Shown here: piece by piece, positions 1 to 60,820 of the stretch | Layout of the letters: each line of letters opens with the position of its first letter | Numbering within the stretch: position 1 is the stretch's first letter | DNA from: an uncultured Gammaproteobacteria bacterium | GTDB taxonomy: Bacteria; Patescibacteriota; Microgenomatia; UBA10105; UBA927 | Assembly: GCA_964430295.1 (NCBI GenBank) | Contig: CAYSEV010000004.1 | Coordinates: 1 to 60,820, forward strand | DNA: 60,820 bases | Direction: 5' to 3' | Notes under the pieces: generated by a model | Databases searched by the model: none | Told to the model about the DNA's origin: nothing | The model's input: only the letters and a program-made list of their open reading frames with translations | Made by a program: the position numbers and the translations under genes

Positions 1-339
1 ATCATCCGGCATAGAAAACCGTGTTGCGTAGTGTTTCATACCGACAGCCGCTTCAACGGGATCGATTAATTCTTTTGCAGTTCCTTCAAATTGGATACCT
101 TCCACATCATCTCCGGGTGTGTGTGGTAATACTATCGCCCCAGACACATACGGATTATGTGTGATCTCTTTTGAATGTCGTCTTGTTTTGCTGGAAATCC
201 AGTATAAAGACAACTGTTCGTCATATGCAAAATACACACTACATACCCATGGTTTGTTTTCATATGCTGTTGCGACTTGCATGAGCACAGCTTTTCCCAT
301 ATATTGCTCTATCAATGATCTGATATTCGTCTGTGTCAT
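1..339 (-). CDS. pyridoxamine 5'-phosphate oxidase-like FMN-binding protein; C-terminus lies outside the window
   Basis: Absent from the ORF track because no stop falls in the window. Hand translation of the minus strand from ATG (339-337) gives MTQTNIRSLIEQYMGKAVLMQVATAYENKPWVCSVYFAYDEQLSLYWISSKTRRHSKEITHNPYVSGAIVLPHTPGDDVEGIQFEGTAKELIDPVEAAVGMKHYATRFSMPDD, open to position 1. It looks like the PNPOx/general-stress-26 split-barrel family. ATGA start/stop overlap with the upstream LOG gene. Confidence 0.5.
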   Translation of the reverse strand, partial: MTQTNIRSLIEQYMGKAVLMQVATAYENKPWVCSVYFAYDEQLSLYWISSKTRRHSKEITHNPYVSGAIVLPHTPGDDVEGIQFEGTAKELIDPVEAAVGMKHYATRFSMPDD

Positions 340-872
340 ATGTTTTTTGATATATATTCAACTGCGTCTTTTGGCATAGTGACTATATGAATTAAATCAT
401 CGATAGGCGAGTTAATAAAACCCTCATCATGCATTTTTTGCAATTGTGCATAGAAATTATCATAAAAACCATTTGTATTAATAATAACCACAGGTTTTTT
501 ATGTACTCCCTGTTTTTTTAGCTCTACAATTTCCGCAATTTCATCGAGTGATCCAAGGCCACCTACTAAAAGAATTATGGCATCTGCACGATTCAGAAGC
601 ATGTTTTTCCTCTCTGATAGACTGTTTGTTACAACCATTTCATCTGCATTGCTTCTGGCAACGGCATGAAAATAGGTAACAGATATGCCAATCAGTTTTC
701 CACCGGAGGACTGAACTGAATCAGCAACGACTTTCATAATGCCGGTATTCGATCCTCCCCATACCAAATCAAACCCATGCTCCACCATACGTTTACCTAA
801 TTCTGTAGCAGCATCATTATAGACTTGAGCAACGGTACTAGCGGAGCAAAACACACAAATAGTTTTATTCAT
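336..872 (-). CDS. LOG family protein (TIGR00730-type, cytokinin riboside 5'-monophosphate phosphoribohydrolase-like)
   Basis: 178-aa ORF with GGxGxxxE motif (VGGLGSLDEIAEI) and PVVIINTNGFYD, both typical of the LOG family. Confidence 0.8.
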   Translation of the reverse strand: MNKTICVFCSASTVAQVYNDAATELGKRMVEHGFDLVWGGSNTGIMKVVADSVQSSGGKLIGISVTYFHAVARSNADEMVVTNSLSERKNMLLNRADAIILLVGGLGSLDEIAEIVELKKQGVHKKPVVIINTNGFYDNFYAQLQKMHDEGFINSPIDDLIHIVTMPKDAVEYISKNI

Positions 873-879
873 ACGGGTA

Positions 880-1989
880 TTATACAGAAAAATGATTGTG
901 AAATTTAGAAGCCAAAAATGCCGTTATGGGCACTGCCGCAACGAGCCCTATACTTCCAGAAAGTGTTCGAACAACTTCCTCCATAATGATCTCGCTATTG
1001 AGAACTACCCACAGAGGAACATGAGTAGGGTTCAGCACAAGTATAATAAAAACTGGGAGTGCAGCGCCTGCATACGCCAACACCAGGGTGTTTACTAACG
1101 AAACAATATGTTCTTTACCCACTTCTAAACCAGAGCGAAGAAGAGATGAGAACGATAACGCAGGATTTGCTTTCACAAGTTCAGAGACAGATGCTGTAAG
1201 ACCTGTTGTTACATCATCTAGAACACCGAGCGTACCGATAATAATTCCTCCCAAGAGAAGCCCTTTTGGGTTAATCGATTGTGTGGCACCTAACTTTAAT
1301 GCATACGCATCTTCTGTACCCAATCCGGTTAAATGAGCTAGTTTCACAGATATCACAGTAAGAATTCCAGTTATACATAAAGAGATAAATGTGGCAACGA
1401 TCGATATGGTTGTCTTTCGTGAAAAGCCGTGTGCCAAATACATTGTCACTATCATGATACCAACACCACCTGAAATACTGATAAGGAGCGGGTCACGTCC
1501 TGCAATAATTTGAGGAACAATGTACACGATAATGACGCCTAAACTACATAACATACCGATAATTGCACCAAAGCCCCGCCAACCGCTTAAAACCAAAATT
1601 GCAGCAAAAAATATAAGTATGATGCTGCCAATCTGATCCAACCGATAGGCGTCAACAATCTGATAGGTAGAGTTTCCTTCGCTTCCGATTCCAAGTGTTA
1701 CAACAACTAGCTGTCCTTTATTCACAAGCTGATTTTTATCCAAACTATATCCCACACCATGTTCTATAGTGAGAGACTTTCCGGCGATATCACCATCAAG
1801 TATTTTTACCACTACTTTTTGGTACGGATTAGAAAGCCCAAACTCTTTTTTTTCACCGGATTCTTTGATCTCTAGTACTTCAGCTTTATAATATGGTTGT
1901 TCTTTTGGTTGACCTGACTGCGCAAATACAACAGACGGAATACATATCACTACAAATACGAAAATAAACAAAAAACCAAATTTTTTCAT
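880..1989 (-). CDS. YibE/F-like polytopic membrane protein
   Basis: 369-aa ORF with an N-terminal signal/TM, a ~110-aa external domain and then about seven hydrophobic helices. The family assignment is from memory only. Confidence 0.45.
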   Translation of the reverse strand: MKKFGFLFIFVFVVICIPSVVFAQSGQPKEQPYYKAEVLEIKESGEKKEFGLSNPYQKVVVKILDGDIAGKSLTIEHGVGYSLDKNQLVNKGQLVVVTLGIGSEGNSTYQIVDAYRLDQIGSIILIFFAAILVLSGWRGFGAIIGMLCSLGVIIVYIVPQIIAGRDPLLISISGGVGIMIVTMYLAHGFSRKTTISIVATFISLCITGILTVISVKLAHLTGLGTEDAYALKLGATQSINPKGLLLGGIIIGTLGVLDDVTTGLTASVSELVKANPALSFSSLLRSGLEVGKEHIVSLVNTLVLAYAGAALPVFIILVLNPTHVPLWVVLNSEIIMEEVVRTLSGSIGLVAAVPITAFLASKFHNHFSV

Positions 1990-2705
1990 GAAATCTGATA
2001 TGAGACGGTCGTCATCCCATCTTTTTCTATAACAGATACGATAGAAATATGACCGACTTCAGATGTACGTGACACCTGTGTCCCACCATCGGCAACTGAA
2101 CCCACACCTTCAAGAGTCAGTTTTCGCAGTGGCTTATTTGTCGGAAGATTTGGTTGCAGATAAATCGCATCCTTGGACAATTCTTCAAGTGGAACAATGG
2201 CAGTCGAAAGCGTAAGGTTTTTTGCAATAAGTTCGTTCGATTTTTCTTCCAACTCTCTTGCAATATCTTTACCCAATACACCTGAGTATACAATGTATGG
2301 CTTTTTCCCATGATCTCCTTTCAGAGGAGAAAGAGTGCTTGGTGAATACCCAAGGAGGAACATTGCAAAATCTACTATATGGCCGCCTGAATGAAGCCGC
2401 ATATTGAGAAATCTGCGATCCCAATTGATAGTTCCATGAAGTATGAGTCCTATGGTCGGTGGTGCCGCTGAATCCACGTAATGCCAAATTTCCCCATCTT
2501 TCATCATCACCTGATACACACTCCCGTTCCAGGAGTCTGAAGTTAGAGTTCCCTGATCCGTTGACTGCCCACCACCCATCGGATAAAACACAGTTTGAGA
2601 CAGGTGCAATCTATAGCGATTTCCCTGTTCGGGAACTACATCAAGTACCTCCGCATCCATTTCTTTTTTGTACGAATCAGATAAATAAAGCTGTTGTGTT
2701 TTCAT
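1986..2705 (-). CDS. free-standing alanyl-tRNA editing protein (AlaX-like)
   Basis: 239-aa ORF with FYPMGGGQSTDQG and an HxxxH motif (H105-SGG-H109), as in the AlaRS/ThrRS second additional domain. The second zinc motif reads DGGTQ instead of CGGTH. Confidence 0.65.
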   Translation of the reverse strand: MKTQQLYLSDSYKKEMDAEVLDVVPEQGNRYRLHLSQTVFYPMGGGQSTDQGTLTSDSWNGSVYQVMMKDGEIWHYVDSAAPPTIGLILHGTINWDRRFLNMRLHSGGHIVDFAMFLLGYSPSTLSPLKGDHGKKPYIVYSGVLGKDIARELEEKSNELIAKNLTLSTAIVPLEELSKDAIYLQPNLPTNKPLRKLTLEGVGSVADGGTQVSRTSEVGHISIVSVIEKDGMTTVSYQIS

Positions 2706-2726
2706 AAGTTCCCTCCTTTAAATGAA

Positions 2727-3494
2727 TTACCACAGTAATTTTATATATTTAAATTTTTCGACATACGTATCCCCCACTTTGGAATCGTTCAATATGAGCT
2801 CGACAATTTCCTGAGTAAATTGACTTTTATGTTGTTCTAATGCGGCTTTTTTAACAGTTATATATGTTGTGTAATCAAAATGGAAGTTGCTGCCATCTTC
2901 GTCTGTTACGAGCAGGTCTAGAACAGTATGCGGTGTAACACCTTCTTTAGCATGGTCAGGAAAAAATGATAAATCACGGGAAAACGGATAAACGGCATCC
3001 AAAACAGCCTCTCCAATCTTTCGGTGATCACGATGTTGGACAAAAAATCCCTCATTATTGTAGGAAGATGTATACATCCGACTCGGTTCATGCGTACATA
3101 CGATATCCGGTTTAAATTTACGTATAACATAGGAGATTTCTCCAATAAGGTTCATATCACTTTCAACTTCCCCGTCTTTATGATTCAAACAGATAAAATG
3201 ATCAGTAGGAACATGCAACAGTGTAAGTGCATCTGACTCCTCTTGAATGCGAATTTTAGAGAGTTGCCCTTCCGTAATCTGATTCTCTCTACTCCCGCGG
3301 GCTCCATTTGTAACAACAACCACATACACATCTTTTTTATCTTCCCGTAATTTTGCGATAAGTCCCGCAAAAAAAACTATACAGTCGTCAGGATGAGCTG
3401 TCACAATTAATGCCGTATTCTTTGTACTGAAAATGTGTTCGTATGAAAACATATTATGCACGATGATATCTAATCCATATACAATTTTTTTCAA
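2727..3494 (-). CDS. PIG-L/LmbE family deacetylase
   Basis: 255-aa ORF with the AHPDD motif (VTAHPDDCIVFFAG). The start could instead be the internal Met at 3452, which would remove the overlap with the upstream gene. Confidence 0.75.
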   Translation of the reverse strand: MKKIVYGLDIIVHNMFSYEHIFSTKNTALIVTAHPDDCIVFFAGLIAKLREDKKDVYVVVVTNGARGSRENQITEGQLSKIRIQEESDALTLLHVPTDHFICLNHKDGEVESDMNLIGEISYVIRKFKPDIVCTHEPSRMYTSSYNNEGFFVQHRDHRKIGEAVLDAVYPFSRDLSFFPDHAKEGVTPHTVLDLLVTDEDGSNFHFDYTTYITVKKAALEQHKSQFTQEIVELILNDSKVGDTYVEKFKYIKLLW

Positions 3495-4167
3495 CAGTAG
3501 TCACACTGTGAATTGTATACGTCTTTGTATTTATGATAGGAGTTTGTTTGCGTTCAAATAGTGACGGTGCAGAACTTTTATTTAATACAGTCGGTGTGAG
3601 TAACATGCTTATCTCATCAACATATCCTGCTTCCATTACCGAACCATTCAATAAACCTCCACCTTCAAGAAGGAGTGTCTCTACACCAAAATTGGCATAT
3701 ATAGCGCTAAACAGTAGCGAGAAATCAATTGTTGATTGTCCAGTGACTATATACGAAATTCCAAGCTGTTTTAAATATGCGAGGTATGATGCAGGAGTAG
3801 ATTTCGTAACTATAATAACCAAGTGCAACGGATCTTTTGCGTTTGTGAGTTGGATAGTATTACTTTTCCATCGTAGTTGACCCTTTGTATCTACTCCGAA
3901 AAAAAACTTTGTTGCAGTATGGGGAGCTAAAAAGTGATCCGCAGAAATGCGATCAGATGTATCATCTAAGGGCTCAGCTGTATTTTTCGCAAACATCTGC
4001 ATAGTTACTCGCCCACACATCCACCCGGTATGTGAGGGCAAGTTATCTTCAGTTTTTGTATATACGTCAAAATAGTCATCCAGAATATCTACACCGTCTC
4101 CACTGGCGATCTTGCCGTCGATGGTGGTCATCATATGGCAAATAATATGAGGGCGTTGTTTATTCAT
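3454..4167 (-). CDS. RibD C-terminal domain / dihydrofolate-reductase-like reductase
   Basis: Contains MTTIDGKIA and LLLEGGGLLNGS motifs. Start placed at the ATG at 4167, 11 nt after the stop of the SDR gene. The longer track ORF would overlap that gene. Confidence 0.7.
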   Translation of the reverse strand: MNKQRPHIICHMMTTIDGKIASGDGVDILDDYFDVYTKTEDNLPSHTGWMCGRVTMQMFAKNTAEPLDDTSDRISADHFLAPHTATKFFFGVDTKGQLRWKSNTIQLTNAKDPLHLVIIVTKSTPASYLAYLKQLGISYIVTGQSTIDFSLLFSAIYANFGVETLLLEGGGLLNGSVMEAGYVDEISMLLTPTVLNKSSAPSLFERKQTPIINTKTYTIHSVTTVEKNCIWIRYHRA

Positions 4168-4177
4168 GAAGATGGGA

Positions 4178-4897
4178 TTAGTCACCGCACGTATATCCAC
4201 CATCTGCGATGATGGTAGCACCATTAATATAACTTGCTTTTTCAGACAGGAGGAATGCAATGATCTCGGCTATTTCTGATGGTTTTCCAATTCTACCAAG
4301 TGGAGTATTTTTTGCGATATTTTGCAGTACAGTTTGCCCGTTTGTGGCAGACAGATCAGTTTCAACCATCCCGGGTGCCACCGCGTTCACTCTCACCTTT
4401 TTGTATGAAAAGATATTGCACAGTGTTTTTGTGAGATTAGCAAGAGCGGCTTTACTTGTTGCGTAAATAACACCACTAAATCCACCAAATACCGTCCCAT
4501 AGATACTTGCGATATTCACAATAGAACCACCATCTTCTATATTCGTTTGCAGCTCCGCAGACAACATAAGGGGTGTTGTTACATGCAGTTGGAGGACCTT
4601 ATCCCAAATCGCCATATCATAGGATTTAAAATTTTCCGGAATATATACACCCGCATTATTTACAATTCCGTATAACGGTACATTCTTAAGCTGTGCAATC
4701 ACACTACTCACCTGTTTTCTATCTGATAAATCCGCTTGTATGAGCACACAGTCGGGCACAGTTTTTTTCAGATCAGCGATAACATCAGCATTGGAAGCAT
4801 GATATACACCATATATGCGATACCCTGACCGTGAAAGCAGTTCTGCCGTTGCACGACCTATGCCTCTTGTGCACCCTGTGATGAGTATGTTTTTCAT
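4178..4897 (-). CDS. SDR family oxidoreductase (FabG-like)
   Basis: Contains TGxxxGIG (ITGCTRGIGRA), NNAG and YxxxK (YATSK). Start placed at MKNILITG (ATG at 4897), just after the secA stop. Confidence 0.8.
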   Translation of the reverse strand: MKNILITGCTRGIGRATAELLSRSGYRIYGVYHASNADVIADLKKTVPDCVLIQADLSDRKQVSSVIAQLKNVPLYGIVNNAGVYIPENFKSYDMAIWDKVLQLHVTTPLMLSAELQTNIEDGGSIVNIASIYGTVFGGFSGVIYATSKAALANLTKTLCNIFSYKKVRVNAVAPGMVETDLSATNGQTVLQNIAKNTPLGRIGKPSEIAEIIAFLLSEKASYINGATIIADGGYTCGD

Positions 4898-4902
4898 ACG
4901 TA

Positions 4903-7623
4903 TCAGCTCAAATTTGGATAATGACACTTTTTGAATTTTTTCCCGCTGCCACACCAGCACGGATCATTCCGGCCAAGTTCTTTTTGTGCATTTACCGTTG
5001 GTTTTTTTGCCACTGGCTCTGCATTTGTTCTCATTTTTTTTGCAGCTTGTGTAATAGTTGTTTCTATTTTTGGTAACTCAGCTGATGCGCCGTTTTTGTT
5101 TGCGATGGCACCCTGTTGGTCTGTCTGTACCTGTACTTTATACACACGGTGCACAATTTCACTGTCTATTGTCGCCATGAGCCTCTCAAACATTGTGAAT
5201 GCCTCATTTTTGTATTCCACGAGTGGATCACGCTGACCATACCCACGAAGACCAATTCCTTCACGCAAATCATCTATACCATCCAAATGATCCATCCATA
5301 AATTATCAATGACATTCAGACTCACCCATCGTTCGATTTGTGCAGATATTTCAGGTGTCATTTGTTTTTCTCGCCCTTCATACATATCAGTGGCTAACTT
5401 TTGCAAAAATTCTGTGATCTCAGAGGATGAATGCATCTGCTCAAGCTGAGTCACAAGCTGATGCTGAGAATTTTCATCAAAAGGGATAATAGAACAGAAT
5501 TCCGTCACAATTTTTTGCCTGTCGAACGTCGTGTCATTTTCTGTTGTGTATGCAGAAACGATCATAGAAACTTCAGCAGAAACACTTTCCAAAATTTTAT
5601 CTCGAAGTGCCTCTCCCTCCAGAATCTTTCTGCGTCGTCTGTATACAATTTCCCGTTGTTTGCTTAGCACATCATCGTACTCAACCAAATGTTTTCTGGA
5701 ATCAAAGTGGAACCCTTCCACTTTAACCTGTGCCTGCTCAATGGCACGGGATACCATAGGATGTTCAAGTGGAACATCTTCCGGCAAATTAAAGGCAGTC
5801 ATAAGTCGTGCTACCTGATCTCCGCCAAACAGTCGCATAATATCGTCTTCCAGAGAAACATAGAATCGTGTAGAACCCGGATCACCCTGACGGCCACTGC
5901 GACCTCTTAACTGGTTATCTATACGGCGAGATTCATGTCGTTCTGTACCTATAACATGCAGTCCTCCGATTGCAAGGACCTCATCATGTCGTTTTTGCCA
6001 TTCCTTTTCTTCTTTTTCCCATTTCTTTTCATCTGCTACTTCCCATTTTTCTCGTCGTGAACCACCTAAAATAATATCAACACCACGACCTGCCATGTTG
6101 GTTGCAACCGTCACTGCACCTTTTTTACCCGCCTCGGCGATGATGGATGCTTCCTGTAAATGGTTTTTTGCATTTAATACCTGATGCGGGATTCCTTTAT
6201 GTTTCAAGAGTTCACTGACAATCTCATTTTTATCTATAGAGGTTGTACCAACCAACACAGGCTGTCCTCTTTTGTAACACTCGGCGATATCATCCGCAAT
6301 GGCACTATATTTTGCCCGTGGAGTTTTATAGACACTATCTCCATAATCCGTACGAGCTACTGTTCTATGTGTAGGGATAGCGATTACGCTCAGGTTATAT
6401 ATTTTCTGAAACTCCTCTGCTTCAGTTGCAGCAGTACCCGTCATACCTGCCAACTTTTCGTACATACGGAAATAATTTTGAAGTGAAACTGTAGCAAGTG
6501 TTTTACTCTCCTGTTGGATCGGCACTCCTTCTTTTGCTTCGATAGCCTGATGAATTCCTTCACTAAATCTCCGTCCGTTTAATAAGCGTCCTGTAAATTC
6601 ATCTACGATAACAACCTGACCATCCTTTACGATGTAATCCTTTTCACGCTGAAATAATGCTCTTGCCTTCAGTGCTGCTTCTATATGATGCACTGTCTCA
6701 AAATCCTTTTCATAAATATTTCCAACACCTAATAGCTTTTCTATTTTCAGAATGCCGTGATCAGTCAAATGTGCGGTTCTGAGTTTTTCATCTACTGCAT
6801 AGTCTGTTTCGCTGTTTAATTTTTTAACAATATTTGCATAGTCATAATACGCATGAGTTGCTTCCATATCTGGAGCGGAAATAATATGAGGAGTCCTGGC
6901 CTCATCGATAAGGACGGAATCCACTTCATCCACAACAGCAAAATGATAGTCACGTTGAACAAGTTGTGAAGAATCGGAGGCCATGTTATCGCGCAAATAG
7001 TCAAAACCAAATTCACTGTTTATACCGTATGTGACATCAGCTTTATATGCTTCTTTTCGGGTAATCGGTCGCAGATGCTTCAGTCTCCAGTCTGCCGCAG
7101 ACGCGTCTTCATATTCAGGATCATAGATAAATGACTGATCACTGATAATAGCGCTCACGGTCATCCCAAGCAGATGGAATACCGGTCCCATCCATCCTGC
7201 ATCGCGGCGTGCCAGATAGTCGTTGACAGTGACAAGGTGAACACCGCGCCCAGTAATAGCATTCAGATAGAGTGCAGGAAGCGCAGAGAGCGTTTTACCC
7301 TCGCCTGTTTTTTGCTCAGCAACATTTCCAAAGTGGAGCGTGAGAGCAGCAATAAGCTGTACATCATAATGCCGTTGACCAATTGATCGAAATGCAGCTT
7401 CACGTACCAGAGCAAATGCCTCAGGAAGAACGGCATCCAATGTTTGTCCGCCAATTATGCGTTCCTTGAATTCTGCAGTCTTTTTCACGAATCCGGCATC
7501 TTTTAGTTTTTTAATTGCCGATTCCTGCGCGTTGATCTGCTCAACAATTTTTCTAAATCTATTGATTTCTTTTTCGTTGCTGTCTAACCATTTTCCGAGG
7601 AATTTAAACATGGTTATCATCAT
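4903..7623 (-). CDS. secA: preprotein translocase ATPase SecA
   Basis: 906-aa ORF with DEAD-like motor motifs (MTGTA, VDEVDSVLIDEARTP, TNMAGRGVDI) and a C-terminal zinc finger CWCGSGKKFKKCH. The true start may be the Met at 7611 (MFKFLGKW). Confidence 0.97.
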   Translation of the reverse strand: MMITMFKFLGKWLDSNEKEINRFRKIVEQINAQESAIKKLKDAGFVKKTAEFKERIIGGQTLDAVLPEAFALVREAAFRSIGQRHYDVQLIAALTLHFGNVAEQKTGEGKTLSALPALYLNAITGRGVHLVTVNDYLARRDAGWMGPVFHLLGMTVSAIISDQSFIYDPEYEDASAADWRLKHLRPITRKEAYKADVTYGINSEFGFDYLRDNMASDSSQLVQRDYHFAVVDEVDSVLIDEARTPHIISAPDMEATHAYYDYANIVKKLNSETDYAVDEKLRTAHLTDHGILKIEKLLGVGNIYEKDFETVHHIEAALKARALFQREKDYIVKDGQVVIVDEFTGRLLNGRRFSEGIHQAIEAKEGVPIQQESKTLATVSLQNYFRMYEKLAGMTGTAATEAEEFQKIYNLSVIAIPTHRTVARTDYGDSVYKTPRAKYSAIADDIAECYKRGQPVLVGTTSIDKNEIVSELLKHKGIPHQVLNAKNHLQEASIIAEAGKKGAVTVATNMAGRGVDIILGGSRREKWEVADEKKWEKEEKEWQKRHDEVLAIGGLHVIGTERHESRRIDNQLRGRSGRQGDPGSTRFYVSLEDDIMRLFGGDQVARLMTAFNLPEDVPLEHPMVSRAIEQAQVKVEGFHFDSRKHLVEYDDVLSKQREIVYRRRRKILEGEALRDKILESVSAEVSMIVSAYTTENDTTFDRQKIVTEFCSIIPFDENSQHQLVTQLEQMHSSSEITEFLQKLATDMYEGREKQMTPEISAQIERWVSLNVIDNLWMDHLDGIDDLREGIGLRGYGQRDPLVEYKNEAFTMFERLMATIDSEIVHRVYKVQVQTDQQGAIANKNGASAELPKIETTITQAAKKMRTNAEPVAKKPTVNAQKELGRNDPCWCGSGKKFKKCHYPNLS

Positions 7624-7661
7624 ACCACAAAATCGAGTTTTTTAAACTGAAAAATCTGATT

Positions 7662-8312
7662 TTATGTGCGGCAATAATAAAAGATGTTTTTATGGTTTGA
7701 TTGCATATCGACCTCTGAAAACAGAGAACGAAGCAGTATCAATAGATCTTGCTTTACCTCTTTTTGATGTGAGTATGAAAAATAGTTAAACATCACACTT
7801 CCACCTGGGCGAAGCAAACGGCTGATATTCACTAAAAAACGTCTGGATCCCACAAAATCCGGAACAGTATTCCCTATGTAGAGATCCACAACAACACAAT
7901 CATATCGGCCATTCAATGTAGAATTTTTTACAAATGATTTTGCATCAGCTATACGATACGTTGTTCGGGAAATGTTTCCAATATCAAAATATGTTTTTGC
8001 CACATGAAGAATCTCTGCATCTATATCTACGCCTGTGATATGGGCTTTACTGTAGAATGTACGAAGCAGACGGAATACATCTCCTCCACCTATCCCAAAC
8101 ACCAGAATGCGACGCATTGGTCCCTGATGCCATGTATATAATCGTTTTACACCGGATCGAAACAGTAGTTGAGGATATCTGCCGCTTTGCGTAATGCCGT
8201 TTACAAGCAGTTTTCTGTTACCAAACGTCTCCACCACTTCAATGACGTCACTGAATATAGATGACCCAGTGTAGAGCTGCCGCTTCATAAGAAACGTGAG
8301 CCAATCCATCAT
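7662..8312 (-). CDS. spermidine-synthase-like SAM-dependent methyltransferase-fold protein
   Basis: 216-aa ORF with VFGIGGGDV (motif I), TGVDIDAEIL and VVVDLY, typical of the spermine/spermidine synthase-like fold. Confidence 0.55.
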   Translation of the reverse strand: MMDWLTFLMKRQLYTGSSIFSDVIEVVETFGNRKLLVNGITQSGRYPQLLFRSGVKRLYTWHQGPMRRILVFGIGGGDVFRLLRTFYSKAHITGVDIDAEILHVAKTYFDIGNISRTTYRIADAKSFVKNSTLNGRYDCVVVDLYIGNTVPDFVGSRRFLVNISRLLRPGGSVMFNYFSYSHQKEVKQDLLILLRSLFSEVDMQSNHKNIFYYCRT

Positions 8313-8330
8313 AGTAGGTACGACTATACT

Positions 8331-9578
8331 CTACCGTCGTATTTCGGTTTTCCCAATAAGTGGTTGTAGAACTTTTGGTACTTTGATTGATCCATCTTTT
8401 TGCTGATAATTTTCCAAGATAGCGATCAAAATTCTTGGAGACGCGATAGCCGTATTATTCAGTGTATGGCAAAATTGTGTTGATCCATCTTTGGCTTTAT
8501 ATCGGATTTTAAGCCTGCGTGCCTGAAAATCTCCCATGATTGAGTTTGACATCGTTTCACCATACGCATTTCTTCCGGGCATCCATGTCTCTATGTCGTA
8601 CTTTTTCACCTGTGGCTCACCCATGTCACCTGTGCACATCAAAAGTACCCGATATGGTAATTCCAGATCTTTCAATACTTCTTCAGAGTTTTGCAGTAAC
8701 TCCTCATGAAGAGTAATAGAATTGTTCATATCGTTTGTTGAGATAATTACCTGTTCGATTTTACTGAATTGATGCAGTCTATAAACCCCTTTTGTATCTT
8801 TACCATAACTTCCGGCTTCACGACGAAAACAGGGTGAAAACGCAACAAATTTTTTGGGTAAATCTTTTTCCTGAAGCACCTCATCACTGAAATACGCTGT
8901 TACAGGAACTTCCGCGGTACCTGCCAGATACTCATCATCTTTTTCCAAATGATACACTTCTTCACGTCCCCACGGGAACTGTCCGTTTCCAAACAAGGTA
9001 AACTCCCGCACTAAACTGGGAGCTATGAGAGGTGTATACCCTTTTCCAATGAGTTTTTGAAATGTATAAAATAATACTGCAAATTCCATTTGTGCAGCTT
9101 CGTTTTTCAAAAAATATGCCCGTGAACCACCTACTTTTGCACCACGATCAAGATCAATAAGATCCAACGATTTTGCCAGATCTATATGATCACGGATAGG
9201 AAAATCAAATTTCGTCGGTTCTCCCCATGTTTTGATTTGCACATTCTCTGATTCGTCCTTGCCGATCGGAACTGAGGGGTCAGGAACATTCGGGACAGTG
9301 TACATTGCCATTTGAAATTTCTCTTCAACTGTACGCAGCTCATCTTCTAATTCCTTCAGCCCTTCTTTGAGCTTTTTCCCCTCTTCACGGACGGCAGGGT
9401 CTTTACCATCTCCTTTGAGCGTATTGCGTTTTGCGCGAAGTACTTCCGATTTTCCAATTAATTCCCGTCGTTTTTCATCTAATGCTAAGAGCGCATCCCA
9501 ATCTACAACACGATTTTTGTTTTTTGCTGCTTCTTTACAAGCTTCTAAATTTTCACGAATAAATTTTATATCTAACAT
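8331..9578 (-). CDS. serS: seryl-tRNA synthetase
   Basis: N-terminal coiled-coil arm plus class II core (FRREAGS, TLNNTAIASPR). Start placed at the ATG at 9578, preceded by AGAGGAGG. The track ORF begins at an upstream GTG. Confidence 0.95.
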   Translation of the reverse strand: MLDIKFIRENLEACKEAAKNKNRVVDWDALLALDEKRRELIGKSEVLRAKRNTLKGDGKDPAVREEGKKLKEGLKELEDELRTVEEKFQMAMYTVPNVPDPSVPIGKDESENVQIKTWGEPTKFDFPIRDHIDLAKSLDLIDLDRGAKVGGSRAYFLKNEAAQMEFAVLFYTFQKLIGKGYTPLIAPSLVREFTLFGNGQFPWGREEVYHLEKDDEYLAGTAEVPVTAYFSDEVLQEKDLPKKFVAFSPCFRREAGSYGKDTKGVYRLHQFSKIEQVIISTNDMNNSITLHEELLQNSEEVLKDLELPYRVLLMCTGDMGEPQVKKYDIETWMPGRNAYGETMSNSIMGDFQARRLKIRYKAKDGSTQFCHTLNNTAIASPRILIAILENYQQKDGSIKVPKVLQPLIGKTEIRR

Positions 9579-9753
9579 ACTGCCTCCTCTTAGAAACACG
9601 TATTTTTTTTACAAAAAATACTAGTGCTTCTTAGATCCTCCGTAGCTTCAGGCAAAGAAGGATAAAACATTAATACGATCCACCGACGCCAAGGCTATGG
9701 TGGATTTATGGTTTCTAGACTCGTGAATATGAATTCACTTGTCAAGCAACCAT

Positions 9754-9780
9754 AAAAAAAACACGCAATACTCTTGCGTG
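9754..9780 (-). terminator. intrinsic terminator (7-bp stem CACGCAA/TTGCGTG followed by T8 on the minus strand)
   Basis: Plus strand reads AAAAAAAA-CACGCAA-TACTC-TTGCGTG. On the minus strand the hairpin is followed by eight T. It lies about 155 nt downstream of the rdgB stop. Confidence 0.7.
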
Positions 9781-9935
9781 TTACGGCCCTTCGACAAGCT
9801 CAGGGAGATGCCACCATAACTTATACTCAATTTCGGGATATAACGGTCCCAACCGTCCCGATTTTTTACCTCGGGATGCTCGACTGTTGGAAGCAGTCTG
9901 CCAGCGCATTTATGTTATTGTATACCTTTGAAGAG

Positions 9936-10556
9936 TTAAGTCAACAATTGCATCATTTTTGGGCTCAGCTGATCTATCGCTTTCTTCCTGTGATTTAACT
10001 GAGCGGTTTCCGCTGGTGTTAAAAGAGCGGTATCATAAAACTTACGAAGCTCAGGCAAATAGAGGAGCGCCCTATACGGAAATCCCGGTGTGCGCGTAAC
10101 CGATGGTGTCTGAGCAACAATACCCCTGATGGATGCCTCGGAAGTCACATTTACACCTTGGGGAATGGCAAATGCAAGTACGAGTCGCAACTGCGCACCG
10201 CGATCTGAAATCGGGACACCTTCAAGCCGTTTTATAGCATAGGCAATAAGATCATCATCAGAATCTTCCTTGTCTCCGGAAATCCACCGATGAGATTTTA
10301 CCCCCGGTTCACCATGCAGTGCATCGATTTCAAACCCTCCATCATCAGCAATAGCAGGAATTCCAGCCAAATCTGCATATGTTTTTGCTTTTAATATGGC
10401 ATTTTCTTGAAATGTTTTTCCTGTTTCATCAACATTCAGGGTAATCCCCATATCTGATAGCGACACAAACTCATATGGTAGATCAGATAAAAATGTCCGA
10501 AGTTCATTGAATTTTCCCGGGTTCGTTGTGGCGATAAGGATCTTCTTTTTCATCAT
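9936..10556 (-). CDS. rdgB: RdgB/HAM1 non-canonical purine NTP pyrophosphatase
   Basis: 206-aa ORF with ATTNPGKFNE near the N-terminus and a FGYDP-like core. Length is typical for the family. Confidence 0.85.
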   Translation of the reverse strand: MMKKKILIATTNPGKFNELRTFLSDLPYEFVSLSDMGITLNVDETGKTFQENAILKAKTYADLAGIPAIADDGGFEIDALHGEPGVKSHRWISGDKEDSDDDLIAYAIKRLEGVPISDRGAQLRLVLAFAIPQGVNVTSEASIRGIVAQTPSVTRTPGFPYRALLYLPELRKFYDTALLTPAETAQLNHRKKAIDQLSPKMMQLLT

Positions 10557-10570
10557 AGTTTAAGTATACT

Positions 10571-11212
10571 ATGTACATGAAACGATTTGTTACATGCTTT
10601 GCTATTATCTCTCCGTATCTTTTTTTGATGCTCTATCTCGTTATTGGGACACTGACACCTGGATACAATCACTTCAAACATACGATTAGTAGATTATCTA
10701 TCGGCCAATATGGATTTTGGCAGTCACTAAATATTGTGCAATTTTCTATAGGAATCATATCCTTAATTTATGTAAGTAGGTTACGTATTCGATCAAAAAA
10801 AACTGCCACTCAATTGTCAAATATGCTTGGCGGTGTAGCATTAACGCTATTATTGATTGCCATTTTCCCGACAGACCCTATAGATGCATTCCCCAAATCG
10901 ATCTTTAGTATTTCGTGGAGAGCACTTGCGCATTTTGGTGTTCTGGTATTGTTTATACTCTGCACACCTATCCTTGTAAAACGGCTGTACGAAGCATTTA
11001 GGCAGGATACGGCACTGAATAAGCTTGCTCCAATCACACTGACATGCGGTATTGCTATGTTTACCTTGAGTATCCTTTGGTTTCTCTTTTTTTATTTTGG
11101 CATGTTCAACGAATACAGAGGACTATTTCAGAAAAGCATGGCAGCAATTGTTTTATACTGGATTGCGACTATCACCCGCAACGTAATGGCACTACCAAAT
11201 AAAAACTGTTAG
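10571..11212 (+). CDS. DUF998-like integral membrane protein
   Basis: 213-aa ORF with about six hydrophobic helices. The family is recalled from overall pattern only. The start may be the ATG at 10577 (MKRF...), 6 nt after a TATACT box. Confidence 0.4.
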   Translation: MYMKRFVTCFAIISPYLFLMLYLVIGTLTPGYNHFKHTISRLSIGQYGFWQSLNIVQFSIGIISLIYVSRLRIRSKKTATQLSNMLGGVALTLLLIAIFPTDPIDAFPKSIFSISWRALAHFGVLVLFILCTPILVKRLYEAFRQDTALNKLAPITLTCGIAMFTLSILWFLFFYFGMFNEYRGLFQKSMAAIVLYWIATITRNVMALPNKNC

Positions 11213-13278
11213 AGACCTAACTCTGCGTGCTTTGCCTGCATAGCATGAAGTGTGAGTTCTATAAATTCCGAAAGAGGAATCCCCAACTTTTCTTCACATT
11301 GTGCAATATGATCGCGATCAACAGGTTTGGCAAATTCTTTGGTTTTCCATTTTTTCATTACAGATGAAAGCTCGACTGTCTCCAGTTTTTTATCCGGTCT
11401 TACAAGCGCCACTGCCACAATAAAACCTGTAAGCTCATCTACTGTTTCAAGAGCCCATTCCATCACAGAGTCAATTTCTGCAAGTTTTGTGAGTTTTCTG
11501 TTATGTGATTGAAGGGCCTTTACGAGCGGGCCTTTTGTAATTCCCATGTCTGATAGCCACTGAAGTGTTTTCTTTGTATGCTCTTCAGGTGCATCTTTTG
11601 TTTCCTCCCAATCGGCATCATGAAGAATGCCCAATACTTCCCATACATCTGCATTACCACCCAATTTCTCCGCCAATGATCGCATTGCATACCCGACAGC
11701 ATAACAGTGTCGGCGCAGGTTTTCATTTTGCATATGAGCGTGCAGCAATTCCATAGCCTGCGTCTTACTCACTATGTCTTGTGCATCTACAGTATGTTCA
11801 GTTATCAGTGCTTTTTCCTTTTTCTGAAATTCCGGTCGAAGCGTCGGGAATAAAATGACATCTTTAAGCGATGCCTGATCGGCAAGGATAGATACCAAAC
11901 GGTCTATACCCATACCCCACCCTGCTGTTGGTGGCATGCCGTATTCCAGTGCACGGATATAATCATAATCAAATGCTTCGTGTTCATCCTGCCCTTCTTC
12001 ACCCAATTTTTCTGATTCTCTCCATCGCATTGACTGATCCTCAGGGTCATTGAGCTCGTTATAGGCATTAATCACTTCTTTTCCAGCAATCAAGAGTTGG
12101 AATGAAGCTGTTTTATGCGGATCGTTTGGTAATCTTTTAGCAAGCGTCACAAATGCCGTTGGCCGATCTGTCAGAAACATTGGCCCTACCAGATGCGGCC
12201 GCGCTGTTGCCTTGTATAAGGAATCTAGTATAGCTCCATATCCGACTACACCCGTGAGATCCAACTGAATTTTTTTAGACTTTATTTCAGCAAGAAGTTG
12301 TTCTTCCGTGAGGGCGACATTTATATCTATACCGGTAAATTCCATAACTACATCCCGATATGATTTTCTTTCCCACTTGCCGGAGAAGTCGATCATCTCA
12401 CCCTGATAGGTAATCGTTGAGCTGCCACAGACTTCTGTTACCAAATTGGCAATCATTTTTTCTGTATAGTTCATAAGCTGTTCGTAATTTGCATACGCCC
12501 AGTAGAACTCCATCATGGTAAATTCAGGATTATGCTGACGGTCTATTCCTTCGTTTCGAAAATCCTTTGAAATTTCATAAACTTTTTCAAATCCACCGGC
12601 AATCAGTCGTTTCAGATACAGTTCGTCCGAGATGCGCAGATACAAATCAGCATCCAATGCATTATGGTGGGTAACAAACGGTTTCGCCGATGCACCACCG
12701 TAAATTGGTTGGAGAACCGGAGTTTCCACTTCTAGAAAACCGTCATGATCAAAATAATTTCGAAGAAATCGGACAACTTTGGTGCGAAGTAAAAATACTT
12801 CACGAACCCCTGGATTTACAACCAGATCTACATAGCGTTGTCTGTAGCGTTCTTCTACATCTTTCAGCCCATGCCACTTGTCGGGTAACGGACGAATAGA
12901 TTTAGATAACAAGCGTATGCGAGTTGCAAATACAGAACACTCACCTGCCTGTGTGGTTCCTATAGAACCTTCTACCTCTATAAAATCCCCCATATCAAGA
13001 AAGGATACAAGGGAAAACGAATCCGTATCCAGTGCATCCTGTTTTAATACGGCCTGAATTTTGCCGGAGAGATCAACAACATCGCAAAACACGATCTTTC
13101 CATGTCCACGCATGGCCATGATCCGACCGGTTACTATGACGGTTTTATCCGTCATGTCCCGTGCTTCTGCTATGGTCTGTGTACGACCGGAGACGGATGG
13201 ATACGGGTCTATCCCCCGCTTTTTGAGTTCTACCAGTTTTTGCTTTCTTGTTTCAATTAGTTCTTCTAGTGTTGGCAT
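11209..13278 (-). CDS. lysS: class II lysyl-tRNA synthetase fused to a C-terminal HD-domain hydrolase
   Basis: 689-aa ORF. Residues 1 to ~485 are an OB anticodon-binding domain plus class II core (FRNEG, GMGIDRL, ILFPTLRPE). Residues ~500-689 carry HD-domain signatures (RRHCYAVGYAM...GILHDADWE). There is no stop or frameshift between the two parts. Confidence 0.9.
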   Translation of the reverse strand: MPTLEELIETRKQKLVELKKRGIDPYPSVSGRTQTIAEARDMTDKTVIVTGRIMAMRGHGKIVFCDVVDLSGKIQAVLKQDALDTDSFSLVSFLDMGDFIEVEGSIGTTQAGECSVFATRIRLLSKSIRPLPDKWHGLKDVEERYRQRYVDLVVNPGVREVFLLRTKVVRFLRNYFDHDGFLEVETPVLQPIYGGASAKPFVTHHNALDADLYLRISDELYLKRLIAGGFEKVYEISKDFRNEGIDRQHNPEFTMMEFYWAYANYEQLMNYTEKMIANLVTEVCGSSTITYQGEMIDFSGKWERKSYRDVVMEFTGIDINVALTEEQLLAEIKSKKIQLDLTGVVGYGAILDSLYKATARPHLVGPMFLTDRPTAFVTLAKRLPNDPHKTASFQLLIAGKEVINAYNELNDPEDQSMRWRESEKLGEEGQDEHEAFDYDYIRALEYGMPPTAGWGMGIDRLVSILADQASLKDVILFPTLRPEFQKKEKALITEHTVDAQDIVSKTQAMELLHAHMQNENLRRHCYAVGYAMRSLAEKLGGNADVWEVLGILHDADWEETKDAPEEHTKKTLQWLSDMGITKGPLVKALQSHNRKLTKLAEIDSVMEWALETVDELTGFIVAVALVRPDKKLETVELSSVMKKWKTKEFAKPVDRDHIAQCEEKLGIPLSEFIELTLHAMQAKHAELGL

Positions 13279-13361
13279 AGTAGTATTTTAACACAACCCC
13301 GTTGAGTCGGGATTGATGGGACTGTAAACTCGCACATACGCATGTGCTCGTTACCATCCAT

Positions 13362-13390
13362 CAAAAAATCCCGCTTTCGCGGGATATTTT
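13362..13390 (-). terminator. intrinsic terminator downstream of greA
   Basis: AAAAAA-ATCCCGC-TTTC-GCGGGAT-ATTTT. The 7-bp GC-rich stem is followed by T6 on the minus strand, 20 nt after the greA stop. Confidence 0.8.
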
Positions 13391-13409
13391 GATTATATAT
13401 ATTGTTTTT

Positions 13410-13874
13410 TTACTGAATCTCTAGGACTTTGTAGAGCACTTTTCCCGCAGGTGCTGCTACTTCCACTTTTTCCCCGACTTTTTTGCCTATAAGGGCTTTA
13501 CCAAGTGGAGATGAGTGGGATATCTTTTTTTCCATCGGATTTGCTTCCCATTCACCGACCAGATGAAAGGTTTCTTTTTTGTTACCGATCGTAACTGTTA
13601 CTTTACAGCCGACATCTACCTGTGACTTACCATGAGATGTCACAACCTTTGCATTGTGCATGATTTCTTCCAGTTCGATGATTCTGCCATCTATAAATGA
13701 CAAATCTGTCTTTGCTGCTGCGTATTCACTATTTTCTGATAAATCACCTGCTTCGCGTGCAGATGCAAGACGCGTCACAGCTTCCGGTCTTTTGGTATTG
13801 ACCAGTTCTTCGTGTTCACGCTTTAACTCTGCCAAGCCTTCAGGCGTTAGTACAATTTTGTTTTGTATATCCAT
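13410..13874 (-). CDS. greA: transcription elongation factor GreA
   Basis: 154-aa ORF with an N-terminal coiled coil carrying the acidic tip (DLSENSEY) and a C-terminal FKBP-like domain. GGAGG lies upstream. Confidence 0.93.
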   Translation of the reverse strand: MDIQNKIVLTPEGLAELKREHEELVNTKRPEAVTRLASAREAGDLSENSEYAAAKTDLSFIDGRIIELEEIMHNAKVVTSHGKSQVDVGCKVTVTIGNKKETFHLVGEWEANPMEKKISHSSPLGKALIGKKVGEKVEVAAPAGKVLYKVLEIQ

Positions 13875-14106
13875 ATGCTCAAAAAAAACCTCCCCAATCT
13901 ACCATGCAAGGAAAAAAAGGGAGCAGTTGATAAATACTTTGTACGTTACCGTACGTTTGTTATTTTAATCTTTTTGCCTTGTTATGTCAATAGTAAACTG
14001 ATACAATTCTCTGTACAGATATACAAATTTAGCCTCAAAATTGCGTTAAGATATTTACTACAGGTTATAATCTGAAGCTATTTTTTGTATAATACTGAAA
14101 GCTATT

Positions 14107-14180
14107 GCCCCTATCGTCTAGCGGCCTAGGACGGTGCGTTCTCATCGCACAAATCGCCGGTTCGAATCCGGCTAGGGGTA
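14107..14180 (+). tRNA. tRNA-Glu (anticodon CUC), CCA not encoded
   Basis: Folded by hand. Acceptor GCCCCTA/TAGGGGT (G1-U72 wobble), D-arm GTCT-AGCGGCCTA-GGAC as in tRNA-Glu, anticodon stem GTGCG/CGCAC with loop TTCTCAT, and T-arm GCCGG-TTCGAAT-CCGGC. TATAAT boxes sit at 14066-14071 and 14088-14093 upstream. Confidence 0.9.
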
Positions 14181-14181
14181 C

Positions 14182-14310
14182 AAATAAAAAGATCCCGCTT
14201 TAAGAGGGATCTTTTTGTTTATATCCCCTCCCGAAGAGCCGTTGCAGCATGTGCGGTTCGTAATGCCCATATACATCGGCATTGTTATTCATCCGGCCAG
14301 GGGGGTACAA
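14182..14310 (+). repeat. repeat unit A: tRNA downstream flank ending in a pseudo tRNA 3' end (TTCATCCGGCCAGGGGGGTACAA)
   Basis: Aligns by eye with 14589-14705. Its last 23 nt mimic the tRNA T-arm/acceptor 3' end (TTCGAATCCGGCTAGGGGTACAA). Confidence 0.7.
14186..14217 (+). terminator. intrinsic terminator after tRNA-Glu
   Basis: AAAAA-GATCCC-GCTTTAAGA-GGGATC-TTTTT. Confidence 0.75.
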
Positions 14311-14317
14311 TTGAATT

Positions 14318-14545
14318 ATGAAAAAAATAACTCTGATATTGTTAATAATAACCTTATCTCCAATTATTATTATGAATATCTTACCCGGTCACTTTGACTA
14401 TGTGTGTTGTGGTGTTGGTTATGTAAATAATGCAAATAGAATAGCTTGCATCGCAACAAATTTTTGCGATCATAATTCAATTCTTTCGCCAAATATTGTT
14501 GAAAAAATTTTATTGTTTTCTGCAAAATTTGACTTAACTAAATAG
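14318..14545 (+). CDS. hypothetical small secreted/membrane peptide with four Cys
   Basis: 75-aa ORF with a hydrophobic N-terminus (MKKITLILLIITLSPIIIM) followed by HFDYVCCGVGY...CIATNFC. It lies between repeat units A and B. No homolog recognised. Confidence 0.35.
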   Translation: MKKITLILLIITLSPIIIMNILPGHFDYVCCGVGYVNNANRIACIATNFCDHNSILSPNIVEKILLFSAKFDLTK

Positions 14546-14588
14546 CAAACCGTATAAAAACGTTCCTATAATTGCTCAACATGTGTAT

Positions 14589-14705
14589 AAATAAAAATTC
14601 CGCTTTAAACGGGTTTTTTGTTTATTACCCAACCAAGAGAATCGCCACACGGTTTGTAGCACACTCAATATATTTGCACTGTTATTAATCAGGCTAGGGT
14701 GAGAG
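14589..14705 (+). repeat. repeat unit B: second copy of the tRNA downstream flank plus pseudo 3' end
   Basis: AAATAAAAATTCCGCTTTAAACGGGTTTTTTGTTTAT ... CACTGTTATTAATCAGGCTAGGGTGAGAG parallels unit A at roughly 70 percent identity, judged by eye. Confidence 0.65.
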
Positions 14706-14862
14706 TTCTATAAGCATTTAAATTTGAAACTAATTCTTTACAAAAGAATACATAATAAATAATTCAAAATATCTTTTGATATTGATTTCACCCATTATTA
14801 GGAATGGAAGATACGATTTTAGAGTCTTTTATATGCTATAAACTTCTGTTATACCAATATCA

Positions 14863-15687
14863 ATGAGCAGATATCGGCATAGCAAATATTCACTTTCATA
14901 CATTATATTCTTATTTACGCTTGCATTATTCTCATCAGTCTTATCAGGCAACAAAACTATAATTCAGAGCGCTACAAAAGCTCTTTTACCAATCATTTAT
15001 ATTCTTGGTTTAATACTAATTATTAAACATCTTTATAACATATTCAAAGAATACCAATTATCTAAAACTGACATATATGATATTGATAGAATGTCTGGTA
15101 CAGAATTCGAACAAAGATTAATTATCTTATACAGAAACCTTGGATATAAAGTAACTCATATAGGACATTCTGGAGATGCGGGAGTAGATTTGATCGTGGA
15201 AAAAGATGGAATTAAAACTGCTGTACAAGCAAAAAGATACAAAGGAAACGTTCCAGAATCAGCGGTGCAACAAGTACATACAGGAAAAGATTATTACAAA
15301 TGCGATAGAGCTATCATCGTAACAAATAGTTTTTTTACCCAGATGGCACAGAATGTAGCAGCCAAAACAAATATTACACTCTGGAATAGAAACACTCTTA
15401 TAAAAGAACTTCTAGAAGAACATGACACATTAACGTTTAAAACAGTCGTTACAAATTCAAATCATACAAATAATATCCAACAAACTGTACCAACCGATAG
15501 ACCAAAAGCAACAAAAGAATTAATACAATATATTAGAGATTGTATTCATAAAGGCGAAACATGGACTGGTATAAAATCTAGAATGCTTAAAATTGGATGG
15601 TCAGAGGAAGCATTAAACGATGGATTCTTTCAATATTATAATAATCTTGGAACAGCCGAATCATATGAAACTAAAAAATTCCTATAA
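14863..15687 (+). CDS. membrane-anchored Mrr-cat (type IV restriction endonuclease-like) domain protein
   Basis: 274-aa ORF with two N-terminal TM helices, then GTEFEQRLIILYRNLGYKV...GDAGVDLIVEKDG...AVQAKRY...AIIVTNSFFT, which matches the Mrr_cat D-(D/E)xK pattern. A ~90-aa C-terminal extension is of unknown type. Confidence 0.75.
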   Translation: MSRYRHSKYSLSYIIFLFTLALFSSVLSGNKTIIQSATKALLPIIYILGLILIIKHLYNIFKEYQLSKTDIYDIDRMSGTEFEQRLIILYRNLGYKVTHIGHSGDAGVDLIVEKDGIKTAVQAKRYKGNVPESAVQQVHTGKDYYKCDRAIIVTNSFFTQMAQNVAAKTNITLWNRNTLIKELLEEHDTLTFKTVVTNSNHTNNIQQTVPTDRPKATKELIQYIRDCIHKGETWTGIKSRMLKIGWSEEALNDGFFQYYNNLGTAESYETKKFL

Positions 15688-15737
15688 CATATCAACAGAG
15701 TACTAAATAAATTCGATAAAAGTATATACTATAAAAT

Positions 15738-16037
15738 TTAAAATAATTTCCTTAACTCACCATAAAGTTCTATTACACCAATAATGAATACAACAGAGAA
15801 TAATACACGTGTTAACCAGGAATGTATCAGATTTGACGTGGATCGCTCTGGTAAAAATTTAAAATATTTTAACGGCACAAGGATTGGAAATAATATTATA
15901 TTTAACCCAGGATGATTAAAATAAGACAATTTAGGGTATTTTTTTAATATATTTTCAATATTTTTTTGAGGGAAAAATGCAAAAAATCCCCCAATTACTA
16001 TAAATAATATATAAAATATTGAACTTTCGATATCCAC
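15738..16037 (-). CDS. hypothetical small membrane protein (about 3 TM)
   Basis: 99-aa ORF convergent with the Mrr-like gene. It is strongly hydrophobic, with no recognised family. Confidence 0.4.
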   Translation of the reverse strand: MDIESSIFYILFIVIGGFFAFFPQKNIENILKKYPKLSYFNHPGLNIILFPILVPLKYFKFLPERSTSNLIHSWLTRVLFSVVFIIGVIELYGELRKLF

Positions 16038-16086
16038 AAAACCATTATAGAAGAAAAATGTCTCATTTCAAATTATTTCAGAAATG

Positions 16087-16112
16087 ATATATCCGAATTT
16101 CGTAAGCACTAG
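16087..16112 (+). repeat. repeat C: decayed tRNA-3'-like segment (ATATATCCGAATTTCGTAAGCACTAG)
   Basis: Shares ATAT(A)TCC-N4-TTCGTAAGCA with 16715-16738. Confidence 0.5.
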
Positions 16113-16177
16113 TTTATTTGATAAAAATAAAACCAAAAATAAAATTTAATTTACTAGTAATAGTATATAATTAATCT

Positions 16178-16699
16178 ATGTTTGAAAAAATTATAAACAC
16201 TGCTGGAGGGTGGATTGAAGGACTAAAGTACCCTAGTGCAAAACGTGAACTTGATACTGTTAAGTATCAATGGTACACAAAACAAAGCAAAACACTTTAT
16301 CCACATGCTCTGAAAGATGATACTGCACCTTATTTTGTAGTACGAGTCACAAATAAAAGCTTAGGAAAAATAGGAATTTATGATTTTCCGTTAAAAGAAG
16401 AGGAACTGAAAGGGTTAATGTCTTTTTATACCGGTAACAATGATAATACTAACATCATCGGCAAAGCTGATAAGTTGCTATTAGGAGCATTTGGAATACG
16501 GTCTGACAAAGAAGTATTTCAATTATCGGATTTTAAATTTAAACTATCTATACAGCATCTAATGGCTTTTAGAAATGATGATCCCGACAGACCATTTGGA
16601 ATAAGATCAACCACTCTATCTCCCAGCGGCATAGATATTCAATATGCGTTTTTTACTCAACACGATATGTCTGTCATTAGTGAAGAGTTAGCAAAATAG
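16178..16699 (+). CDS. hypothetical protein (orphan, soluble)
   Basis: 173-aa ORF with no motif recognised. A TATAAT box at 16166-16171 ends 6 nt before the ATG. Confidence 0.5.
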   Translation: MFEKIINTAGGWIEGLKYPSAKRELDTVKYQWYTKQSKTLYPHALKDDTAPYFVVRVTNKSLGKIGIYDFPLKEEELKGLMSFYTGNNDNTNIIGKADKLLLGAFGIRSDKEVFQLSDFKFKLSIQHLMAFRNDDPDRPFGIRSTTLSPSGIDIQYAFFTQHDMSVISEELAK

Positions 16700-16714
16700 T
16701 CAGCAATATATATT

Positions 16715-16755
16715 ATATTCCATACTTCGTAAGCATTACGGGGCAAATAAAAAGA
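16715..16755 (+). repeat. repeat D: decayed tRNA 3' end plus flank junction (CTTCGTAAGCATTACGGGGCAAATAAAAAGA)
   Basis: GGGG..CAAATAAAAAGA reproduces the genuine junction GGGGTACAAATAAAAAGA at 14175-14192. This is a candidate distal att copy. Confidence 0.6.
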
Positions 16756-16781
16756 ATCATCATTCTGTTCAAGATATCTTT

Positions 16782-17102
16782 TTACTTCTTTTTCTGCATC
16801 TTAGGAAGTGCATCTGCAGTAAAGCGCACAAGTGTCGTCATAAATTCCCGATCATCAAGATTATCTGTCACATTCATAGATGGTTTTGCACCGGGATACG
16901 CATACCCTTCTGAATATCTTCCTACTGCATATTGTTTTCCCGCGTCTGTATATTTTATATACAGCTGATCATCACAGATAAGCCCAACTACTTTGTTATC
17001 ACAGTAGAGTGCATACTCTCCGAACATTTTTCGAACCCGAATATCTCCCAGATCTTGAAGCTGCTCACAAATGTAATCTGCCGTTGTCTGATCTGTAGAC
17101 AT
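16782..17102 (-). CDS. TfoX N-terminal domain protein
   Basis: 106-aa ORF. MFGEYALYCDNKVVGLICDDQLYIK is typical of the TfoX_N domain. Confidence 0.65.
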   Translation of the reverse strand: MSTDQTTADYICEQLQDLGDIRVRKMFGEYALYCDNKVVGLICDDQLYIKYTDAGKQYAVGRYSEGYAYPGAKPSMNVTDNLDDREFMTTLVRFTADALPKMQKKK

Positions 17103-17110
17103 AGTGTGTG

Positions 17111-18679
17111 TTATGCATTTTCTTTTTTATCTGTTGCAACGCGCTTTATAGGAAGTGTAAACATAAACGTTGATCCTGTACCAACAGTACTTTCAACACT
17201 TATTTTCCCACCCAAGCGTTCAACTATAAGTTTACAGATGTACAGTCCTAGACCTGTTCCTTCCTGCGATCTGGATAATGATGGTTCTAACTGAGAAAAT
17301 TTATTAAATAGTCTGTGAATTGATTCCGGAGGAATACCCTGTCCATGATCAGAGACTTTCACTATAACCATATCATCCGGTTCATCGTGAGTAACTTGTA
17401 CGGTAATTTCCTGATTTTCAGGGCCATATTTTACCGCATTATCCACTAGATTGATGATCACTTCAGAGATCTGAGCTTTATCTGTCTCTATGTGAATGTC
17501 GTCAGGAGGTAAACTCATTTGAAGGGTATACTTTTTTTTCTGATTCAATGTCTGAAGCTCCGGGATCAGTGACTGAAAGAATGTGTTTACGGAAACCGGT
17601 TCTAAATGAATGATATCTTTACCGCTTTCAAAACGTGTTACTGTCAGGATTCGCTTCACTACATTTTTCAGACGTATACCCTCTTCAAAAATGATAGCAG
17701 GATATGCGGAAACAGATTCAGGAATTTCTGACTTTTTACTCTTCATTAAATCGCTCAAAGCTATAATGGAAGTCAGTGGTGTCTTTAATTCATGGGCTAC
17801 AATATTTAAAAATTCGTCCTTTAACTGATCCAGTTGTTTGAGATGGAAGATATCTATTTCTGCTTTTTTCAAGTCACTGATATCTTCTCCTGTACATAAA
17901 TATGACTGTACTGTTCCAGTCTTGTCTTTGATTGCTGTACTTCCCCACGTAATAAATTTTGGTTTTCCTGTTTTTGTAACAAGCGAATACTCAAAATACG
18001 CACTTTCACCTTTTGGATTTGTAACACTCTCCAAAAAAATATCAAGCGTATAATTTTTATTTTTTGCCAGGACATCTGTGATCCAATTTTTCCCTATCAG
18101 TTCACCATCATGATATTCAAGAAGTACATGCCCCCGATTATTTAAATAAAGGATTTTTCCTTTTTTATCTATAACAAGTACAATTCTGCCAATAACTTCA
18201 AAATATTTCTCGAGTGTTTGTTTTTCCTGCCGCAACTGATGTTCAACTTTTTTCCGTTCTGTAATTTCATGTATGAACCAAATTCTGCCAATAGGATGAT
18301 TTTCTTCATCTAATAATGGGGTACAATAAAAGTCTATGTATCTCCCATCAGCACATTCAACTTCAAATTTATTTTTCGCATCTGCTGTATCTGAAATGCG
18401 AGAAATATGTTCACGAAATTTCTCCGGATGAAGCATGAGGGGCTGAAAAGACACCAATATGTTCAGTTGTTGAGCAGGTACATCACTGTGAAGCAGCAGA
18501 TGCCACAATTTATGAAATGTATCATTTGTAAAAATGATACGACCATCGGTATCTTCAATAAGTATCCCTTCCGGAGAATACTTAAGTGCAGATAATAATG
18601 GACCTTGTAAATTACCACACGAAACACTATCAACGAGCGTCTTATGTTCACCGGTATTATTGGAGGATGCAATAGACAT
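17111..18679 (-). CDS. cytoplasmic PAS-domain sensor histidine kinase
   Basis: 522-aa ORF with no TM. Two PAS-like segments are followed by the H-box AHELKTPLT, the N box DNAVKYG, and G boxes DHGQGI and GTGLGL. Confidence 0.9.
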   Translation of the reverse strand: MSIASSNNTGEHKTLVDSVSCGNLQGPLLSALKYSPEGILIEDTDGRIIFTNDTFHKLWHLLLHSDVPAQQLNILVSFQPLMLHPEKFREHISRISDTADAKNKFEVECADGRYIDFYCTPLLDEENHPIGRIWFIHEITERKKVEHQLRQEKQTLEKYFEVIGRIVLVIDKKGKILYLNNRGHVLLEYHDGELIGKNWITDVLAKNKNYTLDIFLESVTNPKGESAYFEYSLVTKTGKPKFITWGSTAIKDKTGTVQSYLCTGEDISDLKKAEIDIFHLKQLDQLKDEFLNIVAHELKTPLTSIIALSDLMKSKKSEIPESVSAYPAIIFEEGIRLKNVVKRILTVTRFESGKDIIHLEPVSVNTFFQSLIPELQTLNQKKKYTLQMSLPPDDIHIETDKAQISEVIINLVDNAVKYGPENQEITVQVTHDEPDDMVIVKVSDHGQGIPPESIHRLFNKFSQLEPSLSRSQEGTGLGLYICKLIVERLGGKISVESTVGTGSTFMFTLPIKRVATDKKENA

Positions 18680-18702
18680 ATATACTAGACAATTTGCCCA
18701 CG

Positions 18703-19092
18703 CTACACAGTCCTAATACTTGCATTCACTTTTGCGATTAAATCATCAACAGTAAAAGGCTTTTCAAGAACATTCGCAATCAGTTTTAATTCAGAAAACT
18801 CTTTTAATGATGCTTGAAATTCCTGAGATAATACAGGAAGTGCTGAGATAAGCAACACCGGAATCTTTTTCAGCTGATCATCTGTCATCATGACTTTGCA
18901 GACATCTATCCCGCTCATTTCGGGCATCATGATGTCCAGGATAAGAAGATTAAATAGGTCCCCTACTGCCATTTTCTGTAATCCTTCTTTTCCGCTATGT
19001 GCAATTTCAACCTGATAATCCGTTTTTGTAACAATAACGGCTTTTATTGTCTCAACTGTATTACTATCGTTATCTACAATAAGTATTCGCAT
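18703..19092 (-). CDS. single-domain (CheY-like) response regulator
   Basis: 129-aa ORF containing a receiver domain only (VDND..., LLILDIMMP, ...SALP). Confidence 0.85.
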   Translation of the reverse strand: MRILIVDNDSNTVETIKAVIVTKTDYQVEIAHSGKEGLQKMAVGDLFNLLILDIMMPEMSGIDVCKVMMTDDQLKKIPVLLISALPVLSQEFQASLKEFSELKLIANVLEKPFTVDDLIAKVNASIRTV

Positions 19093-19118
19093 GCTTATTC
19101 CTCCTTCGTGTATTCCTG

Positions 19119-20507
19119 CTATTTTTTATGAAAATACTTTTCTAGTGATGTTAAATTTTCGTTAACAGATTCGGCGTCTCCAATTTTTTTATCTTTAACA
19201 TATTGCTCCACTTTTATTTTTCTTTTAAACACATTCTTATATCGTATATATAAGACAGCTACTACTTCCGATGGGTCCTTGGTAATAGATATGATCCTAC
19301 CATTTTTTTTGTCTACTACCAAACCTGCCACAGCATCAGCCAGTGCATATGCACGATCTCCTATAGAATCATGCATTTGTGTAATCATATCATCTATAAT
19401 TTCGTAGTATACACGTTCCGCAGGGGGGATCTTTGCGTACTTATCTTTATTTTTCTTATATATATAGAACGCATAGGAACATGCTGCTGTCATGAATATG
19501 AAGAATATCCATTTCAATGCTAAGAAGATTCTGCTGACGAATATTCCAAGCACCTTCGGTTCAACTATAATCTGAAACTTCATCGCTTCTGCAAATACTT
19601 GATCTCCACGCAATACGTTTGCGGAGATTGTGTACTCTCCGGGCTTGTAATCAACCGGTATTTGTATTGATTCATATTCCGTCATAGGATTTACGGTACT
19701 GAGTATACGGGCTTCCTCAACTGCATTCCCATTTATTGCTAGCACGCGATATTGGACAGAAAAATCTGAAGGAGAATAATTGCCATATAACATGAAAGAA
19801 ATTGGTAGTAATACGGACTCACCCGGAGCAGCATGTACACTGATAGATTTTTTATTTGTGGACACCAAAAGAGATGTATTAGCAGCATTTGCTGATACGG
19901 CCTTCGTATAACAGATACGCATCCGAATATTGTTTACATACCCCACTATTGTTTTTGGTGAACTCTCTATATTCTGTTGCCGCTCCTTAACATCAACTGT
20001 AATACTGACGATACTGGCATCTATAGGAATATGAAATCCAAAATCAGAAGCGCGTAGAAATTGACTTGTGACGATACCGTTCCCAACCTGCAAGGCAAAT
20101 CCAAAATCAGGATTATTCACATCTGACGCGTTAATATTGTTTTTCCATGCATCATTGTCGTATCTTACAAATGCAGCATTCGTCGGCAATGGATTGTTGT
20201 GAGCTGCATTAGCAGCACTTATATTTCCACCAGGAAGCAAAAGTCTGGCAGCTACATCTTTTAATTCTGAGGTCGAGTGCATATCTACATCTGATTCGGC
20301 CAGATCATCTGCAGATATATAATATGTGTTATTCCATTGTGCATTTCCGGGAGCAGATTGTCCCTGCACACGAGGAGAAACAGACTGTTCACATACCCTT
20401 GTTAACGTTTCCTGTGATAATACTGTAACACTGTCCGCATGCACAGGCCATGGAATGCTACAAAACAAAATGCATCCAATTGCAATATTTTTATATACGT
20501 GTTTCAT
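19119..20507 (-). CDS. hypothetical bitopic surface protein
   Basis: 462-aa ORF with a signal peptide, a ~300-aa external region ending in an Ig-like beta-rich stretch, one TM (IFLALKWIFFIFMTAACSYAFYIY) and a ~110-aa cytoplasmic tail. It is the first gene of the RR-HK string. Confidence 0.6.
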   Translation of the reverse strand: MKHVYKNIAIGCILFCSIPWPVHADSVTVLSQETLTRVCEQSVSPRVQGQSAPGNAQWNNTYYISADDLAESDVDMHSTSELKDVAARLLLPGGNISAANAAHNNPLPTNAAFVRYDNDAWKNNINASDVNNPDFGFALQVGNGIVTSQFLRASDFGFHIPIDASIVSITVDVKERQQNIESSPKTIVGYVNNIRMRICYTKAVSANAANTSLLVSTNKKSISVHAAPGESVLLPISFMLYGNYSPSDFSVQYRVLAINGNAVEEARILSTVNPMTEYESIQIPVDYKPGEYTISANVLRGDQVFAEAMKFQIIVEPKVLGIFVSRIFLALKWIFFIFMTAACSYAFYIYKKNKDKYAKIPPAERVYYEIIDDMITQMHDSIGDRAYALADAVAGLVVDKKNGRIISITKDPSEVVAVLYIRYKNVFKRKIKVEQYVKDKKIGDAESVNENLTSLEKYFHKK

Positions 20508-20741
20508 AGCATATCACTATCAATACAGCTAGTATGACATGTATGGAAAAACAATCAAGAGAATCTGTCTCTGTTGCCTATTTTTTTATACATCTGACAC
20601 ACATGCATGTTCGATCTTCACAAAATTTATAAATAAAATTCATAGAAATCAAAGACGTGATACTATATAGATACAGAAAGGAGACATTGTAGGTATCTAC
20701 AATACATCTGTATTTAAGGAAAATCTACAACAATAAACACT

Positions 20742-20939
20742 ATGACAGGCACCGTGAAAACAAAAACAGATCGAGGATTTGGATTTATCAGCCGTGAGGG
20801 TGAAGCGAAAGATTTATTCTTTCATTCAAAAGAATTGAATGGAGTAACATTTGACGAACTTCAGGTTGGCGCAACTGTAACATTTGATGTTGCTGATGGA
20901 GAAAAAGGTCCATTTGCAAAAAATGTGAAACTCGCGTAA
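20742..20939 (+). CDS. cold-shock domain protein
   Basis: 65-aa ORF with RNP1-like GFGFI and RNP2-like FFH motifs. A ~200-nt 5' leader precedes it. Confidence 0.92.
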   Translation: MTGTVKTKTDRGFGFISREGEAKDLFFHSKELNGVTFDELQVGATVTFDVADGEKGPFAKNVKLA

Positions 20940-20958
20940 ATGTTACGTCGATTTGTAT

Positions 20959-20987
20959 AAAAAGCCCTACATTCTGTGGGGCTTTTT
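20959..20987. terminator. bidirectional intrinsic terminator between csp and the convergent 92-aa ORF
   Basis: AAAAGCCCTAC-ATTCT-GTGGGGCTTTTT, with A-run and T-run flanks. Confidence 0.75.
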
Positions 20988-21264
20988 AGTGTATAGAAGA
21001 GGTGAGCTTCTGAGCAATATCATCTATGGCTTTTGCCCATTTCACCCGATCGGATAAGCCAGCGTTATATTCTTTTTCCAACCGGTCGTACTGCTTACAA
21101 CATGTTGAAAAGATTGCAGAAAACGCCGGGTTCAGTGGAAACGTCAACAATGCGTTTATATTTTTACGGATAAGCCCAATAAATAAGTCTATTCGCTTTT
21201 GTTCCTGTGGAAAACTTTTTCTGGTCCATTCACTCACCTGAACAAGATTCTCTACGGTATCCAA
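20986..21264 (-). CDS. hypothetical helical protein
   Basis: 92-aa ORF with no recognisable motif. Confidence 0.4.
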   Translation of the reverse strand: MDTVENLVQVSEWTRKSFPQEQKRIDLFIGLIRKNINALLTFPLNPAFSAIFSTCCKQYDRLEKEYNAGLSDRVKWAKAIDDIAQKLTSSIH

Positions 21265-21338
21265 TACGAGATCCCGCTGGTTTTTTTCCGAAAAATTGCT
21301 GGCAGAATTATGTTGTATTATGTTCGTAGTATACCATT

Positions 21339-21389
21339 TTCTATAAGATATTTATAGAATCAAATATGCCTATCAGTACGTGATATAAT
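21339..21389 (+). promoter_or_regulatory. 8-5-8 inverted repeat TTCTATAA-GATAT-TTATAGAA plus extended -10 (TGATATAAT) upstream of pdxS
   Basis: Perfect palindrome at 21339-21359. TGaTATAAT at 21381-21389. There is no Shine-Dalgarno sequence before the ATG at 21393/21399. Confidence 0.45.
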
Positions 21390-21392
21390 AGA

Positions 21393-22289
21393 ATGTATAT
21401 GAAAACTCAAGGAACCCCTACAATAAAAAAAGGACTCGCGCAAATGTTAAAAGGTGGCGTCATTATGGACGTCGTGAATGCCAAACAGGCGGAAATCGCC
21501 GAAAAAGCTGGTGCAGTGGCTGTTATGGCACTGGAACGTGTTCCCTCTGATATCCGTGCTGATGGCGGAGTTGCTCGCATGAGTGATCCATCTAAAATAA
21601 AAGAAATTCAGGCAGCCGTAACAATTCCTGTTATGGCAAAATGCCGTATTGGACATTTTGTAGAAGCACAGGTATTGGAAGCACTTGGTGTAGATTTTAT
21701 AGATGAAAGTGAGGTGCTCACACCCGCAGATGAACAATTCCACATAGATAAATCTCCATTCACTGTTCCCTTTGTCTGCGGATCCCGTGATCTTGGAGAA
21801 GCGCTCCGTCGAATTCAGGAAGGCGCAGCTATGATTCGGACAAAAGGTGAAGCGGGATCAGGTAATATTGTTGAAGCGGTTCGACACATCCGTACGGTAC
21901 AAACAGGGATACATGAACTCGTTTCTCTGTTGGCAAAAAAGCAGACAGCAAAATTAAAAAATCTTGCGGTACAATATCGCGTTTCATACGATCTTGTAAT
22001 AAAAACTGCCACGCTTGGACGGCTCCCGGTAGTCAACTTTGCTGCAGGTGGTGTTGCAACACCCTCCGATGCAGCACTGTGTATGCAGCTTGGCGTGGAC
22101 GGTGTTTTTGTAGGATCCGGAATTTTCAAAAGTAGTAATCCAGAAAAATATGCACGTGCGGTTGTCGATGCCGTTGCACATTATACAGATGCAAAGGAAA
22201 TCGCCCGCGTCAGTGAAAACTTGGGAGGGGCGATGAAAGGCCTCGAAATCTCGACACTGGAAACAAAAATGGCATCACGAGGTATATAA
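21393..22289 (+). CDS. pdxS: pyridoxal 5'-phosphate synthase lyase subunit PdxS
   Basis: 298-aa ORF with highly conserved PdxS sequence ([20 protein letters not shown]-like, [20 protein letters not shown]-like). The start may be the ATG at 21399. Confidence 0.97.
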
Positions 22290-22294
22290 CCTAT

Positions 22295-22891
22295 ATGACA
22301 TTGCCTATTGGTGTTCTCTCTTTTCATGGAGATGTCGTGGAACATATAGAAGCGACGCAAGAAGCTGCAAAGAAATTGAAGGTCGCAGCACGAGTAATTC
22401 CTGTTCGAACAAAAGAAGTACTTAGAACTGTAACTGCTCTTATTATCCCCGGCGGTGAAAGTACTACACTGCATAAGCTCTGTGTACGAGAACAGATGTG
22501 GGACGATATGAAAACGTTGCCTTATATATTTGGTACCTGTGCCGGCGCAATTATGCTTGCTGACGATGTGCGTCATAAAGCAGAAGGTCAAGACACACTG
22601 AGGCGCATGCATATATCCATAGACAGAAATGCATACGGCAGACAGACTGATTCATTTGAAGAGCCACTCGAAACAGAACTTGGGACGGTTTCCGCAGTGT
22701 ATATCCGTGCACCAAAAATTCTACAGGTGAAAAGAGGCGTACACATATTAGCCAAACGAGGCGTTGATATCTTGGCGTGTGAAGAAACAGGGACAAACAG
22801 GTACAGTATTGCTACATGTTTTCATCCGGAGCTAACCACAACGGTGTTTCATGAGTACTTTATCAAACAGATACAAAAAGGACATAGATAA
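22295..22891 (+). CDS. pdxT: PLP synthase glutaminase subunit PdxT
   Basis: 198-aa ORF with GVLSFHGD, IIPGGESTT, GTCAG (catalytic Cys) and FHPE motifs. Confidence 0.93.
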   Translation: MTLPIGVLSFHGDVVEHIEATQEAAKKLKVAARVIPVRTKEVLRTVTALIIPGGESTTLHKLCVREQMWDDMKTLPYIFGTCAGAIMLADDVRHKAEGQDTLRRMHISIDRNAYGRQTDSFEEPLETELGTVSAVYIRAPKILQVKRGVHILAKRGVDILACEETGTNRYSIATCFHPELTTTVFHEYFIKQIQKGHR

Positions 22892-22961
22892 TTTCAGACA
22901 AAAATCCCCTCACGTGTGATATACTCACAACATTCAATACATGTGATCTAAAAATACCTTC

Positions 22962-23903
22962 ATGCATACCGCTGCACGATCATCAGAGAAACAGCCTCCT
23001 ATTATCCGATACGCAGTATATATTGTATTGTTAGTTGGTTGTATTTTTCTGATTAAATCTCTTATTCCAAGTTCTAAAACTGTTATATCCCCCATTCCAG
23101 ACGCATCTGGGAAAAAGACTACATTTTTACAATTTTTCAAAAAAGAAAAAAATCCAAATGTACTAAAAGAGCGAATTAAGCAGACAGTAAATAATGAATG
23201 GACAAATTATTCTGTATTGGTAAAAGATTTACATTCTGATTTCTCAGCCGGAATTAATGACTCTCTTATCTATAATGCTGCATCTGTAAATAAGGTGCCT
23301 ATTCTTGCAGCGATCTATGATAAGGCAAAACAGGGACAAATAGATTTTGACAGGATAGTAACCCTTCAGGCCGAGGATATACAGGATTATGGAACCGGAA
23401 AAATACGATACGATCCACCAGGTACAACATACTCTGTGAAGACACTTGTTCAGCTCATGATGCAAAAAAGCGACAACACAGCTGCATTTATATTGGGGAA
23501 CTATGTAGTGAATTTACAGGATGTGCAGTCTTATGTAAATTCATTGGGCATGGCACAAACAGACATAGTCGATAACAAAACATCTAATAAAGACATGGCA
23601 TTGTTATTTCAAAAAATATATCAGAAACAAATAACAACCCCGGCGTTATCCGAAGAACTTTTGGGATTGTTAACAGACAGTGATTTCGAGGATCGTTTAC
23701 CTGCACTTTTACCAAAAGAATCGATTGTGTATCACAAAATAGGCACAGGTACAGGTGCGGTCCATGATGTTGGCATAGTTGTGCATGGAAACACAGCGTA
23801 TTACGTTGGTATATTTACCAGTGATATCACAGATGAAGAACAGGCTGCCGCGCTTATGGCAAAAGTGTCCAAAACGATCTACGACTTTATGTACGAAAAG
23901 TAA
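22962..23903 (+). CDS. membrane-anchored class A beta-lactamase-like serine hydrolase
   Basis: 313-aa ORF with an N-terminal TM, SxxK (ASVNK), SDN (KSDNTA) and a KTG-like motif (HKIGTG). Confidence 0.7.
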   Translation: MHTAARSSEKQPPIIRYAVYIVLLVGCIFLIKSLIPSSKTVISPIPDASGKKTTFLQFFKKEKNPNVLKERIKQTVNNEWTNYSVLVKDLHSDFSAGINDSLIYNAASVNKVPILAAIYDKAKQGQIDFDRIVTLQAEDIQDYGTGKIRYDPPGTTYSVKTLVQLMMQKSDNTAAFILGNYVVNLQDVQSYVNSLGMAQTDIVDNKTSNKDMALLFQKIYQKQITTPALSEELLGLLTDSDFEDRLPALLPKESIVYHKIGTGTGAVHDVGIVVHGNTAYYVGIFTSDITDEEQAAALMAKVSKTIYDFMYEK

Positions 23904-23906
23904 AAC

Positions 23907-26345
23907 TTATTTCGCAGCTTTCAGCGGCTTGGATAATGCTACGTTCAGCACTTCATCTATATGATCCACAAAGTGAAATTCCAATTCATCTTGAACGACT
24001 TTTGGAATGTCTTCGAGATCTTTTTTATTATTCTTCGGTAAGATCACAGTCTTTATCCCAGCTCTATGTGCTGCGATGACTTTTTCTTTTACCCCGCCGA
24101 TTTCAAGAACGCGGCCTCGAAGTGTAATTTCCCCTGTCATTGCAACTGTTCGTTTTGCCGGAATTTTCGTCAGTGCAGACACGATAGCCGTAGTAATTGC
24201 TGCTCCAGCTGACGGGCCATCTTTTGGAACCGCCCCTTCAGGAACGTGTACATGTATGTCTACTTTTTGGAAAAACTTTTCTGAAAGCCCAAGCATCTTC
24301 CAATGGCTTCGTACATATGAAAGTGCTGCCTGCGCAGATTCTTTCATGACATCCCCTAATTGACCTGTCAGCGTTATAGCACCCCGACCAGGCATAAGCG
24401 CAGCTTCTATAAAGAGGATATCCCCACCGGCTTCAGTCCAAGCCATCCCTGTTGTCATACCGATTTCATCGGTTTTCTCTGCCAAGTACGAGGTGAATTT
24501 ATACGGCCCCAAATATTCATGAAGCGTCTTTTCTGAAATAGCGAATGTCGGGGATGTAGTATCTGATTCTGCAATCTTTTTTGCCACTTTTCTAAATACG
24601 GTTGCGGTCTGCCGCTCTAGACTTCGAACACCTGCTTCGCGGGTATATCGGCGTATGATTTCATAAATAGCATCATCCGTAAGGTCAACGACATTTTTCG
24701 GTACACCATGAATTTCGCGCTGTTTTTCATATAAATAATCTTTTGCTATATGAAATTTTTCATCTTCTGTGTATCCTGCAAATCGAATCACCTCTAAGCG
24801 ATCGCGAAGTGCTGATGGGATACTATCCAGTACATTACAGGTCGTAACAAAAAATACATCAGATAAATCAAACGGTACTTCCAGATAATGATCAGAGAAC
24901 ATGTAGTTTTGTTCAGGATCTAATGCTTCAAGAAGCGCAGATGATGGATCGCCTCTAAAATCCGTACCGACTTTATCGATTTCATCGAGCATAAAGACTG
25001 GGTTCTTTGTTCCTGCCTGCTTAATTCCCTGAATAATACGCCCCGGAAGAGCACCTACATATGTGCGTCTGTGTCCACGGATTTCTGCTTCATCTCTGAC
25101 GCCTCCCAAAGACATTTTAACGAACTTCCGTCCTAATGCTTTGGCGATTGATTTTCCAATAGATGTCTTTCCTACCCCCGGTGGTCCTACAAAACATAAT
25201 ATCGTCGGAGATCCCTTAATCTTGTGTTTTTGGGTGGTATCCTTTACACCTTTTTCTGATGATTTTGGTTTTTCTGCGTCGAGTTTATCTTGTTGTGAGC
25301 GGAGCTTTATAACGGCTAGGTATTCCAAAATACGTTCTTTTATTTTCTTCAGACCATAATGATCCGTATTGAGTACATCTTCCGCATCTTTGATATTTAC
25401 AGTATTTGCAGTTGAGACATTCCATGGTAATTCAACCAACGTATCCAGATAGTTGCGAACATATGATGCTTCTGGATTATACGGAGACATCTGAGATAAT
25501 TTACGAAGTTCCTTTTCTGCTTTTTCGCGTACTTCAGTAGGCATAGCAGCCTTTTTGATTTTGTCTGCAAGTTCTTTTATTTCTTTGTTTTCTTCATTCT
25601 CGCCCAATTCTTTTTCGATTGTCTTCATGCGTTCACGAAGTACTTGTTCCCTAACGTTTTTATCGAATTTTTCCTGAGTTTTATTTGCAATTTTCTTTTC
25701 CAGTTCCAATATTTTTGTCTCTTTTGAAAGATAGGAAATTTCCCGTTCCAGTCGATCTTTTACATTTTGCATCTCTAAGAGTTCCTGTCGTTCACCTGGC
25801 TTTATGTCCAGTACGCCCGCTACATGATATGACAATGCAAGTGGAGAGATACCAGACATGATGTTCATAAACGTTAGAAAATCAATTGATTTTCCAAGCT
25901 TTACAGCAACCCGTAGTTCACTCGTCAGATGATTAAAAAGAGCCTGAAGCTCATCAGAATCCTCAGATGCATCTGTAATCTCTGTAACATTAGCCACAAA
26001 ATATGGTTCTACCGCCTCAAATGAGTCTATGGTAATTTTTGATACCCCTCGGACAAGTGCATTGATCTCCCCTTCATTCTTCATCATCTGTACAATCTCA
26101 CCAAGTGTAGCTGTCGCATATAGATCTGAGGCAGACGGGTCATTGATGTTCGGATTTTTCTGCATGACCAAGACTATCTTTTTTCCTGCAGCATACGCAG
26201 CTTCTATAGCAGAAACACTGCGCTGCCGTCCAAAGGTAAGGATCATCTCTGTCCCTGGGAATACGATTCCATCACGTATCGGGACAACCGGATATGCGTT
26301 CGTTGCTGTTTGTATTTGTTGTTCTGTCTGATCAAATTCATTCAT
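23907..26345 (-). CDS. lon: ATP-dependent Lon protease
   Basis: 812-aa ORF with a LON N-domain, AAA+ Walker A (GPPGVGKTS) and a proteolytic domain with PKDGPSAG (catalytic Ser). Confidence 0.97.
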   Translation of the reverse strand: MNEFDQTEQQIQTATNAYPVVPIRDGIVFPGTEMILTFGRQRSVSAIEAAYAAGKKIVLVMQKNPNINDPSASDLYATATLGEIVQMMKNEGEINALVRGVSKITIDSFEAVEPYFVANVTEITDASEDSDELQALFNHLTSELRVAVKLGKSIDFLTFMNIMSGISPLALSYHVAGVLDIKPGERQELLEMQNVKDRLEREISYLSKETKILELEKKIANKTQEKFDKNVREQVLRERMKTIEKELGENEENKEIKELADKIKKAAMPTEVREKAEKELRKLSQMSPYNPEASYVRNYLDTLVELPWNVSTANTVNIKDAEDVLNTDHYGLKKIKERILEYLAVIKLRSQQDKLDAEKPKSSEKGVKDTTQKHKIKGSPTILCFVGPPGVGKTSIGKSIAKALGRKFVKMSLGGVRDEAEIRGHRRTYVGALPGRIIQGIKQAGTKNPVFMLDEIDKVGTDFRGDPSSALLEALDPEQNYMFSDHYLEVPFDLSDVFFVTTCNVLDSIPSALRDRLEVIRFAGYTEDEKFHIAKDYLYEKQREIHGVPKNVVDLTDDAIYEIIRRYTREAGVRSLERQTATVFRKVAKKIAESDTTSPTFAISEKTLHEYLGPYKFTSYLAEKTDEIGMTTGMAWTEAGGDILFIEAALMPGRGAITLTGQLGDVMKESAQAALSYVRSHWKMLGLSEKFFQKVDIHVHVPEGAVPKDGPSAGAAITTAIVSALTKIPAKRTVAMTGEITLRGRVLEIGGVKEKVIAAHRAGIKTVILPKNNKKDLEDIPKVVQDELEFHFVDHIDEVLNVALSKPLKAAK

Positions 26346-26365
26346 AGTAATTTATGATAAATAAC

Positions 26366-26392
26366 ATTAGCACTCTATTTTAACAACTGCTA
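26366..26392. promoter_or_regulatory. CIRCE-like inverted repeat (HrcA operator type) upstream of lon
   Basis: TTAGCACTC-N9-AACTGCTAA compared with consensus TTAGCACTC-N9-GAGTGCTAA. The left arm matches 9/9 and the right arm 7/9. It lies 21-47 nt upstream of the lon ATG. Confidence 0.6.
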
Positions 26393-26431
26393 ATGGGTTC
26401 CGTCAACTAGGAAATTTATAGGCGCTGACAA

Positions 26432-27292
26432 TTAAATAAATTCTTCGAGAACTTGTGTGAGATGTTCTGTATCCACGGGACTTTTTACCAATGGGCCATC
26501 CGCTAAAGCAGGCTCATATGACTCGCAGGTTGGTTTGTCCTCTTTGTAAAATATACCATATGGGATTCTATCTCCCCATTCCATCGCCTTTTCCATTGCT
26601 TTCAGTTTATTGTCCGGCGTGTATCCTTCTGATGCCAATGTATAGAGTCGTTGTCTGTACCACTGGTAGGTATGTACTTTGTTAAAGGTCACACATGGTT
26701 GAAGGATATCGATAAGAGAAAAACCTTTATGCTCTATGGCCTGACTCATAAGAGAAATTAAACCTGGTGTATCTCCTGCAAAGCCACGGGCTACAAAGGT
26801 TGCACCGGCAGCCATTGCAAAGACTAAAGGATTAATAGGCGCATCGACCACTCCTTCAGGCGTAGACTTCGTAACAAATCCCGGTTTTGCTGTCGGCGAA
26901 GCCTGACCAGTCGTGAGTCCATACACCTGATTGTCATGCAGCATAACTGTGATATCCGGATTTCTCTTGGCAGCATGCAGGAAATGGTTTCCGCCTTCTC
27001 CAAGACCATCACCATCTCCTGATACAACGATAACAGGGAGGTTATGATTTGCCATTTTTACACCTTGCGCAACAGGTAGCGTTCTTCCATGAAGGCCGGA
27101 GAATCCGTACATATGCATCCAGCTATACATGTTGCCATGACATCCGACGCCATAAATGGTCAGTCCATCTTCTGGGCCGATTCCTAGTTTTGAGAGCGCT
27201 TCTTTGAGTGCAGTCCATATGCCGTAATCTCCACAGCCAGGGCACCATGTCGGCAAATGAGGAGATGAAAATGCGCTACTTGTGAGTGTCAT
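26432..27292 (-). CDS. korB: 2-oxoacid:ferredoxin oxidoreductase beta (TPP-binding) subunit
   Basis: 286-aa ORF with WCPGCGD and a GDGD...GGNH TPP motif. Confidence 0.9.
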   Translation of the reverse strand: MTLTSSAFSSPHLPTWCPGCGDYGIWTALKEALSKLGIGPEDGLTIYGVGCHGNMYSWMHMYGFSGLHGRTLPVAQGVKMANHNLPVIVVSGDGDGLGEGGNHFLHAAKRNPDITVMLHDNQVYGLTTGQASPTAKPGFVTKSTPEGVVDAPINPLVFAMAAGATFVARGFAGDTPGLISLMSQAIEHKGFSLIDILQPCVTFNKVHTYQWYRQRLYTLASEGYTPDNKLKAMEKAMEWGDRIPYGIFYKEDKPTCESYEPALADGPLVKSPVDTEHLTQVLEEFI

Positions 27293-29031
27293 ACATGCCT
27301 CCGTACAGCTTCAACAATATCTTCCGGGAAAAACGGTCTTCCATCATATTTCAGAATTTTTTCTGCAATATCGATACCAGTATGTTCCCGTATAAGTGCT
27401 GCTAACTGACCTGTGGCATTTTGCTCTACATCTATAATCCGTTTTGCACGCTTAAGACATTCCGTAACCTGGGCTGAAGCAAATGGGAACATCCAGGTGA
27501 AATGATACAGGTTTGCACGAATTCCTTGTGCTTTTAACATAGCTATCGCATCGATCACAGGTCCTCGAGAAGATCCCCAGCTCACAAATGTAATATCTGC
27601 ATCAGCATCTCCATATAATGTTGGAGGCTTTACATCAGATTGCATAGCAGTTAGTTTTTTCAGGCGTTTTCCAGCCATAAGGACACGCTCGTGTGGAGAT
27701 TCTGTTACTATCCCCTGCTCATCGTGCTCATATGCATTGGATATATAGACGCCATTTTTTTGTCCTGGGACACTTCGAAGTGAGACGCCATCATCTGTAG
27801 CAAGCGAATATCGCTTAAAGGATCCGTCAGATGGTAAATCTGCATCTGACGCTAACTTCCCTCGATGGATAACCATCTCTTTTTTAAATACAGATTCAGG
27901 AACACACCACTGACTCTCGTTTAGATATTTGTCTGTAAGGAGTAATACTGGAATCTGATATTTATCTGCAAGATTAAACGCATCAAAGGTCATTTGAAAT
28001 GCCTCTCCGGCATCACTTGGTGCCAGTACTATTTTCGGAAATTCACCGTGTCCGGCATGGATGGCAAACTGAAGTTCTCCCTGTTCTGTCCATGTTGGCA
28101 TACCGGTTGCAGGGCCGACTCTCATACCCAAATCTATAACGACTGGCAACTCCATAATACCTGCTAATGATACCGCTTCTACCATCAGGGCAAATCCTCC
28201 ACCAGATGACGCTACCATACTTCTGACACCTGCAAGTGATGCACCAAGAGCCATATTGATACCGGCAATTTCATCTTCCGGCTGTCTATAAACTATCTTT
28301 AATTCCTTTGCATGATCCGCTAAAAACGTTATGAGTGAATTAATTGGTGTCATCGGATAGATTGCTGCAAACTTAAGTCCCGCTCTATACGCACCGACAC
28401 CCACGGCTTCGCTGGCATTAATAATAAGTTTGGGTTCAGAAGGCGTGGCAGGAGCCAAATGCATAGATGATTCATCCGGAAAATGCGTTTTCACATAATC
28501 GTATCCCTGCTTGGCAATAGCTATATTTCCATCTATAACCGCCTGCTTTTTCTTTTTGAATTGATCCTTAATAACGGATTCTATATACCCGAAATCAGCA
28601 CCCATCAGAGCAACTGTTGCACCAAGTGCGATGGTATTTTTCATAACAGGAATACCGTTTGCTGCGACAACTAAATCTGCAAGTGGAACGGGTATAAGCT
28701 TTACCGGTTTTGGAAAATCCGCAGCAGTCCATTCTTTATCTTTTGGATCATACACAACGAGCGCATGTTCTGACAGTTCACTTTTATGAACCTCAACGCT
28801 CATATTATGGAGTGCAACTAAAATCTGAACGTCACGATTAAGCGATTCAAAATATTCTGAAGATACACGAACGGTAATAATATTATGTCCACCACGTATG
28901 AGAGACGGATATTCATTTGTGCAGAGGGTGTAATATCCATTCCGGGCAAATGCTTTAGAAATCATTGTCCCTGCGGACATAATGCCAAATCCTGCCTCAC
29001 CACTGATTTTCCATGTAACTGAGTTTGTCAT
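27289..29031 (-). CDS. korA: 2-oxoacid:ferredoxin oxidoreductase alpha subunit
   Basis: About 580 aa with fused gamma-like N-terminus and alpha domains (GEAGFGIMSAG..., YPMTP). Start placed at the ATG at 29031, because the track start is a TTG. 4-nt overlap with korB. Confidence 0.9.
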   Translation of the reverse strand: MTNSVTWKISGEAGFGIMSAGTMISKAFARNGYYTLCTNEYPSLIRGGHNIITVRVSSEYFESLNRDVQILVALHNMSVEVHKSELSEHALVVYDPKDKEWTAADFPKPVKLIPVPLADLVVAANGIPVMKNTIALGATVALMGADFGYIESVIKDQFKKKKQAVIDGNIAIAKQGYDYVKTHFPDESSMHLAPATPSEPKLIINASEAVGVGAYRAGLKFAAIYPMTPINSLITFLADHAKELKIVYRQPEDEIAGINMALGASLAGVRSMVASSGGGFALMVEAVSLAGIMELPVVIDLGMRVGPATGMPTWTEQGELQFAIHAGHGEFPKIVLAPSDAGEAFQMTFDAFNLADKYQIPVLLLTDKYLNESQWCVPESVFKKEMVIHRGKLASDADLPSDGSFKRYSLATDDGVSLRSVPGQKNGVYISNAYEHDEQGIVTESPHERVLMAGKRLKKLTAMQSDVKPPTLYGDADADITFVSWGSSRGPVIDAIAMLKAQGIRANLYHFTWMFPFASAQVTECLKRAKRIIDVEQNATGQLAALIREHTGIDIAEKILKYDGRPFFPEDIVEAVRRHV

Positions 29032-29094
29032 AAGAATGAAGAACAAGTTAAATCATGACACGAATTTATGTGTAAATCAATACGGATATTCATA

Positions 29095-29289
29095 CTAATC
29101 CGAACAGCATGGATCTTTATACCCACAGTGAATACACTGAGCATCCCTACCACCAGGCATACCGAAAATTGTATGCGAGCATTGGGGACATGGACGAATA
29201 TTGTATACATGAGGCAATGAACCGTTTGGCACAGCCGACACATCTGATTTCTCTACGGTTTTACGGGAAGATTTGGGTTCCGTTTTCAT
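29095..29289 (-). CDS. small zinc-ribbon protein (hypothetical)
   Basis: 64-aa ORF with a basic N-terminus, then CPQC-x13-CIHC plus a terminal CC. It overlaps the ferredoxin 3' end by 29 nt, and 29028-29243 is a competing ORF. Confidence 0.4.
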   Translation of the reverse strand: MKTEPKSSRKTVEKSDVSAVPNGSLPHVYNIRPCPQCSHTIFGMPGGRDAQCIHCGYKDPCCSD

Positions 29290-29512
29290 CAGTAATGAAA
29301 ATTGCCATAACAGGACATGCCTTTGCAGCTTCTATGAGCGTTTCATCGGTTTCTGCATCTGCAGTGTCCAAGATAAATGCTTTTGCTTCATCATTCAAAG
29401 ACCATGCTTTCGGAGCAATAGCAATACACGTGGCTGCTCCTATACATAGATCCTGGTCTATGCGCATTGTTAGTGTCCGAATTGTGCGTTTTTTTGTTAG
29501 ATCGTCAGACAT
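29261..29512 (-). CDS. small ferredoxin (single 4Fe-4S/3Fe-4S type)
   Basis: 83-aa ORF with IDQDLCIGAATCIAIAP ... ACPVMAI. Confidence 0.8.
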   Translation of the reverse strand: MSDDLTKKRTIRTLTMRIDQDLCIGAATCIAIAPKAWSLNDEAKAFILDTADAETDETLIEAAKACPVMAIFITDENGTQIFP

Positions 29513-29537
29513 ACTAGATGGTTATACACAAATTATG

Positions 29538-29915
29538 CTACTTTTTCAATGACACAATCAGCTTTTGTAGCACTTCAAGAGAAAGGAGTGCACATTTCAT
29601 TCTTGATGGCGTAAGAGTAGTGCCAAGCATATCTATAATTTCCTCCGGTGTTATCTTCATTGCATCTGATACTGGCATGCCTTTAACCCGCTCTGTAAGC
29701 ATAGACGCGCTTGCCTGGCTTATGGCACAGCCTTCACCCGAAAAACGGATATCCTCAATTACTTTTAACTTTTCACTTTTCACTTTCAACTCCATGACAA
29801 TCCTATCCCCACACGTCACATTCCCTTCTTCAATTGTGGCATCAGGATGGTCCAGATGGCCAAAATTCCGAGGGTTTTTATAATGATCTAAGATGATTTC
29901 TCTATAAATATCCAT
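29538..29915 (-). CDS. sufU: SUF-type Fe-S scaffold SufU/NifU-like
   Basis: 125-aa ORF with NPRNFG, CGDRI and GEGCAIS motifs. Confidence 0.9.
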   Translation of the reverse strand: MDIYREIILDHYKNPRNFGHLDHPDATIEEGNVTCGDRIVMELKVKSEKLKVIEDIRFSGEGCAISQASASMLTERVKGMPVSDAMKITPEEIIDMLGTTLTPSRMKCALLSLEVLQKLIVSLKK

Positions 29916-29925
29916 AAAGACCTGT

Positions 29926-30031
29926 TGTCATTCTCGCGCAGGCGGGAATCCATTGAGTCAAGCATATTCTCTGGATCCCCGATCCAGACTTCGCCGAAGG
30001 CTATGTCCGGCTAGGCAAGTCGGGGATGACA
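29926..30031. repeat. 106-nt GC-rich palindromic MITE/REP-like element filling the sufS-sufU spacer
   Basis: Imperfect terminal inverted repeats TGTCATTCTCGCG ... GTCGGGGATGACA. Internal hairpins ATTCTCGC-GCAG-GCGGGAAT and GGATC-CCC-GATCC. Hand count gives 59/106 G+C, against about 40 percent in the surroundings. Confidence 0.6.
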
Positions 30032-31261
30032 TTAACTAAATATATCTTTAACTTTTTCTAATCCTTGTACCAGCAAATCTATATCTTCGTGCGTTGTGTA
30101 TATATAGAAAGAAGCTCTGGCGGTTGCTGACAGGTTTAGTGAACGATGGAGTGGCATGGCACAATGATTTCCTGACCTGATACAAATATTGTCTTCATTT
30201 AACACCTGGGCAATATCATGTGGATGGGATCCTTTCATAGTAAATGCCATCACTCCGCCTTTTATAGACGCATCTGTAGGACCATATACTGTTACACCAG
30301 ATACTCTACGAAGCTGTTCTTCTGCATAAAGGACCAATTCTTTCTCATGATCACGCACAGCATCCATGCCGAGCGACTGTAAATAATCTATTGCAGCGCC
30401 AAATCCAATAACCCCTGCAATATGTGGTGTTCCCGCTTCAAATTTATGTGGAGTTTTTTTGAAAGATGATCGTTCTATCAGTACTTCTTCAATCATTTCT
30501 CCACCATATAGAAATGGTTTCATACGATCCAGAAGCTCATATCTACCCCATAATACTCCTATACCAGTCGGTCCGAGCATTTTATGTGAAGAGAATACGA
30601 CAATGTCAGCACCCCACGATGTCACATCAATACGCATATGAGGAGCAGCCTGTGCAGCATCAACGACAACCAAACATGTTGGATTTATCCGTTTGACCGC
30701 TTGGACAATCTTTGCAATTGGTGTGATGGTTCCGAGTACATTTGAAAGTGCTGTAACGGCAACGATTTTTGTCTTTTTTGTCACAAGAGATTCCAGAGAG
30801 TTCATATCCAACTGACCATCTTCTAAGACGCCCCATATATCTATATGCCAGCCTCGATCTTTTGCCAGTTGTTGCCATGGCACAAAATTAGAATGATGTT
30901 CCATGATGCTGACTACAACATGATCTTCAGGCTGCAACTCGTGCAAACCATAGCTGTACGCAAACAAATTAATAGATTCAGAGGCATTTCTGGTAAATAC
31001 TATTTCATCAGGGGTTTTTGCGCCGATAAACTGTGCTACTTTTGAGCGAACGGATTCATATTCATGCGTAGCTTCTTCACTGGTTGTATAAATACCACGA
31101 AATATATTTGCAGTATATGTTGTGTAATATTCTACTTCTTTATCTATAACAGACTGTGGCTTTAATGAGGTTGCGGTTGAATCAAGATAGATGATTGGCT
31201 TTCCATTTATTTGTCGTTTAAATTGCGGAAAATCTTTTTTACATGTATCTATTGTGCTCAT
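30032..31261 (-). CDS. sufS: cysteine desulfurase SufS
   Basis: 409-aa ORF with a PLP-lysine region (SSHKMLGPTGIG) and the active-site loop RSGNHCA. Confidence 0.95.
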   Translation of the reverse strand: MSTIDTCKKDFPQFKRQINGKPIIYLDSTATSLKPQSVIDKEVEYYTTYTANIFRGIYTTSEEATHEYESVRSKVAQFIGAKTPDEIVFTRNASESINLFAYSYGLHELQPEDHVVVSIMEHHSNFVPWQQLAKDRGWHIDIWGVLEDGQLDMNSLESLVTKKTKIVAVTALSNVLGTITPIAKIVQAVKRINPTCLVVVDAAQAAPHMRIDVTSWGADIVVFSSHKMLGPTGIGVLWGRYELLDRMKPFLYGGEMIEEVLIERSSFKKTPHKFEAGTPHIAGVIGFGAAIDYLQSLGMDAVRDHEKELVLYAEEQLRRVSGVTVYGPTDASIKGGVMAFTMKGSHPHDIAQVLNEDNICIRSGNHCAMPLHRSLNLSATARASFYIYTTHEDIDLLVQGLEKVKDIFS

Positions 31262-31266
31262 ATGAT

Positions 31267-31572
31267 TTATATATTTACCAATACATATTCTCCTTCAACG
31301 GATGTCTCATACGTATTGAGATCAACTGTCGCTGGTAGTGATAGTACAGCTCCCGTTGTTACATCGAACTGAGCACCGTGACAACTACAAATAATGGCAC
31401 TCCCATCAAGAAAACCAGAAGTACCAAGTGAGCACTGCTGGTGCGTGCAGGTGTCATCTATGGCAAAAAATTCACCATCCACATTGGCAATTGCAATGCG
31501 TTTGCCACTCACTATGACCGTTTTTTTAGTACCAGTCGGAATTTCTTGTATTGCTGCAGCTTTTGTAAACAT
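31267..31572 (-). CDS. Rieske [2Fe-2S] ferredoxin-like protein
   Basis: 101-aa ORF with CTHQQC ... CSCHGAQF (CxH / CxxH). Confidence 0.85.
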   Translation of the reverse strand: MFTKAAAIQEIPTGTKKTVIVSGKRIAIANVDGEFFAIDDTCTHQQCSLGTSGFLDGSAIICSCHGAQFDVTTGAVLSLPATVDLNTYETSVEGEYVLVNI

Positions 31573-31593
31573 AGTATAAACCGTCTGTCTCTA

Positions 31594-32244
31594 TTATATC
31601 GCTTGGATAATAGTTTGAAAGAGAGATTCTTTAACAGTATCATCAGGAAGTATGTCAATTCCTTTTTGAAAAAATCCGGAAATAATCAAGGACTCTGCCT
31701 GAGACTTTGAAATACCCCGTGTGGCAAGATACCATAATTCTTCTTCCGATATAGGGCCCATTGTAGCCCCATGAGTGCAACGAACATCATCTGCCAGAAT
31801 TTCCAAAGATGGCTTACTGGTGGCAACTGCATCTGCCGAGAGTAATAAATTTTCATTGCGCTGGTAGGCATTTGTTTTTTGTGCTCCTAATTCTACACGA
31901 ATACCGCCTTCCACACTTGACACCGCATGATCCCATAATGCTGTTTTTACTAATAAATTACTTGTTGTATCCGGAGCATCATGATACTGCATTGTATGCA
32001 TATATATATGTGCGTCCTGCTTTGCAGCAATAAGACCTAAAATAGTGGCATCTGCACCATTACCAGCTAAATGAACTGCAATGTTTGTACGTACTGACTT
32101 CTGATGTACTGATACTGCGACAATAGAACAGGACACCCCTGCATCGACCGAATAAGAATATTCACTCTCACCTTCTGGTAGTGTCAAAATAACTGTCTGT
32201 GATTTTTTTATATGTATCATTGTATTCATATATGTCCATTTCAA
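31594..32244 (-). CDS. sufD: short SufD-like Fe-S assembly protein
   Basis: 216-aa ORF matching the C-terminal beta-helix and helical part of SufD/SufB (ADDVRCTHGATMGPISEEELWYLATRGISKSQAESLII). It is roughly half the usual SufD length. Confidence 0.8.
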   Translation of the reverse strand: MKWTYMNTMIHIKKSQTVILTLPEGESEYSYSVDAGVSCSIVAVSVHQKSVRTNIAVHLAGNGADATILGLIAAKQDAHIYMHTMQYHDAPDTTSNLLVKTALWDHAVSSVEGGIRVELGAQKTNAYQRNENLLLSADAVATSKPSLEILADDVRCTHGATMGPISEEELWYLATRGISKSQAESLIISGFFQKGIDILPDDTVKESLFQTIIQAI

Positions 32245-32256
32245 GCGGTTCTCGAT

Positions 32257-33651
32257 CTATCCAACTGATCCCTCCATTTGTAGTTGAATAAGACGATTCA
32301 TTTCTACTGCGTATTCAAGCGGCAATTCTTTTACGATTGGTTCTATAAACCCATTTACGATCATAGATTCCGCCTGCGCCTTATCAATCCCACGACTTTG
32401 AAGGTAAAACAATTGTTCATCTCCAATTTTAGAGACAGTTGCTTCGTGTTCTATAGCAACATCGTTTTCATGGATATTCATTGTCGGATATGTATCAGAA
32501 CGGGAGGTATCATCAAGAAGCAGTGCATCACAGACTACTTTGCTTTTTACCTTTGTAGCCCCTTTTTGTACTTCAACAAGGCCTCTATATGACGTCCGCC
32601 CACCGGATTTGCTGATTGATTTGGAAATGATTTGAGATGTGGTTTCGGAAGCTACATGTATCATTTTCCCTCCGGCATCCTGATGTTGATTTGCTCCAGC
32701 ATACGCAATAGAGAGAACTTCACCTCGTGCTTTTCGACCCATCAGGTAGACACTCGGATATTTCATCGTCACCTTACTACCTAAATTTCCATCTACCCAT
32801 TCCATCACACCTTCTTCTTCCACACGAGCACGTTTGGTTACGAGATTATACACATTTGTGCTCCAATTTTGGATAGTTGTATAGCGTACGCGCGCGCCTT
32901 TTTTTACGATGATCTCAACGACAGCACTATGAAGCGAATCTGTTGAGTAAATAGGGGCTGTACACCCTTCCACGTAATGCACGAAACTTCCTTCATCCGC
33001 AATGATAAGTGTCCGTTCAAATTGCCCCATGTTCGCGGCATTAATACGAAAATATGCCTGTAATGGTAAATCAACATGCACTCCTTTGGGAACGTATACA
33101 AAAGACCCTCCACTCCACACGCTACTGTTGAGGGCTGCGAATTTGTTGTCTGCTGGAGGAATGACACTCCCAAAATATTGTTTTACCAGATCAGGATATT
33201 CACGAAGGCCACTATCCATATCTAAAAACACAACACCCTTTTTTGCCAGAAGTGCGTTCATGCTTTTGTATACAACCTCCGATTCATACTGAGCGCTCAC
33301 GCCCGCAAGATATTTTTTCTCGGCTTCAGGGATACCGATTTTGTCATAGGTATCCTTTATACTTTTGGGTAGCTTATCCCAGGATGAAACTTTATCCGCA
33401 ATAGGCTTGAGATAGTAATAAATATTATCAAATTCAATTCCGCTTAAATCTGCTCCCCATGGAGGCATTGGTTTTGCCGTATAAAATGCATAACTACGCT
33501 GCCGAAACTTACGCATCCAATCAGGTTCATGTTTATGATCGCTGATAGCTGTTACCACGCCTTCATCCAGCCCACGTTTAGATTTGTATATATATTCTTC
33601 CGGCTTATGAAAGCCAAATTTATAAGAATCGTCAATGATAGATTGTGACAT
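32257..33651 (-). CDS. sufB: Fe-S cluster assembly protein SufB
   Basis: 464-aa ORF with highly conserved SufB sequence ([27 protein letters not shown]). Confidence 0.96.
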
Positions 33652-33755
33652 ACAAAAGTTTGAATAGTATTAAAGTAGAAAGTTCATAAAGAGTTACGCA
33701 CTTGTATTTGTATAGACTCAGTACGTTAAGAACTTAGAACTTTAGAACTCGGTTC

Positions 33756-34574
33756 TTATGTTATATATTTTTCGTATCCTTCTTCTTCTATTTCTTTTGC
33801 AAGGGCAGCTGCACCTGTTTTTATTAATTTTCCTTTTACTAATATATGAACGAAATCAGGGTTAAGATACTTCAAAATTCTCTGATAATGCGTCACGATA
33901 AGCACACCGGTTCCCCGTTTTGAAAGAATATTAATCCCTTCTGCAACAAGTCTCAGTGCATCAACATCCAGCCCAGTGTCGATTTCATCAAACATCGCAA
34001 ATTTAGGCTTCAGCACCAACGCTTGGAGCATTTCAATTTTCTTTTTTTCACCACCGGAAAAACCATCATGTATGCCTCGGCTTAAAAATGACTCATCTAT
34101 ATGAAGCATAGAAGCATCCGCTTTAACCTGCTTCATAAATTCACCAATTGTCATTCCACCTGCGCTCCAACGCCTACTGAGTACAGGGTTTTGAATATGT
34201 TCATTTGAATTTGTTTTCTTATCACCATACAATTCCTGAAATGATGTACGAAGGAGATTTAAGACACTAACACCCGGAACTGAAACCGGCGTTTGAAATG
34301 CGAGAAATAATCCTGCCTTCGCCCGATCTTCTGGAGAGGCTTCGGTAATATTCTCAGAATCAATTGTTATGACAGATTGTTTCCCGGAAATTGTATAGGT
34401 TGGATGACCCATAATGACATTTGATAATGTCGATTTACCACTACCGTTTGGTCCCATAAGCGCATGCACTTCACCGGATCGTATGCGAAGCGAAATATCG
34501 GAGAGTATTTCCTTTTCACCAACATGTGCCCGAATATGAGCTACATCAAGAATATGGTCATTCATAGTTGTCAC
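33756..34574 (-). CDS. sufC: Fe-S cluster assembly ATPase SufC
   Basis: 272-aa ORF with Walker A GPNGSGKST, signature FSGGEKKK and Walker B MFDEIDTGLD. Confidence 0.95.
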   Translation of the reverse strand: MTTMNDHILDVAHIRAHVGEKEILSDISLRIRSGEVHALMGPNGSGKSTLSNVIMGHPTYTISGKQSVITIDSENITEASPEDRAKAGLFLAFQTPVSVPGVSVLNLLRTSFQELYGDKKTNSNEHIQNPVLSRRWSAGGMTIGEFMKQVKADASMLHIDESFLSRGIHDGFSGGEKKKIEMLQALVLKPKFAMFDEIDTGLDVDALRLVAEGINILSKRGTGVLIVTHYQRILKYLNPDFVHILVKGKLIKTGAAALAKEIEEEGYEKYIT

Positions 34575-34598
34575 AGTATACAGGAATTGTAATAAATA

Positions 34599-35387
34599 TT
34601 ACAGTTTAGAAGCGACCTTATCATGTTTTCCCATGTATACTTCCCGTACTCCATGCATCCTAAATATATAATATTCTTGCTTCAGAAGAGGATTGTTCGG
34701 TAAAGATAAAAATCGATTAACATCATTTGACTGAGAGACGTGACTTTTGAGTGCTTTTTTCTTTATATTTTGAAAACCTTCGGTACTTATGGCCGTTGTT
34801 ACAAACTTATCCGGTGTTCCAATCCATGGTTTGCCGAACGATTCTTCAGGAAAAATTTTCTTCTTTTTGAGGTACTCCACAGTGCTTTCAGGCACACAGG
34901 CATAATATAACTTCGGTGCAGCTTCTTCATCGTACTCTGGATTATCTTTGAGAGCATTTTGAATTTGAAATGCATATTTTTGAAACGCAAATGTCGTAGC
35001 AAAAGAGACTCTTATATGATCCGGATGATTACTTATGCCGGTCGTATCAAATGTAATAACAATATCCGGAACTAGTTCGATTAACTTCTGATAAATAATT
35101 TCCTCTAACTGTCCGGGTGGATCGGATTTCAGGGTGCCATCCATGTATGTGAGAAATGTAATAGTCGAAATACCGAGATATGACGCTGCCATTTCCAGCT
35201 CTTTTGAACGGATAGCGCCTAACTCTTTAGGGGATTTTTCACCCAACATACCCGTTTCTCCCTGTTCACCACGTGTAGCACAAATAAGGTCGATTTCCCA
35301 ACCCATCTTTGCATATTTAGCAATAGTTGAAGCTGATGAAAAAGATTCATCGTCCGGATGAGCAAATACTAAAAGCATGCGTTTCAT
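34599..35387 (-). CDS. PIG-L/LmbE family deacetylase (second copy)
   Basis: 262-aa ORF with AHPDDESF and HPDH motifs. It sits 24 nt upstream of sufC on the same strand. Confidence 0.8.
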   Translation of the reverse strand: MKRMLLVFAHPDDESFSSASTIAKYAKMGWEIDLICATRGEQGETGMLGEKSPKELGAIRSKELEMAASYLGISTITFLTYMDGTLKSDPPGQLEEIIYQKLIELVPDIVITFDTTGISNHPDHIRVSFATTFAFQKYAFQIQNALKDNPEYDEEAAPKLYYACVPESTVEYLKKKKIFPEESFGKPWIGTPDKFVTTAISTEGFQNIKKKALKSHVSQSNDVNRFLSLPNNPLLKQEYYIFRMHGVREVYMGKHDKVASKL

Positions 35388-35444
35388 GGCCTAATGATAC
35401 CAGACGACTATAAGGATTCATAGTGAGTTTGTTATAATACGCAT

Positions 35445-36311
35445 GTGAATGTTCTAATTGAATACCCCACACAGTGGAATACATACGAACTTATTGATTC
35501 AGGCGATGGTGAGAAGCTTGAGAGATTTGACACCTATATAATTGCAAGACCAGATCCCCGGGCGCTTTGGAATAAATCTCATCCTGAACTCTGGAACAAC
35601 GCGCATGCAGTGTTTACTCGCACTGATCCAAAAACTGGAACCTGGACTATCCGCCAAACCCCGCCAACTCCATGGCACATCCAATACAAATCACTTATAT
35701 TCACCCTTCGCCCTACAGAGTTCAAACATGTAGGTATATTTCCTGAGCAGGCATCAAATTGGGAATGGCTTATGCGCGTCATTAACCACAGGCCACTGCG
35801 AGTATTGAACCTATTTGCATATACGGGTGGCGCTACTATGGCTTGTTTATCTGCAGGAGCGAACGTCACCCATGTGGATGCTGCCAAAAGTACAATAACC
35901 TGGGCAAAAGAAAATATGATTGCGTCAAATCTGATTGATAAACCAGTACGCTTTATTGAGGATGATGCCTATAAATTTGTCATTCGTGAGGCAAAGCGCG
36001 GGAATGTCTATGATGGTATTATTTTGGATCCACCCCGATTTGGACGAGGATCCAAAGGTGAAGTATGGAAACTGGAAGAGCACCTTCCACTTCTTCTTGA
36101 TGCATGTAAACATATCCTTTCACCGGAGGCAGCATTTATATTACTGAATGCATATACATCAGATATTTCTTCCATAGTTCTTGACAGACTCATGAAGGAT
36201 CTAACCTCAGACATGCAGGGAACAATTGAAAGCGGAGAACTTATGTTAAAAGAATCCTCTACCGGAAACATGCTTCCTAATGGCATCTTTTCCCGATGGG
36301 TTAGACACTAG
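35445..36311 (+). CDS. class I SAM-dependent (RlmI/RlmK-like) methyltransferase
   Basis: 288-aa ORF with a GTG start, LNLFAYTGGATMA (motif I) and ILDPPRFGRG (motif IV). Confidence 0.75.
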   Translation: MNVLIEYPTQWNTYELIDSGDGEKLERFDTYIIARPDPRALWNKSHPELWNNAHAVFTRTDPKTGTWTIRQTPPTPWHIQYKSLIFTLRPTEFKHVGIFPEQASNWEWLMRVINHRPLRVLNLFAYTGGATMACLSAGANVTHVDAAKSTITWAKENMIASNLIDKPVRFIEDDAYKFVIREAKRGNVYDGIILDPPRFGRGSKGEVWKLEEHLPLLLDACKHILSPEAAFILLNAYTSDISSIVLDRLMKDLTSDMQGTIESGELMLKESSTGNMLPNGIFSRWVRH

Positions 36312-37017
36312 TAAGAAGTGCGGAGAACCTATTGAGTAATAAAATTCTCAACAATTTGTGTACGAGTATAAAACGTATTCGATTTGGGATAAACTCTTTT
36401 TTATAGATGCTTTGGCAAAGATCTATAATACTTCTTCTGAATACTAAAGCTATCCGTTCAATGAAACTGGAGTGACCCTTTACCCCATAAATTATTGATC
36501 CTACAACTCCGATTTCCCTAAACCCTTTTCCATGAACAATGGACTCGCTTGCCACTTTTCCGGCTCCATCCCATCCACAAAAGGCATCATGCATTGCGAT
36601 AATACCCCCATCAATTACAAATGGAGACCATAGCACATAATCCTCTTTTGCATGAGTATAGTCATGCAAACCATCTATAAACAGATATGAAATAGGTTTT
36701 TTCCAGGAAATTATCGCCTGTTTTGAAGTAGCAACAACTGGATGAACAAGTGACTGAATATGTGCACGACTAAGATGCGTAAGAAAAGATTTGTATGTTG
36801 GAGATAACGTCCCGCCACTCACATTGCCTTTATGAGGATCAACAGCAGTAACATGTACGCCTGCTTTTGCCAAAAATATTGTTGATTTACCTTGAAAACT
36901 GCCTATTTCTACAACAGTACCCGGGATATGTATGATGGATTTAGCAGATGAAAACAAAAATTTTCCTTCATGAGGTGTAAGCCAGCCGGGAATAGTATAT
37001 ATCCAATCTTCAATCAT
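36301..37017 (-). CDS. class I SAM-dependent methyltransferase (Methyltransf_24-like)
   Basis: 238-aa ORF with VVEIGSFQGKST and FIDGLHDY motifs. Confidence 0.65.
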   Translation of the reverse strand: MIEDWIYTIPGWLTPHEGKFLFSSAKSIIHIPGTVVEIGSFQGKSTIFLAKAGVHVTAVDPHKGNVSGGTLSPTYKSFLTHLSRAHIQSLVHPVVATSKQAIISWKKPISYLFIDGLHDYTHAKEDYVLWSPFVIDGGIIAMHDAFCGWDGAGKVASESIVHGKGFREIGVVGSIIYGVKGHSSFIERIALVFRRSIIDLCQSIYKKEFIPNRIRFILVHKLLRILLLNRFSALLTSV

Positions 37018-37745
37018 TTTTGTGCCACAATGATGAGATTTTTGCTTGATTCAGGAGTATAGTCAGAAAAATCATAATCGCCAAAATATGAAATAGTAGA
37101 GAAAGGAATCGTTGTAAGAGCTGCATGTACAACAGATTTTCTCATAGCGTTATAGGTAGTAGACGTAAACACATGTTCCATTACTTCCGGACCTTTTTTT
37201 ACATATAAAATATTAAACGTCATTGTATTCTCTGTATACTCGCAAACAAAATAGAATGCATCATTCTGATTCACTCTCGCAGGGATAAACTTTGGCTGAG
37301 CATCCAGCAAAGAATCTGTGATGCCGCTTGTGATAACCAGGATTCCCCCGGGATTTAACCTGTCATACATAGATTGAAGTGCTATCTTCAACTCATCATC
37401 TGTACGCATATATGGAAGGCTGGTTGTCAGGCAGACAACCATGTCATATGTATCATGCCAGGATTGTTCCAATGATCGAAAATCTTCTTTTTTGAGTGGT
37501 ATCGTAGTCCCCTGCAAGTTTAATTTTGCAACTCGAAGCATGTCTTCGGAGATATCTGAGCCAAATGGCTGTAAACCCATTTGATGGAACAATGCTAAAT
37601 GAATCCCAGTCCCACACGCACAATCCAATACTGTCGACACTCCATACGTACGAACCAACTCTTCAAAAAAAGGTTTTTGAAGATACACTTCGTCTTTTGG
37701 ATTAAGAATATCGTATATTTCAGCTAAAAGCGTATACTCTTCCAT
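37014..37745 (-). CDS. class I SAM-dependent methyltransferase
   Basis: 243-aa ORF with VLDCACGTGIH (motif I) and LNPGGILVI. 4-nt overlap with the downstream methyltransferase. Confidence 0.8.
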   Translation of the reverse strand: MEEYTLLAEIYDILNPKDEVYLQKPFFEELVRTYGVSTVLDCACGTGIHLALFHQMGLQPFGSDISEDMLRVAKLNLQGTTIPLKKEDFRSLEQSWHDTYDMVVCLTTSLPYMRTDDELKIALQSMYDRLNPGGILVITSGITDSLLDAQPKFIPARVNQNDAFYFVCEYTENTMTFNILYVKKGPEVMEHVFTSTTYNAMRKSVVHAALTTIPFSTISYFGDYDFSDYTPESSKNLIIVAQK

Positions 37746-37751
37746 ACAGCA

Positions 37752-38018
37752 TTATCGTACATCCCCATTCTCTTGTATTTTTTCGTCTTCGTACGGACCA
37801 ATAATATGCCGATATAACTCATGTGTTATCGCAGTCAAAACACCCAACGCACGATTAAAATGAAAATATTTTTTGGGATATACGGCTTTAATAACACGTG
37901 TCATTGCGTAATTCAGCGCACCATCCTGTTCTTCCATGGGGAGAGATGTCAGGTAGCTAATAAGCGGTTCGATGCTCGCATCAGTCTGTGGTCGTTGTTC
38001 TTGTTTTATATATGGCAT
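37752..38018 (-). CDS. conserved small hypothetical protein
   Basis: 88-aa ORF (MPYIKQEQRP...GALNYAMT...PYEDEKIQENGDV). The pattern seems familiar from phage and small-genome hypotheticals, but no family name can be supported. Confidence 0.5.
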   Translation of the reverse strand: MPYIKQEQRPQTDASIEPLISYLTSLPMEEQDGALNYAMTRVIKAVYPKKYFHFNRALGVLTAITHELYRHIIGPYEDEKIQENGDVR

Positions 38019-38041
38019 ATATCACCTCTTCCTATAGACTA

Positions 38042-38917
38042 TCATGAATGTTTTGAAATAACATCTATAATCTGCGAGTAGTCGCAGTCCGACAGCTGTG
38101 ATTCATCTGCCTTCGTATACATTTCTAATACATGAGATAGCGTCGTATATACATTCAGATGTTTTGCTTCTTTTGACGCGAGAGTGAGATCTTTACGCAT
38201 ATTTTTTATTGTAAAATTCATAGGATATATGTGAGTTACATAGTTTTGAATTTTTCGAGCCATGGCAAGGGAAACAGACGGCGTTGTCACGAGTGCCTTT
38301 GCGAGAACATCACGAGATAATCCCATATCATCAGCTAAGTTCATGCCTTCTGATAATGCCACAAGAGAACTCGCTATCAGAAAATTGTTTATCATCTTGA
38401 TAGCTTGTCCTGATCCTATATTTCCCATGTACTGTATATTATTTCCCATCGCTTCAAAGAGCGGATGAAGGATTGTATATATATCTTTAGAACCTCCAAC
38501 AAATATTGTAAGTTCTCCGCTTTGTGCACCATACGTCCCACCGGTAACCGGTGCATCTAGAAAGGATAATCCGTATGTCTTCAATTTTTTTCCAATAGAT
38601 ATGGCAGATGTTGGTCCAATAGTACTCATGTCGACAACCATGCGAGTTTTTCCTTTTATAGTGACAACACCATGCTGACCAAACAACACATCCTCCACAT
38701 CACGCGCTGCTGTCACCATTGTGATGATCACATCGCACAAAGATACAAGTTCTTTTGGAGATGTGACGACCTGAATACCGAGTCTTTTAAACTCTTCTGT
38801 TTTTGACGTGGATCGGTTATAAACAACAAGAGGAAATCCTGCCGCATGAATATGTTTTGCCATCGGACTTCCCATAAGTCCCAACCCAATAAACCCGACA
38901 GATAGTTTTGTATTCAT
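38042..38917 (-). CDS. NAD(P)-dependent 3-hydroxyisobutyrate/6-phosphogluconate dehydrogenase-like oxidoreductase
   Basis: 291-aa ORF with GFIGLGLMGSPMA (Rossmann fold) and a DAPVTGG motif. Confidence 0.85.
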   Translation of the reverse strand: MNTKLSVGFIGLGLMGSPMAKHIHAAGFPLVVYNRSTSKTEEFKRLGIQVVTSPKELVSLCDVIITMVTAARDVEDVLFGQHGVVTIKGKTRMVVDMSTIGPTSAISIGKKLKTYGLSFLDAPVTGGTYGAQSGELTIFVGGSKDIYTILHPLFEAMGNNIQYMGNIGSGQAIKMINNFLIASSLVALSEGMNLADDMGLSRDVLAKALVTTPSVSLAMARKIQNYVTHIYPMNFTIKNMRKDLTLASKEAKHLNVYTTLSHVLEMYTKADESQLSDCDYSQIIDVISKHS

Positions 38918-39744
38918 ACTACAAATTCCCCTTTCCGATGTATTTCATCAATAATGTTCTGTATCAATTCTGCGTAAGAATATTCCGGTAACTTGAGTGT
39001 TGAAAGAAGCTCACAGGAATCCATAAGAATTACTCCATGATCGCTTTTTTGTATGGGCTTCACAGATATTCCAAATGGTGAAAGAATGTCCGAACATACT
39101 GTATATCGACTGACTATTTCCTTTGACGCAACATGAATTGTATGTCCATACAGATTTTTATTCATAACCTCATGTATAGTTCCTGATAGTTGTGCAATAT
39201 AAGTGGGTTGAAATTTCCATTCGGTATCATATTTAACAGGTTTCCCCGCTTCTATTTGCGAGAGCATTCTATTAAATGAACGGTCACTTGTTGTGTTCGG
39301 ACTCATTCCTACGATAAGAGAAGGGCGCAGGATGCAGTACCTAAGCCCAGATGATTTCAATACTTCCTCCGATGCATATTTTGTTCTCCCATAGACCGTC
39401 GTATCATCAACAGCCGAAAATGAAGAAATATAGATAATAGCCGCATTCACTTCACTCGCCGCGCGAATAATATGATTCATCGATGTCTGATTAACGAGCA
39501 CGGCTTCTTTTGGGTGAGATTCACACCAGACAGGGTTCGCGTTGTTGGCGGAGTGAATAATAACATTCGGACTCAGTATTTTGATACGTGTAACCACGGA
39601 CTGTTCATCTGTAATATCAAGATGTGTGAATGTATTATTCAGATTATGCGTGGAGTACGTGCCAGTTAAGTTATATGAATCACGAAGATCCATATATACC
39701 CGTGCCCCCAAATAACTGCTTGCTCCAAGAAGTAATACGTTCAT
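38914..39744 (-). CDS. NAD-dependent sugar epimerase/reductase family protein (RmlD-like)
   Basis: 276-aa ORF with VLLLGASSYLGARV and YGRTK (YxxxK). Confidence 0.7.
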   Translation of the reverse strand: MNVLLLGASSYLGARVYMDLRDSYNLTGTYSTHNLNNTFTHLDITDEQSVVTRIKILSPNVIIHSANNANPVWCESHPKEAVLVNQTSMNHIIRAASEVNAAIIYISSFSAVDDTTVYGRTKYASEEVLKSSGLRYCILRPSLIVGMSPNTTSDRSFNRMLSQIEAGKPVKYDTEWKFQPTYIAQLSGTIHEVMNKNLYGHTIHVASKEIVSRYTVCSDILSPFGISVKPIQKSDHGVILMDSCELLSTLKLPEYSYAELIQNIIDEIHRKGEFVV

Positions 39745-39804
39745 GCAGACAGTATCTCACATACGTCGCTTTTTTCGAAATGGTATATAATTTCAAAAAC
39801 ACAT

Positions 39805-40311
39805 ATGAAAGGACTACTTTTGTCGATACTGCTCGCACTGAATATTGCACATAAGACAACGCCTGCACTATCAACACATGATGGTCATCCTGTGGTATTG
39901 GATTTTAATACACCAACCCCAACTCCTTCGTTTACGCCTACACCGACATACACACCAACCCCAACTCCTTCGTTTACGCCTACACCGACAAACTCCCCTA
40001 CTCCTACACCTATGAATATAACATCCGCACAATTGGATGAATGGTTTACAACATATGCAAATCACTACAGTGTAGATAGGCAAAAACTCTGGAATATAGC
40101 AGCGTGTGAAACAGGACTTCGAACAAATGCGACTAATTGGATATATGCCGGCATGTATCAGTTTTCTCCGAATACATGGACCGCAAATCGTAAACTGATG
40201 GGCATGGACACGAACCCTGACTTGCGGTTTAACGCTGAGGAGTCTATTCGCACCGCAGCATTTGTATTGTCTACCCGTGGCCCTAGCGCATGGCCGACAT
40301 GTGCAAAATAA
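39805..40311 (+). CDS. secreted transglycosylase-like (Rpf/SLT-type) protein with Pro/Thr linker
   Basis: 168-aa ORF with a signal peptide, a (T/S)P-rich linker, then NIAACETG...YAGMYQFSPNTW, resembling transglycosylase-like domains with a catalytic Glu. Confidence 0.65.
   Translation: MKGLLLSILLALNIAHKTTPALSTHDGHPVVLDFNTPTPTPSFTPTPTYTPTPTPSFTPTPTNSPTPTPMNITSAQLDEWFTTYANHYSVDRQKLWNIAACETGLRTNATNWIYAGMYQFSPNTWTANRKLMGMDTNPDLRFNAEESIRTAAFVLSTRGPSAWPTCAK
39910..39990 (+). repeat. two perfect 39-nt copies at a 42-nt period inside the Pro/Thr linker
   Basis: ACACCAACCCCAACTCCTTCGTTTACGCCTACACCGACA occurs at 39910-39948 and again at 39952-39990. Confidence 0.9.
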
Positions 40312-40333
40312 AAAAGTACGATACAATACCGTT

Positions 40334-40882
40334 ATGCATATTGAGGCTGTGGCAGTTACTTCAAAAGATGGAAAATTAGCTGATAATAAAGGCGATGCAT
40401 ATTCTTGGGTTTCACCTGAAGATCAGCAGTTATTTACAGAAATTAAATCCGGTTATTCACTTATAGTTATGGGAAGAAAAACCTATGAGGCAATAAAAGG
40501 ACAATTACGTCTATCTCCGGAGATTCTTCGAATTGTTCTCACGCATACACCTCAACAATATGAATCTGATATGATACCAAATGAACTAGAATTTATATCT
40601 GCTGAACCAATACCTCTTGTAGAAGCCATGGAACAAAGGGGATATACATCTATGCTTATTGCAGGTGGTTCACAGGTTTATACCGAATTCGCTCAGACAG
40701 GCTTAATCAATAGGTTTCATGTTACTGTAGAGCCCGTTATATTAGGCGAGGGACTTCCTCTCGCAGATCACTTAGATCTGGAAACGCATGCAAATGTAAT
40801 CGAGCGCACACAATTAAATACAAAAGGAACAGTTCATACCGTATACGAGTTCAACACATACTATGCAAATCAAGACAATTAA
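40334..40882 (+). CDS. RibD C-terminal domain / dihydrofolate-reductase-like protein (second copy)
   Basis: Start at the ATG at 40334 (MHIEAVAVTSKDGKLAD). Also has MGRKTYE and LIAGGSQVY motifs. The longer track ORF overlaps the previous gene. Confidence 0.7.
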   Translation: MHIEAVAVTSKDGKLADNKGDAYSWVSPEDQQLFTEIKSGYSLIVMGRKTYEAIKGQLRLSPEILRIVLTHTPQQYESDMIPNELEFISAEPIPLVEAMEQRGYTSMLIAGGSQVYTEFAQTGLINRFHVTVEPVILGEGLPLADHLDLETHANVIERTQLNTKGTVHTVYEFNTYYANQDN

Positions 40883-41609
40883 AACAGAAAAAATTAGACC
40901 AAATCAGACATCTATAGAACAGTTACTTGATGCATATTTTACAACTATTTCTGAGGATACTATCATTGTCATTACTTCAAAAATCGTTTCACTTTGTGAA
41001 GGAAATACGAGTATAAAAGGTGATCGATCAAAAAATATACTTGCAATGAGTGAAGCAGATTATTATATAGATCCATCCCAAAACAAATATGATGTCACAC
41101 TAACAATAAAAAATAATCAGCTTATACCGTCTGCTGGTATAGATGAATCGAATGGAGATGGACATGTCATCTTTTGGCCAAAAAATCCACAAGTATCTGC
41201 AAACACCGCGCGCGAATATCTTTGTAAAAAATTCCCCAATACACATATAGGTGTTATCATTACAGACAGCAGAACTACCCCACTTCGTTGGGGCACAACC
41301 GGAACATCTATAGCACATAGCGGATTTTCTGCACTGAATGATTTCATCGGTAAGCCGGATGTATTTGGCAAGCCACTAACTATGACAAAAGTGAATGTTG
41401 CAGATGCACTCGCAACAGCCGCTGTTGTAGTCATGGGAGAATCAAACGAACAGACACCGTTGGCATATATAACCGATGTACCCTTTGTTGAATTCCAGGA
41501 TAGAAATCCAACCCCAACTGAGTTAGGTAGTTTATCTATTGCTATAGAGGATGATATTTACGCACCACTTCTGACATCTGTGGAATGGAAAAAGAAAAGA
41601 TCTTCTTAA
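40863..41609 (+). CDS. CofE-like F420-0:gamma-glutamyl ligase family protein (putative folate-type gamma-glutamate ligase)
   Basis: 248-aa ORF with ITSKIVSLCEG, SAGIDESN and VIITDSRTTPLRWGTTG motifs. 20-nt overlap with the upstream reductase-like gene. Confidence 0.7.
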   Translation: MQIKTIKTEKIRPNQTSIEQLLDAYFTTISEDTIIVITSKIVSLCEGNTSIKGDRSKNILAMSEADYYIDPSQNKYDVTLTIKNNQLIPSAGIDESNGDGHVIFWPKNPQVSANTAREYLCKKFPNTHIGVIITDSRTTPLRWGTTGTSIAHSGFSALNDFIGKPDVFGKPLTMTKVNVADALATAAVVVMGESNEQTPLAYITDVPFVEFQDRNPTPTELGSLSIAIEDDIYAPLLTSVEWKKKRSS

Positions 41610-42155
41610 CTATTTTTTCTTTAGTTTCGTCGCATATCGTTCTTTGAGGTGAGCAATTTTTGGAGATATAACGACCTGACAATATGGTTGGTATGAATTT
41701 TTTTCATAATATGATTGATGATAGGATTCTGCCGGATAAAATACGTCAAGTTTTTTTACTTCTGTGACAATAGGAGATTTAAATTCGCCAGATACATTCA
41801 ATTCCTGTAACATTTTTTCGATAATCTGCTGCTGCGTTTGTGATGTATATAGAACAATAGATCGATACTGTGTTCCTTCATCTGCTCCTTGTCGATTGAG
41901 AGTTGTCGGATCATGTGTATGGAAAAAAATAAGCAATAGGTCTGAAAGTGGAATAAGCGATGGATCAAATTCAACTTTTGCAACTTCAGCATGTCCTGTA
42001 CGACCAGTACATACCTGTTCATATGTTGGATTTGGCACAGATCCCCCAGCATATCCGGGTGTAACTGATGCAACCCCAGTCAACTGAGTAAGAACAGCTT
42101 CAACACACCAGAAGCACCCACCACCTAACACGATCGTCTCATTATTTTTCAGCAT
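41610..42155 (-). CDS. msrA: peptide methionine (S)-sulfoxide reductase MsrA
   Basis: 181-aa ORF with GGGCFWC and GHAEVV-like motifs. Confidence 0.93.
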   Translation of the reverse strand: MLKNNETIVLGGGCFWCVEAVLTQLTGVASVTPGYAGGSVPNPTYEQVCTGRTGHAEVAKVEFDPSLIPLSDLLLIFFHTHDPTTLNRQGADEGTQYRSIVLYTSQTQQQIIEKMLQELNVSGEFKSPIVTEVKKLDVFYPAESYHQSYYEKNSYQPYCQVVISPKIAHLKERYATKLKKK

Positions 42156-42513
42156 GTTTAGGGATAAATTTAAGTGATAACGAATTCACACAATGCCGTG
42201 TATTTTTAGGAGTAAATCTCTCTCCTTCAAATACATGTCCTAAATGCCCATCGCAAACAGCACACGTGATTTCAATTCTCCTACCATCACTATCTACTGT
42301 CCGTTTTACGTTTCCTATTATTTCCTGATCAAAACTAGGCCATCCACATCCAGAATGGAATTTTGAATCAGATGTATACAGAGGTGTATTACATTGCCGG
42401 CACACGTATGTGCCTTCAACAAAAAAGTTCTCATATTCTCCGCTAAATGGAGGTTCCGTTTGTTTTTTTAGGAGAATATCAGATTCTTCTTTTGTGAGTT
42501 TGTTATATACCAT
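42142..42513 (-). CDS. msrB: peptide methionine (R)-sulfoxide reductase MsrB
   Basis: 123-aa ORF with two CxxC zinc motifs, GHLGHVF and RHCVNS. Confidence 0.93.
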   Translation of the reverse strand: MVYNKLTKEESDILLKKQTEPPFSGEYENFFVEGTYVCRQCNTPLYTSDSKFHSGCGWPSFDQEIIGNVKRTVDSDGRRIEITCAVCDGHLGHVFEGERFTPKNTRHCVNSLSLKFIPKHAEK

Positions 42514-42550
42514 ACAGTATTAGTATAGCAGGATATATACACTGGCAGTA

Positions 42551-42581
42551 TTCAGGTTATTTTCAGGTAACATCATATAAT
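42551..42581 (+). promoter_or_regulatory. direct repeats TTCAG-N6-TTCAG 9 nt upstream of TATAAT (response-regulator box plus -10)
   Basis: TTCAGGTTATTTTCAGGT at 42551-42568 and TATAAT at 42576-42581. The ATG at 42589 follows 7 nt later. Confidence 0.55.
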
Positions 42582-42588
42582 ACATAGT

Positions 42589-43263
42589 ATGAGAGTATTG
42601 GTCATCGAGGATGAACATAGAATCGCCGCATCGATTAAAAAAGGATTAGAACTAGAAACATACGCAGTGGATACTGCATACGATGGTGTAGAGGGATACG
42701 ATTTAGCTATGTCCGAGGAATATGATGCGATTGTCCTGGATCTGATGATTCCGGGATTAGATGGTATATCTGTATGCAAACAGCTACGCCAAAACGGCAA
42801 TCACGTCCCTATTATCATGCTCACCGCAAAAGGACAAACGCAGGATAAGGTACTAGGTTTAAACTCCGGAGCAGATGATTACCTTACGAAACCTTTTGCA
42901 TTTGAAGAACTCATAGCACGTATTCGAGCACTTATTAGACGCCCTAAGCAAACGGCAACAAATATCCTCACGATCGGGACACTATCATTAAATACAACAA
43001 CATTTGAAGTAAAACGAAGTGGCACTACCATCCAGGTGTCCAGTAAAGAATTTTCACTTCTCGAGTATCTTATACGACATGCGAATACAGTGCTAACAAA
43101 AACCCAAATCATATCACATGTATGGGATTATGATGCAGATATTCTCCCTAATACTGTTGAGGTGTACATAAAAAATTTACGATCAAAAATCGATGCCCCT
43201 TTTCCAAAAGAAAAACCTTTATTACAGACGGTGAGAGGATTTGGGTATAAAATCTCACTATAA
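42589..43263 (+). CDS. OmpR/PhoB-family response regulator
   Basis: 224-aa ORF with a receiver domain (VLDLMIPGLDG) and a winged-helix output domain (TVRGFGYKI). Confidence 0.93.
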   Translation: MRVLVIEDEHRIAASIKKGLELETYAVDTAYDGVEGYDLAMSEEYDAIVLDLMIPGLDGISVCKQLRQNGNHVPIIMLTAKGQTQDKVLGLNSGADDYLTKPFAFEELIARIRALIRRPKQTATNILTIGTLSLNTTTFEVKRSGTTIQVSSKEFSLLEYLIRHANTVLTKTQIISHVWDYDADILPNTVEVYIKNLRSKIDAPFPKEKPLLQTVRGFGYKISL

Positions 43264-43265
43264 CT

Positions 43266-44282
43266 ATGTTTCAATCAGCACGTCTTAAACTAACAGCATG
43301 GTACCTATTGATAATCATGTGTGTCAGTTTTGCTTTCAGTGCTGTTATATATACATTTTTATCACGAGAAGTTGAGAGGTTCGCGAGGGTGCAAAGACTA
43401 CGAATTGAACGGCAACGTACTCCTTTTAGCATTATTCCACCTCAAAATGAACCTGAAATTCCCTATGACCCTGATCTTATAAATGAGACGAAATATAGAA
43501 TTCTTTATACACTCATCCTTATAAATGGAGGCATTATAGCCATAGCCGGTGGATTGGGATATGTTCTGGCGGGAAGGACACTGCGACCTATTCAGGAAAT
43601 GGTCGATGAACAGCATCGGTTTATTCAAGATGCCTCACATGAACTGAGGACACCTCTTACATCATTGAAAAGTTCACTGGAGGTAAGCCTTCGGGACAAG
43701 CATGCGACGCTAAAGGAACTTAAACAAACGATTCGTGATGGCATTATTGACACAGATAGACTGCAACTGCTTACTGATGCACTCCTTAAGCTCGCACAAT
43801 ATGAAACTGCAGGAAGCTATATTCAAAAAGAACATGTATTAATGAATGATATAGTAAATAAAGCAGTTACAACTATTGCCTCTATCGCAAAGGCAAAAAA
43901 AATACACATAGAAACTACGCATGCAGCCGGATCTATATATGCGCATCAAGAAAGCATGATTGAACTGTTAGGGATACTCCTGGAAAATGCCATCAAATAT
44001 AGTCCAGAAGGCAGCACTGTCACAATAGATACTCAAGAATTTGAAAAATATGTACACGTCTCTGTTTCCGATCAGGGCATAGGAATAGATCCAAAGGATC
44101 AACCGTATATTTTTGATAGATTCTATAGAGCTGATACGGCAAGAACAAAAAATGGAGCTTCAGGATATGGGTTAGGGCTTTCCATTGCAAAACATCTTGC
44201 CCAGATTCATAATGGGACCATTGATGTAAAAAGCGAACTCACAAAAGGGTCAACATTTACAATCACGATACCGTCTGTTTGA
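43266..44282 (+). CDS. membrane sensor histidine kinase
   Basis: 338-aa ORF with two TM segments, H-box SHELRTPLT, N box ENAIKYSP, and G boxes DQGIGI and GYGLGLSIA. Confidence 0.92.
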   Translation: MFQSARLKLTAWYLLIIMCVSFAFSAVIYTFLSREVERFARVQRLRIERQRTPFSIIPPQNEPEIPYDPDLINETKYRILYTLILINGGIIAIAGGLGYVLAGRTLRPIQEMVDEQHRFIQDASHELRTPLTSLKSSLEVSLRDKHATLKELKQTIRDGIIDTDRLQLLTDALLKLAQYETAGSYIQKEHVLMNDIVNKAVTTIASIAKAKKIHIETTHAAGSIYAHQESMIELLGILLENAIKYSPEGSTVTIDTQEFEKYVHVSVSDQGIGIDPKDQPYIFDRFYRADTARTKNGASGYGLGLSIAKHLAQIHNGTIDVKSELTKGSTFTITIPSV

Positions 44283-44283
44283 T

Positions 44284-44315
44284 TTCAGGTGACTTTCAGT
44301 TTTCGTACGTACAAT
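44284..44315 (+). promoter_or_regulatory. second TTCAG-N6-TTCAG box 10 nt upstream of TACAAT
   Basis: TTCAGGTGACTTTCAG at 44284-44299 and TACAAT at 44310-44315. The ATG at 44325 follows 9 nt later. Confidence 0.55.
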
Positions 44316-44324
44316 ACTATATAT

Positions 44325-45638
44325 ATGAAAAGTATTGATAATCTAAAAAAGTATATTGCATCTGCATTTCAGAAATTTAAACAATTTTCTCCTCTCCTTA
44401 AAATACTAAGTATTGGTATAGTCATCACTCTTGTATGGTTTGGGTATACACGAATCTTTTCTTCTAAAAAGAATAGTATTTCCTATACTACCGAAACGGC
44501 AGAAAAAGGAACGCTTATCGTATCTATTTCTGCATCCGGGCAAATATCTGCAGCTAATTCAGCTTCTGTGTCAACACAAACATCTGGTGTTGTTAAAAAA
44601 ATATTCGTAACGAATGGCCAACAGGTCAAAGCAGGTGATCCTATTGCTGAAATAGATTTAGATATGGAAGGAAAACAAAGATCATCACAGGCGTATGCAT
44701 CATATTTAAGTGCGAAAAATTCTCTTGATAGTGCAAATGCAAATTACTATTCGTTGCAATCAACATTATTTACACAGTGGGATACATATATGAAAAAAGC
44801 TCAAAATTCCACATACACAAATCCTGATGGATCACCAAATACAGATCAGCGGAACTTGCCTGCTTTTTCAAGTACAAACGATGACTGGCTGGCAGCAGAA
44901 GCAAAATTTAAAACACAACAGGGAGTTATCGCACAGGCACAAACATCTGTATCAAGTGCATGGGCATCGTATCAACAGGCATCTCCAATAATCTATGCAC
45001 CAATCTCAGGGACCGTCACTGGACTTTCTTTACAAATAGGAGCGGTTTTGACATCCCAAACCAGTTCAACAGGAAATTCCACATCGCAGCGGATAGCAAA
45101 CATTATTACCGAAGCCGCACCTCAAGTGACAGTCCAATTAGCACAGATAGATGCACCAAAAGTAAAAATCGGAAATAAAGCAACGATTTTGTTAGATGCT
45201 CTTCCTGATAAAACATTTACGGGAACTATTATAAGTATTGATACAGTTGGAAGTGTCTCTTCCGGTGTAACTTCATACCCTGCAATTATAAAACTTGATG
45301 TAGCATCAAGTGATATTTTTTCAAACATGTCCGCTACCGCTAAAATTATTACCGCAACAAAGGATGATGTTGTTCTTGTTCCATCTGCCGCTATCCAAAC
45401 ACAAAATGATACGACAACTGTGAGAGTTATGAAAAATTCTGTTGTATCTACTGTTACTGTACAAACAGGATCAAGTAATGACACACAAACAGAAATTATC
45501 AGTGGCATTTCTGAAGGTGATGTCGTTGTCACAGGAAGCACTTCCACATCTACCACGAAAACTACATCAACAACCTCCCCTTTTAGCGCGTTCGGCGGAC
45601 GCGGAGTTGGAGGAGCAACCACACGAATTGGACGGTAA
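44325..45638 (+). CDS. efflux periplasmic adaptor (HlyD/MacA-like)
   Basis: Start placed at the ATG at 44325, because the track GTG at 44289 lies inside the putative promoter. N-terminal TM, lipoyl-like GQQVKAGDPIAEID, and a Ser/Thr-rich C-terminal tail. Confidence 0.85.
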   Translation: MKSIDNLKKYIASAFQKFKQFSPLLKILSIGIVITLVWFGYTRIFSSKKNSISYTTETAEKGTLIVSISASGQISAANSASVSTQTSGVVKKIFVTNGQQVKAGDPIAEIDLDMEGKQRSSQAYASYLSAKNSLDSANANYYSLQSTLFTQWDTYMKKAQNSTYTNPDGSPNTDQRNLPAFSSTNDDWLAAEAKFKTQQGVIAQAQTSVSSAWASYQQASPIIYAPISGTVTGLSLQIGAVLTSQTSSTGNSTSQRIANIITEAAPQVTVQLAQIDAPKVKIGNKATILLDALPDKTFTGTIISIDTVGSVSSGVTSYPAIIKLDVASSDIFSNMSATAKIITATKDDVVLVPSAAIQTQNDTTTVRVMKNSVVSTVTVQTGSSNDTQTEIISGISEGDVVVTGSTSTSTTKTTSTTSPFSAFGGRGVGGATTRIGR

Positions 45639-45642
45639 TGAC

Positions 45643-46353
45643 ATGAATACGCAACCGATTATTGAAGCACGACATTTGTCGAAAATCTACGCCATGGATG
45701 GAATGGAAACTGTAGCGCTTCATGATGTATCTTTTACCATCAAAAAAGGTGAATTCGTTGCTATCATGGGCCCATCTGGTTCAGGAAAATCCACACTCAT
45801 GCATATACTCGGAGCCCTGGATTTACCATCGAAAGGAGAATATATCCTTGATGGAGAAAATGTTGAGAAATTGAAAGATGATGATCTTGCAGATATCAGA
45901 AATAAAAAAATTGGATTTATTTTTCAGGCGTTTAATCTCCTTCCACGGACGACCACACTTCAAAATGTAATGGTACCGATGATGTATGCAGGTATTCCTA
46001 AAGCACAACGCATCCAAAAGGCAACGGAACTTCTCAAACTTGTAGGACTGGGTGACAGACTCACTCATACGTCCAATCAGATATCAGGAGGACAACAACA
46101 ACGTGTTGCTATAGCGAGAGCATTAACCCTTGATCCTGCATTGCTTTTGGCCGATGAACCAACAGGTAATATTGCGTCAGCTCAGGCTGAGGAAATTATG
46201 ACTATATTTCAAAAATTAAATGATGATGGTCATACAGTAGTAATGATTACCCATGAACCTGACATTGCAGAACATGCAAAGAGAATTATTTTTATTAAAG
46301 ACGGCACAATTATAAGTGACAAAAAGAACGCAAAACAACGAAGGGTTTCATAA
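45643..46353 (+). CDS. MacB/LolD-type ABC transporter ATP-binding protein
   Basis: Start at the ATG at 45643 (MNTQPIIEARHLSK). Walker A GPSGSGKST, signature ISGGQQQRVAIARAL and Walker B LLLADEPTGN. Confidence 0.93.
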   Translation: MNTQPIIEARHLSKIYAMDGMETVALHDVSFTIKKGEFVAIMGPSGSGKSTLMHILGALDLPSKGEYILDGENVEKLKDDDLADIRNKKIGFIFQAFNLLPRTTTLQNVMVPMMYAGIPKAQRIQKATELLKLVGLGDRLTHTSNQISGGQQQRVAIARALTLDPALLLADEPTGNIASAQAEEIMTIFQKLNDDGHTVVMITHEPDIAEHAKRIIFIKDGTIISDKKNAKQRRVS

Positions 46354-46355
46354 AT

Positions 46356-47582
46356 ATGATGGATTACATGGAATTACTATTTGAAAGCATACGGACGCTG
46401 ACAGTAAATAAAATGCGTACTGGTTTAGCTATTTTAGGCATAGTTATTGGCATCGGAAGTGTTATAGCACTTGTTTCTTTAGGACAAGCGACACAACAGT
46501 CAATTCAATCTCAAATCCAGTCTCTGGGAGCCAATTTACTGACTGTTATGCCAGGAGGTCAACAGTCAGGAGCTGTGAGAGGTGCAGCTGGTGGAGGCAA
46601 TACGCTGACGCTCGATGATGCAAAAGCAATCTCATCATCACAACAAATAACAACTGTCAAAAATGTATCACCCGAATTATCCAGAAGGACACAGGTTACA
46701 ACAGGAAAAGCAAATACAAATACGCAGGTCATTGGCGTTGTACCAATATATACGGAAGTCCATAAAGTTACGATTGAGCAAGGATCATTCATAACACAGC
46801 GTGATGTAGACGGAATGACAAAAGTCGCAGTCATTGGTTCGCAAGTTGCAACAGATTTATTCGGTGAAAATTCTTCACCTATCGGACAATCGCTTCGCAT
46901 AAGCGGAAAAACATTTACCATTATTGGGATGACAGTATCCAAGGGAGGGTCCGGATTTCAAAACCAGGATGATATCATTTATATTCCCCTCTCAACAGCT
47001 CAGAAACAAATTTTTGGAACAGACTATGTAAGTACTATAGCGCTTGAAGCAAAAAATTCTGATGTCATGATCGACGCCCAAAACGAAGTAGGATACCTAT
47101 TACTTTCTAAACATAGACTATCATCTCCAGCCCAGGCAGATTTTGCTATATTTTCACAAGCAGACATATTGAATGCTGCATCATCAACAACCGGGACATT
47201 TACGGCACTATTATCTGGAATTGCTGCGATTTCATTATTGGTCGGCGGCATTGGTATTATGAATATCATGCTGGTAACAGTGACAGAAAGAACTCGAGAA
47301 ATTGGACTTCGTAAAGCTCTGGGTGCAAAGAAAAAAGCTATTACACTCCAATTTTTAACAGAGTCTATTATGCTCACATTTACCGGAGGTATTATTGGCA
47401 TACTTCTTGGCATTGGCATTTCCTTTGGGGTGACAAAGGCAATGAGTGTACCGTTTGTTATTTCTGCACAAGCTATCATACTCGCATTTGCAGTGTCTGC
47501 AGGAATAGGCGTTCTTTTTGGATGGTACCCATCAAGAAAAGCTGCAGATTTACAGCCTATCGAAGCGCTCCGATACGAATAG
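46356..47582 (+). CDS. MacB-like ABC transporter permease (FtsX family)
   Basis: 408-aa ORF with TM1, a large periplasmic domain and three C-terminal TM helices. Includes MLVTVTERTREIGLRKALGA. Confidence 0.92.
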   Translation: MMDYMELLFESIRTLTVNKMRTGLAILGIVIGIGSVIALVSLGQATQQSIQSQIQSLGANLLTVMPGGQQSGAVRGAAGGGNTLTLDDAKAISSSQQITTVKNVSPELSRRTQVTTGKANTNTQVIGVVPIYTEVHKVTIEQGSFITQRDVDGMTKVAVIGSQVATDLFGENSSPIGQSLRISGKTFTIIGMTVSKGGSGFQNQDDIIYIPLSTAQKQIFGTDYVSTIALEAKNSDVMIDAQNEVGYLLLSKHRLSSPAQADFAIFSQADILNAASSTTGTFTALLSGIAAISLLVGGIGIMNIMLVTVTERTREIGLRKALGAKKKAITLQFLTESIMLTFTGGIIGILLGIGISFGVTKAMSVPFVISAQAIILAFAVSAGIGVLFGWYPSRKAADLQPIEALRYE

Positions 47583-47608
47583 ACTGCGCAGTATATAAAC
47601 GAGAATAT

Positions 47609-47640
47609 TTCAGCAATATTTCAGAAAATATATATACAAT
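47609..47640 (+). promoter_or_regulatory. third TTCAG-N6-TTCAG box 10 nt upstream of TACAAT
   Basis: TTCAGCAATATTTCAG at 47609-47624 and TACAAT at 47635-47640. AGGAGG plus the ATG at 47664 lie downstream. Confidence 0.55.
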
Positions 47641-47663
47641 TTCGCTATTACTAGGAGGAACAT

Positions 47664-48134
47664 ATGAAAGAAACAACTGGACCAATTTCAACTACAGCAA
47701 TTGCCTTATGTGTGGCAATTGGAGCAGCAGGTTTTTTTGGTGGTATGAAATATGAATCATACCAGACATCAAAAAATCGACAAGCTATGATGGGACAATT
47801 TGGAGGACAAAGACCAAATGGTGCATCAGGTCAATTTGCAGGACAACGAGGGTCAGGGAGAGGCGTAGGTGGAAATAGACCTGTTGCTGGAGAGATTCTC
47901 AGTACAGATGGAAAAACAATGACTGTAAAAATGGTCGATGGATCTACAAAAATCATTGTGTTATCAGAAAAAGTGTCTATCAATAAGGCATCACAGGCTG
48001 CAAAAGAGGATCTGAAAACCGGTGAAAAAGTCAGCGTGTTTGGTACAGAAAATTCAGATGGGAGTCTGACTGCAGTTAATATTCAACTTAATCCAGTATT
48101 CAGAGGAATGGAAGCATCTCCTGCACAAAAATAA
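47664..48134 (+). CDS. membrane-anchored Gly/Gln-rich protein with DUF5666-like C-terminal domain
   Basis: 156-aa ORF with an N-terminal TM, a GQ/GR-rich low-complexity stretch, then GEILSTDGKTMTVKMVDGSTKIIVLS...VSVFGTENSDGSLTAVNIQ. Confidence 0.6.
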   Translation: MKETTGPISTTAIALCVAIGAAGFFGGMKYESYQTSKNRQAMMGQFGGQRPNGASGQFAGQRGSGRGVGGNRPVAGEILSTDGKTMTVKMVDGSTKIIVLSEKVSINKASQAAKEDLKTGEKVSVFGTENSDGSLTAVNIQLNPVFRGMEASPAQK

Positions 48135-48154
48135 CTAGACAAAAGGATATATCC

Positions 48155-48190
48155 ACACAAACGGATCCATCATTATGGATCCGTTTGTGT
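48155..48190 (+). terminator. perfect 16-bp hairpin (ACACAAACGGATCCAT-CATT-ATGGATCCGTTTGTGT), terminator-like but with no T-tract
   Basis: Seen directly 21 nt after the stop of 47664-48134. Its 3' end abuts a TATACT box. Confidence 0.5.
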
Positions 48191-48203
48191 ATACTATCTG
48201 TGT

Positions 48204-48902
48204 ATGCCTTTTAATATACCTATTCAACTGATCATTTATGGCATAAATGCATATATTGGCATGTATTTGTATCTTCTTGCTATTCTTCATCATTCAACCA
48301 TTTCTACCATCCAATGGTTTGGATTCTTATCACTTCTAAATCTGTATTTATCTCTCATCATTAGTCCACTCTATGTTGTCTTCCCTTCTATCCCATATAA
48401 GAATTTTGCAATTATCGGAAGACAAGCCTTTGGTATTTGCGCATGCATATATGCATGTATTCATGCATATATTGGATTCTTCGGATTCATCGGAGGGTTT
48501 ACAGGGTTATCAGTTTGGAGCACGAAATATAGATTTTCAATCGTAGTCGGTACAGTTGCTATAGTCATTCTATTGCTTCTTACAATCACATCGTATTCCT
48601 CTATTAAAAAATATATGGGCATATATTGGAAAAAATTTCATAGAACTGTATATGTGTGTGCAATCCTTATTCTTATACATAGTGTTACCGTTACAATACA
48701 TCTATTCCATCTAACAGAAATCATGATAGCAGCATATATTGCAATTGTTTTTCTTCTACTACTAGAAGCATTGAGATTTGAAAAATTTTTACGTAAAAAA
48801 GGATATATGAAGACCGGACACTATATAACCAGGATTATATTTCCTCTATGTAGTGCAATACTATTCTGGTCATTTTTTGGGATTAGCCATCACACGCATT
48901 AG
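48204..48902 (+). CDS. ferric-reductase-like (MsrQ/YedZ-type) transmembrane protein
   Basis: 232-aa ORF with about six TM helices and conserved-looking His residues in TM helices (CIHAYIGFF, KFHRTVY, LIHSVTVTIH). The family call is tentative. Confidence 0.4.
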   Translation: MPFNIPIQLIIYGINAYIGMYLYLLAILHHSTISTIQWFGFLSLLNLYLSLIISPLYVVFPSIPYKNFAIIGRQAFGICACIYACIHAYIGFFGFIGGFTGLSVWSTKYRFSIVVGTVAIVILLLLTITSYSSIKKYMGIYWKKFHRTVYVCAILILIHSVTVTIHLFHLTEIMIAAYIAIVFLLLLEALRFEKFLRKKGYMKTGHYITRIIFPLCSAILFWSFFGISHHTH

Positions 48903-48911
48903 GCAGGGGAG

Positions 48912-49853
48912 TTATTCAACAATAGAATCAATCGGTGTTTGACTTCGTTTATTTTGATAATGCACCAATAATTCAGCGAGAAGTCCTGTAGATATGAGTT
49001 GAACTCCACACAAAACAAATAAAATTCCCATAAGAAGTAATGGCCGTCTCCCTATAGAAATTCCTATGAAATGTAAATACGTTAAATATATAAGCGGAAT
49101 TATTCCTAACATACTAAGAATCCCACCAGCCATCCCAAAGACATGCATGGGCCTGGTTTTAAACGATGTAATAAAAATGGTTGTAAGTAAATCGAACGCC
49201 GCACGAATAACACGTTCATGCCCAAACTTCGATACGCCAAATTTTCGTGAATGATGGTTTACGATAATTTCATTAACACGAAAACCACGAGAGGCAGCGA
49301 GGACGGGAATAAATCTATGCAGTTCTCCGTATAAATCCAGTTCCGCTGCAACAGATTGCTTCATAACTTTTAACCCACAATTCATATCGTGAAGAGATAG
49401 GTTAAAAAATCGTGAAACGATTCCATTAAATATATGAGATAGCTTTATCTTACCTGACTCATCATTTCTTTTTTTCCTCCACCCAACGACAAGATCGGCT
49501 GTATCCTTATGTACCATATCTATAGCGGGAGCTAATTCTTGTGGATCATCTTGTAAATCGGCATCCAACGTAATAATCATATCCCCTTTTGTATGTAAAA
49601 ATCCTTCTTGAAGTGCTGCAGATTTGCCGAGATTTTTTCGAAATCTGATAACAGTCATATGACACATTTTTTTATTTTTCAATCGTATGAGTTCTTCATA
49701 AGATTTATCTGTACTACCATCATCAATAAACACAAATTCACATTGTTCTTTTCTACGGTCAAAAAAAGAAGCAGTTTGCATCACAAGCTGTTCTAAACTT
49801 TCATATTCGTTATAGACAGGAATAACAATACTATAGAGATGTTGTTTTTTCAT
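48912..49853 (-). CDS. family 2 glycosyltransferase (polyprenyl-phosphate glycosyltransferase-like, two C-terminal TM)
   Basis: Start at the ATG at 49853, because the track start is a TTG. Motifs IVIPVYNE, DDGSTD and DADLQDDP. Confidence 0.88.
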   Translation of the reverse strand: MKKQHLYSIVIPVYNEYESLEQLVMQTASFFDRRKEQCEFVFIDDGSTDKSYEELIRLKNKKMCHMTVIRFRKNLGKSAALQEGFLHTKGDMIITLDADLQDDPQELAPAIDMVHKDTADLVVGWRKKRNDESGKIKLSHIFNGIVSRFFNLSLHDMNCGLKVMKQSVAAELDLYGELHRFIPVLAASRGFRVNEIIVNHHSRKFGVSKFGHERVIRAAFDLLTTIFITSFKTRPMHVFGMAGGILSMLGIIPLIYLTYLHFIGISIGRRPLLLMGILFVLCGVQLISTGLLAELLVHYQNKRSQTPIDSIVE

Positions 49854-49854
49854 A

Positions 49855-51306
49855 CTATATTCGTTTAAAGACAAAAAGATTTCCTTCCTGTTTCAAAACC
49901 TCATACTGAGGATTATGTAACAATTTATCTACCTGATCACGCTGTGCTTCTCCGCTGGGCCATGCATATGGATCACCTAAATATACCACAATATAATCTG
50001 AAGTCTCTGCATGTATAGGAAAATTATATAAAAACTGCCTTTGTGTAAAATGCGCGCCTATATTATTGGTTGCTGAGACAGTTTTATCTGAACTAATTTG
50101 TTTTTTAATTTGCTGCAAACTTTGTTTTTCCGGTATGGGTGTAATAAAAAACCAAAACCACTGAGATTTACCTACTGGTAATTCTCCCCATAAATAGACG
50201 GTTACTAGCATGCATATAGACAGATATACTGTAAGTATGCGGGAAGATATTTTTTTCCGAAGGATAGCAAACCCATATATAGAAGAGATTGTAATAAAAG
50301 GCGTTATGATACTTCCATATTGATAATCTATCTGTCTCATGAGCTGATTATTACTGAGCGTATTAACTAATAAACTGGCAGATGCAAATACAAGTGACCA
50401 CGGAGATAGAAGTGACAAGAATCCAAATGGAGATACTATTTGTGCGTAGTAATATAATCTGTCAGGTGCTATAAGTGTTTGAAGTACAGATAACGGTTTT
50501 GTAAGAATACCTTTGAGTATTTCATTTAGACTGCCTCCATATTCCGAAAGATATACTAATGCAAAATGCTGCTTTTCAGGAGTAACAGCGGGTATAGCAA
50601 TCCAAAATAATACATAGAAAATGAAGGCGGAAATGGCAAAAACTATGCTCCCAAATAGCATATTTTTTTTATGAAGAGCAATATATATTCCAAATAGTCC
50701 AGTGACGATCCAAACATCTTCCTTCCCCAATCCTGCCAACACAGCAAATAACGTAAATACCATATATTTTTTTTGCTGCATATACCAATACGCATAGAGA
50801 AGAAATGTTGTTGAAAGAGATACTGCATGAAAATCATGGAGCATTTTTCTCTCCATGGGTGGATATAATAAATAGAGACCCGAAAATAATAGTGCCAGTT
50901 TTTTTGAACGAAGCGTGCTATAGGCGATCCAATATACAGGTATAGCACCTAATCCGGCAACTAATGCTTGTACAAATACTAACAAGTTAGGACTTGACCA
51001 TACTGCATACAGTGGTGCAAGAAGTATCAACAAAAAATCCGCATGCACTGCTAATCGTGATTCCTGAACAGTACCTGTTGGATCAGTGAGCGTAAAACCA
51101 TTTCCATGCCATACATTCCAAACGGTTTGATCCATGTTTCCAAGATCCAGTCTTCGTGAATGAAAATTTTCATGCCTCAGTATAGATACTGTGGAAAAAT
51201 ACACGATGAAGAGCGTTATACATAGTATGAGTATATGCTCGGACGTAATTGTTAATCGTTTTACTATGTTCATAGTGCGAATATATAGAAAACAAACGAC
51301 CTCCAT
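49855..51306 (-). CDS. DUF2079-type polytopic membrane protein (putative glycosyl/arabinosyl-transferase-like)
   Basis: 483-aa ORF with more than 10 TM helices and an LDLGNMDQTVWN motif near the first loop. Confidence 0.6.
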   Translation of the reverse strand: MEVVCFLYIRTMNIVKRLTITSEHILILCITLFIVYFSTVSILRHENFHSRRLDLGNMDQTVWNVWHGNGFTLTDPTGTVQESRLAVHADFLLILLAPLYAVWSSPNLLVFVQALVAGLGAIPVYWIAYSTLRSKKLALLFSGLYLLYPPMERKMLHDFHAVSLSTTFLLYAYWYMQQKKYMVFTLFAVLAGLGKEDVWIVTGLFGIYIALHKKNMLFGSIVFAISAFIFYVLFWIAIPAVTPEKQHFALVYLSEYGGSLNEILKGILTKPLSVLQTLIAPDRLYYYAQIVSPFGFLSLLSPWSLVFASASLLVNTLSNNQLMRQIDYQYGSIITPFITISSIYGFAILRKKISSRILTVYLSICMLVTVYLWGELPVGKSQWFWFFITPIPEKQSLQQIKKQISSDKTVSATNNIGAHFTQRQFLYNFPIHAETSDYIVVYLGDPYAWPSGEAQRDQVDKLLHNPQYEVLKQEGNLFVFKRI

Positions 51307-51432
51307 TGTATAACATCAAACATACCTGAAGATATGCTGAAAACATCACTATCTCCAGCTTATTTTCAGAATCAGATCAGATACTATCTGAATTGAGATC
51401 GTTCAAAGGGCCTGATATACTCAGAGGACTAT

Positions 51433-52848
51433 ATGAAATGGAAAATCGTTATAGGGATACTCATAACCATACTCCTTTTGGGGGGCCTATTCGTATATAT
51501 TCAAATTCGATCAATTACTGACAAGTCGTTAATAAAATCTCAAAAAAAACCTGATGAAGTATATGTTACGCTCGAGCAAAAAATAGCACATAAGAAACCG
51601 TTTAGTATACTTCTACTCGGATATGCGGGTGGAAAACACGATGGAACATATCTTACCGATTCAATGATAGCGGCACGAGTCGATCCATCAGCAAAAAAAA
51701 TATATTTGGTCTCCATCCCACGGGATACATGGATAACAATCCCCAGCACTGCTGGTACCTCAGATCACTGGAAAATTAATGCGGCATACCAAATCGGTCT
51801 GGATGATAAAGGATACCCTAACAAACCATCAGCATATACAGGAGAGTCAGGCGGAGCAAATCTTGCTAAATATGTAACATCACAAGTATTAGGGCAGTCC
51901 ATTGATTATATGGTTGCCATAGACTTTGCAGGATTCAAAAATACAATAGATACACTTGGTGGTGTTGATGTGCAGGTAGATACGACATTTGACGATTTTG
52001 CATACCCACTGGATGTGGTTCCTGACGAATCCTGTGGTCATAGTAGCGATGAAATAGAAAAATTTACTGCAACAGTTTCAGCAGAGCCACAATTATGGGA
52101 GTATTTCTCTTGCAGATATAAGCATTTACATTTTGATAAAGGCACCACTCATATGAATGGGACAACAGCACTCGAATATGTACGGTCCAGACACAGTGCA
52201 GTAGATGGCTCAGATTTTGGTAGGGCCAGACGTCAACGGAATTTAATTCTTGCCGTAAAACAACAGATTATGTCAGCAGGATTTATACCAAAAGTCATTC
52301 CGTTTATAGAAAGTTTAGGCAACGATTTAAAAACAGATTTAACGCTTTCAGATATAAAAGCATTGTTACAATATGCTGGAGATATAGGTTCATATGAGAT
52401 ACATACATATGCTCTAACAGATAAAAATTTCCTAAATATTACGACATCAGAAAAAGGTGCTTCTATTCTGGCACCTAAAGAGGGCATAGATAATTGGTCA
52501 AAAATACATTCTTGGATAGCGGATATCTATGCAGGCAAGCCGGAACAGACACCTGCCATTGTGCGAGTAGAAAACGGAACGAAAAAATCAGGATTGGCAC
52601 TGAAGGTTACAGATTTACTGCAAAAATCCTCTATACAAACCGTTGAACCGGTAAACAGCAAAGAAAAGACAGATAAGACTATCATTACTGTATATAACAA
52701 AGCCATTCAGGCAAATGATATTGCTTCTATACTGAAGTTATTAAATGTGCAAACCGTTGTATATGATACTCATACATCTGATGAGTTCAATATAAAAATT
52801 CTTTTGGGTGATGATTACACATCATCCCCAACCCCAACAGTACAGTAA
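51433..52848 (+). CDS. LytR-CpsA-Psr (LCP) family protein with LytR_C-like C-terminal domain
   Basis: 471-aa ORF with an N-terminal TM and SIPRDTW, RSRH...DFGRARRQ motifs. Confidence 0.88.
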   Translation: MKWKIVIGILITILLLGGLFVYIQIRSITDKSLIKSQKKPDEVYVTLEQKIAHKKPFSILLLGYAGGKHDGTYLTDSMIAARVDPSAKKIYLVSIPRDTWITIPSTAGTSDHWKINAAYQIGLDDKGYPNKPSAYTGESGGANLAKYVTSQVLGQSIDYMVAIDFAGFKNTIDTLGGVDVQVDTTFDDFAYPLDVVPDESCGHSSDEIEKFTATVSAEPQLWEYFSCRYKHLHFDKGTTHMNGTTALEYVRSRHSAVDGSDFGRARRQRNLILAVKQQIMSAGFIPKVIPFIESLGNDLKTDLTLSDIKALLQYAGDIGSYEIHTYALTDKNFLNITTSEKGASILAPKEGIDNWSKIHSWIADIYAGKPEQTPAIVRVENGTKKSGLALKVTDLLQKSSIQTVEPVNSKEKTDKTIITVYNKAIQANDIASILKLLNVQTVVYDTHTSDEFNIKILLGDDYTSSPTPTVQ

Positions 52849-52878
52849 TCCAAATAGAACAGGGAGAATCTTGCGTTA

Positions 52879-52908
52879 TTGACAAATGCAACTAAGTTGC
52901 ATTATCAT
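52879..52908 (+). promoter_or_regulatory. TTGACA-18-TATCAT promoter whose spacer is a perfect 19-nt palindrome (putative Fur/Zur box)
   Basis: AATGCAACT-A-AGTTGCATT at 52885-52903, TTGACA at 52879-52884 and TATCAT at 52903-52908. The ATG at 52916 follows 7 nt later. Confidence 0.6.
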
Positions 52909-52915
52909 ACCATTT

Positions 52916-53320
52916 ATGAACGATGCAGATATCATACGCTTACTAAAACAAAACGGATTGAAGTGTACAAGTGTACGGAAAAATTGCATACTGTATTTTT
53001 CACAGGCTACGGGACCTATTGATGCACAAATACTCATAGATACACTCCAGGTAAATAAAACAACCATATATAGAGAACTCTCGACATTACTGAAAAAAAA
53101 TATTATTTCAGAAATTGATTTCGGAGATGGAAAAAAGAGATATGAACTGACTTCTCTATCCCATCATCATCACCTGATTTGCATGAAATGTAAGTCTGTT
53201 TCAGAATATACAGTAAAAACTGACCTCTCTGAAGAAGAAAAGTATATACAAAAGAAACACGCATTTACCGTCTCACGACATATGTTAGAATTTTTTGGAA
53301 TTTGTAAATCGTGCGCATAA
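52916..53320 (+). CDS. Fur family metalloregulator (Zur-like)
   Basis: Start at the ATG at 52916 (MNDADIIRLLKQNG), because the track ATG at 52886 sits inside the promoter palindrome. HHHHLICMKC and FGICKSC metal sites. Confidence 0.85.
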   Translation: MNDADIIRLLKQNGLKCTSVRKNCILYFSQATGPIDAQILIDTLQVNKTTIYRELSTLLKKNIISEIDFGDGKKRYELTSLSHHHHLICMKCKSVSEYTVKTDLSEEEKYIQKKHAFTVSRHMLEFFGICKSCA

Positions 53321-53321
53321 T

Positions 53322-54062
53322 ATGATGTATATTCTTGCAATTACTGCTGTCATTATTGTGAGTTTGCTCTCATTATTAGGTGCTGTTCTACTGCTGTTCG
53401 GACGAGTACATATAGAGAAACTCATGAGTCCCCTTATAGCATTATCGTCCGGAGTTCTGTTGGGGAGCACATTTTTTGATTTAATCCCTGAAAGCACCGA
53501 GCACCTTCCAAATATGGCGTTTATACTTATTTTGTCCGGAATCATTACATTTTTTTCACTGGAAAAATTATTAAACTGGCACCATCATATAGATGGAGAT
53601 CATCCGGGAGAAGCAAAGGTAGCAGGATATTTATCTCTCATTGGAGATAGCATACATAATTTTATAGATGGCGTTGTTATAGGAGGCGCATTTTTAATAT
53701 CTATTCCGCTTGGTATTTCTGTAACCATTGCAGTCATAGCCCATGAAATTCCCCATGAACTTGCTGATTTTACAATCCTTCTCCATAGCGGATTTTCAAA
53801 TTCGAAAGCACTTGTATATAATTTTCTTTCCGCAACAACCGCGATTGCCGGAACGTTGATTGTATTAGGGATAGATACAGTGGCTCATTCTATAATTCCA
53901 TATTTGATTCCTTTTGCTGCCGGAAATTTTCTCTATATAGCAATGAGTGATCTCATTCCTGAACTGCACCATAAAAATTCTAAATTGGAATCAATCATAC
54001 AGGTTATTCTACTAGTACTTGGAGCTGCCATCATTGCCAGTTTGCCGAGTCATGATCACTGA
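53322..54062 (+). CDS. ZIP family metal (zinc) transporter ZupT-like
   Basis: Start at the ATG at 53322, directly after the fur stop. HEIPHELADF motif and about eight TM helices. Confidence 0.85.
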   Translation: MMYILAITAVIIVSLLSLLGAVLLLFGRVHIEKLMSPLIALSSGVLLGSTFFDLIPESTEHLPNMAFILILSGIITFFSLEKLLNWHHHIDGDHPGEAKVAGYLSLIGDSIHNFIDGVVIGGAFLISIPLGISVTIAVIAHEIPHELADFTILLHSGFSNSKALVYNFLSATTAIAGTLIVLGIDTVAHSIIPYLIPFAAGNFLYIAMSDLIPELHHKNSKLESIIQVILLVLGAAIIASLPSHDH

Positions 54063-54072
54063 GATAGAAACA

Positions 54073-55239
54073 TTATCCAAATACATACAACTCTTCCTGT
54101 GCTCTTGTAACACCTGTATATAACCATCGTTTCCAATCATCATCAGACATTTTCCCAAAACGTTCTTCTAAAAGGATTACACGTTTTGCCTGACTTCCCT
54201 GTGCTTTATGGACTGTAAGTGCATATCCAAAATCAAATAAATCTCCATTTTTAGAACGCGCTCTGTTTTCCGTCATATTAAGCGATTCTTTTGCAGTAAA
54301 TTGTTCTTTGAAAATTAATCCAGAATACAATGTATCTTCACCATCCATGTCTATTTCCGCTTCATACCATAATTCATCTGCAGATCGTATTTTTTTAATA
54401 GTGCCTAACATGCCATTAAATATTTTTTTCTTATGATTATTACGAAGGCAAATAACCCTATCACCACTTGATGGCTCAGGTGTTTCAAATCCTGCTAAAG
54501 ACCGCATATGTGCATTTAATTTTTTACGGGTTATATTAAAGCCACATAAAAGGAGTGTCTCTGCTCGTTTTGATTCCATAAGTTCACCGAGCACTTCCTG
54601 TGATTCAGATTGTAACCGATCATATTTCACTACATGTTTGCCATATCTGCCTATAGGAATGCTCCCGTGTGTTCGTGCCAATATAGACACCTCTATAATA
54701 GGATTATCTTTTGATTGTCTGTGTATCTGTTCTAACTGCAAATCTGTTTTTTGCATGAGGTTAAAATTTCCCTGAATGGGAGGCAGCTGACCATGATCAC
54801 CAACAACTATCATCGGTTTTCTGTATTGTTTTAAATGTTCCCATATCATGCCATCTACCATCGACGCTTCGTCAATGATAATGAGATCACAATCTATGGC
54901 ATCTTTCTGTTTCCACCCTACTATTTCTTCGTGTTCATTAACGACTGGAGAATAAATTAGGGAATGAATTGTTCCGACTGTATCTTTTTTAAACAATGCA
55001 AGAGTTTTTTCTATTGTCTGCGCTAATACTCTCGCTGCTTTTCCGGTGAAACTTACAAACGAGACACGAATGCCGGGATATGCTTTTTCTAATTGTTGCC
55101 TGAAATGAGCGATGAGGGTAGTTTTCCCTGTTCCTGCGTATCCACCTAAAGTTACATACTGCATCTGGGATCTATCCATTTCGTACCATTCAAGCAGCGA
55201 TTCCAGTGCAAGCTTTTGATCATGAGATAGAAGTTCCAT
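54073..55239 (-). CDS. compact RecD/Dda-like SF1 DNA helicase (AAA_30 + UvrD_C_2)
   Basis: 388-aa ORF with Walker A GGYAGTGKTT, Walker B IIIDEASMV, and C-terminal LTVHKAQGSQ and YTGVTRA motifs. Confidence 0.85.
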   Translation of the reverse strand: MELLSHDQKLALESLLEWYEMDRSQMQYVTLGGYAGTGKTTLIAHFRQQLEKAYPGIRVSFVSFTGKAARVLAQTIEKTLALFKKDTVGTIHSLIYSPVVNEHEEIVGWKQKDAIDCDLIIIDEASMVDGMIWEHLKQYRKPMIVVGDHGQLPPIQGNFNLMQKTDLQLEQIHRQSKDNPIIEVSILARTHGSIPIGRYGKHVVKYDRLQSESQEVLGELMESKRAETLLLCGFNITRKKLNAHMRSLAGFETPEPSSGDRVICLRNNHKKKIFNGMLGTIKKIRSADELWYEAEIDMDGEDTLYSGLIFKEQFTAKESLNMTENRARSKNGDLFDFGYALTVHKAQGSQAKRVILLEERFGKMSDDDWKRWLYTGVTRAQEELYVFG

Positions 55240-55272
55240 ACAGCAATCACTATACTATATACGTATATACAT

Positions 55273-55584
55273 ATGCGACACACTATTTCTGCTACACATC
55301 TTGCAACGACTTTATCTGCAAGTATTGGTTTACTCGGTTCCAAAAAACCATACCCTGTATACTTCAAAACCAGATTTGGCATTCATACAGTTGGAATGAC
55401 ATACCCCATAGATGTTCTCATTCTGGACGACACATTTTGTGTACAACGAATAAAAGAAAATTTAAAACCAAATAGATTATATATATGGCCACCACACTAT
55501 AGTCACGTGATAGAACTTCCAATTGGGTATGCGAAAGCACATGCAATTACATATGGTGATGTAATTTCACTGATCTTACATTAA
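55273..55584 (+). CDS. DUF192 domain protein
   Basis: 103-aa ORF. GLLGSKKP...FKTRFGIHTVGMTYPIDVLILD matches the DUF192 (COG1430) pattern. Confidence 0.7.
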   Translation: MRHTISATHLATTLSASIGLLGSKKPYPVYFKTRFGIHTVGMTYPIDVLILDDTFCVQRIKENLKPNRLYIWPPHYSHVIELPIGYAKAHAITYGDVISLILH

Positions 55585-55940
55585 AAAAACGCCATCTTCA
55601 TCCCGAGGAGCATAAGCATAACACCAAAAATTTTTGTGATAATGCCTGAGGGTAATTCTGTCGCAAACTGTCCTCCCAAAAATCCTCCTATAATAAAGCC
55701 TATACAAATGAGAGTCGCAATCTTTATATCCACATATCCCTGCTTATAATATGCCCATGCTGCAAAAAGACCAACGGGTGGAACAAGCAAAGCCAATGTT
55801 GTACCCTGAGCCATTTTCTGAGAGAGACCAAATATAAAAACAAGAGCTGGAATGATAACGACTCCCCCACCAATACCAATAATGCCGCTTAACGCACCGG
55901 CAACCAAACCGAGGATGATAAACCCAAGAATATACATCAT
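55581..55940 (-). CDS. half-size TauE/SafE-type (sulfite exporter family) membrane protein
   Basis: Start placed at the Met-Met pair at 55940/55937, after the stop of the upstream Zn-ribbon ORF. About 119 aa with four TM helices and GIIGIGGGVVIIPALV. Confidence 0.6.
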   Translation of the reverse strand: MMYILGFIILGLVAGALSGIIGIGGGVVIIPALVFIFGLSQKMAQGTTLALLVPPVGLFAAWAYYKQGYVDIKIATLICIGFIIGGFLGGQFATELPSGIITKIFGVMLMLLGMKMAFF

Positions 55941-55953
55941 AAACGCAAAAAAA

Positions 55954-56151
55954 CTACAGAGCGTAGCTTTCCAGATATCCGCACTTCTCGCAGCGATATG
56001 TAGTAATCGGAAGCGCATTATCCAGCCCTACCCCTAACGAGTGTATCCCTGTCCCCCAATTTTGTCTCGTTTGCTGGCCAAAGTTTTCCTTATCACCGAT
56101 AAAGCCTTTGACCATATTTGAGTTACATTTTGGACATTGTGGTTCTTTCAT
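55954..56151 (-). CDS. small zinc-ribbon protein
   Basis: 65-aa ORF with CPKC near the N-terminus and CEKCGY near the C-terminus. Confidence 0.55.
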   Translation of the reverse strand: MKEPQCPKCNSNMVKGFIGDKENFGQQTRQNWGTGIHSLGVGLDNALPITTYRCEKCGYLESYAL

Positions 56152-56160
56152 AGTGTTATA

Positions 56161-57489
56161 TTAATTTAACTTAAAGGTTCTATCCAAAAAGATAGCCATT
56201 GCAGCTCTCGTTGTTGGATCATTTGGACAATATCGGAGTGGTGATCTGCTACAACCTGCAGTCAACCCATCCTGTGTATAGAATTTCTCTATAAAGCCGC
56301 CAAATTGTGCATTCTTTGGTACATCAAGAAAGACGTCTCCAACCGCAGCTGGTGGCGCATAATCCTTTCCATAACGGGTACGAAGAATAAAGACTGCTGC
56401 CTGCCCACGTGTAAGTGGCATATCCGGACAATACTTGCCACCTCCACAGCCACTTGTAATACCATCACGCGAAAGTTCTTCTATATAAGCTCTAAATGGA
56501 TGCCCATCGGCGACATCGGAAAAAATAGGCGTTGATTCTACTGGTGGCCTGTATGATGATCCCTTATTGGCTAACACCAACATAACAGCAGCCTGCCCGC
56601 GTGTAACAGGTGATTCCGGGCAATATGACAACGGATTCTGCTGGCATCCTGATGTTATATGGTTTCTGTACAGACGATTTATAGATGAGAATGCCCAGTG
56701 ATTTACAGGGACATCTGCAAAGAGCTGTGGTCTATCTAGTAAGCGTTCAAGCATAACAGCCATCAGAGCACGAGATGCAACTTTTTGAGGACAATAGGAT
56801 ACTTTGCCTGATTGTCCGTCACAATCCAATGAGACTTCTGATGTACTTGACCATCTGGTAGAAATTAATCCGTCTCTGTATAACTGTTCAATATAATTTG
56901 CAGCAAACGTACTCTTATTCACGTCAGAAAGAACTACTCCGGTAGCAACAGGAGGAACATACCCTTTACCATGCACTGCGATTGTAAAAAATACAGCAAG
57001 TTCAGCTCTGCTTAATGCTTTTGTCGGACAATACTTACGTGGGGAAGAACTGCATCCGGATGTTATACCATCACGATACATTTGCTCAATAAATCCTCTC
57101 ATCGGATCTGAATCTGCAACATCTTCAAAAATGCCAGGAGACGCTTTTTCCGGAACAAAATCCTTACCATGAAGTGCACGTATGAGAAGCACTGCAGCTT
57201 GTGCACGAGTCACAGGGTCATTTGGGCAATATCGGAGTGGATTCGTACCACATCCGCCAGTCAGTCCTAATGAATATATCCGCTCAATAGAGGAAAATGC
57301 ATAGGTGTTTACCCCTACATCAGAAAATACTGTTAATCCATTACGCTGTTCTGAAGCTCTGGAACGATTTTCAGTTCCACCCTGTAGAGCACGGTATCCT
57401 GCTGCAAGTGCTACTATACCGAATGCGATAGCAAAGACAAGACCGAATATTTTTTGATAGCTATGATGTTGACGTGATAATGAATTCAT
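56161..57489 (-). CDS. secreted protein with six SLH-like repeats, each carrying a Cys pair
   Basis: 442-aa ORF with an N-terminal TM/signal followed by six ~62-aa modules of form F(S/E/A)DV...F..IE.LYRDGITSGC....YCP....TR.QAAV. Confidence 0.75.
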   Translation of the reverse strand: MNSLSRQHHSYQKIFGLVFAIAFGIVALAAGYRALQGGTENRSRASEQRNGLTVFSDVGVNTYAFSSIERIYSLGLTGGCGTNPLRYCPNDPVTRAQAAVLLIRALHGKDFVPEKASPGIFEDVADSDPMRGFIEQMYRDGITSGCSSSPRKYCPTKALSRAELAVFFTIAVHGKGYVPPVATGVVLSDVNKSTFAANYIEQLYRDGLISTRWSSTSEVSLDCDGQSGKVSYCPQKVASRALMAVMLERLLDRPQLFADVPVNHWAFSSINRLYRNHITSGCQQNPLSYCPESPVTRGQAAVMLVLANKGSSYRPPVESTPIFSDVADGHPFRAYIEELSRDGITSGCGGGKYCPDMPLTRGQAAVFILRTRYGKDYAPPAAVGDVFLDVPKNAQFGGFIEKFYTQDGLTAGCSRSPLRYCPNDPTTRAAMAIFLDRTFKLN

Positions 57490-57712
57490 ATATATTTAGT
57501 ATTGTCACAATTCCGGGTAATGTCAAATACTAAAATACATAGACCCATGTATATATTGTATATATTCTTCATAATATTTTTTTTGGTATACTACAGTGCA
57601 TATGTTTAACACAGTTCGGTTTTTAGCCTAAAGGGAGAATATCGTCTTCGAAGCGCTCCCCTTCGACTTCTAGACACAGGTAGGTGTTCTGTTTATTTCC
57701 TCGGAGGTACAA

Positions 57713-59344
57713 ATGCATGCTGAAGTTGACACTAGACAAGTTTATGAAGAACAGGGTCAATTTCAAACAGCAACTCCGTTACAATGCGAAGCATGCTCTG
57801 CCTGCGGATTATGTGATATATCTTCCGGAAAAGTTGATTTTATGGGAAATATATCTGACCTTTCCGCAGTTGATGATGCGCAGAAACCTCAGGTACAAAT
57901 ACTCTTTAAGATGGCAGGATTTGAACAGAAATTACAGAACTGGGATGAATCAGTTGGAGATAAAGGGAGATTTGAATTCACACGCTTTGGCAGGACATTT
58001 AAAGGCGAGTTAAGCCGGTATGGTGATATCACGCTTCACGTGGAGCTTGTTCAACCAACTCAGGAGGTTAGTGAATTATCCGCGAATACAGCTACTGTGA
58101 ACACCTCTATCACTGAAGAAAAATCTGCAAACATGAACATCAGCGAACAAATGGAACCTGTGTCACATGAAAAACACACTTCACAAATACATGTAGTACA
58201 ACCAGAAACAGACACCACTACGAATAAAGACAGTAATCGTATAACTACTTTTACAGATTCTATGGATAGTTCAAATGAACAAAAAAATATTACTCTTGTA
58301 GATGATACCTATATATATGTCGAACCTTTGTCACAGGAAACCATTGCCAAGGATATGGCAGAAACATCCGTTACCGAACGGATCCTTAAGACTGAAAAAT
58401 CATTAACCGTTCTGCCGAATGAAATTGAATATATGCAATGGCAGCAGGAAGCTCCATCTGATGACTGGGAAATACTGCCTGTTTACATTGAAGTTCCAAC
58501 GATACAACCACTTATCTACCTGGGAAAAAATATCATGCATGATGCACTCCCTACAGATATAGAGGTAGAAACACCTCAATTAGAGCAGTATAGCTATGAT
58601 AAAGCTATACCTGATATCTTTGATCACATTGAAACTTCAACCGTGAACGAGCAGATAAATGTACAAAGCGAAGATATTCACATAATGGTGGAGACACATA
58701 AACAAGCAGAGAGAGACATGTTTACCTTTGTTACAGAAATCTATGAAATGATTAAACAACACGTACCTGAGCAAACAGAATTGATGAAACCAATAACTTC
58801 TGAAGAAGTAGCACAAGCAGAAGAACAGAGCCTAGAGACACAACAGCCAAGTACTGGACATCCTCTCGTTTTCAAACCGTCAAATCAATCGGAACATGTA
58901 CTCATACAGTATCTCATCGCTGCAAAAGCCAGAATGGAATCGGCGTCGGGTAGTATTGAATTTACAAAAGAAGTGGCATCAAAACCGGATATATCAGAGC
59001 AAAAACACATGTATATATTCCCTCATGGAGAAACGACATTTGAAATAACTGTGATAACACAACCGGACAAATCAATTGAGATCCACGGAACGATTGAAGC
59101 ACTCAGAGTACTTGCCATAACGCTTCTTGAGCTCCAGTTAGCTCAAAAGAGAAGTGAACATCATAAAGACATACAGGTGAAGGATTCTGAAACAGCTCAG
59201 GAAGAATTAGTGCCAACAAGAAGTGGAAACACTAATGTATATAACATAGATCAATACATATATATATTGATATACCAGTTTATTATTGTTTTAGAATCAG
59301 AGATTGAGAATACCGTCGTTCTTCATTTGTGTATCTTTGCCTAA
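57713..59344 (+). CDS. hypothetical acidic protein with N-terminal CxxCxxCxxC motif
   Basis: 543-aa ORF with GGAGG 6 nt upstream of the ATG. C25-E-A-C-S-A-C-G-L-C34 motif. Rich in E/Q/T. No family recognised. Confidence 0.6.
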   Translation: MHAEVDTRQVYEEQGQFQTATPLQCEACSACGLCDISSGKVDFMGNISDLSAVDDAQKPQVQILFKMAGFEQKLQNWDESVGDKGRFEFTRFGRTFKGELSRYGDITLHVELVQPTQEVSELSANTATVNTSITEEKSANMNISEQMEPVSHEKHTSQIHVVQPETDTTTNKDSNRITTFTDSMDSSNEQKNITLVDDTYIYVEPLSQETIAKDMAETSVTERILKTEKSLTVLPNEIEYMQWQQEAPSDDWEILPVYIEVPTIQPLIYLGKNIMHDALPTDIEVETPQLEQYSYDKAIPDIFDHIETSTVNEQINVQSEDIHIMVETHKQAERDMFTFVTEIYEMIKQHVPEQTELMKPITSEEVAQAEEQSLETQQPSTGHPLVFKPSNQSEHVLIQYLIAAKARMESASGSIEFTKEVASKPDISEQKHMYIFPHGETTFEITVITQPDKSIEIHGTIEALRVLAITLLELQLAQKRSEHHKDIQVKDSETAQEELVPTRSGNTNVYNIDQYIYILIYQFIIVLESEIENTVVLHLCIFA

Positions 59345-59405
59345 TCAGAGATATCTTAACCTTCTGTTAATGTGATCCGTAATACCATGGATACATAAAG
59401 GAGAT

Positions 59406-60101
59406 ATGCATATGAGCCCAGCTATTATTGAATTACTGAAACAAATTATTATCGCGGTTGCAGGTATATCTATTGTGGGAGCAACAGTAGCCACAGGAAC
59501 ACTAGGAGCTTCTAATCTGGTCTCACGATTTACACAGAAAGATCATAAAATAGCGCAGGTTCAGGCAGATGATAACAACTCAAAAACTGATGATGAAAAA
59601 GAGAATACTACAGATGAATCAAATTCAAAATCTGATATGGGATCAGTAGTTCCAAAACCATCAACTTCACAAGACTCAACCATGAAGAAGATAGTACCTA
59701 CAGGAACAGTTATCACGCCTAAGCCCACAACAGCGCAAATTGCACAAAATGCTACCGGATGTATTATCACACTCTCAGGACAACAATACAATGTAACATC
59801 GCTGCGACAATCGCACAGCGGCGGAGATATATTTAACTGCGGGACAGATATGACCTCAGTATATCAGGGGAAGCACGGGTCAAATCTCTCACGCATGCAG
59901 AAATATTTAGTTTCCACAATTGGAACTGGAGGAACTATCAGCGGATCAACGGGAACAAGCGGCACTACAGCAATAAAGAATGCTGATGATAATGATGAAG
60001 ATGAACATGAAGATAAAAAACGTGAAAGTGAAGAACGTGAAGAAGAAATGAAAAAAGTTTTGGAATCTGCGAAAGAAGAACTGGAACATGAGGATGACTA
60101 A
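59406..60101 (+). CDS. membrane-anchored cytochrome b5-like domain protein with acidic tail
   Basis: 231-aa ORF with an N-terminal TM. The core CIITLSGQQYNVTSLRQSHSGGDIFNCGTDMTSVYQGKHG resembles bacterial cytochrome-b5-like domains (C..I.G.VYDVT...HPGG...CG.D.T..F...H). AAGGAG lies upstream. Confidence 0.5.
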   Translation: MHMSPAIIELLKQIIIAVAGISIVGATVATGTLGASNLVSRFTQKDHKIAQVQADDNNSKTDDEKENTTDESNSKSDMGSVVPKPSTSQDSTMKKIVPTGTVITPKPTTAQIAQNATGCIITLSGQQYNVTSLRQSHSGGDIFNCGTDMTSVYQGKHGSNLSRMQKYLVSTIGTGGTISGSTGTSGTTAIKNADDNDEDEHEDKKRESEEREEEMKKVLESAKEELEHEDD

Positions 60102-60126
60102 ACCCACCCCATGATACAATCAATCC

Positions 60127-60820
60127 ATGCGAATACTTGTCATAGAAGATGAAAAAACGATCGCTGAAAATATACAGAAATACTTCTTAAAGTCTTCGAT
60201 AACCGTTGATATAGAATCAACATATGAGGATGGAAAATTTCAGGCGCAGTCAGAAACGTACGATGCGTATATCATAGACTGGATGCTTCCAGACGGAGAT
60301 GGTGTGAAGCTCGCCTCGGAAATCAGAGAAAAAAAGGCAACTCCTATACTTATGCTGACGGCAAAAAGCCAGACTGACGATATTATAGACGGTCTGAATG
60401 CCGGAGCAGATGATTATCTGACAAAACCTTTTTCCCTCGCTGAACTGCTTGCTCGCATCAATGCGCTTATCAGGAGGAAAAATGGTCCAAGTGTATCTCC
60501 TGTAATTAACATAGGAGATGTCACGATAGACACAAACACTCGAAGTGTGCATGTGAAAAACATGCTTATCCCCTTGGCACCCCGTGAATATCTGCTTCTG
60601 GAATATATGGCGCTTCACCCAAATATTGCCATAGAAAGGATAGAGCTCTTGTCTCATGTTTGGGGAGATGACATTGATCCCCTTTCCAACACAGTGGATG
60701 TTCATATACGGTATATTCGCACTAAACTGGGAGAGCCACTTTCGAAGACATTAATACAAACCATAAAAGGCAAAGGATATATGCTATGCGCAAACTTACC
60801 ACAAAACAACGACTCTCGAT
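60127..60820 (+). CDS. OmpR/PhoB-family response regulator, open to the window end
   Basis: Absent from the ORF track because no stop falls in the window. Hand translation gives MRILVIEDEKTIAENIQKYF...IIDWMLPDGDG...LTAKSQ...TIKGKGYML. The antisense ORF 60250-60705 is therefore spurious. Confidence 0.9.
   Translation, partial: MRILVIEDEKTIAENIQKYFLKSSITVDIESTYEDGKFQAQSETYDAYIIDWMLPDGDGVKLASEIREKKATPILMLTAKSQTDDIIDGLNAGADDYLTKPFSLAELLARINALIRRKNGPSVSPVINIGDVTIDTNTRSVHVKNMLIPLAPREYLLLEYMALHPNIAIERIELLSHVWGDDIDPLSNTVDVHIRYIRTKLGEPLSKTLIQTIKGKGYMLCANLPQNNDSR

Follow-up and report, generated by a model that had tools for sequence, protein, structure and literature searches.

A hypervariable integration hotspot 3' of tRNA-Glu(CTC) in a Gottesmanbacteria-like genome, with an AT-rich block beside tRNA-like modules

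The tRNA-Glu(CTC) locus and its AT-rich block

The window, that is, the whole 60,820-nt (60.8-kb) stretch of DNA analyzed here, derives from a Gottesmanbacteria-like, candidate phylum (CPR) lineage and harbors a tRNA-Glu(CTC) gene whose last bases read ...GGGGTAC (Table 1). The greA gene is divergent from the tRNA and lies at a near-constant distance from its 5' side, with a gap of 103-298 nt in the related loci compared, and the greA/tRNA-Glu pairing is kept in about 45 loci. The flank on the other side is formed by a Beta-lactamase2-family gene and lon, a pair found beside tRNA-Glu in 20 Gottesmanbacteria loci.

Table 1. Features of the tRNA-Glu(CTC) locus in window coordinates
Feature	Position	Strand	Description	Evidence
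greA	13410-13874	-	conserved left flank	Pfam GreA_GreB_N + GreA_GreB
tRNA-Glu(CTC)	14107-14181	+		ARAGORN; Rfam RF00005, 57.5 bits
Hypervariable interval	14182-22961	.	tRNA 3' end to conserved right flank; units, AT-rich block, tfoX, HK-RR-p462, CSD, SNZ-SNO	
T1	14182-14220	+	long A-tract/hairpin/T-tract, intrinsic-terminator-like, 3' of tRNA	inverted repeat, fold
Unit 1	14222-14308	+	type-A tRNA-like module	nhmmer E = 1e-20; fold; orthologues in L084, L003
AT-rich segment 1	14309-14588	+	GC 0.28; holds ORF75	homology to relatives' units ends at its start
ORF75	14318-14545	+	small Cys-rich protein, hydrophobic N-terminus	no family match
T2 + unit 2	14589-14620 (T2), 14621-14705 (unit 2)	+	diverged, AT-shifted second module copy	repeats, alignments, nhmmer E = 6e-15
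Mrr-like nuclease	14863-15687	+	PD-(D/E)XK nuclease, 274 aa	Pfam Mrr_cat PF04471, 8.5e-30, residues 74-181
ORF99	15738-16037	-	hydrophobic orphan	no match in Pfam, PADLOC, PHROGs, NCBIfam
ORF173	16178-16699	+	near-orphan	database searches
Right junction GGGG-C/AAATAAAAAGA	16740-16755	+	low-GC block ends	repeats tRNA/flank junction GGGGTAC/AAATAAAAAGA
tfoX-like gene	16782-17102	-	GC 0.405, native-like; inside wider variable interval	TfoX_N
Conserved right flank	22962-26345		Beta-lactamase2-family gene (bla313) + lon	Pfam
Beta-lactamase2-family gene	22962-23903	+		Pfam
lon	23907-26345	-		Pfam

Part of the interval between these flanks is foreign DNA of distinct composition (14309-16744, 2.4 kb). 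The GC content of 14311-16743 is 0.296 compared with 0.398 +/- 0.020 elsewhere (z = -5.2), the lowest of any 2.4-kb window in the 60.8 kb, and GC3 of the four ORFs in the block is 0.20-0.25 versus 0.316. An initial annotation made from sequence alone had called this segment AT-rich from hand counts, which the computed values confirm; the ORFs that it listed all exist, and the strings that it quoted are present where it placed them.

The Mrr-like nuclease is the sole ORF of the block with a recognizable family and is defence-like, PADLOC assigning it to ZorD Mrr-like nuclease / mREase_IV. About 30 homologues with a patchy distribution were identified, the best at 62% identity; on inspection its first ~70 residues look hydrophobic, and no domain was detected in them. 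ORF173 matched nothing but itself among 5.8e9 clusters, and four proteins were retrieved at E <= 1e-3 among 1.84e9 representatives. No recombinase domain was found in the four ORFs of the block or in any ORF of at least 150 aa in the 60.8-kb window, which also harbors no Phage_integrase-type domain and no intI. Additionally, a tblastn search of 14100-23000 for pseudogenes or remnants of a large serine recombinase (LSR) identified none. The initial annotation was thus right that the segment lacks an integrase, and a recombinase supplied in trans is possible.

Terminator and tRNA-like modules and the block boundaries

Directly 3' of the tRNA, T1 occupies the first 39 nt of the folded stretch 14182-14310 as a single long hairpin interrupted by a small internal loop; the fold z-score of -4.9 belongs to this whole 129-nt stretch and not to T1 alone. 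A simple terminator scan missed T1 because its loop exceeds 8 nt. Unit 1, which follows, is composed of an acceptor-like closing stem, P1 (GAGCCG...CGGTTC) and P2 (AATGCC...GGCATT), the latter with compensatory changes, and its 3' terminus, CATCCGGCCAGGGGGGTAC, is a near copy of the tRNA-Glu 3' end. Orthologues of unit 1 lie directly after the tRNA in one relative (L084) and beyond an 8.2-kb island in another (L003). As judged from these orthologues, unit 1 is ancestral, shared with the two relatives, and not the scar of the island. The initial annotation had read the tRNA-end look-alikes as serial scars of repeated integration, a reading that is not supported, the first of them being part of this ancestral module.

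The ~125-nt stretch after the tRNA (14182-14308) does recur, as had been proposed, at 14585-14705. The local alignment scored 42, whereas none of 500 Markov shuffles exceeded 19, and the blastn E value was 2e-8. Unit 2 is about 66% identical to unit 1, a divergence on par with that of units from other genomes (0.66 compared with 0.59-0.66), and its stems are mostly decayed (fold z = -0.4).

The modules form a family kept across genera with covarying stems, and in relatives they occur as tandem arrays of 1-3, mostly ORF-less units with nothing in between. The folded units have an acceptor-like stem and no D or anticodon arms, and the T-arm copy is split by a hairpin insert. Neither unit 1 nor unit 2 was scored as a tRNA, the genuine tRNA alone being reported at E <= 10 in 13800-17200 with RF00005 and likewise by ARAGORN. 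No Rfam 15 family except tRNA was identified in the window segment or in positions 1-1200 of locus L037 at E <= 10, or in six loci at the gathering score. What is new in the locus is these tRNA-mimic modules, whose stems covary and which match no Rfam family. The G.U pairs present in their closing stems point to an RNA of the sense strand and away from a site of folded DNA.

Of the four tRNA-end look-alikes in the initial annotation, the first two are real and belong to the terminator/tRNA-like module, the third is at chance level, and the fourth is marginal and only in the form GGGG-CAAATAAAAAGA. The best score of the tRNA 3' end against 14711-16800 was 7, matched by 430 of 500 shuffles; therefore, TTCGTAAGCACTAG (16099) and the left half of 16725-16755 are not demonstrable tRNA copies. 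The proposed repeat pair 16087-16112 / 16715-16738 scored 15, a value reached by 108 of 1000 shuffles, and internal matches as good or better occur for many of the island's other 44-nt windows. Progressive degradation of five serial tRNA copies consequently fails, since both the 16099 copy and the 16087/16715 pair are at chance level. Because the 16099 boundary is at chance, two unit-delimited segments are arguable at most, not the "at least three cassettes" suggested earlier.

The left boundary of the block is sharp. Homology among the units of the window, L084 and L003 stops at ...GGGG(G)TAC, corresponding to window position 14308/14309, where GC changes from 0.54 to 0.28. The foreign DNA begins 127 nt 3' of tRNA-Glu, past T1 and unit 1, and this breakpoint matches to the base the position of the LSR junction in three relatives (L084, L003 and L089). 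At the right boundary, GGGG-CAAATAAAAAGA aligned to the tRNA/flank junction with a score of 13, equaled by 8-10 of 500 shuffles (p about 0.02), and the 12-mer CAAATAAAAAGA occurs in the whole window only at 14181 and 16744. This joint is without the TA of GGGGTAC, and its tRNA-derived part alone is no better than chance. GC climbs from here onward, and the junction is possibly an attR-like joint. At the putative joint before T2 (TGTGTAT/AAATAAAAA), only 4 of 7 positions match GGGGTAC.

Variability and serine recombinase islands at related loci

About 50 related loci (designated L with a number) were compared with the window. Across 13 other loci, the gap from the tRNA 3' end to bla313/lon spans 32 nt to 6.7 kb; it reaches 8780 nt (8.8 kb) in the window, and at loci with an inverted tRNA the variable DNA moves along with its 3' side. 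In six relatives (82-92% GreA identity), the 3' slot is filled by different genes in each; contents in close relatives include an OLD-like ATPase island (L003), a C5 methylase (L083), DUF3800, Kelch and glyoxalase. Partial synteny with the window was observed in L090 (HK-RR-p462) and L083 (SNZ-SNO), each of which also has a CSD gene, and the tfoX-like gene is absent from every related locus examined. The block was found in none of the relatives, and neither was its exact empty site, an uninterrupted passage from unit 1 into the tfoX terminator; L001 and L002, the only contigs identical to the window, come from the same strain.

This comparison identifies the region 3' of tRNA-Glu(CTC) as a hypervariable hotspot of integration, where foreign DNA has been swapped in repeatedly in this lineage. 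The hotspot postulated in the initial annotation is upheld by the LSR islands of relatives and by a 3' flank that differs in each close relative, and not by the repeats on which it had relied. The same data bear on the simplest alternative, an ordinary AT-rich stretch of lineage-specific genes with a local tandem duplication of the region downstream of the tRNA. Two of the four look-alikes are indeed at chance and CPR genomes are rich in orphan genes; however, the compositional outlier (z = -5.2), the gap range of 32 nt to 8.8 kb with LSR islands at the same junction, and a unit family conserved across genera with covariation argue against it. We consider this explanation extremely improbable, and the comparative data already disfavor it.

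An LSR gene adjoins the tRNA in L003, L089, L015, L034 and L027 and adjoins a unit copy in L084, and the islands of these six relatives are joined at ...GGGGTAC. The elements encode a protein with Resolvase and Recombinase domains at the end abutting attL. The tRNA-Glu sequences of L003 and L089, which the LSR gene abuts, are identical to that of the window. The attR of L003, TGGGGTAC/AAGCAAAAAGAC, precedes the unit 1 orthologue, and in attP-left of L003 the GGTTC lies 5 bp further from the crossover than in attB-left, as read from the sequence; such an offset between attP and attB arms is a known rule for LSRs. As the L084 island is joined after ...GGGGTAC of a unit copy, this copy acts as a secondary attB. 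To our knowledge, a tRNA 3' terminus is an uncommon target for large serine recombinases. The locus is a clear Gottesmanbacteria hotspot served by LSRs targeting a tRNA 3' terminus, with a family of structured tRNA-mimic modules able to replace the tRNA as insertion point.

Origin of the block and comparison with known systems

We lean, without great confidence, toward an explanation in which the block is acquired DNA that carries the Mrr-like nuclease and orphan ORFs, lacks a recombinase and sits at a secondary attB-like site within the tRNA 3' hotspot. The ancestral order would have been tRNA, terminator and unit 1, whose 3' terminus copies that of the tRNA and could serve as secondary attB, just as LSR islands in relatives join right after ...GGGGTAC of the tRNA or of a unit copy. 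The recently acquired DNA would start exactly at that position of unit 1, would have brought the Mrr-like gene, the orphan ORFs and an embedded decayed module (T2 and unit 2), and would end at the joint repeating the tRNA/terminator junction. We infer LSR-type entry of the 14309-16744 DNA by site-specific recombination at unit 3' copies, and likewise the number of events, either one carrying unit 2 or two at units 1 and 2. The recombinase now missing may have been deleted, or the block may be a passenger served in trans.

Several observations weigh against LSR entry, namely the lack of a recombinase or pseudogene, of an att-arm match (the arms of the L003 element showed no significant match to the block ends) and of an empty site, together with the marginal right joint and the poor T2 joint. 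Homologous recombination through the conserved flanks could yield the same picture. A possible, if rather doubtful, alternative is turnover mediated by the flanks with no site-specific step, in which DNA was imported from the tRNA-Glu locus of an AT-richer relative by homologous or illegitimate recombination, with tRNA, terminator and unit as anchors. Unit 2 would then be the donor's module, and the units would be native tRNA-like RNA genes unrelated to insertion. In favor of this alternative, unit 2 is AT-shifted and as diverged as the units of other genomes, the block has neither a recombinase nor a pseudogene of one, its ends bear no significant similarity to LSR att arms, L083, L090 and L255 have variable content with no recombinase within 10 kb, and many bacterial hotspots of horizontal gene transfer lack integrases. 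However, the left breakpoint coincides with the LSR junction to the base, the right joint repeats the tRNA/flank junction, and no donor-like locus was found.

The initial annotation had also suggested an integron-type cassette array, a reading at odds with the lack of intI, the opposite strand of ORF99 and the lack of a homologous structured site at each ORF end. This reading in the form of a dedicated platform, in which tRNA-mimic units act as attC/attI-like sites and a recombinase encoded elsewhere shuffles promoterless or small cassettes, is very unlikely in our view. It would account for structured units with covarying stems in tandem arrays of 1-3, for insertion at one unit copy at least (L084), for a single-gene GIY-YIG insert that L028 has between its tRNA and a 3' copy, and for two AT-rich segments in the window, each after a unit. 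It is countered by the lack of any intI-like or other recombinase in the window, the antisense ORF99, the chance-level 16099 and 16715 boundaries, the three genes held by the segment after unit 2, the mostly ORF-less arrays of relatives without intervening DNA, and the G.U pairs of the closing stems. A related proposal, which we consider unlikely, is that the terminator and tRNA-mimic modules, with an acceptor-like stem, covarying hairpins in the T-arm copy and a 3' end tracking the host tRNA-Glu, are a new kind of CPR element giving LSR islands extra landing pads, so that recombinase-less cargo accumulates and the tRNA stays undamaged. The modules could be tRNA-like small RNAs or ORF-less miniature integrative elements multiplying in tandem behind tRNA-Glu. 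Should the modules prove to be mobile mini-elements or expressed tRNA-like RNAs, they would represent a new RNA or element class and, in addition, a simple marker with which to find acquired DNA in metagenome bins of CPR bacteria; if the landing-pad proposal is true, the locus would be a functionally integron-like platform built on tRNA mimicry.

That tRNA genes serve as integration hotspots is textbook knowledge. Hotspots with partial tRNA copies have been described (van der Gulik et al. 2023, PMC9897764, and, cited therein, Reiter et al. 1989 and Williams 2002), and the locus resembles them in having foreign DNA 3' of an intact tRNA, further copies of the tRNA 3' part downstream and content varying among relatives. 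Unlike those hotspots, where tyrosine integrases have an identity block of 17-60 nt, the relatives here have LSRs with a shared core of only 7 nt, and the tRNA-end copies lie inside conserved, structured, ORF-less modules and not at island ends. Ordinary attL/attR scars, moreover, do not produce a T-arm copy interrupted by a hairpin insert.

SCCmec and pseudo-SCC arrays of staphylococci are tandem, att-bounded and formed by Ccr LSRs at one site at the rlmH (orfX) 3' end, some being ccr-less and dependent on recombinase in trans. LSR insertion at the 3' end of a conserved gene is common to both systems, whereas the locus, in a CPR bacterium, offers a tRNA gene or its mimic as target, the att copies are embedded in tRNA-like modules, and mobility is putative. 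CIMEs and accretion at ICESt1/ICESt3 att sites involve a tyrosine integrase, clear att direct repeats at both ends and a lost recombination module; recombinase-less DNA likewise lies beside an integration site here, but the right-hand repeat is marginal and the recombinases of relatives are of the serine class. The likeness to integron arrays, short ORF segments split by structured repeats with no recombinase inside, is superficial, as the locus lacks intI, attI and Pc, its repeats are tRNA-derived rather than attC, ORF orientation is mixed, only units 1 and 2 are homologous repeats, and one segment has three genes.

Finally, defence-island hotspots hold different defence-type genes per genome in one slot between core genes, as do the Mrr-like nuclease here, the OLD-like ATPase in L003 and the C5 methylase in L083. 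We know of almost no documentation of defence-gene gain and turnover in the tiny genomes of CPR/Patescibacteria. In contrast to such defence hotspots, the slot described here is in a small CPR genome and is tied to the tRNA 3' side and to tRNA-mimic modules.

The variable slot on the 3' side of tRNA-Glu

Comparison of GreA placed the host of the window in the CPR/Patescibacteria, close to Candidatus Gottesmanbacteria, with the best relatives being MAGs of that group (identities of 90% and 88% among GTDB genomes; the maximum in Logan assemblies was 94%). Exact-protein look-ups with GreA and TfoX returned either nothing or only the identical contigs L001 and L002, which are uninformative on polymorphism because they come from the same strain. 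Besides the window's own sample, SRR16481186 and SRR35975720 contain this strain.

The greA/tRNA-Glu(CTC) pair is kept in about 45 related loci, and in 20 loci the opposite flank has the same two genes as the window, a Beta-lactamase2-family gene (22962–23903) and lon (23907–26345). Between greA and the tRNA 5' side the gap is constant at 103–298 nt, whereas the tRNA 3' end is separated from the beta-lactamase–like gene by 32, 93, 104, or 156 nt, by 474–805 nt, by 1.2–6.7 kb, and by 8.8 kb in the window. Of six loci with an inverted tRNA gene, five carry variable DNA (1.5–1.7 kb), in each case on the tRNA 3' side. Close comparison was made with L003, L083, L084, L089, and L090, which carry an identical tRNA and a GreA of 84–92% identity, together with L255 (GreA 82%, tRNA-Glu of different sequence). 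The gene content of the slot differs in each of these loci. Further out, synteny with the window is partial, with HK-RR-p462 common to L090 and SNZ-SNO to L083; a CSD gene is also present in both loci. The integration hotspot at the tRNA proposed in the initial annotation is thus borne out by the relatives, and on sequence comparison the slot is a hypervariable hotspot tied to the tRNA-Glu 3' side, in which the identifiable genes are often of defense type. That tRNA genes serve as integration sites, leaving partial tRNA copies, is well known (PMC9897764, citing Reiter 1989 and Williams 2002).

Features of the window and gene content of the slot in relatives
Feature	Position	Description
lysS-HD	11209–13278	divergent from tRNA-Glu(CTC)
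greA	13410–13874	divergent from tRNA-Glu(CTC)
tRNA-Glu(CTC)	14107–14181	genuine
T1	14182–14220	terminator-like element following the tRNA
Unit 1	14222–14308	tRNA-like module
T2	14589–14620	terminator-like element preceding unit 2
Unit 2	14621–14705	tRNA-like module
Mrr-like nuclease	14863–15687	Mrr_cat PD-(D/E)XK, 8.5e-30; hydrophobic N-terminus
Unit 1/T3 (tfoX-side terminator) empty-site junction		as it would read, ...CCAGGGGGGTAC/AAATAAAAAGAATCATC
L003 slot		8.2-kb island: OLD-like AAA/TOPRIM ATPase and HTH regulator
L083 slot		C5 DNA methylase and unknowns
L084 slot		DUF3800 and others
L090 slot		Kelch and 500-aa protein
L255 slot		glyoxalase

The tRNA is inverted relative to greA and the beta-lactamase–like gene in L011, L023, L025, L028, L030, L031, and L244. 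L005 showed two tandem tRNA-Glu(CTC) calls (3718–3920) with 52 nt between them, the second matching the first in full 3' of about position 8; a scaffold gap (run of N) comes after it. In L028 (8406–8930), the tRNA is separated from a 3'-end copy farther downstream by a single gene, encoding an 88-aa GIY-YIG nuclease (PF01541, 6e-16). The T stem of the resident tRNA (GCGAG/CTCGC) is fully compensated and differs from that of the displaced copy (…AATCCGGC), which suggests replacement of the whole T arm by incoming DNA.

A second variable spot lies between greA and lysS (window 13279–13409 compared with L003, L084, L087, and L089). Several close relatives carry a 353-aa unknown protein and a histone-deacetylase-family gene in this gap, and the two genes are adjacent in the window, L083, and L086. 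The window encodes a 689-aa lysyl-tRNA synthetase with a fused C-terminal HD domain; in relatives the HD part is a gene of its own, or the synthetase is of class I and HD is again encoded separately (L090, tRNA-synt_1f), and L256 has an 841-aa synthetase-HD version with an additional DUF2000.

Terminator and tRNA-mimic modules

The initial annotation described four look-alikes of the tRNA 3' end (at 14288, 14685, 16099, and 16725) and a duplication of the stretch following the tRNA. The duplication is real: 14182–14308 and 14585–14705 align over about 120 nt with a score of 42, compared with a shuffle maximum of 19 (0/500). The first two look-alikes stand with it, while the third is a chance match and the fourth a marginal joint. 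Orthologues of the first module were found in two relatives. Beyond the right end of its island, L003 carries a T1 and unit 1 orthologue, a terminator followed by ...CGGTTCGGAGCGCC...GGCGTTGTTACTCATCCGGCTAGGGGGAC, and in L084 a T1 and unit 1-type module lies directly 3' of the tRNA. Thus the first look-alike is not the integration scar of AT-rich DNA that had been proposed, and unit 1 is ancestral and part of a conserved module family. The island of L084 is joined to the module's ...CATCCGGCTAGGGGTAC and not to the tRNA; the 3' copy of a module can apparently be used as an alternative insertion point.

In at least a dozen loci (L013, L023, L025, L031, L037, L041, L042, L084, L244, and others), tRNA-Glu is followed by one to three such modules in tandem, each with its own terminator. 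The module 3' end is an exact or near copy of the tRNA 3' end of the same genome, a 17-mer such as AATCCGGCTAGGGGTAC or AATCCCACTGGGGGTAC. The upstream part contains xCGGTTCG, corresponding to the 5' strand of the T stem and the four initial bases of the T loop, which also follows the host sequence (TCGG in L041). The module thus resembles the tRNA's 3' third carrying a 27–85-nt hairpin insert between TTCG and AATCC. The inserts are of at least three types (A, B, and C). In type B (six sequences), the 30 predicted pairs are 95.5% paired and 13 of them changed on both sides, compared with 5.5 ± 1.6 in shuffled alignments (0/500) and 1–2 in slid controls. Type A, that of the window, has a P2 hairpin with three compensatory pairs, and type C was seen in L013.

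In their minimum-free-energy folds, window unit 1 and the unit of L084 each form a closed, tRNA-like structure with an 8-bp acceptor-like stem (UAUCCCCU with AGGGGGGUA) and two hairpins. A 5'-3' closing stem is present in ten units, with a combined p of 2e-5 against 1000 random 22-mers per locus, the units being not all independent. Because several closing stems need G.U pairs, the predicted structures point to units acting as sense-strand RNA. Unit 2 is AT-shifted with most stems gone (fold z = −0.4) and, at 0.66 identity, is as distant from unit 1 as are units of other genomes.

Profile searches of the window identified units 1 and 2 only. In Rfam searches, tRNA was the sole match in the searched segments, with no unit family, and ARAGORN did not call the units. 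In viral contigs, short unit motifs gave chance matches only and gapped type-A and type-B patterns gave 0 matches; these scans therefore provide no evidence for units as phage attP sites. In metagenomes, the exact tRNA 47-mer had 0 matches and the type-A pattern 12, with L244 alone genuine. As worded in the initial annotation, the locus amounts to an ordinary islet that lacks a recombinase and lies at a tRNA hotspot, and two of the four repeat claims are unsupported; it is the modules that make it more than this. As far as searches including Rfam show, neither the terminator-plus-tRNA-mimic module family nor the probable role of the modules as alternative insertion points in CPR bacteria has been described.

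Likeness of the units to a hammerhead (CUGGUGAG plus hairpin) or to group II intron domain V (GAGCCG...CGGTTC) was rejected, as core positions or lengths did not fit on inspection and Rfam was blank. Tyrosine integrases that target the T loop leave attR scars in which the T arm stays contiguous; plain scars of this kind are insufficient to account for units with an insert between TTCG and AATCC. In L031, the structured core of type B (P2, GGTGAGTG, and P3) is present as a copy at 8098–8173, upstream of the tRNA (8230–8304), with a D-arm-like CGCTAGCGGCC after it. L023 and L030 (tRNA at 8206 and 8402, respectively) share an identical tRNA and downstream ORF and differ by about 200 nt, which contain a complete unit together with a second terminator and a P1-like fragment; in L030, the tRNA lacks a terminator on its 3' side. 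This is presence/absence variation of modules, not a clean unit-sized indel.

The AT-rich block and its boundaries

On the 3' side of tRNA-Glu(CTC), GC content drops from about 0.40 to 0.26–0.32. The AT-richness first noted from hand counts was confirmed by computation: at 0.296, 14311–16743 is the lowest 2.4-kb stretch of the 60.8 kb (z = −5.2 vs non-overlapping windows), and GC3 of the four block ORFs is 0.20–0.25 vs 0.316 ± 0.054 for 47 long ORFs. The adjoining tfoX (GC 0.405) looks native. All ORFs listed earlier are present, and only that for the Mrr-like nuclease belongs to a recognizable family. Its product is akin to the nuclease modules of ZorD and type IV restriction enzymes and has about 30 homologues scattered over phyla. 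ORF173 is a near-orphan, for which a search of 1.84 billion representatives gave four proteins with E ≤ 1e-3, and family searches with ORF75 and ORF99 gave zero matches. A tblastn search of 80 GTDB loci with the island ORFs, tfoX, and HK found no island homologues, and neither a unit nor a conserved ORF99 partner was present in the contexts of Mrr homologues (L252–L254). In L252, an unrelated contig, a homologue of the Mrr-like protein (1183–1971; 58% identical) lies about 1 kb from tRNA-Glu(TTC) (118–192); the ORF after it (104 aa) is convergent and not homologous to ORF99. Within 14300–14317, the G-run of the unit 1 3' copy (AGGGGGG) lies 12–13 nt 5' of the start codon of ORF75, for which it might also serve as ribosome-binding site.

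Homology among the units of the window, L084, and L003 breaks off at ...GGGG(G)TAC, at 14308/14309 in the window, where GC falls from 0.54 to 0.28. The right end of the block, GGGG-C/AAATAAAAAGA at 16744/16745, repeats the tRNA/T1 joint and resembles the attR joint of L003, TGGGGTAC/AAGCAAAAAGA. This match (GGGG-CAAATAAAAAGA, 16740–16755) is marginal, with 8–10/500 shuffles as good; its 12-mer occurs only at 14181 and 16744 within the window, and the joint coincides with the point of GC recovery. The joint before T2 is poor (TGTGTAT vs GGGGTAC). The tRNA 3' end alone scored 7 against 14711–16800, equal to the shuffle mean. The motif said to be shared by 16087–16112 and 16715–16738 did not hold up, as its score of 15 was reached by 108/1000 shuffles, and internal matches as good or better exist for many other 44-nt windows of the block. 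A match to the L003 attR joint in the Mrr gene (CTGCTGTACAAGCAAAAAGA, 15218–15237; 17/20 positions) was taken as chance because 45/500 shuffles reach this value. The empty site of the block was seen in none of the relatives.

Recombinases and the origin of the block

A large serine recombinase (LSR) gene lies directly at the junction in six relatives (L003, L089, L015, L034, L027, and L084). The LSRs of L003 and L089 have 520 aa with Resolvase and Recombinase domains, and that of L084 (524 aa) is only 27% identical to the L003 enzyme. The L003 island meets the tRNA at ...GGCTAGGGGTAC/TAAATTTG and has its far end, at a distance of 8.2 kb, at ...ATCATCTGGGGTAC/AAGCAAAAAGAC. The two joints thus have a core of only about 7 nt in common, and a short core is expected of serine integrases. 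As read from the sequences, GGTTC lies 5 bp farther from the crossover in the island-side arm than in the tRNA arm, in agreement with the offset between attP and attB known for the zinc-ribbon-domain motifs of LSRs. The attR ends of the L015, L034, and L027 islands were not located by tRNA-end similarity. In the window, no recombinase was found among the block's ORFs or ORFs of at least 150 aa, and five LSR queries detected no pseudogene remnant in 14100–23000, which upholds the earlier statement that the segment has no integrase.

We lean toward an account in which the block entered by site-specific insertion at the 3' copy of a unit, with the recombinase absent or lost. The ancestor would have carried tRNA-T1-unit 1, possibly with T2-unit 2, and then a terminator starting AAATAAAAAGA, common with the convergent tfoX. 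Foreign AT-rich DNA would have entered the unit 1 3' copy, either in one event carrying the donor's T2-unit 2 or in two events at units 1 and 2, by the same kind of site-specific event as the LSR islands of relatives. The recombinase gene may never have been there, the passenger being served in trans, or may have been deleted since. Mechanistically, the nearest parallel is the rlmH 3' end, where serine recombinases cause SCC elements and recombinase-less pseudo-SCC elements to accumulate. However, the att arms of the L003 LSR had no significant match at the block ends, and the marginal right joint, the poor pre-T2 joint, and the lack of a relative with the empty site also weigh against this account. 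Many hotspots are integrase-free, and the main rival, in which DNA was exchanged through the conserved tRNA, terminator, and unit sequences by homologous or illegitimate recombination, could give the same picture; we consider it a possible but less likely origin. An integron-type cassette array, also raised in the initial annotation, is most improbable, as intI is absent, ORF orientation is mixed, only two sites are homologous, one "cassette" would hold three genes, and nothing lies between the units in most arrays of relatives.

The LSR ORFs of L003 (8217–9779), L089 (680–2242), L015 (~8350–9876), and L034 (~8306–9823) run antisense across attL into the tRNA-Glu gene, and their final ~26 residues (…VPLAGFEPAICAMRTHRPRPLDDRG) are encoded on its complementary strand. 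This C-terminal extension is probably incidental to integration, since the tail of the L084 LSR is encoded on the antisense strand of the unit, not of the tRNA.
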